Shown here in pieces: positions 1-64,000 of a stretch of DNA of 64,000 nt. The translations under genes were made by a program, and so were the position numbers. Below the pieces are notes generated by a model, which did not search any database, was not told the DNA's origin, and saw only the letters and a list, made by a program, of their open reading frames with translations. The stretch lies in the NCBI GenBank assembly GCA_964035545.1, contig OZ037765.1, positions 24,241,504-24,305,503 of the forward strand, given 5' to 3'. Positions within the stretch are counted from its first letter, which is position 1; each line of letters starts with the position of its first letter. Source of the DNA: Bugula neritina. Lineage: Eukaryota; Animalia; Bryozoa.

Positions 1-1116
1 CTTGAATAACTTAGTAAGAGTTATCCTCTCTTTACCATTATCCTAATTATTGAAGTGTCGATAGATTTTAGTGTAAACTGTTTTCATATGTTGCCATCCA
101 TGTTTTTACATTTTACATTTCATTACAATATAATTATTACTACTGAGAAAACCTATCGATTATAATTTATTTATCTTGCATGTACACCTATTATATGATA
201 TTGTGCATAAACTAGAGTTTTCTAAAATTTAATTTCCAGTCATTATATTGTATATAAAATCAATGCTATTCTGACTTGGCCTACCTTTTGATGGCTTTTT
301 GATACAAATGTTTGCCAGCACTTAAGTATTTAGTGTAATTTTGAAACCTTATAATATTTTAATTGCAGGCAACTCTCTTTAATTAGTAGTCATTCATTGA
401 ACCTGTGACCCAAGACCTGACTGCAGTGTCATCGTGGTGTGCTTGTGTTAAACAGTTGATAGCAGCTTTATTGTGCATACTCCGTATAAGTTTATAACCT
501 TATTACACTTTATGAAGCATATCCAAATCTTATATAATGACTGCAACGGTGTTTACGCAATATTAAAAAAAGTTTTGTAAAATAACACTGCATTGGGTAC
601 CTTGCGGTTAAATAGTATATCAGCAATATGCTAATAGTACGTTCTATTACAAAGTATATTAAATAACAATAAATTGCTCTTTTTAAAAAGTAATAAAACG
701 ATGTAATTCAGTTGTTCTTTAAATAATAGGCTATTTGGTATTGACTTTGATACTCTAAATCTGTGTGGTTTAGCTTTAACAGTCTAAGTCAAATTCCGAA
801 GACCATATATCATACTATGAAAAAATTGAACAATTTATTTTAAATTTGTTATAAACAAGTTATTAAAAATCATAATAAGCAAGATGCAGGACAACCTTGA
901 AAATTATAAAAACTGATTTACTAATGTCATATGTAACATTTAAAACTAATGCACTATGCTGAACAAATCAAATGTTAATTGATCATCTTAGATCAACATA
1001 ATCGCTTGAGCTTGGATACCTTAGTCAGTTATTTTGAAACCTAAGCTGTTTGGTGCTCTAACTAAAAAGTAGTTAATCGTTGGGGGTTATTATGGGAGAA
1101 AGCTATTAATAATGCT

Positions 1117-4100
1117 CTACAAAATTATGCAAACTTTGCTGCTAGATTTCTTTTCTTGGTGCTCCAAGTTTAATGCAAATTCAGCTGATTCTTTCATGAT
1201 TTGATTCATGCTCTTTAGTACAAGCTGAATGTCTCCTTTATAACCTGCTCGAGCTGCTCTTGCTACTGCATTTATCAGCACCTCCTATATAAGTAAGTAA
1301 GTAAGTGGTTTTATATATATATATATATATTATATATATTATAGTGCTACCAATTATGAAATATAGTAATACATACTACATCTCCTGCCACTGCACTATG
1401 TTCATTATATGATACATCAAACATAAAATGTTACGCAACATGCTACTAGCTGCACACCTAGCTATTAATTACTATTCTATAAAATAATTAAATCTATAGA
1501 AGCCGTATTTTCTCTTTGGGACGAAGCATAACCTAAGTATATGCATAAGGAACAAAATTTCCAAGATTTATTACTTCTAAAGCCTTAAACAAAACTGATT
1601 TGATAAACTAACCTGTTTAGTAGAGACGTTTCCATGTGTAGTTAAGAGTGTAGCCATTGCTGAAGCTAACACGGAGGTGACTAAAGATCGGGCAATCCTT
1701 TGAAGTTGTCTGTTTGCAGACCTACTGGAAACTGTAACAGGTTTCTGAGACTCTAAAAGCTCCTTGCTTTTCATGTCAATTATTTCTGATATCACAGGCC
1801 TCCAACTGACTGTGCAAGTTTTCTGCATAAAAAGTAATATATATGTAACATAATTATTAAATTTCTGACTGTAGGTAATTATTATCATTGTAATAATCAT
1901 TCAAACTAATATCATGTGTTTTTATTATATATATATATAAGTGTCTAGTGAATCTCACAAGTTTTCTACTTCTTGTCTTTTCTGGAATGTAGACCTCACA
2001 CGGAGGGTAACTAGTCTCAATAATGTCTTCAATGTTTAAGCTTGGATATATGCAATCTGCCCAAGAATTGCATTTTCCTGATGAAAGATTCTCTGAATAA
2101 AACATTATATTATAGCCACGTCAACACAATAAAAAGTTTACAATTATAAAATTATTTTCTGATGTAAACAAGCTGTCAATAAAGCCTGACACTAAGTAAT
2201 ACAGGTATTGTTTTAAAAGAGAATTGCTGTCATCACCTTTGAGTGATGAGAAAAGCATTTCTAAATTAATCTCGCACTCATTTCTAGACAGTGTGATGTC
2301 ATTGTTTAGGAATGCGTTGAGACAACTCCAAAAGCACATGCATGTAGAGCCAGCGTTGTGAGTGTCTTGTGAGTTCACTCTTATCACCAATGGATTCCCA
2401 TTAACTTCTATATCAGTCTTCAATGCATTACAGTAATTACTAATTACACTGTTACACTATTAATTCAAAACAATTATTTTACAGCACTGACACTTTAGTC
2501 ATTCATATCTTTCAACGATTATATTAGAAAATTTTAGAACATTTTACGCAATTTTAATCTAATGAACTCTTATAGTAGTTTTACCATATGCATAAAACAT
2601 AGCCACTAGATATAAGATGTAATTGACAAAGCAGAATATCCACATGGTAAGATAACTCTATAAATCTCATAAAATTAAGGTATCTAGTTAACCTCCAGCA
2701 TACAACTCAAGTCATTGACTTATTTCTTACATTCAGTTTATACCTTTAAGTTTGGTGTGAAAGTTGAGCTTGCCAATTTTCAAAACCACAAACAATTGTA
2801 AGATATCAAACATCATAAAAACAGTAAAACCTACAAATACCTTCACTTGTATTAGGTTACATTATGTCTATGCACTCTACTGGTTTACCTGATACACAGT
2901 GAAGATGTACTCTATACCTGCCTACCTGATATACAAGGCCTGGATAGACTGAGAGGCACAGAAGTGTTACTTTGAGAAGCGGTTTCAAGGCCAACCATAT
3001 GACCCTCATAGTCTCAGGGTGAAACAGTCCTCTGCAGCTGACATACAGCTCAGAGTCTTCGGTGTAGTAGATGTGACTCGTCGCCTACAGTCAAATAATC
3101 TGGAGTTTTCTTTAATTATTTGTTGCGATTTTTTTCTGTCTAGCATCAGTACTGTACGTAAATCAACATTTTTATTTAATCTTATTTTTAGAATACTATA
3201 GCTTTTCACTTTGTTTGACTTTCAGCTAATGGGTTTTTAATGCTGCAATGTTGTCATAACAAAGAGACAAAAGCCATCAATAACATCATAGTAGTTAATC
3301 AATGTTATTTTCACAACTAATCTATTATAATTGATTTCAACAATAAAGATGTCACTTTTAGTTCTAAAAATGTTGGTAAAATAGAATTTAAAAATAATTT
3401 TACACTTATATAAGTGATGACTTCTAGCTATACAACAGGAGCACACAACTCACTTGAACACAGATATAACTTATATATGGCAGTTATATAGCTTGTTCAG
3501 CATCACATTATATTGTGCCTGTAAATTTATCTCTTACCTAAACTAATCAAAGATTGTTTTTGTTTCAACCTTTTTTTAGATAAGCTATAATTAAAAATGA
3601 TTAATGTAATATTAATTGACAAAATTTAATCTTACTTCTTCCTTGTATTTACAAAGTAAGCCTCTTTCCCACATGTATTTGTATGTTGATTTGTTTACAA
3701 CTTTGTAACACTGATACTGAATTTGTTTGAAAAGCCAATCTCCGATGTCATCTTTGTTTGGTAAAGAGAATATAAATCCTAAGTGAATGTCTTCATTGAA
3801 GTGATTTTCAGACCAGTTTACTTCCTAAAACGAATATGGTATTGGTTGAATAAATGTCACATGCGTTTGTTTAAAGTTGCAACTCCTGCAGTTTGTAGAT
3901 TTGTAGGCAGGCTAGAAACTGTGCCTTTACAATGCTGATAAAATAGCTTCAAATTTTTTGCTTATGACCTGAAGCAATTATGGCTGATGCTCCCACCAAT
4001 TACTATACCAATACCCTACTTACTAGCCCACAGTTGCCCTCTGGTTAAATAAATCTCACTGTCCGGTATGAAAATTGCAAGTAGTTTATATGTCGCGTTG

Positions 4101-7100
4101 GAAAAGCCTCTAAAAAAATTATATTGGTACGCCACCAATCGTTGTAGCTTTCTTGCTTTATTACTACATTACATCAAAAGCTATTCTTAGCTAGTAGTGC
4201 TGTTACGATAATTCAATGTCCCTAGCACAGCACAGGTCAGCGTGTTCAGATCAAGCAGTCTCAGAGGAATACTTTTAACTTCTCTCTTTTAACTAAAGGC
4301 TCACTACGTCTGCTACTATATTATACAAACACACAGCTTTATACTCTAATATTTCATACTCTGAATCTAGACCACTGGTTTGACATTTTGGATGACAAAG
4401 GATATCTTATCTGTGCATCAATTTTGTAAGTCTCATTTGAATTAATATGATGTCCTTTTACCTGCAGTTTATGTATACATTCTACAATAGCTATTGTCAT
4501 TTTGTTTAAATCTATACTATTCTCATAATGTTTCTCTAACTTTTTGATCTACATTGTTACTTACAACAGCTTGAGTCACTATGACTATGTATATTTATAC
4601 ATTACCTATAGTGATGATGCTCAAATATTTTGATTTTGATGTAACTTATATTATCTAAAACCTTCCTGTGGTCTAATGCAGTTTAAATAATTTATATTTT
4701 TCCCATTATATTTCCAGGGTACGATTCGATAGTTAATAAACTTAATGAACCTGTTGCAAAGTTGGCTGATAGATAAAGTCAATCACATTTTAAGTCCTCC
4801 AGACACAGTAGCAAACCTGATACAGAAATATCTCTGAGTTCTCATCATGTTAGACTATATCACATACTGTAACATTCACATAACATGCAAGCTAACTGTG
4901 TTAGGTTTGAAGTAATACTCACTGGTTTGCAGGTCTTCAAAGACCCTAACAAAGGAAGAGAAAATGTGATCTGTGTGGATAGAGATGAATAGTTAGGAAG
5001 GTGCAATCTCTCCATAGCTGGCTCATCTCTTACCATGTTCACATGGCGTGACAGCAAGTTTTGCTCAGATAGAAAAAGCAGTATTAGCATTATCTGCTTT
5101 TCTGGGTAGTTTTTTTCCTAGGCAAGTATAAAGCATTATAGCTAGTATAATTATAGCACATTGATTAACATGATTTTACTCTAGAACGATATTAAATTAG
5201 CTACCGTATAATGTTTTACTGTAGACTTTTGAATCCATATTTCAGTGAAAGCAATCAACTAAGAAAAAATTTCGATTAATTCTTTTTTGTAGAAAATAAG
5301 TAGAATAATAGGGTTTCCTATATTACTTTTACCTTAATTGCTAATAGTAGCTTGAAAGTATTTTAAATTTCATTACGTAAATATTGCTGAACACTGTACA
5401 TCTTCTTATATTTATTTGACAAAAGTCGAATTTTGAAAACTAACTTGCCAAAGCAGAGGAAAGAGAACTTCTCTAATGACACCCAAAGCTGGTATCTCCT
5501 CCAGAGCTTTCACTATCAGACTTGGTTCAGGCTTCATGGAGACACCAGTTTTGGGCCAAAACCGGTTAGCCTCCAGCTGTAAGTTTCTGTTCAGACCATC
5601 CAAGTGGAACAAACATGACAGATTAGCAAGCTGTCTGGGATCAATGCAAATGTGTTGTGAGTTTTCTTCTTGTAGTCTCATGAGGATTCCCTATTAAAAA
5701 TCAATTCCAAGCATCTAATTTATTTGGAAAACATTTTATTTGGTGTGTATATAACAGCTGTTATGCTGAGTGATGATATATTTTATGATTTTAGGTAAAA
5801 TGGCACAGGTAATAAAGGCACAGGTAAAAATGGCACAGGTAATAATGGCAGAGGTAATAATATACTGCAAATGGAAAAGTAGGTATTTTATTTACACTTC
5901 TGTATATTTATAATAATAGTTTTAATTTGACTATTTTAACCTAACTAAAGTTGTCGTTGCATAGTGACAGCAAAAATTAATTTATGACTCCTGCTTTAAA
6001 AATGAAAATCCTTATTTTATAAGTCACCTGCTTCACTCACCTCAGTAGTCAGTGAGTAGAGTGTTTGTTAGCTATATTAAATAAGGTAAACTGCTAGACA
6101 AACCTTAGAGAAAAGTTGCTCAATGATAAGATGTTTGGTTGATTTCAATGATAAGGTTGATGGGTTTGTAACTGGCTGATTCTCAACCTTATGCTCTAGA
6201 AGATTCTTTAATACATCATTCAAAGGATCTGTAACTTTGCCATCTTGTTGAATGGTGATTTCACTCAAATCTACGATGAGTTGGTCATGTGATCTCAGCA
6301 GATGTAACTGTTGAAGTATACTTCTGTAATCTTGCAAATGGTCACGTGATGCAATAGTGTCAAGTCTAGATTCTGTAGGGACTTGTAGCACTTTCCTTAA
6401 TACCAAGTCAGTGCATCCTTCTATACCCTACACCAACATAAGCCGCTTTACCGTGGGTCAAGCAAACTCTGTTTATATAATTAAAATGTTTATAACATAT
6501 TAGTTGAAAGATTTGTTCTCTATTTAGTAATTACCCATTTACCTATATAACAATTTTCTATTTAGAAATGTAGGAAATCGATATAATTTGTAAGATTTTT
6601 TAGATAGCAAGAACTAATCTAACAAAAGTTAAACTACTTGGTGATGCTGAAAGTTTACTCCTAGAATGTCTTCCGTTATATTTGGTCTTTTAATGAGCAG
6701 ATCTTCATACTTGATTACTTCTTGTAGTGCTAGTGGGCTGCAATTGCCGTCTCTATATTATAGTAAAATAAGTACAGATCTTCTATCATGATACAAGATT
6801 TTCAGATAATTTAATTCAACATAAAAGTGTGACAGGCCAAATATTATTTTAAATTATTAGTAGTTTTAAACTCCATGTTTATAGATCTACTAAATAGATT
6901 TAATTTTTAATCATTTTTAGTATTTAAACTTGCCTAATTCTGTTCATTTGGTCGACTAATACACCAGAAGTATTTTCTCCCCATAAGCAGATTTCCTTCC
7001 AGAGATAAGCTCGAACCTTCTCTGTGACTTCATCTTCCACCACATCAGCTGTACAGCTTGTTCCTATTAAAATTACTGGACTGCCGGGGACCTGCAGGAA

Positions 7101-8916
7101 TGTTGAAACCATTTTTAAAGTTGAAATATATTAACTTCAAAGACCTATTACATTTTGGCAAAGATAATTAGACCCAATTTTGGTTTGCTGAAACTAAATT
7201 GAAAATTAATAATGCAATAAAAGTTTGTTTTTTTTTCTGTGATTGCTTTTACCACAACCTGCTTATATGTACATATGTAGATATGCAGATATGCACATAT
7301 TATGTACACACACATACACGAACTGCATACACATATGTCCGTATATGTGCCTAAATGTATCACTTGAATATTTATATTATGTTACATAGAAATTAAAATC
7401 TTGCCTTCTGTTGAACAAGTTTAGTGAAGTGTAAAGCAGCTTCAACACTCTCTTGTCTGAGCCAGCTGAACGTGATGAGGTAGGTTGTGCTTTTAGTAAA
7501 GTAACTTTGATGAATTGGCCAGCAGCACTAGAGATGAAAATTCAATTCTCTTTTTAATATACGAAATCATGGAGAATGAATGCTATTAATTTTTTTAAAT
7601 AATGATCACGTTTGCAATTTAACTTATTTTAAACCCAACAGCTAATATTTGCAACTTGCAAGATATTTTAACAAAAAGTGTTGTGAAAGCTATATCTTTT
7701 GACAAGTAAATGTAACCTGAATGACTAAATATTGGTATAAAGCTTTGCTTTTTGAAAAAAAGCTGTTGGAACATACATTTACAATATTTTTGCCAAATGC
7801 AGTTATTATTTTAAACAAAGTATACCACCACTAATAATATTATGGTGTGTAATTAAAAGTTTACTCCACGGTTTCCACTTTAATTTTTTTGCAGAGTACA
7901 AGCTAATAACTTTTTAGCATTAAAATTTCAGCTACTGTTTTGCTAAAATAAAAGACTCTGGTATATTAAGTCAAACTAAAGTACATTAAAACAAGTTATC
8001 AGAAAATATTCAGTAGCCTCCGTCAGTTGCAACAGATTCTTGTAAGTCTAACTAAGATTTTGGAACATGTAAAACTTTACCTTTCTTCCTGTCATGTCCC
8101 ATAATTCAATAGTGATGTGTTCTGCATCTTCAATATTCTGTTTCTTTAGCACTTTTTCTACAGAAAAATAATTTTGTTAATGGCAGCAAAATGTACATAC
8201 GTGAGTGTAGATAGATGGATGAATAGATAGTGTAGATATAGATGCTTTTGTAAATAATTTTCCAATGTAAATGGCTACGTTATTCAATTATAACTATATC
8301 AATCAGTTTTCAGTACTCATGTAATCCTGCATTGTGCAGATACTCCATAGTCTATATATATAAAGTATCATCTATGTATTATGGTATACATACTTGCTAT
8401 AAAAGAATGAGTAGAAGGTTTCCATTTCGTCAACTCGACACCGTCAGTTGGTTTTGTACACAACTCATATACACCAGATACTAGGGATTTGATTAAACTG
8501 CTTTTACCACTCCCTCTATCTCCCAGCACCATTATTCTGTGACTTGACAGTCTACATTATAGACTGAGCTCTAATATCATTGAGCCTTCTTACAAACTTT
8601 ATCATTTTGAGCCTAAGTCTATATCTTCTTATACAGTTATCCTTCTAAGTGCTTACAGTTCAGTTTTTAACTTTTTCATACTTTGACTTTTTTAACTTGC
8701 CTATAGCTTGTCGGTTTAATTATCAAAGGGTATTAATTTTAGCTCTGTAATAGAGGTTTAAGAATTAGCAACTTTGTTTATCAAAAGTTATTTGCCACAA
8801 AGTAATTGCAATAATTTCAGTTTCTTAGTGATCATTAAGTAAACTATACCTTTGACCAAACTTATTTTGTTGAGCACCATGGTGTTAGAAGGTAACTTAT
8901 AATACTTTGAAGGCAT
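1117..8916 (-). CDS. ROCO-family (Roc-COR) GTPase, MFHAS1-like core, ~800 aa, ending in CaaX (CIIL)
   Basis: Frame-consistent exons (minus): 8551-8394, 8157-8081, 7527-7405, 7091-6934, 6752-6638, 6427-6188, 5690-5445, 5117-4923, 3824-3636, 3084-2889, 2407-2237, 2092-1959, 1822-1613, 1284-1117. Tentative 5' exons 8916-8850 and 8700-8682. Roc motifs: RIMVLGDRGSGKSS (G1), PTDGVELTKW (switch I), ELWDMTG (G3), HQSYFTKSTTYLITF, PVILIGTSCTAD (G4-like). COR-type motifs: ICIDPRQL, MWERG, YPGLVY..RVHLHC. The start is uncertain. Confidence 0.85.
5792..5860. repeat. ~15-bp minisatellite (CAGGTAA[A/T]AATGGCA), ~4.5 copies, intronic
   Basis: Direct reading: aggtaaaatggcac aggtaataaaggcac aggtaaaaatggcac aggtaataatggcag aggtaataat. 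Confidence 0.85.
7262..7350. repeat. Degenerate (CA/TA)-rich microsatellite, intronic
   Basis: atatgtacatatgtagatatgcagatatgcacatattatgtacacacacatacac... Confidence 0.6.
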
Positions 8917-11900
8917 AAACCTGAGAAGGCGAAATATCACATAGTGGATAACAAGATTACCATCACGAGTCATGAAAGTTGCACATTATTCAAACATATT
9001 TTGTCACATTGATAATAATCATGTAATACCAACAAGGGGTATAATATACTAGCTGATATTTTATGTTATATGCTAATGCAGTGGAAAACTATTTTACAAT
9101 CAACACATAGCATTTTGACATAACAGAGATGCACGCAGCATTATTGCACAACTCTTTTTTCTACATCTCATGTCTATATAATATTCTACTTCAGCCTAAC
9201 ACTTTCCGTTATAACTTACACCAACACCTTACCCAAAGTCTGTAACAGTTTGCTGTGTACTCGTCATGCTTTAATAGCTCACAAATAAAAAGAAAGGCTA
9301 CTGTGAAGCTGTGATGATAAATGCATACTCAGCAACTATGAGATATTCTAAGACTGTAATCTATACTCATCTATTGATTTTAAATTAACTAGGGTTTTAG
9401 CAAAACTAATAAATGTTTGGTAATACCTGATTAAAGAAGAATTACAAGTGTCAGTAGCCATAACAGCACTAAGCAAGCAAAGCTAATTATCAGCTCAGAT
9501 TTGTCAATCTGTTTCTTATGAAACACACAACTTATATATAATTGAATTCAATAAATTTGTTATAAACTGCATTGACTATAAACAACTACAACTCTGTTGT
9601 ATAATATAACTGTTATCTTCACTTATAGCTCTTGCACTAGAAGCAGCTCTGTTATTAGCAGACAAGTATAGAGCACATCCTGTAGTGATTGAACTGCACA
9701 AGCACAGGGAGCGCAGGTGCAAATGTACTGATCTTTCATACAGCAATTAGTTCCACTATGTTATGTGTGGAATTATGAAATTGCCTGCCCATAAAAATAA
9801 ACGAACTCCGAATGAGAATGTTGCACGAAACATGGGCGCAGACTGAGGCCATAGTTTTGTGGCAGAGCGTTAACAAGAATATAAAAATAATGTTTGCAAA
9901 TGAAATCATCTGTGAATGCAGGACTGTGTGATCAAAGAACAATTTTTCTCTCAAACGAACTATTCATTTCTTTGCACTCTGACAGCTAAACAGAAAAGAC
10001 TACCTCAAGTAAAATATTCAAAACAGGCAGCAAATAAGGTGTATCTTGTGATGAATCCAACCAGCTATCTAACAGCAATATAGCTGAATCATACTTTAAT
10101 AGCCTGTTTTTATTATTATAGCTTTTTGCATATCATTTTTTACTTTTCTATCCTATAGTCATGTCTGCAATAACAATCTAACTAAGTGTTGTAGTTACAA
10201 AACGCAAAAGAATTGATAGCAAATTAATTTTGTTAGGGGCTTTGACTTAAAATTTATTGAGTTCATGAATCCGTTTGACTCAGTTAATGTGAATATTTAA
10301 AAGTCTTTGCAAAGGCTAACTACAACAACTTGAGTTTTATAAGATTTATTGGAGGAGATTATCAACTTGGTGGGAAATCAGTAACAAAAAAAGGGAGTTA
10401 TCCTTTCATCATTGGTTGGAATGAGTCATTAGCCTACCCAGCAGTGTACTTTGTTCTGTCACAACATGCGTGCTAACAAACGTGCTAATGGTTTGACGCA
10501 GCATGGAGTGTATATAATAATATAATTATAATGTTCCCATTTATAAAGTAGCATTAAAGTGAAAGGTCAAAAGGCTAAAAGTTAGGACGATTGTAGTTGG
10601 ATTCCCCTAGGAATATGGCACTGGCTAAGATAATCAACGTTTTTACTTATAATGAATGCAGGAACAGGTTAGTTAATTCCATAAAGTTCACGCTCACACA
10701 CCTTGCAGTTGATTAACGTGTTGCTATCCCCAGAAGTTTTGTTCGCCCAGGATGATGACTTGTAAACCATTTCGCTCTACCATAAGTATGCACACACTGG
10801 GTATGCATTGCTTGACTATCAGGCAATCAAGCTATTATTTATTTCATAGAACACTTATAAAACAGTGTGAAAGCTCTAGAATAGAATCAGCTCAGAGAAA
10901 ATTATGAAGTCAAAGACAAAAAGTACTAATAAGAAAATCAGGCTCACAAACACACACTGTACAAAAGTAAAATCTAATGATAATTTAACATAGATAGTCT
11001 GTAAAAACATAAACTGCTTATAAAACAGTTTATCTAGATTTCTGGTAAATTAAAGGCTAAAAGGTAAATTCAAGATGTCATTTTATAAGGGAGAGCACAA
11101 CTTCTAATATGAGATGCTAATTATTACCGTCAATACTTCAAGAAAGACTTAACAAATTTTGCATAAACACCGATGCTAAAGAGAATTTTGACACACAGTA
11201 GGCAAAAGTAACTTGAATGTTACACAAAGTATCTTCAAGCCTTAACCTTCTCGTGGCCAGCTGTAAAGCTATTTTAAGATATTAATCAATTCAATTATTT
11301 CGGTCTTATACAGACAGCAAGAGCAAGTTTTTGGTTATTTAAGTTAAACAAATTTAATACAATTGGCCATGCACATAATCATAGCTATCATTTACTTCAT
11401 CATAGCTAAAAATGATATCTTCTAAATATATTGACTGTTACGTAATGCCGGAGCATTCATTAGATACTACACAGTTCTTATTACCTGTAAATATTATGCT
11501 GATATATAATGTTAATGTGTCTTTTCAAAAAATGTAAACCTGTTCAAATGCTGGACAAGCCTGGCTTTACTGAGTTAGCATTTTGTTGGGCACATAATAA
11601 CACTAGAAGGATGTTATTTTTTATCTATGATTGAAAATTAGCATCCAGGGTTTAGAGTTCATACCATATTTCATATAAAGTATATGATCGCCTAATACTT
11701 AGTCTACTTACATTTAAAGATGTGTATACTATTACAGCTAACTTTACAGCTATAATAAACTTGATGCATCACATGGTGCTCTTTGTTTTGTTGCTTTAAA
11801 TTCATATGTTTTGTAAAAAAGCAACACACTACCCTAGTTATGAAATCAACTGTAAGTGGGTTATGGTGAGGCATTAAAAGGTTATCACTAGGTTAAAAAG

Positions 11901-12589
11901 CTTTTTGGTGAAATCCAAGTTCTATAGATTAGTTGTAATAATAGAGATTATTTGACTACCTACTAGAACAGTGTGTATTGCTTATATAATGGGAATTATT
12001 ATCTTGCACATCAGCAATATTAACTGCTACAAAGTGTTTAGCATCGTAAACTTAAAATGCTATCAACTATTTTTACAGTTCTTAGAGTTGTTTACACATC
12101 ATGAGTTGATGCATTGATGTAAACAAATAACATACAGCCAAACGTTGTCCACCAGGGCTCATAAAGTTTGCAAAGTATTACTATCTCAATTTCTAACCTT
12201 TGCTGCTTCTAATCACTACCTTCAGTTTGACAAGAGGTAACCAAAGGTTAATGAGCATAAAGAGGGATTTGGCAACCACTTTTTATATACATGTAACTTG
12301 AAATTGTGGACTCCTCCACTCAAGTCCATCTTCCAATATTTAGGATAACAAAAAAGTAAAGATAACATTTCACAAGAGTCACGTTATCAGGCCATATTAA
12401 TATATGGTGTGTTATCAGTGCCAAGCACACACAAGTATGCTGCTCATTCCAGCAAAAACTTGCCAGATACAATAATAGGAAACATTTTCAGTTTGGATGT
12501 GAAATTTTCCCACATTGTAATATCAACATATGAAAAAGCTCTGATTTGTCATTGCCAGACTGTGCACTACAAGAAGTATTTAGTTGTAT

Positions 12590-12720
12590 AAGCTAATACA
12601 ATGTAATACAATGTATTGTATGCTATAACATAATATAGCATTACAATTGACAATGTAAAGTAACACAATAATCAGCATAAGATAATAACGAAATACCACA
12701 TTGTCATATAGTATATATAA
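12590..12720. repeat. Degenerate 5-bp periodic (ACAAT/ATAAT) low-complexity tract
   Basis: aatacaatgtaatacaatgtattgtatgctataacataatatagcattacaattgacaatg; complementary in character to 47180-47345. Confidence 0.5.
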
Positions 12721-13978
12721 TATCCTGCTGTGGCGTGACATGCGACATGCGTTAGTGCTCGCATAAACAAAATTTTTCAAGTATTTATATTAAAATAGCT
12801 TGCGTTTGCATAGAATACAAACTTCGTAGCTACACATAAAATTTTCACAGTATTACTTTTAGATAGTGCAGACATGTATAAATTACATAGAATATTATAA
12901 TGATGCTGTAAGCTGTCAATCATTTTGTATAAAAATTTGTATAAAGAGCAACAGAATGGTGAGACTGGTTTTCTCATTTAGAGCTCTTCTGTAAAAATAT
13001 ATTATAAATGATGTATTGCAACAGAAGCTCTGGATATGCCAGTTCATAATACTTAGTAATAAGTCTTTCGCTTATATGCATTATATATGTATTTAAAAAA
13101 AATTACGAGAGAAGCTTTTACTGGAGTCAAAAATACAATGCTTATAAATATTATCTTTCTTATTTTAAAGATATGATATAAAACTTGCTGCATGTTGTTT
13201 ATTAGCAGTTTGACTTCTTAATAATTTATAAGACTTCAATTTTAAACATCCAATAAGTTGACCCTAAGTTTCGTGGATGAAAAAAACATTTATAAACATT
13301 TTGGTGACATAGATATGCTTCTATCTATTATTTATGAACAACGCTGCAAAGGCGTAATCTACACTATTTTATTACAAAATTTCTTCGTTCAAAATGAGTT
13401 TATTTTACAGATGCAACAGAAGTACGTTTTAGAACTTTTTTTACAGAAGAACAATTGCAGATCATAGTTTACTCAGATCAATTACCACTAGTCCACCTAA
13501 CACTTCTTAGTGTAGTGAAATATAACACATGGTGACAGTGTGGTGCATTTTTCATATTGTCACTTCCACCATGGAGCAAAACACCTGCAGAGCTGCTGCT
13601 AAACTGTCAGCAGCCATTAATTCAAGCATTCTTTAATCAAATGCTATAATAACTATGATCACTTTGTGTGCAAAGCATTGCTAAAAGAATCAAATCAGTT
13701 GTAAATCTTGTTAATGCAGTTTGTGTATTTATATAATTATATACATTTAACATATAGCTCAATCAATTGATTATGCTTCATATTCAAGCACAGCTACACC
13801 AGAATATAAAAAAATAAAGCAATATTTTGTCGCAACATTTGTGAAGCAACTCCTTAATGGCACTAGAATTTAGCTCAACAGTTTATAGCATCTACATGTA
13901 TGTATTGGTAGCTAAAATATAATACAAGGGAACTAACAGTGTTGTACTATGTAGAGTTAGTCTGAAAATTCTTCATAT

Positions 13979-15591
13979 CTATTTCTTCATGATCCAGATT
14001 TCGTTATATCTGTTGAAAATTTTCCATGGTCCGTTGTACACTGCAGTGAAGAACATAGGATCAACAGTATAGGACTGACCATCTCGATCCAAGTCTGCTT
14101 TCAAGTTATTGAACTCCATAGCGAATAATTGATCTCCGTAAATTAAATCGTAAATTACATCGCTGAAGATCCAGGTGGTGAATGGCCTACAATTTCAAAT
14201 TATAATCAGTTATAATTTTTTTTAGTTGCTTGTTTTAGAAGAGTTTTATATTACTACATTATTTAAAGATTACAATGATGGGAACACCATATTTATATAC
14301 TAAACTTAAGCTATCGGCTTGCTTACCTAACAAAGTACTCATCTTTGGCAGCTCTGTAAATCTCAACATCTGTGTTAGTGGGCTTAGGGGGATTGTCACT
14401 CATGTTAGCTGGAACCATAAAATTCATCCAGACTTCATCTTTTGCATGACTGTTCACCACAGGCACAGTCATGTCCATGGTTTCATCTAAAATCAGAAAG
14501 AAAGCATTCTTAGCATTGTAAACTAACTAGTTGTTTGACTCAGCTTTGCAACTTTGCCATAATGTCTTGTAACCTTCATTTTAACTAAAGTAACACAAGA
14601 CAAGTCAAGCAACTGGAAAAAAATACAATTGACTGAAGTATTTACAAGTGAGCAAACTTAAAGAAAAACTGTATTAATTTATACTTAGCTTTATTAACAT
14701 GAAAATCTGAAGTACGATCTGCAAGCAACCTGAGAAGTGCAACTATATTTTATACCCTAAATCTAAAGTAAGAAAATTTGCTTTTAAATCTAATTAGTTA
14801 CCCCATCGGGCAGAAATAATTATATAACTGTCTTCATGGAAAACAACAATATGACGATGATCCATTAAATCAAAATAATTACTGTAAACTTTACTTACTC
14901 CTCTCATTTTCTCCTTGAATATAACGGAAGAGTTTCATGAATGCTTCTTTTGTAGAATACTTATCTTCCCAGTAATCAGCAGTCAGGTTTGACACCTGAG
15001 TGCTGCTCCACACTGAAGGACTATATTCACGCAGTTCATATCCCTGAAATTCCATAACAAAACCCTTTACAAGTAATGGAAGCAGAAATACAGCCAAAAA
15101 GTTGCCAGTCAAAATGTTTGGCTATTCAATCTGATTTATGAAACACTTCAAGTCAAAAAATACCAATTCCAAGATGAATAAGCATGGGTTGTTTCACCCA
15201 GCTATACAAGGTATGCGCAGTAATGGAGAATTGAGAAGTCCCCATGTTTTTTAGAAAAAGAAAAGCAGCAAAAGAATTTTTAGTTCCCAGAAATTCTAGC
15301 TGGAATTTTAACCCTCAACCTAAACAAAAGTTCATAAAGAAAATTAATTAAAGAAATATTTCTAGATACTGCGCCTATATGACCATTACTTGAGTTTTAG
15401 CATTCCCCATAAGTGACTTTGACTAAAAGACTACTCACATTAAAACTCTGTATTACACGATATTCGGGGCACTCGTATTCTCTACAAAAGTCAGGCTTCT
15501 TTGTAATAGGAGTTTCTGAAAAAACATTCCAGAGCCATGGAGCTGCTGCCGACAGCTGTATTACAGCAACAAGAAGCAGTAAAGTCTTCAT
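13979..15591 (-). CDS. SOUL/HEBP2-like heme-binding family protein with signal peptide (copy 1)
   Basis: Four exons ~15591-15439, 15044-14897, 14487-14328, 14186-13979. MKTLLLLVAVIQLSAA signal peptide; [65 protein letters not shown] are SOUL hallmark motifs. Confidence 0.93.
15210..15280 (+). repeat. Dispersed repeat copy (degenerate), in SOUL-1 intron 1
   Basis: gcagtaatggagaattgagaagtc...tagaaaaagaaaagcagcaaaag aligns with 28537-28632 and the reverse complement of 44295-44361. Confidence 0.55.
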
Positions 15592-15663
15592 GGCTTGTAA
15601 AACGACTTTCTGTTGAAGTAAGAAGAAAAGTTGAAGATGCTACTTAGTGGTGAGGACACTTTC

Positions 15664-15696
15664 TTTTATACCTAAAGTAACCACGTGGTCATGTGA
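15664..15696 (-). promoter_or_regulatory. TATA box plus adjacent E-boxes upstream of SOUL copy 1
   Basis: TATAAAA on minus strand 15670-15664, ~75 bp upstream of the ATG; CACGTG 15682-15687 and GTCATGTGA 15688-15696. Confidence 0.55.
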
Positions 15697-17346
15697 TCAA
15701 ACACACATATTGACTTTTAGTGCCTAGACCAATCTTTGCTTACATAACCTTCATTTATTTTGACAGCATCTGGTTTTTATAAGGAATAAAATCTTGTATA
15801 ATTATTTTTTGATTGCATAAGCAAAAATATTTAAATAAGACTATCAAGTTTTGATTCACTAGCTGAAAATATTAGGGTGAAAGGTCCAGGATATCAGCTG
15901 GCTTGTATAAAAAATGCTATTCATTCATTATGCACATAATATCTTGATGCTGACAAAACAGATTTCAACTACTCAAAATTATGATGGCAAAAAGCTGCAG
16001 ACCATTGAAAAAAATAGATTACATTCATAAATATAGTGTTTGTATAGTAAACTGGGCTTATTTTCTGCAGTTAATCCTCCCTGATGCTCATTATACAATT
16101 GCACCTCTGCATTAAACTGCACCACACCAAATCGGCACTTTCTAGATCCTGTTGCTATATAACGTGACCTGTTTACTAGTACAATTTTTTTACCAAACAG
16201 TTATATTTGAGAGCTAGGGCTGCACTGTAGGCAGAGCTTGTCTGCAAAGGCTAAATGTGTATAGCTTTGCATATATTTTAATACACTGTTTTTAATTGGA
16301 CATGAAAATAATAAAAGATGATTTCACAATCAATTTTCATCAGCAATAGCAATATAATTTGCACGAAATTTTTTTCTTGATGTTAATACAGGAATACAGA
16401 CTGCCTTACTGATACAAACTCACAATGGAACCAAATATTTACAAATATAGTAATTCTTTCCAGGAATTACTTCTTTCTGTTTAGCATGGTATATAGATCA
16501 CCCAAACAGCTAAATAATTTTTTACCACCAAAACATGCCAGCTGCGTCAGTTTCTTTTTTAAATATTGTAGCACGCATTTATTTATAATATTCAAACTCT
16601 TTAGCATTCAGTCATGCCTTTTCATAGAGCTTGCAGTGATATTTTTTCTAACTATGTGCAAAAAGCCAATGTTTGCACTAAGCCAATTTAGAAAGGTCCT
16701 TAGTCTATATAGATGTCAGTCTAAATAGATGTCGCATACAGTGAGACTAAGCTGGTATTCTGATATAATATTAATGCAACCATTTATCTGGCCAGGTTGA
16801 GCAGTCAGTTATGATTCAATAAAGTTTTAGTAATCCATGTCTTGGTTTCTTTTGCTTACTATTGCTGCTAAACCCCTTCCCAAAATGATGACTAACAGAT
16901 TATAGAAAGATCATAACAACAGCTACACGTTCTACAGAAGTTTAGTTGATAATACATTGTCATCAGTTTTCTTATTATTTTATTATTTATAAAACATTTT
17001 TTAAAACTGTAAAGCAGGTGGAGTTAATATTTAACCCTGCCCAGAATTGTTCATAAAAGCCGCAAATGAATACAAATTTATTATAATTGGCTGTCAGCCA
17101 ACATTTAGTTCAACAAAAGAGCACAGATCTACTCATAGATATCAAAAACAATGCATTTACCAAAGTTATATCAATAAATCTGCAATAAAAGCAATTACAG
17201 GTAACTATCATGCCCATTGTTTTTTAATAATAACAATAAAAATATTATGTAACAAAATACAATTAAAACATAGTTAAAAAATGATGCATTTTATTAAAGT
17301 TTCAAGTCATATTTTACAATGAAATAGTTTGTCAATAGCATGAACT

Positions 17347-18962
17347 CTATTGCTTCATGATCCAAACTTCATTATGTCTATGAAGGAACGTTGTTGGGCC
17401 ATTGTAAACTGCAGTGAAGAACATGGGGTCAATTGTATAAGGTTGCCCATCTCGGTCTAAATCTGCCTTCAACTGTTCAAACTGGTAAATGAAGCGATTT
17501 TTAGGCACCCAGCTTCCAGGTACCCACGTAGTAAAGGATCTAAAATTGAGTCACTTTTATAAAATATATTCAATCTAAATAACACCAAGATGCATTGACA
17601 TCTAGTTTGTGGAGACCCGTAGAGTCCCACAACCCACTATTGACATTGACAGTTACAATTATTTTGGCAATAACTATCTACAAACCTAAGCTAGGTACTC
17701 ATAATTTTAAAAAAAATCTGCTGTTGCAGTACTTTCCAGCATTATGCTAATACCAGGATGTGTACTGACATAGCACAAACAGGCTTCAATGAGCAGTAAT
17801 TAAAACTCATATCTTCAATTTCGGTAGTCAATATTACAAGATTTTAATGTTTCATTTGTCATAAGGAATGCATATTCTCGTTTAGCATGCTTTTATATTA
17901 TACCTAACATAGTACTGATCACTATCAGCTCTGTAAATCTGAACATCTGTATCAGTGGGCTGAGGGGGATTGTCACTCATGTTAGCTGGAATCATAAAAT
18001 TCATCCAGACTTCATCTTTCTCATGGCTGTAGACCACAGGCACAGTTCTAGCAACGGTTATATCTAAATAGAAATATAATAGTACTGTTAGGACTATTTA
18101 CCATTGTTATGCTTTAGTTTAAAAGCTTAGAGGCTTGCTGGCTTCACTTCACATGTATATATCATAAAAAAAATGTATGCTACAGGAAGGCAAACTGTCA
18201 TTTAAATAGCATAAAACTGATTAAACAGTGTTTTCGCAATAATACTCACTCCTATCATTTGCCCCTCGGATGTAGTTAAAAAGCTTCATATAAGCAACGA
18301 TAGAATCATCTCTATTCTCCCAGTACTCCATGTCCAAAGAAGGCACTTTAGCAGAGGCCCACACCGAAGGGCGGTATGTTCTTAGTTCATATCCCTGATT
18401 GAATTTAATAAAATTAACCTAGTATTTCTATAAACTTTAAAAACTGATATAATTAAGTTTTCCTACACTCATGTTTTCACTATTAAAAAAAACCTAGCTA
18501 TATATATATTTGAAAGTGAATAGATTGTCAATATCAGTATATAATATTTCATCATATTATTAATTTCTTTTCATTAGCAGAGTATTATTAGTATTATTAG
18601 ATGATTCTGCTGAACATGTGTTTGTAGTGATGAGATACCATAAAAATGCTACAGTTTGAGTAAAAAAATGGTTAAACAAGTTAACCAACTTGTGGTGCCT
18701 TAAAGTTTTTAAAAACTTTTTAAATGATGGTCTTGGTAATTTAGGAACCAGTTGTTACTAGACTTGTTATTTGTTAAAGCGATTAACTTACCTCCAACTG
18801 TTCTGTTTCGTATTCTGGACATTCATATTTTCCACAGAATTTAGGCTTGGGAATTGGGGCAGCTGTAGAGGTTGTAGGAGCAGTTGAATCCCAAATACGA
18901 AAGTTGAACCATGGCATGGCAATTGAAAGCTGCAGCAAACATGCAAATACTAAGAACTTCAT
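17347..18962 (-). CDS. SOUL/HEBP2-like heme-binding family protein with signal peptide (copy 2)
   Basis: Four exons ~18962-18792, 18394-18250, 18064-17905, 17539-17347 with the same intron positions as copy 1. [15 protein letters not shown] signal peptide; [64 protein letters not shown]. Confidence 0.92.
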
Positions 18963-19037
18963 TGCTGTATTTTTCTTTCAACAATCACACTACAAGTAAT
19001 AACTTGATTTTGTTTCTTGTTCACCAACAACCTCTTC

Positions 19038-19044
19038 TTTTATA
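19038..19044 (-). promoter_or_regulatory. TATA box of SOUL copy 2
   Basis: TATAAAAGAA on minus strand ~76 bp upstream of the ATG; same sequence and spacing as in copy 1. Confidence 0.55.
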
Positions 19045-21197
19045 GTCAAATTTCGTGGTATTATAATATTGAGAGTTTTCAAATATCTCTGTGCTGATAG
19101 GATGTTTTTATTTGCATTGTCTGTTTTGAAACTATGTTTACAACCAGCTATGCTAGATGAGTGTTCCCTATATAAATGGAGCATTACTCATGCTCATACA
19201 TAGTAAACATTTCCCAACCAACAATATGTTTTAATCAAACACTCACTGAGCTGTTAGAACTGTCTGGTGCTTCCATTTAGTTTTACTTTAGTGAGGAGAA
19301 GGTTAGCTGCATGTTATTATACTTGTTACATTTTCATCAGAAACCAGTAAAATAAACTAACAGAGCCATCAGTTGAGCATCATTAGTTACGTGTCTAAAA
19401 GAAAACTTTGATGCTAAAAAGTTTTATCTTAATTTTTACTTAATGCAGTGCATACATAGAAGAAAGCTTCTTACTATAATACATATACTTAAGCTGCAAT
19501 GTAGTGCAATTTTATTGCCTCTTATTCTTGACTCTTACAGTACCTACTGTATATAGAAGTTTAGTTGAAGAGCTATAGCAGCGATGACAGGATCAAAATA
19601 TATAAATTTTCACTCAATATCAGCGGCTAAGTTTACAATTTGCAAAACTTCTTAATGTCAATTTATTTTAACTTCTGTAAAAAGTGCACCGCCTTTCAAA
19701 AAGCTCACCTGGGTTTGTAGTTAGCAGAACTCTTGATGGAAAGGTTCATTTAAGCGGGCTAGAGACTTTTTCACTAGTGCTTATGTCCGCCCAAAAATTA
19801 CATCATGTAAACTTTCTAAATTTATCTTTTGAAACTGCTTTCAAGTTTATCCTTTCTGCTTTTTATACAAAAGCTACATAGATCGTGTGCTGTATCACAA
19901 AAGCCTGTTTGTTCACTCTTTTTTAAATTATTTAAACATACTATATAAATTTGGTCTAGCATAGATAAAAACTATGCTTTCAGTTAACAAATCATTAGCT
20001 ACATCATTTTATTTCTGATCAAAAATAAGCAGTAGGACGTAAAGCGTGTAGCTAGCAACATACTTTTGTATATATTATTTGTATATTATATATTTGGTCA
20101 TAGTGCACACGTACTCATCTGCATACAGGTATACCCATATAATAGGATTTTATTACTGTGCAAACTAAAAGAATAGCTAGTAAAGTTAAATTGTTATCAA
20201 TTTATTTTAGTTTTGGTTAAAACATTGTAGACAAGTTATTGTTCTTTTCAGGTTATACCAATAACGAACATTGTTGGTTTAGTTAGAATTATTTTAGCAA
20301 AGTTGCACACTTCGAGATTACCCACAGTTCAGAATTGCCCATAGTACAGCTTGTACAAACTGACAGTTAAGTTAGCAGACTCAACTATACGAAGTCTTCC
20401 CACAACAAGTGCTAATATACTGTGATGGTTCGAACAAATAGTATTATGCAACCCCAAGAGATGCAGTTTTATCATTGATGCAACCTTATATTATACTCAT
20501 TTACAATGCTTATAGATTTGGAGGCATAAGATTTGTGTATTTCTTAATATTAGCTCTTTATTAATCAAAGCTACAAATCATAATCACAGTGCAGCAGCAT
20601 TTATGGCTATGAAACCAAGAGCTCTGCAACCAGCAACGCTCAGCAGAGTGATATCCAGGTTTCTTGGCAACTACCAGCAAATATATAAACGAAATGAAAC
20701 ACATCTGAATCTTCTTGTTTACTTTGTGATCCATTATTTACTTATCTAAAGTCCACCATAATGTATAAACACAACAAAGTTCAAATTCTAAAGATAAAAT
20801 ATACCCATAGCAACACTGTTGAAACTAATCAACAGTGATTAGCAATGTACGAAGGGTTATGTGTAACTGTGTTGCTAAAAATATACTGCGTTGGTTTCTA
20901 GGTTTTGGATGTTTAAAATCACCATCAAAACAAATAGCTCTGTTAATTCTGCTTAGTGACTTGCCGTGTGTATGGTTAGTATCACAGAAACCGATAGGGC
21001 TAAACTATATTAGCTGATTGCAAAATGTCCTGGTCTGTCAATTTTATTTTCAACTCATGTCTCTGTAGGTTTTTTAGATTCAACAGAAGCTTTTAAATTC
21101 CTGATGAGAGTGCCATATTTGTCAGGCAAGTTTACGCTGGAGACTAAACCCTGATTGACCATTGCTGCACAAATGATACTTTTAGTTACTATTCAAT

Positions 21198-21281
21198 TTG
21201 CTAGTTTTAGTTGCTAGTTCCAGTTGCTAGTTTCAGTTGCTAGTTCCAGTTGCTAATTTTAGTTGCTAGCTTCAGTTGCAG
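21198..21281. repeat. 13-bp tandem repeat TTGCTAGTTYYAG, ~6 copies
   Basis: ttgctagttttag ttgctagttccag ttgctagtttcag ttgctagttccag ttgctaattttag ttgctagcttcag. Confidence 0.9.
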
Positions 21282-21908
21282 CTTTTCTTATGGCTATTGA
21301 TTTATTATTATATAATATTATAGTCTAAATTTTAGCCTTTTGCTAGCCAATGTCTATGTTGGCGAAACAATTTAATTGCAACATTTTTTGCATAAATTTC
21401 TTTCTTTTGAATGACGAAGAGATTATGACAAAGCATATGCATGATTATTCTTTTGATTAAAATACCAATTACTGGTGATAAAAATATAAGCTATTCAAGT
21501 GCATATTGCTATGCTAATTGCTATCCCTGAGTGTACAAAAACAGAAATTATAATATTTTGATATTTGAGAGCAGAAAATAGAAAAGTTAGGACAACAACT
21601 TCTATGGCTCATTACTCATGTCTTCTATTTTCCCATTCATGATTATGCAGTAAAGCAATCGAGTATTTGTTATTTATTAATTTGACATGAGTAGACCTTT
21701 TATCTGCAGTAGTAGAACAAAGTCTTCAGTTATTTTTATGATATTGAAAGTGGGTTGAAAATCTTAAAAGAGCTAAAGTTTTTAACTGTAAAATATTTTC
21801 TTTAAAGTTTCCTGCATCTGCTATGAAGACTATGAGCTTATTGAAAAAAATTCAGCTATGTGTATAGTATGTATTCTACAAACCCAGTACATACTATTTG
21901 CAGCTATA

Positions 21909-22238
21909 CACTACGTTTCCATTATCGCATTATGCGTATGGATTTTTTCATTCGCCCCATGGAACTAGTTGCATCGAAGCAAAACCGCAGCCAGAAATTG
22001 ATCTAACGGCTCCTTTGATGAAAAATAGCAAAAATAGTGGGCAGAAGTGGTAATTACATTGTCATTGGGCATGAACACTGACTCAAAGTTGGCCATAGTA
22101 ATTTGCAATTTACGTCAGCCGTCACAATTGCAAAGAGAAGATAACTTCATACAGATTGCATAGGAACATGTGGTTTTCCTTCGCAGTAATCCGTACAAGC
22201 ATCGGTACGGATTCATTCGCCTGCATGAAAACGCAGTG
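21909..22238. mobile_element. Non-autonomous DNA transposon (MITE), 330 bp, CACTA- or PIF/Harbinger-like
   Basis: Left TIR CACTACGTTTCCAT (21909-21922) and right TIR ATGAAAACGCAGTG (22225-22238; rc CACTGCGTTTTCAT, 12/14 match). Flanked by ATA on both sides (3-bp TSD). Interior is more CpG-rich than the flanks; TTCATTCGCC occurs near both ends. Confidence 0.75.
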
Positions 22239-24259
22239 ATAACAGCACACTGCTATATTCAAATGTGTGCAAGAGTTTATACCTGCTAAGCAACAGCATC
22301 TTGAAAATAAAACAAGGAACTATGCTGAGTCACAGCATGATATGAGAAGAAAAAATAAACAGCTGCATGCCCATATATGTTTGGTTAGTGCTTATCATGG
22401 CCAAAATATACATGTTTAAAAACCAAAGAATTCCCCTTTTCCTTATAGTTTTTCCAGCTTATCCATAAAAATTCCATCAACATGTTGATGCCACAATATT
22501 AATAATAACATAGCAAATCAACAACATAACAGATATCATGGTATTATATATATGTCACTATAATATAACATATATTACATCCTTGATAAATTAATCTTGG
22601 ATATACTTGCATAAACAACGAATCATGCTTTATCAAATGAGCAAACAACTGATAAAACACAGGATACTAGCACCATATACATGCATTAATGGCAAATTAC
22701 TACATTCATCCAAGGTGTGATAGTACAAATATTCTAAGAAGCTCACACACACAGTGCCTGCAATCAACACGCATCATGCAATGTGAGATAAGACAGTATA
22801 CCAGTTTGTCACCTTTTTCTATCAACAAATTTTCCAACTCATCTTTATCTTTCATATTGTTTCATTATAATTTACAAAGGGACTGTTTTTACTCTTTGCA
22901 ATACAAAATTGTGCTTTCTCTATGCAAATGAGATCCTAGGCCTCTTAGTGTTTGAGTGCACTTGAACTGAGTTATAGGTTTCCATAACTTGCACACACTC
23001 ATGTAAGCTACAAAACGAATTTGCTTAAATTCAACCATTTGCTTTACTCAATACTTGCATAATTATAAAACATGCATTGACACATGTGGCTGAATGCCAG
23101 AAAAATTATTGTTATAACAATTACATAAACAAGCCATGGCAAGAGAAGTTGATGCAATACTATTAAGATGGCATGTTATTCATTGCAACTAAACAGAAGT
23201 ATTTTTTGCATATATCTGAGCTACAACTTTGGAATTTTGTTAATTAATATACTATATGATGTTTGTTCAAAAATTCGCATGTTTCAGAAAGTAACAACTT
23301 ATAGATTTCACTTGAATAAATTATGTTTTACAGCTATTAATTTATTACTCTGCATCATGAAATTAGTATAGCCAAAACGAAGCTTTTATACTATACAAGT
23401 AAAGCAACATAATTTAACGCTGCAAAAGGCACTGCCGCATATTTGTCTTGGGGGTTTATATTAAAGGTTGATAGTTTGTTAGGTATACCAAATTATGCGT
23501 TTGACAAGTTGGAGAAAGCAACTCCTTATGGTAATAAGTTTTTTTATCTCCCAACTAATGGTATATATTATTGTATTACAATAATATTATGCTTCACTAG
23601 TTGATGTTGGGTTATAGTGGTTTTCAACATTTAATTATGAAAAATATCAATTTAAATATGCTTAATTACAAATACTATAAGATAATTAACCTGATATAAT
23701 ATAACCATTTGTTCAAAAGTTACCATTACTGTGTAAATTTCAATATGAAACTAATTTACAGTTTGCACCCTGTAACATTCTAAGCTTTTTATAATATTAT
23801 TATACATAATGGTAAAGATAAGTGATAAGCTAAAGTAACCAAAAAAGTTATAGCTGGTAGCATCAGTTACACGTCCATTAGTTTGAAAACGTAATAGAAA
23901 GCTGCAGAGATATGCTGTTTATTACTTGCTGTTAATAAACTCATCATGAGTGAAAATACCAGCAGCAAGAAGTGGTTGTTTCTGAAATTACTTTTTTCAA
24001 CACCAGACCAAATTTAACTTATTACCAAAACCATTAATAAATAAACAAAATGCAACCTGACTAGTGTTTTACACCATGTCAAATAGGGAGCTCAATAGAT
24101 TTGTATTTTTCTGTTATTAGGAGCTAGTGGACATAAGCATTTGAATATATTATATGCAAATATTTATTTATACAAAAAACTTAGCTCACTTCCATAAAGA
24201 TTTTTGTAACAGTTGCACATGTACAGCATTTAACAGTATTATACAAATTTCTAACGTAA

Positions 24260-25589
24260 CTAGATAACAAAATCATCACACTTTTCTGTAACAGTTTCAG
24301 AAGATAGAAGAGTCTTCACAACTTTAACCAACTCGGGGAAAACAGAGTTCATGTAATGACCAGCCTGGTCAGACTTATGAAATTGTGAATTGGTTTCCTT
24401 AGCAACCAGAGTTTGCTCTTCCCAGGGTAAGAAGGGATCGTCACTGGAGCCAAACTGTATAATATGTTTACAATGAGACTTCATATCACTCCACCGCCAT
24501 GGTCTATTAAAATACCCACTCTTTTTCTCAGTCTCATCACCCAGGTCAGTCACATATGCAGAAACCAAAATCATTGCAAATATTTCATGAGTCTCAGCAT
24601 ATCTCATTGCAGCCACTGCACCAGAGCTACAAAGTAGGGTAGAGTGGCGAGATAGGAGTCTAAGCATGCAGTAATGTTGCAGAATAAACAGAAGATAAAT
24701 GTGTGTATGTCATTAGCATATTATAACATGTATGAATGAAAAACATACATGGTTTTACAACTTCAAACTATCACAAGATTCATATGATTAAAGGTATGAC
24801 ATTCATTATGATACTAAGCATGTTCACATAATAGATAAGTATAGATGTAACGGTAGATTCATTTCTAGTTAATCTACACAAATTAAAAATATTTCAAAAG
24901 TATTCTATTTGGTACACAAGATGTTTTCCTCTCATAATCAAATGCCTAAAAGTCAATGTATCTTCTATATTAGTAAAAGCTACTCCCCCCCCCCCCCTAA
25001 TTTCAGTATTGTAAAAGTTGGGAAAAAATTTAAAAGTTGAATTAAACCTGTGAATACAAATTCCTTCATGGAATAGGGCCAGATGTTGAGTATCAGCAAC
25101 CATACTGGTTAGTCTGATAGAAACCAACTATTAAATATGATACACATGCTTTGCTAAGCAGTACTTTTTTTAGCATAGATTAATTTCAAAAACACAAACA
25201 TTTACTTCATCGTTTATTATTTTGGATATGAATGTAGGCATTTTCGAAAGTACAAATAAACAATGCACTTAAGGAGTAGTCAAATATTTTCTTAGCCAAG
25301 TTACAGTAAATCCACTGAAAACACAGTACAAATAGTTCTAACCTATGTCCAATGATTATAGTGCTTTCATCACACTGCAGCTCTTTCTCCATAAAGGGAA
25401 TCCACTCTTTTTCGCTAGCTATCACCGGGTCGGGCATATTTTTCAACATGCTTTCAATTCCAAGCTTCTTAACGTTTTTATGTGCCCAGCTGTACCAATT
25501 AGCTCTGTACACATCACCACCTCCATTGCCAGGAATGATAACGACTTTCCGTGGTTTAGAAATGTTGTTAACAGCTCCACATGCTTCAC
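24260..25589 (-). CDS. RBBP9: RBBP9-like alpha/beta serine hydrolase domain (probably the C-terminal half of a fused ORF)
   Basis: Exons 25589-25343 and 24626-24260: VVIIPGNGGGDVYRANWY, MPDPV.A.E..WIPFM, IIIGHSSGAVAAMRYAE (GxSxG nucleophile split by a phase-2 intron), SGYFNRPW, QFGSSDDPFLPW (Asp), GHY (His). No in-frame ATG upstream within the exon. Confidence 0.9.
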
Positions 25590-25887
25590 CTAAACCTTCA
25601 GGTTCATAGAAAACATATTATTTTGATAACGGATTTGTATTGAAAAAACTACGTGCAATAGAAACTGCTTGACACCTAACAACATAAAACAACGTACAAA
25701 TATGTTTCAATATATAAATACTATCAACTACAGTTTGCCCTGAGTGCCGTGCTAAGACTCAAATATAATAATTGAATTATCAAATGGAGGTTTCAACAAG
25801 AATATAAGCTATAATAGGCAGTGCATTTGTCCCCGCAAGGAAATCTGACTGACAGTTTTGAGCACAGTATATGAGTAAAGTACAGAC

Positions 25888-26820
25888 CTGTGGTTAGTTT
25901 TTGAGACTCTTCTTTCCTGGTGATACTATGAAAATACTTGCCATACGGTGAATTCCTTCTTGCAATGTCTTCTGCAGTGTCCTTGCCATCATTTAAAATA
26001 GACTTATCTATATCAGTTTCAGAGAGTAGAAACTTGAGAACTGCTTCAGCGTCACCATTGACTGCAGCTAAATGCAGTGCTGTATTATTACCATTAGTCA
26101 GACTATGCACATCAGCACCTTTTGATATAAGAAGTTTAGCTGCTTCAACATTGTCCCACCTGCACGCACTGTGGAACGGCTGCCAGCCATCAACAGTTCT
26201 AGCATGTATATTTGCTCCTTGGGCTACTAGAAATTCTATCACTTCAATATGGTTATTATAAGATGCTCTGTGCAATGGAGTATACAAATCATCATCAATC
26301 ACGTTGACCAATGAGGCATCAGTATGAAACAACCTTTCAACTTGTGTTAAATCATTGTTCTCGGCAGCCCACAGCATGTATTTCTTAGGGTCGGCTTTAA
26401 TCTCTGCCAGAGTATACGGATCTTCAAACAATTCATCTTCGAGAAAAGCACTAGGCATAGAACTGGCTTCCCCTTTCTTCATTAACAGAATCTATGCAAA
26501 AGTATGGTCAACATAAGCTTATATAAATGTGGAGATAAACACAAACATACTTTTGTAAATCTATTGAGAAATGAAGAAAGAAACAAGTTTAAGTAAGAAG
26601 ACTTATAGGACATGCTAGGGATTACCTACATATGATGGGTATTTTAAAACCTATTATATACCAAATTAGCTGTTACACTCATTGGGGGACTTAACAATGC
26701 AAACATTTAAACCTTACAGTTGCACTAGACATTAATATATTAAACTTATACCTGCTGCAAAAATTGCTGTGTCATTAAGTCTATATCTGCAGGGGTGGTG
26801 TCTTCTTCATCTGAAGACAT
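25888..26820 (-). CDS. ANKRD49: ANKRD49-like ankyrin repeat protein (probably the N-terminal half of a fused ORF)
   Basis: Exon 26820-26752 (MSSDEEDTT...QQ) splices to 26491-25888 (or reads to a stop at 25793). DPKKYMLWAAENN, YTPLHRASYNNH, TVDGWQPFHSACRWDN, TALHLAA, TAEDIARR match the ANKRD49 layout. Confidence 0.88.
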
Positions 26821-28536
26821 GATAGGCTTGAAAACTTGTTCGTACCTCTTCAATGTGGTTCAGATATCAGCTTCAATTCACAAGAATCATTGCCTACACA
26901 TATAATTTCAAAGGACATTAATAAATTGAATCTACTACATACGTATATTTATATATTTCCTACAAAATATATATTCTGATATTTTAGATATTTCACTTGA
27001 ATTTGCTGAGATTTCAAGTTCTACTTAAGAAGGTTGTTAGCAATTATTTGATTTAATATGTTATTGGCAAAGTTACTAGACTTCTTTAGTTCTTAAAACA
27101 TGATATTTCAAATGAATCTTTATCTATGAACCAATAAATGCACCTAAAATATATTATTTCAATGCAATTCCCCAACTTCTTTGGTACCTTCCATTGATGC
27201 CAGGGGTTTTGATTACCACCGTGACTGTAATGCTAAATATGATTATGGTCATCATTATCAAAATCTTTGATTATTATCATTGTTAAAATTTATGCAACAT
27301 GGTTATTGTAATTGAACATAATTCACTCAACATAGCCTTGACATCATAGTTGTGATTATTACTATCTTATGATTATTGATACTTGTTGATATAAATGAGA
27401 TTTTTAATAAGACATTTTAATTAGACATTTAGTCACCATGACCAGTCACAGCAGCACCAATAGTCACAGTTATTCACACACATACTGCCACTAAGTACGA
27501 CTTACTGTTGTCATAAACAAATATAAAAATATCAGTATCATTATCACCTGATCAGTATGAATATGAAGATTATAATTATTAGGTTGAGTACAAATATATG
27601 CATTTCTACGACTAAATCTAAACAACTGCTTAATTATTGTTGCTATGCCTGCTACAAGGTGTAAGATTTACGATTATACACATATTGGTTATTACTATAT
27701 ATCACAAGTTTTATGGCTCTGAAATACAGATTTTTTGGTATTAGTCTAAACTAGATTTGAGGGTTGTTGGGCTCTAGACCCCAAATGGTCAACATTTAGG
27801 CAAAAAGCAATTGCAATAAGCACTGAAAGTAGCATCACTTGATACTAGCTCTCCACTAGAAGCCACAGAACTCATGCCTTCCTTTATTTTAGTTCTGCTA
27901 ATTTTAAAATCACCCAGCCATGGTGCAGCAGTCCCAGATTCCAAAAGAGTTTCGAAAAATTACCTATTTATCTACCGAGCAAAAAATATTCAACCCATTT
28001 AATTTTATTGCTAACAGGATAAAGAGTTTTCTACTCAACAGAAAAAAAATAATCACAATTGAAGAAACGCAATTTACTGAACCAAGTGTAATATCGACAA
28101 TCATTCAATGATTAGTGCTAATTTGCATCAATGCTGTTCCGCATAATCTGTCTTCTACACTGTCTTCTATACTTGATGCCACTACTCTTAAAGCAAAATA
28201 ACTGGCTGTAATCATGCAGTTTTATCTGAAATTTTGAGAAAAATATTACTTCGGAAGTTAACGAAGCAATAACAGTACTTCAATTTGGTTGCAAGTAGGC
28301 CTACATAATTCAAGATATACACATGAAACCAAGGTTAATTGCATACCCTAACCTATGAGTATTTAAGACATAATGTTATGATTATCAATTATAAATAAAA
28401 CTTTTAGTAAATTATTAATACCAATAATAATAATAATCCCATTAATAATAGTATTATCAAGTGTAATCGTATTATTATTACACTTAGAACTATATTTCAT
28501 ATAACACTTGCTACAAGTACATTTGGCATTGCTATA

Positions 28537-28632
28537 AGAGGTAGGTGCAGTAAATGTAATTGTAAAACTAAATGTACTCGTAGTGGAGAAATTGAAAAAC
28601 TCTGTGTTCTAGATTAGAAATGTAGCAAAAGA
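28537..28632 (+). repeat. Dispersed repeat copy with ~30-bp insertion
   Basis: agaggtaggtgcagta[insert]gtggagaaattgaaaaactctgtgttctagattagaaatgtagcaaaag matches the reverse complement of 44295-44361. Confidence 0.75.
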
Positions 28633-29103
28633 AGTGCCAGTATGAGTATCAATATGCATATGAGTATAATATCATTATTAATAATAACTATAAGTTTACC
28701 TATAATTATCATTAATGATTAAATTTAATATCATCACTTTCACTTTCAGTATCACTATCAGTATGACATTGATGATTGACTATCACTTTGAAATTGAGTA
28801 TCAGTATTTCTATTTGCCAAAAGTAACTTGTAAGTTACAGTAATTTAAATTTAAATCATTAATTCAAATTGAAAATAAATTGCAATTGGGTATTGTTCAT
28901 TAAAGATTCAATCCGAATCTCACTTCAATAATATTTTCATCGACCTTTTATTGACCTTAGTAATTGATATAAACCAATTGAGAGTTGTGGCAGAATTATT
29001 GCAAGAAGAAACAACTTCAAAATTGTGAATAAGTACAGAACAGCGAGTCCAGCTATAACAACAAAGTGCTTTTGAGCGCAAGCGTATAGGCACTTACATG
29101 CTG

Positions 29104-29140
29104 TGCATTATGGGTATCTAGGGGTTTCCTAGTCCGCCAT
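29104..29140. promoter_or_regulatory. Putative bidirectional promoter core (ZNF143/Staf-like and YY1-like motifs)
   Basis: TGCATTATGGGTA (rc TACCCATAATGCA) at 29104-29116 and CCGCCAT at 29134-29140, between the divergent ANKRD49 and EPC genes. Confidence 0.55.
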
Positions 29141-29351
29141 GATAATTTAGAAAATTCAGTAAAATCACAATTTTATATTCAGAATTTCTACCAAATACTT
29201 GCATAAAAGTGGGTTAAAATAAAAGAAATGTGTTAGGGACGATCTCGTCTAAAAATCTAATGATTTGAATATGGTTAAACGATATTAAAGAAAGAGAAAT
29301 TTCTCTTTCTAAAAATCTGCCTTCTTCGCGGAAAAATCCAGGGACTGCAAA

Positions 29352-32300
29352 ATGAGCAAATTGTCATTCCGAGCTAGGCAGCTCGATGCCTACAAGGCTA
29401 TGCCTGTATACAGGACAGAAGAGATTCCAGAAGTAGCAGATGTGTCTGTAATAAATCGTGCAGTACCGCAAATGCCTACTGGCATGGAGAAAGAGGAAGA
29501 AACGGTAGGTTTAATTTTGCAAAAAATTGCAAACTTTTTCATGGTCGCCATTTTGAAGTTTATGGCGCGTTTTTATGTCTTCTTTCAAGATGATATTTAT
29601 AACTTTAGTCATCATATTCAGCGATTGGTTTTGTAGCTAGGTATAAAATATTACTATTTTTATCGATATATTGAATATTTGTGTGGTATTGTTGATGTAT
29701 TATATAGTTTGAGAAAGTTGAAAATGGTCTATATTCTCCCAATAGTCATCATTTTGTGGTCACGTGAGTGATTTATGAATGGCGTTACGTCATCAGCGAC
29801 TCAAGTTATTTACTACGCATATCGGCACTACTAGTATTTACTACAACTTACTACTACATTCTCTATGTAGCTGCCCGTAGTAAATTATCAGATAATAATA
29901 ATATTATTAGTCGTAGTAAGTATGGCTATTAGGATTACTAACTGATGATAATACTAATAGTTAGCAAATTTAATGGTAGCTTAATGTATACATTTCATAC
30001 CTATATATTATTATTAATATAAATATAATTATATTAGGCCATTCAATATGGGCTATAAATGGTCAATATTATTTATATGTAGTTAAGATTTTATGAAAAT
30101 AATTTCAATGTAAGATTTCAACAGTTGTCATGCATATTAAGTTGAAACCAAACTCATTAATATTTTCTATTTTGATGATTACCTACAGGAACACCATCTT
30201 CAAAGAGCATTGTCTGCCCAGCAAGTTTATGGAACATCTGGTGCTCTAGTTATTCCAGTACCAGAAATTGATGATGTAAAGAAGCAATATGAACAAATCT
30301 ACAAAACAGATTACAAGACTCCAAAGCAGTACATACATGCACAATCGTTGGGTGTTGATCAGGTTTGTTTGTCTGTTCTATTTCATCACACCACTATTGC
30401 CAATTTTTATTGTTAATCAATATAAGATTCTTGTATATGCATTATGCATATTAAAACACTTGTAGATTTGCAGGCAGTGTGTATAGTAGGTGTGCCCTCA
30501 AACTCTTTTGGAATTTGTTGAATCAGATAATAGACGTTGTTTTAATTTGTAGGAGTGACTCTTGTGAAAAGAATCATTTTTAATAATTCAGCCAGCAAGA
30601 AGTTGTTGTATATTATAATTCTTAAGGAGTATGCTTTTAATTAAACAAAAATATGTCAATTTTTTGTTCCAGTAAACCGTAAATCTATGTTTTTAGGAGA
30701 TACCGGACTATGATATTGACTCTGAAGATGAAGCTTGGCTGGAAAATCAAAGTACCAAAATGGAAATTACCCCACAGGTTTTTGAGCAAATGATAGATCG
30801 ACTGGAGAAAGGAAGTGGCCAACAGGTGTGTGATGGAATAGGTTGCTAATTTTGACATATTGTTCAGTGTATTTTTTGAATGAGTAATAACTAGTGTAAG
30901 CCTGCAGTTTGATGTCAATTATGAACTTATGCATATAATGTATGTTGTTAAAATTTTGATAAATTCACAACTTTTTGATTAATGAGGTAAAGGTTATTGC
31001 ATATTATACCAATATGCAGCATTCTTAGTATGCAAACTTATAAGTAGTTGTGATATTTTCTATGCTGGGTGGAATCTTTTATTGCTACTAGTAGTGGTAA
31101 AACTGGTTATTTTGTTTTAGGTTCTAGAGTTGAAGGATGCGAAAGTATTATTAAAAGAAGACGATGACCTAATTATTACTGTATATGATTACTGGCTGAA
31201 TAAACGACTGAAATGCACTGTAAGAGAGTTCATGGTGATCTGTGTATATATTTTTTAATTTTCCAAGTAGTGTATCAATATGTTACACAAACTAGCGAAA
31301 GCTATGCATGCACTTTCTAATTAAAATGTGGCTCACATTTTGACTTGCTAACATCTTTTGCTAAAATATTGTTTTGGTGTGATTCGATATTTTTACTTTT
31401 TGTATAAATTCACTATTAATTATTGTGGTAAAAATTCACTTTGCTGCGTCATGTAAATGTTTAACTTGTGAAACTTGACAATTTATATTTTTTGTTAATT
31501 TAACAGCCTCATACTTTAATTCCAACTGTGAAGTCAGAAAAGCGTGATGGTTCTACTACTAACAATCCTTATGTAGCATTTAGACGGCGTACAGAAAAGA
31601 TGCAAACTCGAAAGGTATGTTGTTACATTGTGTAAAATGTGCTTTTATAATTTTACTGTATGTTTTAATTTATTTAGTGCTGCTATCTTGGGCATAAATT
31701 ACCAAGTTGACTGTAAACTTAATATATTTTAGAATCGGAAAAACGATGAGGTTTCTTACGAGAAGATGCTGAAATTGCGTCGTGACCTTCAGCGGGCTGT
31801 GTAAGTGTGTTTTACCTTTTGTATTGTTGTGAAATAATGATTGATCATTCGGTGTATAATAAGCAATGTTGTATTTTATTCAGAACTGTATTGGAGATGA
31901 TAAAGAAGAGGGAGAAGTGTAAGAAGGAGTTGCTGAACCTGACTATTGAAATACTGGATAAGAGATATGACATGGAGGATTATACTGGGGCACATTTGGC
32001 TCATGCCGAGTCCCAGAAAGCTCCCAGATCAGCGTTTTATCCAATCTATCAAGAACAAGTCAGCAAAGTATGTTGGCTGTAACTTTCTATCATATTTTAT
32101 TATAGTGTCTATAATATCTAGAGTTATCTGTGCAACTTGGTCAGCCATATTAGTGGTCTTATTGAGACTGAGTTATTAACATTGCGCTTTTAGGACTCCA
32201 GTGAGACGGCAACCAACAGGAAACATAAAAGAAAATATGAAAAGAAGAAACATAAGTTGGCGAATGCTCAGTTTCAAGGGGAAGTGGATGTTATGGAATA

Positions 32301-34913
32301 TGGCAATGTCGAAGATGACCCTCTATCACCGGTTGGTTTTGTTGCACCGCTTTTAAATGGATAATTTGCTGCATGGGATTTATTTTTTTTTGTACAATTT
32401 TTGTTTTTCAACGGATTAGTTTTTGATGATTAAAAGCAGATAACTCCCAAATATTTTGCATGTGATTCATTAAATGAGTGGCCTTTACAGCATTTTTTAT
32501 AAGTCATCATTTTCTATATAATGTAGGGTGCAGCCCATTCTGATCAGGACGATGATGCTCATCCTGATGGAGTATATGCTTTCCGTCGTAAGAAGTTCTG
32601 CAATTATCACGCTGTGAGTTTATTGTTTATCTAAAATGCTTTTTGCAAACCACCGCTTCTCAATGCAGTTGATCAACATGTGTGTTTTCCATTTTACTTG
32701 CAGCCTTTAGATACGTGTGGCAACTGGCCCTGGCATAGCCAACACAATGGTGGACACGCAGATAAAAAATATAGGTACACATTGACTGCTATAGACACTG
32801 GGCCAGAGACTAAAACCCACATAGGTTTTGCTAGAAGGCGGGTCGGGCGAGGCGGAAGAGCTATATTTGACCGTGCATATTCTGAAAAACCTGCTCGTTT
32901 TTGGGATAATCTGTTGGATGCATCAATACCTGATAATAAGGTATCGACTGAGACAGTAAAACAGCGATTGCAGGAGAATTCAGAAGATATGAATTTGCTA
33001 GCAAATAGTGAGAAAATGTCCTTTGAACATGCTACATTCCAAGATTTCATATCAGAAAATAAATGGTAAGATAATGAAAGTTGCTAGTGCAGTATTTTGA
33101 AACAGCATAGTTATAACATATGCTAATATTGTTAGTGTTGTGCTTGTGCAGTGAACATTAAACAAATAGATGGGTGTAATTGAGAATTTAAACCTAGTAA
33201 CCTAATTTGGGAGTAATTTCTATGTAGTAGCTGCAATGCTGTGTTATTTACATTTCAGGTTGAATTTCTTTTCTACACCCGAGTACGATAGTGCAAACTC
33301 ATTATTTAGAGAAGCTTTATTGGATACTTCGCCTGATGACCTTATCAATACATTAGATCCTATAATAGATATAATTCCAGAACCAACCTTACCTCCTATT
33401 CCACCACCATCAACTGAATTAACTTCTACCACTCCAATAGTGGAGACTATAGCTTCGTCATTAACTGAACACTCTAATCAAGTCATAGTCGCACCAAATA
33501 TATCTAAATCAGTATTGACTACTCACAATAATAAATCTAACAGCGAAATGCACACCATATCTACAACTTCATCGGGCAGCCTGTTGGAAAGTGAGGGTGA
33601 TACACACCGAAGACAGTTGCAAGCCCTTAAGGTGGGTTGAATGAGATGTGAACATTTGTAGCCAACTATTGGGAAAGATTCCTAACAGACAGTATTCTAT
33701 TGCTGGTGTGTTCGCCTTTGAGTAGTGCAAAATTGAAAGTAGATGCTTTCATGTCCCTAAGTCTGTGATGCCTGTGATCTCCCAGGCTATCTAAACATGG
33801 CATCTAAACTGTTTCTTTTCAGAAAGATCAACACAGTTCTTTACCACCTGTGAACAGTTCTTTAACTACTCACACAGTAAAGAGAACTACTCTAAGTGGT
33901 AGTACCATAGTGACTAGCGCTAGTCCACTATCTTCCATAGAAAAAATAACTACTGCAACGAATAGTGTATCCAGCTCTGCTAACCCCATGGTGGAGCCTT
34001 CTAAAGCCTCCTATGCAGTGTCTGCTCTTATTAATGGTCAGACAGCTGTGCGAGGAAATGGAATCAAACAGCTAAATGGACCTTCTATAAAAGGTAATGA
34101 GCTGTTGCAGGTATTAGAAATTTTCTGCCCTTTAAATTTTAATTTTAGTCTACCCAACACTATGTTAATGGGAATCGGCAAGCTTCAAACTTTCTAGTGG
34201 CAAATGTGCAAATAGTTAGAAACCTTAGAATTCAAGATATGATGTTCTTTATTAGTGGGTAAAGTGCATAATTTGTAAAGTAACATTCATTCAGTTCTTA
34301 ATTCTTCTCTGTCTATTATATATGTCACCATGCTCACCTTTTCACCAATAATTTTCATTTCTTTTGTGCTAGTAAAAAGTCTCTACTTAGTCCACACACT
34401 AACTGCAGTTGCTGTACCTAGCATTGCATATAGACCACAATTCACTTGATTGGCTCCCATAGTAGTTTCTTCACTATCTATACTTCTGCTGTGCGTTCTA
34501 TGAGAGTTCACTTGTTGCAAATTTGTGGAAAGTAAAACAAATTAATTCTGTAGGAGAGCTGAAACATCCTACTGATGTGAATTCTACGAACATCAATATC
34601 AGCAGCCTAAAGAAATTGCACTATCCTCTAACACCATCTAGTGACACTAGTGACATAACTTCATCTGCAGATCTTATACACATAACATCTCTGCCAGGAG
34701 AGAGTGGGGATACTGCAACTTCAAGACAAATTATAGTGTAGGCATTAATATAACAGTGCGACAATTCCATTATTTCTTTGCTTAATCAAATTTTTTTCTC
34801 TTTCCAACATATTGCAAAAGTTTATCAATTGTTATAGATCGAATAAAGAATACACAGACTCAGCTGGATTGAATTCCATACCTGACGTTGCATCTACAAT
34901 GGAAGTGTCATGA
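29352..34913 (+). CDS. EPC1: Enhancer of Polycomb homolog (NuA4/TIP60 subunit)
   Basis: About 14 exons. MSKLSFRARQLD..., INRAVPQMPTGMEKEEE|EHHLQRA, PDYDIDSEDE.WL, YDYWLNKR, NPYVAFRRRTEKMQTRKNRKNDE.SYEKMLKLRR, DGVYAFRRKK, GFARRRVGRGGR. C-terminus LNSIPDVASTMEVS* resembles the vertebrate EPC 'MEVT' end. The penultimate donor is ambiguous. Confidence 0.96.
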
Positions 34914-35423
34914 TCGTGTTTTGCATCGTGCAAAAATGGTTGATTATTATTAAATTATTTCAGATGTGCAATACCTTGAAGGCTTTTTATGCCCAACTTT
35001 CAAATTGGAATCACTTAAATTCACTAAGTGTTATTGTAGGTGAATTGAAAAAATATCCTGTGCCAATTGTATAAATTTGTATAAATTGTATATATGACTG
35101 AGACTAGTGTTTGATGATTTTTTGTAGGAATTTCTGTAATAAAACTGATCCTAAGGACAATCAAAACTGTTTAGTATTATGAATTGGAACAATAAAAAGT
35201 TACAACATATAATCTTGATAAGTCTCTAAAATTTAACTAATTTGTGCGTGTGATATCAAGGAATGCCTGTGAAAGGACATCTTACATACATTAGTAAAAA
35301 ACACATTATTTATTATAAAATAATTCTGAATAAATGAATAAAAAATATCTGTGGTATTAGTGAAGCAGTCCATCTAGTCAGATTTATGATTGGATTGCCA
35401 ATAGAAAAGCACAATTCCATATA

Positions 35424-38400
35424 TCACAGCTTTGCTTTCAGTGCTTCCCTCATAGGCTTGATATATTTGTGGAATGAAGGGTGTACCTATAACAAGATTA
35501 CTTGTAGTGGTTATTTGAATAACTAATGAAATTTGCCCAATTTGACAGAACTTAAGATTATGCCTAATCTTTAAGTTAAACTTATGTCTTGGTTTGAAGG
35601 CAAGTTGACCATGCTAATTTGGAATTGTGTGCTTAAACATGGCACCTTCAAAATTGCAAATGGTACATCTTCATGAATAACTACTCCTTTTAAAACTATG
35701 CACTAAAATAGTTTGAATTGAAACTTTTCATTTTTTATGTCAGTTGACTGTCAAGAATTTATACTACATCTAGTTACTACTACTGAGTATAAACCCGTAA
35801 TTATACTGTAACATTAACTATACCTGGTGTTGATTGAGTGTAGAGTCCTTTGCATACTCATACAGAGCTTCATACACATTCCCATCATATCTTCCCAGAC
35901 AACTATTTAGCAGACGATCTGGATAATCAAATGCATCAACCAGTGCTACAGCATTTGGTCTTAACTCTTTCAACAGCTCCATACGCCTCGCAATCAGAAT
36001 GTCCACTTGCTGTGAGGATATTATACTAGTCTGCAAAAATTGGAAAATAAAATGATTATACTAGTGAAGCTAAATAAGTCAATTTGGCTAGCAACACATT
36101 ACATAAACTTTCTTTCATTCTGATAAATTTTTAAACATGTTGAAAAACACTTGATCAAAATTTGAGAAATCTATGCCTGGCTAAACAAATAATTTCTTAT
36201 TTTAAACAAGTAGATGGAATGAACTCACTAATGAAAATAAGGTACTGCAATTGACAGAGAGTATAAACAACTTGGTGTGCCTGAAAATTGGTTTAAATTT
36301 ATAGCAAATTATTACAAGTTTACTGCAGAATTTAGTCATAAATCTAAAAATTGCAGACAGCATAACTTGACCATATTGTAGTGTACTGGTGAAATATTTT
36401 AAAGCCTATACGAGTATATACATGTTCAGCAAAGGTAAAGAAAACCATGAATTTTGTAACTCCTTGCCGAGAAGTGAATATGGAAAGCACTTATGTAAGA
36501 AGCAAAAAGTGATATACGAATATAATAATACTGGAGAGCGAAACAAAATTGCTATAGTTAGATTAAACTTCCCCTGAAAATATTTTTTGCTTTGTAAGTC
36601 CACAGTATAAATATAAACTTGAATTGTACATTGAATAAACTAGAAGCATTATTTGCGAAACACATTGCTTTTTAGCAAGCCAAGAATACAGATGTTGCTC
36701 ATCATTGTTATCAAAACCCTAAAAAAGATCTCTACTTACAATGTGATAGTTTTGCAACTGTTTTCCATAAAAAGAGTTAAGACAACTCCATTCGATTTCA
36801 TCAATTCTATGTTGAATTACCTTTAGGTTTAAAGTTAAATAATCAACATAAGTCAAAATGCTTTTAGTTCAGATTTTCATATAGCATGCGAGAGGCTGTA
36901 ATTGAAAATATTTTTACTTTCAAGATCCAATCAAGAATGACATAGGTAAAGTCTAAAGGTATAACAAAATAATATCCTAAGAACAAGCACGACTTACTTT
37001 CAAAAAAGAGCCGGAACTTTCCAGCACATTGTTGACTAGGTAGAACTCGCAGACCTGTGTCATGGCTGCCTTGGCTTTAGCCTCCCAATCACTTCTTTTT
37101 AGGATATCAACAAATATAGCGGATGTAAGAAACATTGCATATGCCTACAACAGCACACAATAATTAGCAAACTGTATTTCACAAGACATCAATAGAAAAA
37201 TTCAACCTGTTCAATAAGAGGAAATAAATAACATTCAAAATAGTTGTGCCCTGACCTTAGCTGCATCTACGAGCCCCTGAGAGTGCATATTCCAGGCCTG
37301 CTCTTCATTCATAGACTCAGAAAAAATACATTCTTGCATTTTACCTGTCACATCTGTTATTAGCCTATAAAGTGAGGAGGATTCGACTTGAATAAAACAT
37401 GCTTGTGGAAAGCTTGATTACATGTACATACTAATACTTAATATCTAAATATATTTTAAATCTTTATTCAAATTTATATAAATGTACTGTATTCAAATAT
37501 TTAAACTTATATATTTTTTATTTAAATTCCATCTATTTATTCAAGCATATTAAAGTTCAACATACATTGATTCAGATCTTAAAATAAAGAGTCTAACTTG
37601 GCACTTACAGCAAAGAGTTGAGTTTGAACGCTAAAGTATACAAATCAAAGTTAAAGGTTTGAGCAGATTTTAGCATAGGAGGGACATCTAGTGGATCACT
37701 GAGGAATCTCATCATCACCGGCAACTTCTCACCAGCCTGACCCTTCATCAGAAACTTGAGTAGAGATCTGCAAACAGAAATAAGTCAACACAATACTACT
37801 TTCACAGAATTGTGCTAATAAAGACTTCTTCAGTAAGCTTTATTGTAAGCTAACTTTTAGTATAAATATATTAATGCTATTTATAAATATAACGTAACCT
37901 TAACATTATTATCACTGGTTGGTGTGTGCTAATACAAAAGGATAACAAAAATCTTACTCTACTGAACACCAGCGTTATAATGTTTCCAGAGAGCAGACAA
38001 CACAGTTGGTATTTCACTAACAACAAAATTTACAAGCTATTAAGTAGGAACCAATCGAATGGATATTTATATATCTAAAAATAAGATTCATTTAAATGCT
38101 GGAAAGTCAAGAAATATTATAGATTGTAGATGAATAAATTACTATAGAACTATGCATGCTAAAGCATTTTGTAAAGTTATGTCCTAGATATTCACCTGGC
38201 ACACTGCAAGTACATCACAGTATTGTCTCCTTCATAGGTGCAACCGGGAACGCACCGCAAATATATCTTGGGTATGCCACTCGCATGACTATAGCCGTGA
38301 CCTCCGCATGACCTTCTACACACTTCTATGTTGGCACAAGCTACATCTGAAGCGTAGGCTTTCAGACTTGAAGTTAGACAGTGAATCTAAGCATGTAAAA

Positions 38401-41400
38401 CAGACAGAAAAGTAAGACAACTCTTCATTCAGCCAGTGAGACAATACAGAGCCGTGTGGAAAACTATCAGCTCACCTCAGCTAGTCTAGAAGTGTCTCCA
38501 GCCTCAACTGATGAGAGAATCTCCTGATATATATCTCTGAGAGTAAAACCAGTAAAGAAAATAGCATATGCAGAGCTGATAGCTGGAAATACCTTCATCT
38601 GTTGCGTCTGATAGTCCAGCACCTGTGGCTCCACACTGCATCATAGTAGAATTAGTTAAATACTATTATTCTACACTGCTACTTCCACAGACACATCTAT
38701 GACTACTATTAGCAGGTGAATTGTGAAAGTATTGTAGTGGGATTAGCAATAGAACTACTGATACTGCTTAAGCTGCTCTTATTATTACTACCTTTTTTTA
38801 CATTTGAAAATAATGATTTATTTTGTAAAGTACATCGAAAGTATGTAAGTACGACAGGTGCAGAACATAACTTTAACCAATGTATGGCCAGTCTAAAAGA
38901 TTAAATCATCAACAGTCTTAAACATAATAACATGGGTTTTTGTTTACTGAGGTCATAGGAATGTAGCAACCAACCCTTGAGAGTTGGCAGTTTGTCTCCT
39001 GACAGCGCTGTATCTCGTAGCTATGGTAGCAGCCTGTGCCAGGTCATCTCCTGATCCAAGGACTATAAGCATCCTGAGTAGAACCATAGACAGGTAGGCT
39101 ATCTGTGGAATTTTATCTCTATGATATTCACCATCAGCTGAAACCTGCAATATGAGTTATGTAAAATGTGTATTATAATATATGGTGGTCATCACAACTC
39201 TTATTAGCAGTGAAAACAAAACATAATGACTAATATTTAAAACCCACATTGCACAAACTGAAAATTTTGAATACTGATGTTGATCATTAATTCTAGTAAC
39301 AGCTGTATGAGCAGCTTCATACTACTGAGAGGACAACTCTACCACAAAAGTTTTTGAATTAGAAGTGAGGGTTCAGTATGCAAGTATCAATATAATTGCC
39401 ATAAATGATTTAGGTGTTACAATAACTGACGCTGATTTGTTGAGCAAGTGATTGATTTCGAATGTTGGCAGTAAAATAAAAACAGGTATAGATTAATGAG
39501 TGTCCATAGTCAAATAATACACGAAAGATCTAATAATAACATATTGCTAGTAAACAAGATTCCCTGCTATTTATGAAAAAGCAACATTTGGCATACAATG
39601 AACAGTTTCACTTTTCCTCAAAAGGCAACAGTTAACTAACAACATATTTTATAGGAAACGGATGAAAACTGTGAAGTTAATAATGCTTATAAACGTGATA
39701 AACAAATACACCATGACTATATATGAACTCTAAAGAGAATCAATTATGTGATATTGCATACATTGCAATAAAATGTAGACATACCTTCGCATACTTCATG
39801 AGCATATTTGTCCTTGGTATTCGGTAATTACTAAATCTCAAAAAGCCATTGTCTGAGCTGTCGTATCCAAATTTTCTGTTTATATCTCCCAGTTCCACAC
39901 CTTAAATGCAAATTAACAAAAGGAACTATCAAAAATCAAAATGTTTAATAAGTTTTAGTCAACGTTATTCGACAAGATATTTCATAAAACAACTAGGCAA
40001 AAATAAATCAAAGCTGAGGGCAAGAGTTTAGATAGGAGCATATTTTTAGCTTACCAGGCATGGGCTTGTGATCGGACAAATCCCTGAGCTGGCAGAGAAA
40101 TGCATGCATGCCGTACTTCTTACCATTTATAATAAGTTGGGCCATCACAACAGCATAATTAGACGTTTTACCCACTAAAACATGAAAAATAAATAATGCA
40201 TAAATGATAACCAACTTAAAAAATTTTCAATAGTAAAATGGCAGCGCAAAATTGGTTTAAAAGGCAGTTTATTTAGTCAAATACTTACAGCCTCCAGGCC
40301 AGTATTTGATAGAAGTAATGCTTGGGCTGTGCATTATAAACTGTTCCCTAGCTCGATCATATGTTGCAGTAGTTTCTAACCCTCTCAGAAATGTTCCTAG
40401 CAAATACAGACGTCATCAGTTGAAACATTAATTTGCATAACAGAAAATATAAAGTTAATAATAAGTCAACAAGGTTCAGCTTCAGAACTCAGAGAAATGA
40501 CACAAAAATCAAAAATAATTAATAAATTTGAAACCATCGTACGATTTCTTACATTTTCAATCAAACAAGCAAAATAATAATATAAATGTACATGATTTTG
40601 GCATGTTATAATTACCATGTCCCAGCTCTGTTTGAGCATAAGTTCCAATAATTTCATAAGCTTGAGCTTGAGGAAGAAACTTAGCTATTTGCTCATCTGT
40701 ACCTTGGCTGAGAATTGTGGGTATAAACATTGAATGGTGCAGAGTAAAGGGGTTTGTTGTGCTGACAAGAGCGGCTCTACAAACAAGTTAGCAGACTATG
40801 TTACAGCTAGCTTGAAAGATTGAGAGAAAAATTGAGAGTAAACACACTATTTTTACAAGTGGTTGACTCATTTGTTTAGTAAGTTATAATCAAACAATAT
40901 AAGCAATAAACAACACTTTTATTATGGCATTAAAAAATTGTATGCAAGAACATAAAATCAATACAGAATACAAGTGAGACTTATACTAATATTATTAAGA
41001 TCTGATTGACCAAGTTATTATACACTACATCTATAAAAAATGACAAACATAGAATAGTGCCCATTAAATAAAGTCTCTTAAAATGCATATCTATATAAGC
41101 TTACTGAGTGAAGAAAGTCATAGCATTGTTTTCACTTTTGTCATAGCCATATTCTTTAGCTTTCTGTGCCAATATAGTGTAAAGTTTTACTGACTGGTCA
41201 TACACTTCATCTCTAGGCATTGTAGAAAACTTCTCAGCAACTTTAAATTCAGGATCTGCATTTGCTTTCTCATCTACATATGCATACAATTTTTTAAAAT
41301 CATGCGCCAATGTGGTGTTTACTAAGAGTTTTGGAAAATGGTATCACAATTAGTTAACTTACCAGAATTGGTTTAAATCTAAAAGAAAATCTGCAAAACA

Positions 41401-41927
41401 TGTTTTACATTTTAGCAACACCTATGTAAAATATAAAAAATAAACACCTTCGCATGTAAGCTAATTCTCTTTGTATGCAAAATTCCATGTTATTTAGAGT
41501 TGTGCTTCTTTATATTTTGAGAAAAAACTGGGGTCATAACTCTCAATTGACTCGCGTACATAAAAAGAAAAACATTGTTTCAATTTGTTTACTGTACGAA
41601 TTTTAGTAGTAATATTCCATCTACTTCTTTTCAAAATGTTTATCTACCACATCATGTGTATCTGTAAATGATTATTTTTTTGGTTGATATCATGTCTTGA
41701 TACTAGTATTTAAAACTGATGAATAATACTTATATAACATTGGACTAACACTTTCGAAATAAACATGTCAAACATAATATACTAATAAAACTTTCTAGTT
41801 TTTACAATTTGAGTTACTTACAAGCTATTTGTCGTAGATTCATAACATCTTTTCCAAATAGTTGACAAGTTATATTTTTGGGGTCAAATGTTCTTTGTTC
41901 ACGTTCTTTTTTTATATCAGGATTCAT
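35424..41927 (-). CDS. ACOX1: Peroxisomal acyl-CoA oxidase 1-like, copy A (PTS1 AKL)
   Basis: [88 protein letters not shown] (catalytic Glu), [12 protein letters not shown], ends LKAKL*. Confidence 0.96.
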
Positions 41928-42844
41928 AGTGATTTGATACTTTGAAATAAGAAATACTAAGTATGGTGTCTAAGCCTAGCAGGTAAAGCACAGGCTAAAA
42001 ATAAAAAACAAGACAATAGTAAAAAATTGTTTAACAAAGAGTAGATGAAAGCCGATTGATTGTTACAAATATTTATGATACCTGTATTAAGAATAACCCA
42101 TGGATGGATTCAATTTGATAAAACCTACAACCAATATCATAAAGTCTCAGTTTACAAAACCAATAAGTACGGTAATCAAATACCATTGTACAAAATCTAA
42201 ATCATTATTAATAACTATTGATTGTTAGTCAATACGTTTAACAATAATTAGACCCTTGCTTTAAATTCAAATTGAATTGAGATTTCAACAACAACGTGAA
42301 CTTTGAAATTTTAGACTTACTTTATGTTTAGTGATACTAATACTATTAGTATTAGCTAATCATTTGTAACTATCACTGTGACTACCAGTATCACTATGTG
42401 CTGACTAATTCAAAATAACACCAACAGTATTACTATAAATATAACCGCAGTGAGAATCAGGGTGCTGAACCTAACCAAAGACAATCAGTATGAAAAATAG
42501 TATTAATATTTATATTATGATTATGATAATCAGTATGGAAAATCAGAATAGGATAATTTTATGATTCACTCGTTTAGTCACTTACAATGAGTCTTACAGT
42601 CAAAAATTTAAATTAGCATCATGAAAGTGACCTTAAAAACCATACTGTGTTTTAAACTTAAGGGAACTGTTAATTGATCATAAACACTAAATAAAATAAA
42701 TATTAAATATCAATTAAACTTATAGCTATAAGTATAATTACATTTACTGCTAGCCTATTCAATTTCACGATAATGATAAATTACCTTTTAATTTCTTATT
42801 TGTTGCCAGTTACTGTTAGTTCCTTTCTTATCCAACATAAACAA

Positions 42845-43140
42845 GTAACACTAACAGTAACAGTCAATAAACAGTAACTGTAAGACTAAGTGTAACACTA
42901 ACTGGTAAGTCAAAGTGAAAGTGTAATACTAACAGTATTCAGTAAGACTAAGAGTAAGAGTAAGTGCAACTAACAGTAACAATAACTCACAGTAACTGTA
43001 AGTGTAAGACTAAGTCTAAGTGTAAGACTAAGCGCCAAGAGTAAGAGTAACTGTAAGTGTAAGTGTAAGTGTAACTTCTTTACCTTAGCCAAGCCTTAGG
43101 GCTTAGCCGCTTAGGCCTTAAGCGTTAACTTAAGGCTTCG
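42845..43140. repeat. Degenerate hexamer array (TAA[C/G]N[C/G]) ending in TTAG-rich palindromic units
   Basis: taacagtaactgtaagtgtaagactaagtctaagtgtaagactaagcg...; GCCTTAAG-6nt-CTTAAGGC at 43115-43136. Confidence 0.8.
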
Positions 43141-43489
43141 CGTATCTAAATAAATGACTAACTCACTGGCTACTATTCGAATGGGTATGTTAATGTTTGT
43201 TATTGAAAATAGAAGTAAAACATACAAACTGTGTTTTGAGTTAACAGCTTCTGTTTGAATTAATTGAAGTACATAAACTTGACGAAACAATGTCTTAAAA
43301 CGAACTGAAACTATATTAACTATAACTTGAAGAAAGTAATCATGTGAATTGCTATTAGAGTCTGGATTTCGTATATAATAAACTAAAAATTATTTTCCCA
43401 TAGATATCATAAATATATTTGAAACCGGCTGTCACAAACAAAGAACCCAAGCTATTAATACACGCCCTTTTTAGTTGAGATTGCGATAA

Positions 43490-43530
43490 TGACCTTTGCT
43501 ACTTGTGGTTTCAGTTTTCGCATGCGAAAA
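43490..43530. promoter_or_regulatory. Candidate shared ACOX promoter elements: HNF4/DR1-like site and 16-bp palindrome
   Basis: TGACCTTTG at 43490-43498 and TTTTCGCATGCGAAAA at 43515-43530, lying between the two periodic tracts. Confidence 0.4.
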
Positions 43531-43759
43531 TACGCACAGTGTGGCCCTAGGCTTTCAAGCAATTTTCTAATAGTAAATGTAATACTAATAGCTCAACTTT
43601 TTGCATATTCATATCGACACTACCCATTTCTTATCAAAATCTGAGCACTGCTTTATCAAAAGCAACTTTTCACAACTATGAGCATAACATATATTTATAT
43701 TATGAATGATATCTTATTCAGTTTTGAATAATAGAATGTCTTCTGAGTTTTGCATATTC

Positions 43760-44230
43760 TCTTATAGTTATACAGTATAACTTTAACTTATAGTCTTAAC
43801 TATAAGTATAACTCTGACTCTTTCACTTTGAAGGATGAAATCAAATAGTCTTACAGTTACTGTTACACTTCAAGTTAGTCTTAGGGTCTCGAGTGCGCAT
43901 AAAGTTAAACTTAGTTGAACTTAAACTTTCACTTTGAGTCAATCATACTCATACTGATATAGTGATAATGACAATCACTATCACTATTGATTACTGAATA
44001 CTGCCGCAATAGCAATCACCGTCATTCTGATTCACATTGTGATAATCAAGACATTTTTATATCAAGCCCCGACTACTCACTGAGTCACTGTGTCTAGTGA
44101 TCTACTAGTACTGGTAGTACTAGTACTACTATTAGTAGTAGTACTACTGCTGTACTAGTACTGCTACTAGACCGAGTGCTTATGGTTATTTAAGCTTTAC
44201 TAGATCTAGTAGTACTATTGTTCACTCACT
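43760..44230. repeat. Degenerate 6-bp/3-bp periodic tract (CAGTTA/CACTTT grading into TACTAG/AGT)
   Basis: gtcttacagttactgttacacttcaagttagtc... tactagtactggtagtactagtactactattagtagtagtactac. Confidence 0.7.
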
Positions 44231-44294
44231 AACTCCGAGTCTAATGCAATGGTCTTATAATATTTTCTCATATCAATATTTTATTTGACAATTA

Positions 44295-44361
44295 CTTTTG
44301 CTACATTTTTAATCTAGAATACAGGCTTTTCTCGATTTCTCCATTACTGCACCTACCTCTA
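44295..44361 (-). repeat. Dispersed repeat copy
   Basis: rc agaggtaggtgcagtaatggagaaatcgagaaaagcctgtattctagattaaaaatgtagcaaaag. Confidence 0.75.
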
Positions 44362-45938
44362 AAACTGTAGTGTTGAGCACTACAGAAACCAGGGGTATTA
44401 ATTTTGCTCATTTAATTTTGCAAACTGAATTGATTAATTGTTGAATTAGTGAAACTATAGCCACAGATTCAAGTTTATTGATAGAGCTAATATAACTAGG
44501 TTTATGTTAACATGAATGGTTATTGGGTATTGGCGATGTTCTCTTCCTAATTATTCTGTTTTTTCTTCATCTTGGAAACTTTAACTAATACTAATACTAA
44601 TAAATTTATATTCAAACATGCAGACACTGTAATCATTCATTAATCAAATATTAAAACTAATAAATCTTTCAAGTGTTTTTTGGAATAAGATTATGCCGAA
44701 ATCATTATAGTTTAAACCTTGCAAACTTCAATTTACCAGCTCACTGAAATGGCACACGGGTGTTCTAATCTTTACAATAACTATGTATAAAAAGAGTATA
44801 GATGAAAGCATTCCTTCTCATTATTCTGTTTACCATAAAACTCCAGTACAATTTGTTTAAAATTCATATATTCATTCATTACTAATAAGTTAAGTAAAGA
44901 GTTCCTGTGTGTCATATGCTGCACCAGCTTGATGCATCACGCCATTCATGCAACATTTAATATAAGCATAAAAAATGCTTGGGTTTACTCAAATACATTG
45001 TTTATGCATTTTCTAAACTCTCAGGGGAATAACCCAGAAATCAAAAAACCAATTGCATTGTTCTCAACTAAATGAAAATATGTGCTAGTTAATATATTTT
45101 AATTTAATGTAGTGCCATTACCTCTATAACTGTGTCCTCATCACTCACAAGGGATCAAAAACTGAAACTACTTTATTGCATTGCTATGTTTAATTAATGT
45201 TTTATATATGAGGTATTTGTTGTGCTGTATGTAGAGCAAACAATTGCAATGTTTTTCAACGTTTAAAAAAAGAAATTTGTTTGTTTTTATTGTTCATTGT
45301 ATAGCAGGTATATTGTTCCCTATGTCAATTTTGTTAATCAATCAGTTTTTGGGCTGCAGTATGTGGTATATGATCAAACTGGCAGTTGGCTCTAGCACTG
45401 CTTAGTCGAATTAAACTAACTTAACTGGGGTTGAGGAATTTTGAGTGTTCAAAATGTTTCTAGAAAAAGCACATTTGCTTTATTTCATTATAATTTATTC
45501 TGTGTTTAGTAGCTATTTAAATCATAACTTGATAATTACCTAAGTTTTAGAATTATCGGCCTCTTCTGCTGAAATCTTATTGCTGAGGCTAATTTTCATG
45601 CATTATTTGATTTTTTTTCTACTTGAAATTTTTTATGAAAGTTTGCTATATTTGAGAATTGAGTGCCATGAAGGTATAGTTGCTTTAGTCTACAGTCCTA
45701 ACTTGGTCAGTTGAAAAACAATTCTTTATTAGCTTATAGCTCAATGCATCTTAAATTATTAGACTTACAGCAAATATGAAGTTCTATGTAGACAGTGACA
45801 CTGATGTGCAGAGAGATTGTGTTCTTGAACATTATACAACTAATTAAACTAATCAAGTTGCTACAATGTGTTTTTTGTAATACATCTTTAATGGTTGCAG
45901 TGTCCAATTTTTGCTTTTAGTGTAGTTCGTGCCTAACA

Positions 45939-48900
45939 ATGTCTTCAGTAAATCCTGATCTGGCCAAAGAGCGAGAAAATGCAACCTTCAACCCTGAAGA
46001 TCTTTCAATAATATTGTATGGGAAGGAAGTTTTAGAACTGCGCAGAAAAATATGTAAGTGTTGATGCTGTTTACATGGAGAAGGAAAATTTTAAATAATA
46101 TATTTGTTTCATTGATCAGCTGTATTTTTGATAGAGTTCTAAATGAAATATAAACCAGTTTTTCACGACTAATTACACAGTCTTTATTATTTCAGTGTTG
46201 TACTTGCTTTAGAATCGCACTTTAGAGGCAAGTAGTGTAATAATGCTTACTTTGTAATAGCTGCTAAAATCTGAAATATTCATAATTTTTATGCACAAGT
46301 TTGCTAGAACATGCTTACTTAATACTTTTTAGTTCTGTGGGAGTTTTAACGTTTCCAGAATTTTAAAATTTTCAAGAATAACTGAGACTAATTTTTTGTT
46401 AATTATTACAGTTAAAGAGATTTCTGAAGACCCAAACTTTGCAAAAGCCAAGATGTTTCCTACAATGTCACGAGATGAAGTTTATGAAGAAGCTGTTCGA
46501 ATATTTGGAGCTCTACAAAGGAAGATGAAGCAACATGGATATGTAAAGGGTTGCTTTGACACTCATGAACTTCAGCATTACTATTACAAAAAGTGAGTAT
46601 CCGGTTCATGTGGTATATTATCCTTGGAGCTGTACAAAGCTATATTTTGTTTTATTCTATACATTTCTGACTTGGTTGCCATGTTTTTTCCTTCAGCATA
46701 ATTGAAATATTTTCCATTCTCTGTAGTTGAAATGCAGGTAGTGATGGTAGTAGTAGCTGCAGTAGTAATAGTGGCACTAGTAACCAGTAATATCAAGTTA
46801 CGTACTGAACTATGATTTTTGGAGTTATCTTAACACTCTGTTGGCTGAAAATCTTCATTTAATGGTTATGACATTTACCAAATATAGGTTAGTCATTTCA
46901 AAATATTGTCAAGCCATGTCTCTAACGTTATAATTAGTAAAACTCTCTATTTCTGACAGTCAATTATTATTTGTAGTGCTGCATTTATTGGTACAAATCC
47001 ACTTTCCGTTCATACTGATATGTATGCGCCTACTATAAAAGGACAAGGTACAGATGAGCAAATTGCTGAGTTTCTTCCAAAGGCAGAGACTTATCAACAT
47101 ATTGGCACTTATGCACAAACAGAATTAGGACACGGTGAGTTGTGGTCACATTACATCCTTATATACGATAATATAGCATCACATTGTGCTTCATTGTAGG
47201 TATCATATTTTATCATGTTGAATTGTGATGTACTATTTTATTGTGTTGTATCATGTTCTGCTGTGATGTATCATAGTAATACATTGTGTTGTATCATATA
47301 TTATTGTAATGTACTATATTATTGTATCATGTTGTATTGTGATGTATTGCAGCTGTCAAGTAGTGATATTTTATTTTCTTAGGAACTTTCATTAGAGGCT
47401 TGGAGACTACTGCAACTTATGACAAAAACACCGAAGAATTTGTGATTCACAGTCCCACTATAACCTCTATTAAGTACTGGCCTGGTGGTTGTATGTTGAC
47501 TTTTAAATTATAATGTATTATGAAATTCTCTTCTAATTACTGTATATACATATAATCTTTAGACAAGATCATAATTGTTCTTTAATAGCTTTCAAATGAT
47601 ATTAAAACAATCAATTTATGAAATACGATTGGTTGAGCAATTCTTTGTCATCGTGAAATTTTAATCAAATATGGATAAAGCTCTGCTTTGTTGTGGAGTT
47701 TGAAAATAGGCTGATGCATGTGCTAATACCAACTAGACAAATCTGCCATTGAATAATCTCACGTGCAATATTCATTACTTATAGTGGGTAAAAGTAGTAA
47801 CTATGCTGTTGTGATGGCTCAACTCATTATTGATGAGAAAAACTACGGTCTTCATCCGTTTATGTGTCAACTTCGAGACCTGAAGACTCACCAACCTTTA
47901 GCAGGTAGGGGGACATAACTTCCTGGTGAGAGTTTCTATCTGATGATTTACAATGTAGTTTTTTGTCAAATAGCAAGTCTAGGTAATAAAGAAATTTATG
48001 TAACCTGCACTAACCATTTGATTTAAATTTCATAAAGGCTATTTAAATCTACTTCAGAAGCTCTCAAGTCATATTAAGACAAGATATTTTTAGCTTGGCA
48101 GCAGAGAAGTTGTGCCACAAAGTCAGCAAGCATAGTTTCCAAAACAGATGGCGGTTTTAATTAACCAAAGCAATTTCACGTAATTATGTTGCTTTAATAC
48201 AGATACTTAAAACTATTAAATTTTTCCGAAGAAACAACCAAGTCTCATACTGAATAACATTGGTAAATATCCTTGACACTTGAGGAGAACCTACTTAGCC
48301 AGGCACCTACTTTAGATTAGATGCTGATTACATAGCTATGGCCACAGCTTTATCTCTGTTATCATTTTCAACTCCTCGTTTGATAGTCATAACTTACTTC
48401 GTGTACTCAGTGTAACCGTGAATTAAGTTTAGTTATATCAACTGCATGCTTTTTTGTGTTTTCCTTCATTTACTGCTTTTTGGTGAAAGCATCGATGTGG
48501 CTAAATTTACCCAAAAGTCAAACTATAGTTTAATTGTTTTTTTATATAAATTATCAAGAGCTTTAGTGCTGCTCAACTATGTGTTCCTCTGAAACAATTA
48601 GAAAAGGGCTACTCAGCACAAGTTTGGGCTTCTTAAAAGGTTTTTAAATTATAACAAATACTTAACAGCAAGCATTGATTATGCATATTTAAATTAATAT
48701 GACAAATAAAGATTAGATGGGAAAGCAGTTAAGCTGTACTGGAAGAATAAAAGATGAAATTTGGACAACATTCGAGTGTAGTTTTATTGAGTTATGTTAT
48801 CGAAACTAAATCTCAGTCGAAAGTTAACTTTTAGAAATAACATTTACAAATTTGTCTGGTTTTATCATACAGGGATAGAGCTCGGAGATATTAATCGTAA

Positions 48901-51900
48901 GTTTGGCTATGAAGTTGTGGACAATGGATATCTCAGGTTTTTCCATTATAGAATACCAAGGACAAACATGTTAATGAGGAATGCAAAAGTAAATATTAAA
49001 CAAGTTCTGGATTTCTCTCAATTTTATACAAAAGTCTATCTTTTTAAATGCTGATGACTAAGTGCAGTGCGCCAGTAGTTATATTTTTATGTGTCAGCTG
49101 CAGTATATACTAATGTACATTGCCTTTGTCCTACACATATCATTTGTGAAGTACACCTTGTTTTTAAAAATGAACTGGCCATACACACTGTAGGCATGAT
49201 ATTCACTATATTATAACTATAACTATGTACACACACTTGTTGAAATATGTTGACATTTTGCTTTAATTTAGTATTCTAAAAAGATGTCTGTACTTAACAG
49301 GTTTCTAAAGATGGCGAATTTTCTAGGCAAGCTATTCCCCAGGTGACTTATCTCACAATGAGTTATGTAAGAATGGGAATCGTACAGGAAGTGGCTACAT
49401 TGCTAGCACAAGCTGCCACCATAGCTACAAGATACAGCGCTGTCAGGAGACAAACTGCCAACTCTCAAGGGTGAGTGTACTGCCACTTTACATTCTTGCA
49501 AACATTAATTGTGCATAATTTATACTTTGAATATATCTAACCTTATTTTTGATCTAAGCTAAATTTTGAGAATTGGTGTCTCTTTTTTTATTTCCAAATA
49601 GTTTTTTACCGTCATTGCTGATTATTTCCTCATATATTTCGAATTTCCTGCATAGTATTGAGCCTCAGATATTGGAGTATCAAACACAGCAAATGAAAGT
49701 AATTCCTGCCATATGTACTGCTTACGCCTTCTTCTTCAACGGCTTTGAAGTAAGAAAGATCTATGATAGTGTCATGGCTGCTGTGGAGAGAGGCGATGTG
49801 TCCAGACTACCTGAGGTTACTGGTTTCAATATAATTTGAATAAATTCATCTGTAAATAATAAAAATTATTTCACACTGTGTTCAAAATTATATGTTTTGC
49901 ATATTTATTATAGTACGCGCTGTATTAGCGTGCTTTTGCTTGGAGCGAGGTTTTTAGCTGATGAAAAATATATTTGTTATGTGAGAAGGTCCACGAACAA
50001 TTTTATTTTTTTGTACCTATGAATTTTATTGAAAGAGGTTACATCTTTTTCACCCTAAAACTAAACTTTTTGTTGAGGTCAAGTCTTTGGTGTTTTGCTT
50101 TTGCTTTCATTAACAAACTCACAATTTTTTTGGCTGCAGTCTCATATCTGAAATCTCACCATTTGTAGCTTATTAAAGACTTGTTACACGTTCACCTAGT
50201 TACTATAATGTTATTTTAAAGAAAGTTAGTCTGACTCTTTGAGTTATTGAAGTCTTATGCTTGTATTTCGCTATCAGATGCACAGCTTGACAAGTGGTTT
50301 AAAAGCCTATTGCTCTGATGTCTCGTGTGACCTTGTCGAGATATGCAGACGTTCCTGTGGAGGTCATGGCTACAGCAACGCTAGCGGAATTACCCGTATC
50401 TACCAGCTGCTTGTACCGTGTTGTACATTTGAAGGGGAAAACACTGTTTTGTATCTGCAATGCGCCAGGTTACTGTAGTTTTTGTCTCTTGTATAGAAAG
50501 TAATGTACTTTTTTCATATAGCTAATCAGTTATTCTTTTCAATTTTCATTATTAAAATATAATTTTGTATTATGTGGAGATTCGATTTAACTTTTGCAAG
50601 TTTTTAAATATTTTAATAACAGTTTTATGTTGTTTCAGGTCGTTGATGAAATTCCTGGGAAAAGCTCAGAAAGGAGAAGAGCTGCCATCATCTCTGCAGT
50701 TCTTGGGTCACTTGCCAGATGTGCCACCTGAATTGATGTCAGCTGTCAAGTTTGACATGAGTACTCTCATGATAGCTTTTCAGCTGAATGCTCTGCGGTA
50801 AGGTTTGTGTATTAAGTTCTGGTTTAGCAATGAGAAATGCCCTTCCCTCCTATGTTTTCATTGTATAAAGTATTGTTATAAAAAAGCTATAGTTCCTAAA
50901 AGTGTCTAAATGGCTTATTGTTTTTGCATTTATTTCAAAAACCACATTCTTTTACTCAGCACTAATAGGATTGAATAGAAGTTGTTTTCTCTGTAGCAGG
51001 GTTTCAGTTTAATAGTAAAAATATATTAGTATAAATTAAAATTTACTTTACCTACAATTATAGTAGTTATATTGATAATGCATAATTTGCTATGTCCCCT
51101 TTTTATTTTTTATCAACAAATTTCAGATTGAGGAGGTTTGAATAATTAGAAATAAAACTCAAGCCATTATTTAATTTAGTAGAATTATTGAGAGCTTTTT
51201 ACACTTGAAATAGGAAAAATTGTTACTGGCTGGTGATGATGTTAATGTAAAGTTAGACCTGCCATTTATTTGGTAAAAATACTCATCTGAATAGTTGATA
51301 AATTGTAAAAAAGTTTGCTGCTCAATAGCTTTAAAAAGACATAATTTATGTGTAATTTTATATTGAAGAATTTGCAAAGTTTTAAATTTGAAATTGAATC
51401 AAACATGACACTTACTCTTCTACACTTCTAACCCGTGAATTGTAAATAATTGGCAATGAACACTATCACTGTGAATAAACATGTGATCATCACATATCAG
51501 GTTCTTTTTGTAAATTATCATATTATTTTGTTATTAGAATCAGCTTAACTTGTAATTTAATTTTTTTATAAACAAAATGAAGCTATGAAATTGCAGTTTG
51601 AAATAAACCTCTACTTGAATTAATTTGATGTATCAATTCTAAAGTACTTGTATAATGCAATGTCAGAAGAATATTCTATTCTGTATGTTGAATTGGTTGT
51701 AGCTCTGTGTTGCACGTGGCTTCCGAACTTCAAGCAGCCCAGCAGAAAGTTAACTATGAGACAGCATGGAATAACAACCTTCAAGGCTTAGTTGAAGCTG
51801 CCAAGGTTTGTGTTTGGCTTAGACATCTGATCAGTTAGTCTTATTTAACATGAAATAGCCAGTGCATGTGAATGAATTATGGTTGTAGATGTACTCTGTG

Positions 51901-53074
51901 TATCTGGTGGCCAAGTTCTTTGTTAGTGCCCTGAGTTCTAGTCAGTGGGAGTCTGGGGCTAAAGCTGTGCTCACTCAAGTCTGTGAATTCTATCTGGTGA
52001 ATAACATACTCGATCATTCCGGCACCTTCTTGCAGGTAGAGTACTGGTTTCAACTATTGGAAATACTTGTATGCTTATATATAATGTTCATTTATAAGCA
52101 GAACTAGTGTCTAACACTTAATTGCATTTTTTATAATGGTATTTTAGTTTAAGTATGTGTAAACTCAAACTCAAGTGAACATACTGTCGTGATGATGATA
52201 TATCACAACACAGTATTTCCATTTGAGTATGCTTCAATTGTGTAAATGAGATTTATCTTATCCTTAACTTGATGTTCGAATTTTAATCATTTTTGTATAG
52301 CAATTAGCACTGTCTGAACTAGCCATCATTTATAAAACAGTTTCCTGTTGCAGAATGATGTGCTGAATCCTAGTCAAGTAAGTTTGCTGAGAGCCCGAAG
52401 AATAGAGCTGTTGGCAGAACTGAGACCGAATGCTGTAGCACTGGTTGATGCATTTGATTATCCGGATCGTCTGCTGAATAGTTGTCTGGGAAGATATGAT
52501 GGGAATGTATATGAAGCTCTGTACGAGTATGCAAAGAGCTCTTCACTCAATCAACATCAGGTATAGTAAATATCTTATAGTATAATTATGTAGAGGTTTT
52601 ATATTCAGTAATAGTAACTAGATGAAGTAGTATGTACTATCTACACTCAATCAAGACCAGGTATAGTTACTATCATACTATGCTGTGTCAAATATTTTTA
52701 CATATTCTGATCAGCAACGACTAACCGATCTATTTACCATTTTATTAAAATTTAAAGCTTTTTAAACTGTAGAGTTTGGTAAGGCATAAGGATAGCACTG
52801 GTTTTTAAATCTCTAACTCTTTTTTAAACAGTACCATTAAATCCATATGCTTGGAAAACAACAACTCAGATAGCTACTGTTGCTGTTTATTTTGTGTTGT
52901 TGGCTGATAATGCTACCTATTCTAGATAATAAATAGTAAAGTTGCAAAGCTGAAATACATGCTATTATAGAATACATTATGCTATTGTGTAAATTATCTC
53001 TTACATTTCAGGTGCACCCATCATTCCATAAGTATGTTAAGCCGATGAGAGAAACACTCAAGTCTCAACTCTAA
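45939..53074 (+). CDS. ACOX1: Peroxisomal acyl-CoA oxidase 1-like, copy B (C-terminal SQL)
   Basis: [84 protein letters not shown], ends LKSQL*. Same exon structure as copy A. Confidence 0.96.
47180..47345. repeat. Degenerate 5-bp periodic (ATTGT/GTATC) tract in an ACOX-B intron
   Basis: attgtgatgtactattttattgtgttgtatcatgttctg...attgtgttgtatcatatattattgtaatgtactat. Confidence 0.65.
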
Positions 53075-56057
53075 TTCTGTATTTGGATATCTTCAGGTAT
53101 CGTTGAAGTTTCTGCTCTCTGCATCCTTGTGTATTCTACATGTGTGCTTAATTTAATATTGGAAAATATTCCACAATTCCTATTTATATCTAAGCATATA
53201 AAGTGTATGTGACATTTTAATATATTTTGAACGTAAGTTATAAAAGTGTAATGTGGGTGAAGCAGTATTTTTGGTTTAGTTATTATTTAACTTGATTTTG
53301 TCTAGTTAGTGATAGCTTTTATAAACTCTTAGCATTATGAGAGTGTTATTTCATTACTAGCGAAAATAACAAAAGGCATAGGCTTACTGTGGGGAAGCAA
53401 GTTATTAGAATGAACTGTGTTTTTGTCATCTTTATCGCATGTCCTCAATAAATAATAGTTGTGCCCACCATGTTATTACATTTAAAGGTGTTCTTTCAGG
53501 AGATAAATATTCAACTAGTAACATATATATAATATTAATGCTTCAATATTTTGTAAAATTCTTCATTTTACAAAAAGCATACATTTTAATTAAGGCTTCA
53601 AATACTCAATTGGCACTGGGGAAATAGAAATATATTTTATAAACTGTTTGAAGACTGTAATACTAAGTAGCAACAGGTCTGGAAATGTGTGCGTTGAAAC
53701 CATATATATATTCAGATGTTAATGTACAAAACATAGTAAGTTGCTAATAGAGAGACTCAAGCACAATGGTGGGCATTAAATTCAATTTTCTAAATAGCCT
53801 ATCATAATTATCATATTTATAACAGTTACACTCTAATCAATGTGTAGATTTAATTGAAAGCCTTGATAACTAATATGCATTATATGTTTCTCAATATTTC
53901 CTAGTTTGAAATTTTAGCTCACCCGTTACATACAAATAATCTTCCTATGGCTTGCAGTGGTTAGCTCTATTAGCTGCTAGAGATGTGTGACCACATTAGT
54001 TCAAACATTGCCTGATAGTAGCACTACTGTCTATCTATCACTTCCTTCAATGGAATGGATGAAAACGTAGATTTCATAGCTGATCAACCTACAGCAAATT
54101 CAGAATAGTTTAAAAACTACCTTAACATAAAAATAATAAATGGAGTATATAGGTAAAATTGGTCTGGAGCTTAAGATGAATTTCTATTAGTGGCATAGCT
54201 GAACTGATTAAGTGCAGCAAAAGAAAATTTTTGCTCAAATCTGTGTACTTTTTGGGTTGGATTTCAAGCTAGGTTTCAAAAATTTAAATAAGTCCATTAG
54301 GTTTTTATCAGCTGGGTCAGTGTTGTTTTTAAGAGAAATTAATTCAAGAATAGACCAGTAAAGTTTTTTTAGCAGCTATAATAAATTTATGGAGGTTAAT
54401 TAATTTTTAATCAAAGAAAAAATGAGTTGAAAAAAAACTCCTCCTGTTTTTTTTAAATGCTGCAACTTGAATCGAGACTCATTCAATTTTAATTTTAACT
54501 GTTTGGTTTTTAGTTCAAAGGAGATACCTGCAAGAATAGGCTGAATATTTTGCTTGTCTCTTGAGGTTTACTCTTGACCTTGAACCTAGTTTGAATGTGT
54601 TCCCTTTCTTTTTGCTGCTAAAAATGAGAATTGCTGGATTGTTTTTAATTTTGATTTACAAATAATTTTGTGATGGCAATATTTGTATTTTTTAATTTAT
54701 AAATAATGCTTTACTCTAAAATGTGATTTAGAAATTTATTTTTAGATGATTTTATACTTTACATAAATATATAATGTACTTCAATGCCCATAAGGTATGT
54801 TGTTATTGATTGCCCATGGGCTACAGCTATATGTATTTTTCTTGGAAAAGAATCAAAAAGTTAGTGATAGAAATATTTATACTTGCTTTGTTACTTTTCT
54901 TCAGTACCAAAATAAAAAACATTGAATAATTATTTCAACTACTTATAAGTTTATAGTCATTATCTTAAGAGATTTTGTAGGAATATTCTGTAGAATAGAG
55001 AATTTCTGGTGTTCTGGGGTTGAGCTAGTAGTTATGTTATATACTATTCAAGTCTTCCGAACTTGAAATATCTTCTGAACAGTTATCAAGCAGCTTTACA
55101 ATTCTAAAAAATTAATTGCTGTACTTGAGTTTGAGGATTCTCTCAAATTGTCCATCAAGTTTTACTAAAGAGTACCCTAGTTTAAAGCCATAATAGGTTT
55201 AGATTTAGAACTTTTTACAGCTAATTACCGTTATATAAATATACTGGCAAAATTGTAGAATCTAATGTAAAAAATGTAAAAGCATCCGTACAAATTCCAA
55301 TACTATTATTTCCTTCACAGCATCAATTCCATTTTAAACAACTTTTTCATAGCTTGCTAAAATAAAGTACAATACATAGTTGAAACTGTCTAAAAGCTAG
55401 CTCGTTAGTTAATCAATAATTGGATGTGGCATCATATCTGTGAAACATTCTTAATACGTTTTATATGAGCTATGAGTAACACACAAGGGGTTACTAAGCA
55501 AACATTGACTATAGCTGCTGTCTACAGTACTATAGCATTTGCTCCTTAAATAATTGGTTGACTTTTTATACCTTTGCCGTTCAGTTTAAATTATTTTTTG
55601 CAGAAAATTGTTATACTATGTTGTTATAATCTTGCAAACAGCAGTCCTCTAAAGCTATATATTTATAGAGTTGATAACTGGAGTATTAATGTTAAGTTTT
55701 TTTACTGCAATACTTTGTGCTTCCATTGTCCATTGGTAGGCTTTTATCCAATGTGAAGTCGACAAACAGATTTACTAATGCATTTGAGAACTTGGGCTAA
55801 GTATAAGTCATGTCCATGTATACTATTTCTTATGTACAGCCAGTATAAAGCAAATAAGTTTAATTGTTTTTTTCTAAATAATTTATTACACATCCATTAT
55901 GAGAAGTATGGTCACAGCAGTGTTGAATTTATCAATACTAAGTTACATTACAGCTGGTACACAGCAAGTCAGCTGCACATTAGGGTTTACAGTTTGTTGA
56001 ATATGACACTGTGAATAGGTAATATTACTCCATCTGCCATATGCTGTGTAGCTAGGT

Positions 56058-59000
56058 ATGGCTTTGCCAACAGCTATATTTGTGTTATATGCTTGTTTGA
56101 CTACAGCACATGCAATCAGTATTGGAGTGATTGTACCTGCTAATGGGCCAACTAAAAGGTAAGATTATGCAATATTATTGCTCCATGAAATAAGTTTTTT
56201 TTCATTATATTTCGTCCTAATATCATATAAAGTAGCTAAATATCATATAAAGTAGCTGCCTATGGGTAATATATTTTTGATTGTAGTATTAACATATACC
56301 TATACCAAAGGTGAAGCCTATTATGTTTTATTGAGTGATATCTTGTTTTTCAGGAGAATACATTCAGCTCATAGATTAATAATGTCATTTGATATTATGT
56401 TTTAATGCAAAAAACTTTGAAATCAGTTTTAATTGTTTCAAGTATATTTTAGGTTCTCTGCCTAAAATAGTTTAGCTTTTAAATTTACTAAAAAGAAATT
56501 TTTATGTGTTGTAGAATATCAAGGATTGTATCTGATGCTGTATCTGCTAATACGGCAGAGAATGTTGAGGTTGTGTGGATCAGAGCCCGGTCCGCATCTA
56601 CTGCTGGAACTGTGATAGAGCAGTGGTCTAAATACAAGTTTGTGGCATTGATAGGCTCTATGGGTAGATGTGCTACTCAGTTAGAACTAGCTGCTTCATT
56701 GAACCTTACTGCTTTTACTTGGGTGTGTAATATAACGAATGTGCTATTGTGCTTTAATTTATTTGTAACGAAACTTGATAACTACCAAACTTTTTACCTT
56801 GAAGTTTGCAAGCTTTGCATCACCTGTATATTATATAAGCTTTATGTACAGCATATACTGTATGCTATTTGGTAAGCAAGCTTGTATAGTGTGAAATTAT
56901 AAATCAATAAGATTTTGATTATTAAAACAGTGATGAATTAATATGTGTTAGTTAGCAGTGTCGTTGCATAAAAGTAGTAAAACAGTGACACAATTAAATA
57001 ATCAGTTTGTAAGAAACTAGCCTATTAGACACTGGCTATTCCAGTCATCTAGTCAACAGTTGTGTGTTAGGACTGCTTTTCTAATTATTTCTGCATCTTC
57101 ATTTATACAGTGACTAGCACGTCTAGATGTCCTGCTTACTGATGGAAACTCAAACTATGTTTATTCTATTATTTATTAGGTTTTCTCATATTTTTAAATT
57201 ATATGATTTTATACAATTATATAATTTAAAAAATCTCTTTCATGTTTAAGGACCAAGAAACCTAGAGTTTCATTCTTGAACTTTTCTTCCTTCATACTCA
57301 TAAAAGTTACTCTATCTTTAAATTTTTAGCATCAATTGTCAACTGGTATTACTCACTCTGTATTTAATATCTCCTGCTTACCTTTTGTTTATTTGAATTA
57401 CGGTGCAGCAATATTATAATTATCTAACATTTTTTTTCAATTTCTAGCATTACAGTAAAAAATATTTTTCCCGGAAGGATTGCATAAATTGTAAGTTTTA
57501 TCTAAAGTTGGATCACTGCAGAATTGTTGCGTGGAAGTTGTATTCTTCATTAGAACAGTTTGACTAAAGAACAAACTATACTAATATATTGCTACCAATT
57601 TAACTACTGCACAAATGTGTGTTACAATCAATGTTTTCGTTTAAGCTTTATACTGGCTAGTTTATGTCATGTGCTACAAATGTCCCTATTTAATAATGAA
57701 TCCACTTTTACCTACATTTCTTTATTTCCTCATTTCTCAGTCACACACACAATTATTAAATAGGTAGCAAATTTGTGCAAACTTTTAAAATAGGCTTATA
57801 TGCTTGTAAATTTTGTGCTGTAACAAAACTTTTCTATAAGTTTTGAATTATAGACTATTAGAAAAAAAAATGGAACAACTTTTAATTCAGCAGATTGTTA
57901 AAATATTTGTCTATTGAAACTTTGGATGGATGATCCATAAAATATGTGCACTGCACAAGCAATTTCATTATCTAAAGTAATATATCTACGGAGTCAAACT
58001 CATAGTCATGTTTTATGCCCTTACCAAAATGCCCTAAATTCTGATACCACATAAAATTAGCAACATTTTGCCACCATATATATTGTTATTGAAGAGATTT
58101 ATTATAACATATTTTATCGAGGAATTATTGATATATATGTAATCCCAGCTGAAATAAATCACCATCAATGAATTAATATTTAATACACTAACAGTGAAGC
58201 ATTATGAATAGCAGTATAACATGCAGTAATATCTAAGTGTTGTCCTTATAGCTGTAGAATTAATTATTAACATCAAGGACAATGTTGGTGGCATTTGCAC
58301 TTGATAATATATAAAGTAATGCTGTGGGATGTTTTAGAATTGTCAAAGAAATGAAACTTTTCAACTTCAATCTGATTCTGAGCTGTACTGGTCTCACGTA
58401 AGGCTTGACAACACAGTGATGTCTCTTGTACCACACATTGCATCTCTATACACAAACCCTCAACTCTTAGCAAGAGATACCTGGTCTAAGAGTTCCATAG
58501 CTAATCCTGCTGTACAGCATGTTACTCTAACCAGTACTAGTGAACTTGATGAGGATGTAACACAATTAATGGCTAGAAGACTCAAAGATTTGGGGATTTC
58601 TTGTGATTGGTGCTCTACAAGTTGCAATCACAGCACTGCAGGTAAATATAATAAGTTTATCCATCTGATGTGTTTGTATGATATACCTTTATTTGATATG
58701 TGTGTGTTCAATGTGTTTATAGGATATTTGTTCATATGATATTTATTTAAATATGATACATGTGCTTTAAAATAGTTTCTATAGATTTTTATTCATCTGT
58801 TATATTTCTAGGACAAGTAACTAATAATTCTATTTACATGCAACTAGACTCATTGCAGTTTCAGGCAAATCAATTTCACTAGGTTATACAAGTCAAATGT
58901 CCAATTTTAGGTGTTTTTTTCTCAAGTTCTGCTTTGTTTTTCTCTAGATAAATTTCATTTAGATGACTGGTGCCCAAACAACTGTTCAGAAAAAGCCAGT

Positions 59001-60474
59001 TCTGGTAACATAATTTGTAGCAGAAGGGATGATTTTTGTGTTTTTGCTTCACTTTTTTTAAAAATGTGTTTTATCACCATGGTAACCGACTCAAAAAAGA
59101 GGTCTATGTTGTGAAAGAGTGAGCATTGCTGTACAAAAGCTAATGCTGAAGGCGAAGGAGTCAAACATTTATACATTTTCCAAACTCTTAGAAAAAACTA
59201 AAAGTGCATGTTTGCATGCTTAAAATTGATATTTTTGTTATTTGATGAATGGTGATGCTTTTTGCATGCATAAAGACTTGCACCTACTCATCTGCACACA
59301 GAACTTATATTTGCTGCAAGCAATTCACTTCTACTTACTAAAAATTGAAAGATATTACTTGGTGTTTCTCAAACTTTTGTAATCAACTACAGCACTTTTT
59401 AGTATCTAGTACACTATTGTAAAATATATGAGCAAATATTGCTGTTTATAATTTGTTAAAGTGTTGTATACACTTTGTGCTTTACTAGAAATTAGCACCT
59501 AATTTGGCATGGGGTATGTATTTAAATGATCTGATGCATGAACCACAATCTTGAAAATATGTTTTTATCCTTAGCTAGTAACAAGTTTATAAATAAAGAA
59601 CTTTATACATCACTTTTAATGTCCCAAAAAGGTATAAATTGTAGTGTATACATGTAGTCAAATAATTTCTCGAATTGACATCTTACAAAAAGTTACTTAA
59701 TACAAAGCAGTAGTTTGATAAAATGTAGGAGTGTATGATACAGCACCTACATTGATACTGTCACTGCATATGATTTCATTATGCTATTAGAATGTGGTAT
59801 AATTAAGGAATATCTAGTAAAGAAAGGATGATAATATTCTGACCATTGATTGTGAAATGACACTGTGTTGTATAAGATCTTGAAATGAATGCATAGAAAT
59901 GCAAGAATATAATAACAGCACCTGCATACAGATGTCTTTTGTTTTGTCAGGCAGCATTTTAGTAGTTTATTCTCGCCCTAGTCTGGTCCATCTCTGGCTT
60001 CAGGGTGAGTTGTACAACCAGCGTGATTGGATGGCAGTAATTGTTGTGACGGATGAGACGTTAACATCTTTAGAAACTATTGGTAAGTTCATAGTTACTG
60101 TTTGTGTAAGACAGAATCTAGATGTAAACATAATATTATAGACATGTACATTGTCTGTTTGTTGCAACTAATTACTGGTAAAACTAAGCCAAACTGACAT
60201 TTTATTAATTAATATTTCAAGTTGTTTTGGAAATTAAAAGCATGTAATGACTTCTTGAGATCAAATTAGTTACTCGTAATAATTAATAATTGCTAGTGCT
60301 ACTATGTTGGTTTACGTGTAAATATCTTTCATTTCTTTTAGACTGGAATTTTTTTGGAGTTTCAGAATTTATTAATAAGCTTTTCCTTATTCAACCAACT
60401 CCATCATCTTCTTCAACCCCTTTACCACAGGTAATGTCATACTAATTTATAAAAACTGTTTTCAACTAATTTAT

Positions 60475-60553
<79 letters not shown>

Positions 60554-63500
60554 CAAGCGCCTGCCAGGGTTGACAATGCATTTATTGAACACTTATAATA
60601 TATATTACTTTGCTATACATGTTTCTGCATTTGCTAGCAAAATACACAGATTTCTAAAATGTAAAAGTAAATTCAAACCCTCTACAGTTCACAAACATAC
60701 ACCATTGTAATTGCAAATAAGCTACCACTTTCAATGAGCTAGAGTGCTAGACAGTTTCATTGATTTTTTATTAATTTACATTACAATATAAGTTTACTAA
60801 ATTATAATTGCAGCTGTGGCCTATCAACATCACTATTACAATTATTTTTATTTAATATCATTTCAATTTCCTAACCTCTAGCTCTATATGTTGAAGAACA
60901 TAATGATAATTTGTATTTTTATCTATAGGGGCTTTTGCTTTAGCACATGTTTTTAACATTATTAACATTTTTAAGCCAACTGTTTTATCATATTTTATTA
61001 TTTTTTCTTATCTGTGCAGCTGCTTCCAGATTATTGTTACTTATTATATGCAGACACAGGTATAAAAAAATTATATCTTGTGCATTACACCTTTACTGGC
61101 AGGCATTTAGGCTAGCATTTGATAATGTGCTCAAAGGGAGTTTTGAAATAGCAAACGTGCTGTAATAATACTCTCAATGGTCAACTCGTTCCGCAATTGT
61201 CAATATTTTATGCAACTAAATACAGTTTGACATTTTACTTTCTCCCAGGAACTCCCCAATGATGAGGTGGCATATCACGACAGTGTGGCACTTTTCCTAG
61301 CAGCGAGAAATCAATCTGTAATCAGGGCTAAGAATACTCTCTATGACACCAACTATGGACATACTAAGGCAATCATTAACCATTTACATTCCAGCTGTTA
61401 CACATGTAAGTATAATATTGCTTTATTTAATAAAACTATGTTTCATTGGTGATTTAAAATGAATCAATTTTTGAATTAATAAATTTCTATTACAATTGTT
61501 TACCTATGCTACAACCTTGAAATTCTACTATAAAAGTGCCACCATATTGCATTATTGCTATTACTACTTTGCAAACTATAAAAAGTTTGTTCATCTAATT
61601 TTAGCATTGTCAGGTGAAAGAAAATGCTTTGACAATAACAACTGGGATGTAGGAAGATTTTCTTTGTACCGTTATTTTACAAAAAGCGACATCCAACACT
61701 TGCCGAAATATTGCACAGCTCTGCAGACTAACAGTGTGCAGAATACGCAGAATATAACTGCTGGCAACTTTCAACTCCAAGGGGACTTTGTCAAAACTGA
61801 TGGAACCCATTTAGTGAGTATATATCATGTAACTTAAAGCAGTCCTAAAAGCTGTATGAGAGAATACTGTCGACTTTAACATTTTAAGAACCATTCTGAT
61901 TTATGTTGTGAAACAGTTTCAGCTGAACACCGAAGCATCTCAGAAGTGCACAGAGTCACATACAAAAGCAACTGTACTGTACCCTGTGACTACTACCCCA
62001 GGTTGGTCTGTAGCACGCAATTTGCAGCTTTACTGTAACACAAATTATTGTTACTTGGAACTAAAAAATGTTGCCTGTTGCTAAAAAAATCTTTATTGCA
62101 TATCTATAAAACAGGCAGCGTATACATGAGTATGTAAGGGTAAGTTGAAATAAGTAAAAAGTTGTTTGTTGTGCTCACTAGATGGCTATAATAAATATAC
62201 ACAGTATGTATATGCTAATTATATTATTTTAAATTTGTTATGAATTAATTTTATTAGTAACCAAAATGGCAGCGCTGGGTGCTTTGATAGTGCTGTGCGC
62301 CATATTGTTGCTAATACTGCTGATGGGGATGGTGATTTTCATCTACTACAAGCTCACTCATTACAAAAGAGGAAGGAAGTTTTCCCCAGCTTGGCTTATT
62401 TCTAGCTCAGATATCACAGCCTTCCGGAATCAAACAGACTGTGTAAGTTCAACACCTATATCAGTAGGCCTAATGTATACATTTCTATAGGGATGGTACA
62501 CAGTCTCTGCATTCAACTTCATGCACTTAATTCTAGAATTGTTGAAGAAGTCTCTTGAAATTAATAACCAGTTAAATAAATTGTGCATTTAAAGGTTATA
62601 AGTTGAAATAAGTAAAAGACATTAACTGTTGTGCTCACTAATATATGACTATAATAAATTTGAGTTTATTATTTTTACATTTTATTGCAAGTTAAGATAC
62701 TTTTCCCAAAATTATAGTTGTATTAGAAACAGCGAATGTGGAAATCATAAAACTTTCAAGTCTTATAGTAATGCACTAGCGGATATTACAAAGTATGCCT
62801 TGTATCATATGTATAATATTATTATGTTTATTTCATTTTATGAAGATGTATAACAAATGGCTGCCAGCATTAAGAGTTGTATGATAAAATATTATTTCTA
62901 GCTTTTTTCAATTTTTCCATATGTGATATACATACAGTATGGTTTACTTAACATATAAGCAAATTCTAAATATCTATATAGAGTTTAATTAGGTAGTTTA
63001 ATTTTATTTGCTACAGTAAATGATGTGCACAAATGTCCACAGAATGTGTTGTTTGTGTTAATTTGTTATATTTCTTGTATTTATACCAAAGGGGTCGGGA
63101 GATAGAATTTTCACTCAAGACATGGAATCCATGCTAGAAATGAATGACTGCCCAGCGCTGACCGACTTTGGATATTACAGAGATCAACCTGTAGCCTTGA
63201 AGAGATGGTGTAGTAATGGAATTCTGCTTATCAAATCTGTGAACAAAGATCTAGAGTTGGTGGGTCTTTTCTCTCAGCTGATTGGCTGATCTGTTGAAGA
63301 TATTTTTATAGCACATCGATTTATTCAACACTTGCTATAAAACTACCTAAACTGTGACATTATAATGTGCACAAATGTGTTGTGCCTACATACTACCCTT
63401 TTAATGCAATTGATTTTTGCAATAACCTCTTCCATTAGGCAGGCTTGCTGTTAACATTTTTTAGTGTAGCTCTATGTTCTCGGCATAAAAATTCTGTATA

Positions 63501-63611
63501 TTGCAGATGGTTGGCCTTCATCATGAAAATCTTGCTACATTTTATGGTGTCTGCATCAGTCCATCAGAGTTCATGCTGGTTACTGAATACTGTATAAAAG
63601 GCAGTCTAGAG
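56058..63611 (+). CDS. Receptor (transmembrane) guanylyl cyclase, 5' part; truncated by the window end
   Basis: Signal peptide MALPTAIFVLYACLTTAHA then ISIGVIVP; ANF-receptor-like ALIGSMGRC..LAASLNLTAFTW; TM helix ~62266-62350 followed by W.I...DI; kinase-homology motifs GYYRDQPVALK and MVGLHHENLATFYGVCISPSEFMLVTEYCIKGSLE. The cyclase domain is not in the window. Confidence 0.85.
60480..60544. repeat. (GA)n microsatellite, ~32 units, followed by a G run
   Basis: Direct reading. Confidence 0.98.
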
Positions 63612-64000
63612 GTAGGGGTACTGCTTGCTGATGACAATCTAAATGTGATTAAATATTTAAATGTAATTTTTAAAATATAAAAGATAGCACATAGAAAGTT
63701 GCAGTTTAAGTATTTATTTTTAGCCTTCTGAGTTATTTATAGAATTAGTATTTCACAAAACTCTTCCAACTGCTGCCCACACAGTTTTAGTTTAGAAAGA
63801 GGGTTAACGTTCTTGACTTCTTGTACTACGTTTCTTATCTAGAACATATTAAAGCACTGTTGTTTTTATAACAAGTTTGAAGGTATTTAAGCGCACTGTA
63901 TGTTTATAGAAAACAGTACTATAATAAACAGCTCAATAAAAATAAACAAATACAACTTTTTATTACGAATAACCTTCACCTACATATAGAGTAGTATGAT

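Follow-up and report, generated by a model that had tools for sequence, protein, structure and literature searches.

On the minus strand of the window (the whole 64,000-nucleotide stretch of Bugula neritina contig OZ037765.1 analysed here), 14 exons from 8551 to 1117 join in one stop-free frame in the script translation; the first of them is the P-loop exon (8551-8394), and the last lies at 1284-1117. The first-pass annotation had described a single open frame leading from GDRGSGKSS through COR to a CaaX exon, and this was borne out, with the motif and the last-exon peptide located where claimed. The domains of the ROCO protein follow in the order Roc, COR, linker, Ala-rich three-helix tail and CIIL-stop, and the predicted length is 836 to 853 amino acids, depending on the start used. 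All exons have AG acceptors and either GT or GC donors. A spliced RNA-type contig from a sibling lineage contains six of the 13 internal junctions, both GC-AG introns among them; these cover the Roc to COR-A part, and the last seven, up to the one into the CaaX exon, are predicted. The gene is single-copy, and the family profile matched the LRR-Roc-COR-caspase genes of the same genome in the Roc part only. An exact look-up of seven of the exon ORFs gave no match, and a metagenome scan yielded one short contig. The locus holds a genuine animal gene, spliced and related to LRRK2, that has no kinase and ends in a Ras-type lipid-anchor signal.

The Roc domain is spread over the first six exons, all on the minus strand and all represented in the RNA. 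Exon 1 (8394..8551) carries G1 (the P-loop) and G2 (PTDG) and was recognised by Pfam Roc on its own (E 6.6e-6, 26.8 bits against a cut-off of 27) and by the family profile (E 5.8e-12). G3 (WDMTG) lies on exon 2 (8081..8157) and the switch II region on exon 3 (7405..7527, GC donor), both matched by the family profile. Exon 4 (6934..7091, GC donor) encodes G4 and the start of a helical insert, which ends on exon 5 (6638..6752) together with the G5 region. The 3' end of exon 5 is fixed by an RNA joint at 6638, which rules out the alternative donor 6659. Exon 6 (6104..6427) comprises the end of Roc and the start of COR-A and gave no similarity signal; it is about 30 amino acids longer than its orthologous counterparts and fast-changing, with 16 amino-acid versus 4 silent codon changes among the differences listed. 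Pfam Roc scored above cut-off in six orthologues, and among PDB sequences the family profile matched the Roc domain of LRRK2 best (E 1e-17).

G1, G2 and G3 are intact in the Bugula gene, whereas its G4 (GTSCT) is without the Asp kept by most orthologues. Since Bugula is without this Asp and the orthologue of the limpet Patella has lost its P-loop, nucleotide switching may be weak; the Roc-COR dimer switch proposed in the first-pass annotation is assumed there. Taken further, the protein could be a prenylated scaffold whose G domain is weak or dead (a pseudo-GTPase), at least in the Bugula lineage, with the work left to anchor, COR surface and tail. Besides the Patella P-loop, the missing G4 Asp in the nemertean Tubulanus and a replaced G3 Asp in Ylistrum speak for this, and the invariant alignment columns sit in COR and tail, none in Roc. 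However, G1, the G2 Thr and G3 are intact in most orthologues too, G4 and G5 motifs are known to vary across Roc domains (PMC6337361), and the Roc is incomplete in some alignment rows, which makes the domain look less conserved. The pseudo-GTPase is kept as a tentative reading, clearly less probable than the main one.

The COR domain follows Roc, with exons 7 to 10 matching the family profile in order. Exon 7 (5445..5690; COR-A, RNA-supported) is the most conserved block of the family (47 relatives, at most 60% identical; z 31). Exon 8 (4923..5117) completes COR-A (family profile E 6.5e-9), while COR-B begins on exon 9 (3636..3824; E 4.4e-7), where orthologues show a weak Pfam COR-B match, and continues on exon 10 (2926..3084; family profile). 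The end of COR-B on exon 11 (2237..2456) and the end of COR with the start of the linker on exon 12 (1959..2092) were bounded by frame and phase alone. An extra exon at 4461-4360 keeps the frame, yet it was rejected, as it has no orthologue counterpart and the flanking exons of the orthologues join directly. Pfam COR did not match any single Bugula exon, where only the P-loop was found, and Pfam COR-A and COR-B remained below cut-off on the orthologues. The COR assignment made earlier is nevertheless supported, both by the family profile and by a fold search. The structural model of the sea urchin orthologue matched LRRK1, the Roco protein of C. tepidum and an isolated COR domain (E 3e-22 to 3e-8), the COR structures being 3dpt/3dpu. 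The family has the LRR-Roc-COR fold, as predicted from this model, and the predicted fold is that of the sea urchin orthologue and not of the Bugula protein.

The C-terminal part is encoded by exon 13 (1613..1822), with linker and an amphipathic tail helix 1 (profile E 1e-5, hhalign E 5e-5), and exon 14 (1117..1284), with tail helices 2 and 3, three Lys, the CaaX box CIIL and the stop. A probable 3' UTR extends over 834..1116 (minus strand), with a poly(A) signal at 839; the leftover length of the spliced contig implies an end near 857. The family has a conserved three-helix tail just before the CaaX box, which exon 14 resembles weakly, but in the right place. The earlier description as Roc-COR plus anchor was incomplete in this respect. 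The tail had no match in Pfam, Atlas or PDB, its model gave no significant fold match, and a tail profile search of the Bugula genome found no match.

At the Bugula C-terminus, CIIL-stop places Cys at -4, with an aliphatic a2 and X=Leu. The Cys is conserved in all 21 complete family members (X=Leu in 13 of 21), with no complete orthologue lacking it, as the proposed check on conservation had asked; by this measure the CaaX box is an old and conserved feature of the family. The residues before the Cys are net basic in orthologues and otherwise variable. The patch is modest, with three Lys at most 7 residues from the Cys in Bugula and 2 to 7 basic residues in orthologues; nemertean orthologues have an extra Cys near the CaaX box. 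It might be argued that the terminal CIIL is incidental or confined to a minor isoform and that the protein is a soluble ROCO, given that the junction into exon 14 lies outside the RNA-seen set and that this exon is only weakly similar to the family tail. Against this, the Cys is invariant across five phyla while the preceding residues vary, exon number, phase and length agree with the last exon of the orthologues, and the length of the spliced contig fits exon 14 plus a UTR of about 260 nt. A soluble protein is the least probable of all the readings considered here.

A different addition to the best explanation is that tail helix 1 docks regulatory subunits of PKA. The protein would then be an AKAP with a lipid anchor and a ROCO switch. 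AKAP helices have hydrophobic residues at positions 2, 5, 6, 9, 10, 13, 14 and 17 (PMC12083921); the Bugula helix fills 8/8 of these, with 8 of 9 other positions polar, and the same helix shows the 8/8 register in 9 of 14 orthologues. However, Pfam RII-binding gave no match, a COR helix passes the same register test in three orthologues, so that the test is unspecific, and the opposite face of the orthologue tail helix is Ala-rich, as expected of a packed three-helix bundle. PKA docking is considered improbable.

Upstream of exon 1, a candidate first coding stretch is located at 9233..9267 (minus strand), with ATG 9267, 12 codons and a strong donor (GTAAGG) in phase 2. Its frame fits the acceptor at 8551, and the spliced contig starts on G at 8552, which agrees with an upstream exon whose last letter is G. 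Mollusc orthologues likewise have a short, phase-2 first exon. ATG 9267 is the favoured, though unproven, candidate start. A probable non-coding 5' exon with a putative link to the gene lies at 9290..9805 (minus strand), represented by a 597-nt RNA-type contig of comparable depth (25 versus 19), which contains 23 gap letters and lacks any long frame. The first-pass annotation had started the protein at ATG 8916, with a Lys-rich N-terminus of about 30 residues. This start is unsupported, as it needs exon 8916-8850 (8850..8916, minus strand), which is frame-compatible solely via a micro-exon at 8700-8682, and neither has RNA depth; none was found at 8600-9199 in the RNA-type run. Other short 5' pieces at 8657..8700 (minus strand) are this micro-exon or a stretch from ATG 8679 to donor 8657, and phase-2 first exons from ATG 9267 and ATG 8679 fit as well as the ATG 8916 route.

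The Bugula gene is assigned by sequence to an unnamed bilaterian ROCO orthogroup, whose other members are found in molluscs, annelids, nemerteans, hemichordates and echinoderms. Intron order and phases equal those of the Haliotis gene, and a quick family tree, from which the Bugula gene was left out, broadly tracks the species tree. Word-based homologue searches, two of which filled their candidate limit, gave 9, 3 and 6 proteins among the matches listed, and no chordate protein was among the named matches listed. No shared neighbours were seen at the sea star, limpet and scallop loci.

Nemertean, annelid, hemichordate and sea urchin orthologues have an LRR array of the FBXL type, most of it encoded by a single exon, while none was found near the mollusc and sea-star genes. 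Because these orthologues carry it, the 'minimal' Bugula form is derived, by secondary loss of the ancestral array. The notion of a minimal ROCO without LRR thus stands for the Bugula genome, but not as the original state of the family. An array in missed upstream exons, which would make the Bugula gene a long form, is very unlikely. The LRR-less database models of Ptychodera and Diadema did prove truncated, the 5' end of the Bugula gene is a candidate only, and the RNA mapping leaves 11390-13979 out. However, the array of the orthologues is mostly one frame of >300 codons, which a leave-one-out profile finds with E 5e-60 and 5e-69, whereas in Bugula no minus-strand frame between this gene and the next one exceeds 75 codons, the length of the longest, and the LRR profile found nothing in the window and no matching locus nearby.

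No match to a kinase domain was obtained in the Bugula exons or the orthologues, and neither an N-terminal kinase nor a C-terminal death domain of the DAPK1 type was found, confirming the claim of a ROCO without a kinase. Literature searches on ROCO proteins with CaaX, prenylation, bryozoans or molluscs found no description of a lipid-anchored ROCO, in agreement with the proposal of an undescribed system. On balance, the locus probably encodes, as an intact single copy, a member of an old and unnamed ROCO subfamily of bilaterians that brings its own membrane anchor. In its likeliest form this would be a Roc-COR switch or scaffold that is prenylated, tethered to a membrane and devoid of catalytic output.

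If the protein follows established CaaX processing, GGTase-I would attach geranylgeranyl to the Cys of CIIL; the three residues after it would be cleaved and the new end methylated, and the lipid together with the nearby Lys would keep the protein on the cytosolic side of a membrane. By comparison with LRRK2 and the Roco proteins of bacteria, the flexible linker would allow Roc-COR to bind GTP and to shift between monomer and COR dimer, a change that membrane crowding might favour. In a protein that has neither a kinase nor a death or protease domain, the output would have to be partner binding, most likely via the three-helix tail and the COR-A/COR-B surface, which is very conserved. The ancestral LRR array of the FBXL type would have been a further binding module, lost in Bugula. 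LRRK2 cycles to membranes through Rabs (PMC6337361), and the Bugula ROCO might build in cis what LRRK2 gets in trans from prenylated Rabs. In its boldest and rather unlikely version, this would be the first lipid-anchored ROCO, a stand-alone, Ras-like membrane switch. Its conserved tail helix would dock PKA or some other fixed partner, and throughout the non-chordate bilaterians a signalling complex at the membrane would be gated by the monomer-dimer cycle of Roc-COR, with the LRR-bearing ancestral form as a further GGTase-III-type substrate.

The published grouping of ROCO proteins comprises three architectures, none of them lipid-anchored (PMC6337361); an orthogroup of bilaterian age ending in CaaX amounts to a fourth. 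It bears on the coupling of membrane recruitment, GTP hydrolysis and dimer formation in LRRK2-type proteins. With about 840 amino acids, the protein offers a small animal Roc-COR model, in which the anchor is removable by one Cys-to-Ser change and no kinase confuses the read-out. Natural variants are provided by members with and without LRR and with intact or decayed P-loop.

Outside the ROCO proteins, the long form has its best fold match in FBXL2 (6o60_C; E 9e-13, rmsd 3.0, 24% identity), an LRR protein with a C-terminal CVIL that is a GGTase-III substrate and geranylgeranylated (PMC9141697). In contrast to FBXL2-type substrates, whose LRR domain is recognised by PTAR1 and goes together with F-box and Skp1, no F-box was found in the long forms and the Bugula gene has no LRR, and the match may only reflect the common LRR type. 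Among ROCO proteins, MFHAS1 and the Chlorobium tepidum Roco (Group 1, LRR-Roc-COR) have the same Roc-COR tandem without a kinase and resemble the long form in its N-terminal LRR array; top fold matches of the family include C. tepidum Roco and MFHAS1-type models. Two database labels 'MFHAS1-like' within the family are automatic similarity names. Compared to Group 1, the Bugula family adds the C-terminal linker, three-helix tail and CaaX box, its LRRs are of the FBXL type (PF25372), the Bugula gene itself has none, and no chordate is among the named matches listed. LRRK1 and LRRK2 are the best fold matches, with the LRRK2 Roc as the nearest solved Roc by sequence and with membrane-linked activity, but the Bugula protein is without their kinase, WD40, ankyrin and armadillo domains. 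While LRRK2 reaches membranes via prenylated Rabs (PMC6337361), the Bugula protein would bear the lipid itself. The prenylated small GTPases of the Ras superfamily (Rap, Ral, Rho) have the same layout, with an N-terminal G domain and, ahead of a CaaX box with X=Leu, a basic stretch of variable sequence; in the Bugula protein, the G domain is a Roc, and COR, linker and helical tail put about 600 residues between it and the anchor.

The minus-strand ROCO gene of the window consists of 14 exons, numbered from the P-loop exon (1) to the CaaX exon (14): 8551-8394, 8157-8081, 7527-7405, 7091-6934, 6752-6638, 6427-6104, 5690-5445, 5117-4923, 3824-3636, 3084-2926, 2456-2237, 2092-1959, 1822-1613 and 1284-1117. 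In a splice and frame check they formed one open frame that terminates in CIIL and a stop, all acceptors being AG and the donors GT or GC, and from the P-loop exon onward the exon count matches that of the first-pass annotation. In the RNA-type run X1, a contig of 2738 nt contained the first seven exons with six introns spliced out, the two GC-AG introns among them; its identity to the window exons (about 92-97%) assigns it to a sibling lineage. The read comparison spanned 5400-11390 and thus covers the first six junctions, with the last seven outside this span. Past exon 7, the contig continues for 1535 nt, of which 1275 would be the remaining coding sequence and about 260 UTR, and the transcript end predicted from its length lies near a poly(A) signal at 839. 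The length is compatible with exons 8-14 plus UTR and supports them indirectly. GC donors are found in two adjacent introns (7404 and 6933), each backed by RNA joints; the orthologue donors are GT. Exon 6 (6104-6427) differs from the sibling lineage in 16 amino-acid-changing and 4 silent codons and exon 7 in 3 and 5, respectively, both from partial lists, on which reading exon 6 may be under relaxed or positive selection. Intron 6 holds a 15-nt tandem repeat (5793-5861) whose very high depth in both runs marks it as a common genomic repeat.

The P-loop exon requires a preceding phase-2 exon, for which three candidates are compatible, all on the minus strand: ATG 8916 with a 19-nt micro-exon (853 aa), the start chosen in the first-pass annotation; ATG 9267 with a donor at 9233 (836 aa); and ATG 8679 with a donor at 8657, also fitting in phase 2. 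The first of these is disfavoured, as its 71-nt exon lies within 8600-9199, where run X1 had no depth. A gap-rich X1 contig covering 9290-9805 has a depth similar to that of the spliced contig, and its many gaps are what a non-coding exon would show. The first base of the spliced contig is the G at 8552, in keeping with an upstream exon that has a final G, e.g. that with the donor at 9233. ATG 9267 is the preferred, though unproven, start. Under each candidate, the stretch ahead of the Roc domain is shorter than 35 residues.

Exon 7 as sole query recovered 47 clusters with up to 60% identity. Named family members are found in gastropods, bivalves, annelids, nemerteans, hemichordates and echinoderms; nearly all are listed as 'uncharacterized', while automatic annotation has labelled a few MFHAS1-like or LRRK2-like. 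The family profile recovered the exons of the ROCO gene in order in the window and a single gene of this kind in the whole genome. At L026-L028 and many sites on contigs C1, C5 and C6, a Roc match was observed in dozens of open frames, each about 690 codons long. Small contigs (e.g. C66, C101 and C110; L001-L020) with small-GTPase matches contain in-frame TAA/TAG and almost no TGA, which suggests ciliate contamination of the assembly. In the orthologues of Haliotis, Patella and Ylistrum, 14 exons come after a short first one, and intron phases are equal between the window gene and Haliotis in 14 of 14 cases (read against Haliotis donors). Nine of the 14 window exons matched the same-numbered orthologue exon (z 3.8 to 31); exons 4, 5 and 12 were weak, and exons 6 and 11 gave no signal in this comparison. 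The branching of a quick tree with 18 orthologues broadly agreed with the species tree; the ambulacrarians formed one well-supported group, and the molluscs were not resolved.

FBXL-type LRRs spanning about 300 residues lie N-terminal to Roc in the orthologues of Tubulanus, Owenia and Lytechinus; in nemertean and urchin they are encoded almost entirely on one exon (leave-one-out profile E 5e-60 and 5e-69). For the short database models of Ptychodera and Diadema the array was found upstream in the genome, so these models are truncated; in Ptychodera, a frame break within the LRR exon (L046:9172-10339) explains the short model. No trace of an array was found within 10 kb upstream of the Haliotis, Patella, Ylistrum and Acanthaster genes. 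The 5.4 kb that separate the window gene from the SOUL gene ending near 13980 gave none either, their longest minus-strand frame being 75 codons. The upstream space is limited by the nearest of three tandem SOUL heme-binding protein genes (13980-19000, minus). The absence of LRRs proposed in the first-pass annotation thus holds for this region, but reflects a loss, since orthologues carry the array. Because long forms occur in both spiralians and ambulacrarians, the array is ancestral and the short form is the product of its loss, which probably happened several separate times. Other genes in the window are an ankyrin-repeat frame immediately before an RBBP9-like hydrolase (25210-26491, minus) and two divergent acyl-CoA oxidase genes (35821-41343, minus; 46333-52563, plus). 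The gene downstream of the ROCO gene (L023:3365-5975, minus; about 4 kb past the window start) encodes an N-terminal PH domain match followed by a coiled stretch, which we take to resemble RasGRF.

Each of the 21 orthologues whose end is complete has a cysteine at position -4; several of them are closely related to each other, yet they span five phyla. The CaaX box proposed in the first-pass annotation is thereby conserved. The X residue is Leu in 13, Met in four, and Ser, Ile, Ala and Phe in one each, and one further unnamed locus has the same type of ending. Leu at this position favours GGTase-I by established CaaX rules, while farnesylation would be expected for the Met and Ser forms. The 15 residues ahead of the box are variable in sequence but basic in net charge, and both nemertean orthologues have a second cysteine near it.

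The urchin orthologue model (mean pLDDT 77) comprises an LRR solenoid, a Roc domain whose G4 is followed by a long inserted helical hairpin, and COR. Beyond COR, residues 977-1054 form a disordered linker and residues 1055-1141 three helices, after which the chain finishes in a loose end. Its best fold matches were LRRK1, C. tepidum Roco and LRRK2; an isolated COR domain also matched (E 3e-8), and the best non-ROCO match was FBXL2 in the GGTase-III complex. The conserved, Ala-rich family tail is predicted with low confidence to form three helices, and fold and sequence searches with it gave no significant match. An AKAP hydrophobic register could be fitted to tail helix 1; since a COR helix passes likewise, an AKAP-like helix is a lead only.

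Across the family, alignment columns are most invariant within COR-A and where COR-A meets COR-B. In the window gene G1, G2 and G3 are intact, G3 being identical to that of Haliotis, while G4 reads GTSCT instead of the GTxxD of most orthologues. The Patella orthologue (L042) has lost the P-loop and G3 but retained COR, tail and terminal cysteine and is, by its motifs, a natural pseudo-GTPase ROCO. GTP switching is likely across the family and may be weak in the window protein. A membrane-held Roc-COR monomer-dimer switch acting via partners is, with moderate confidence, the most likely reading, and a scaffold that does not switch a less likely one. For such a switch, the CaaX box would be prenylated, trimmed and methylated and, together with the basic patch, would keep the protein on the membrane. 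The linker would let Roc-COR move freely between monomer and dimer with GTP/GDP, as proposed for LRRK2, and, because no catalytic output domain is present, the output would be partner binding by COR and tail.

LRRK2 is recruited by prenylated Rabs, with GTP hydrolysis and dimerisation at the membrane (PMC6337361). A prenylated ROCO was not found in the literature searched, which covered few subscription papers, and none of the three ROCO groups distinguished in a review has a lipid anchor (PMC6337361). The window protein is a ROCO by membership but fits none of these three groups, and the gene is best called a new ROCO variant.
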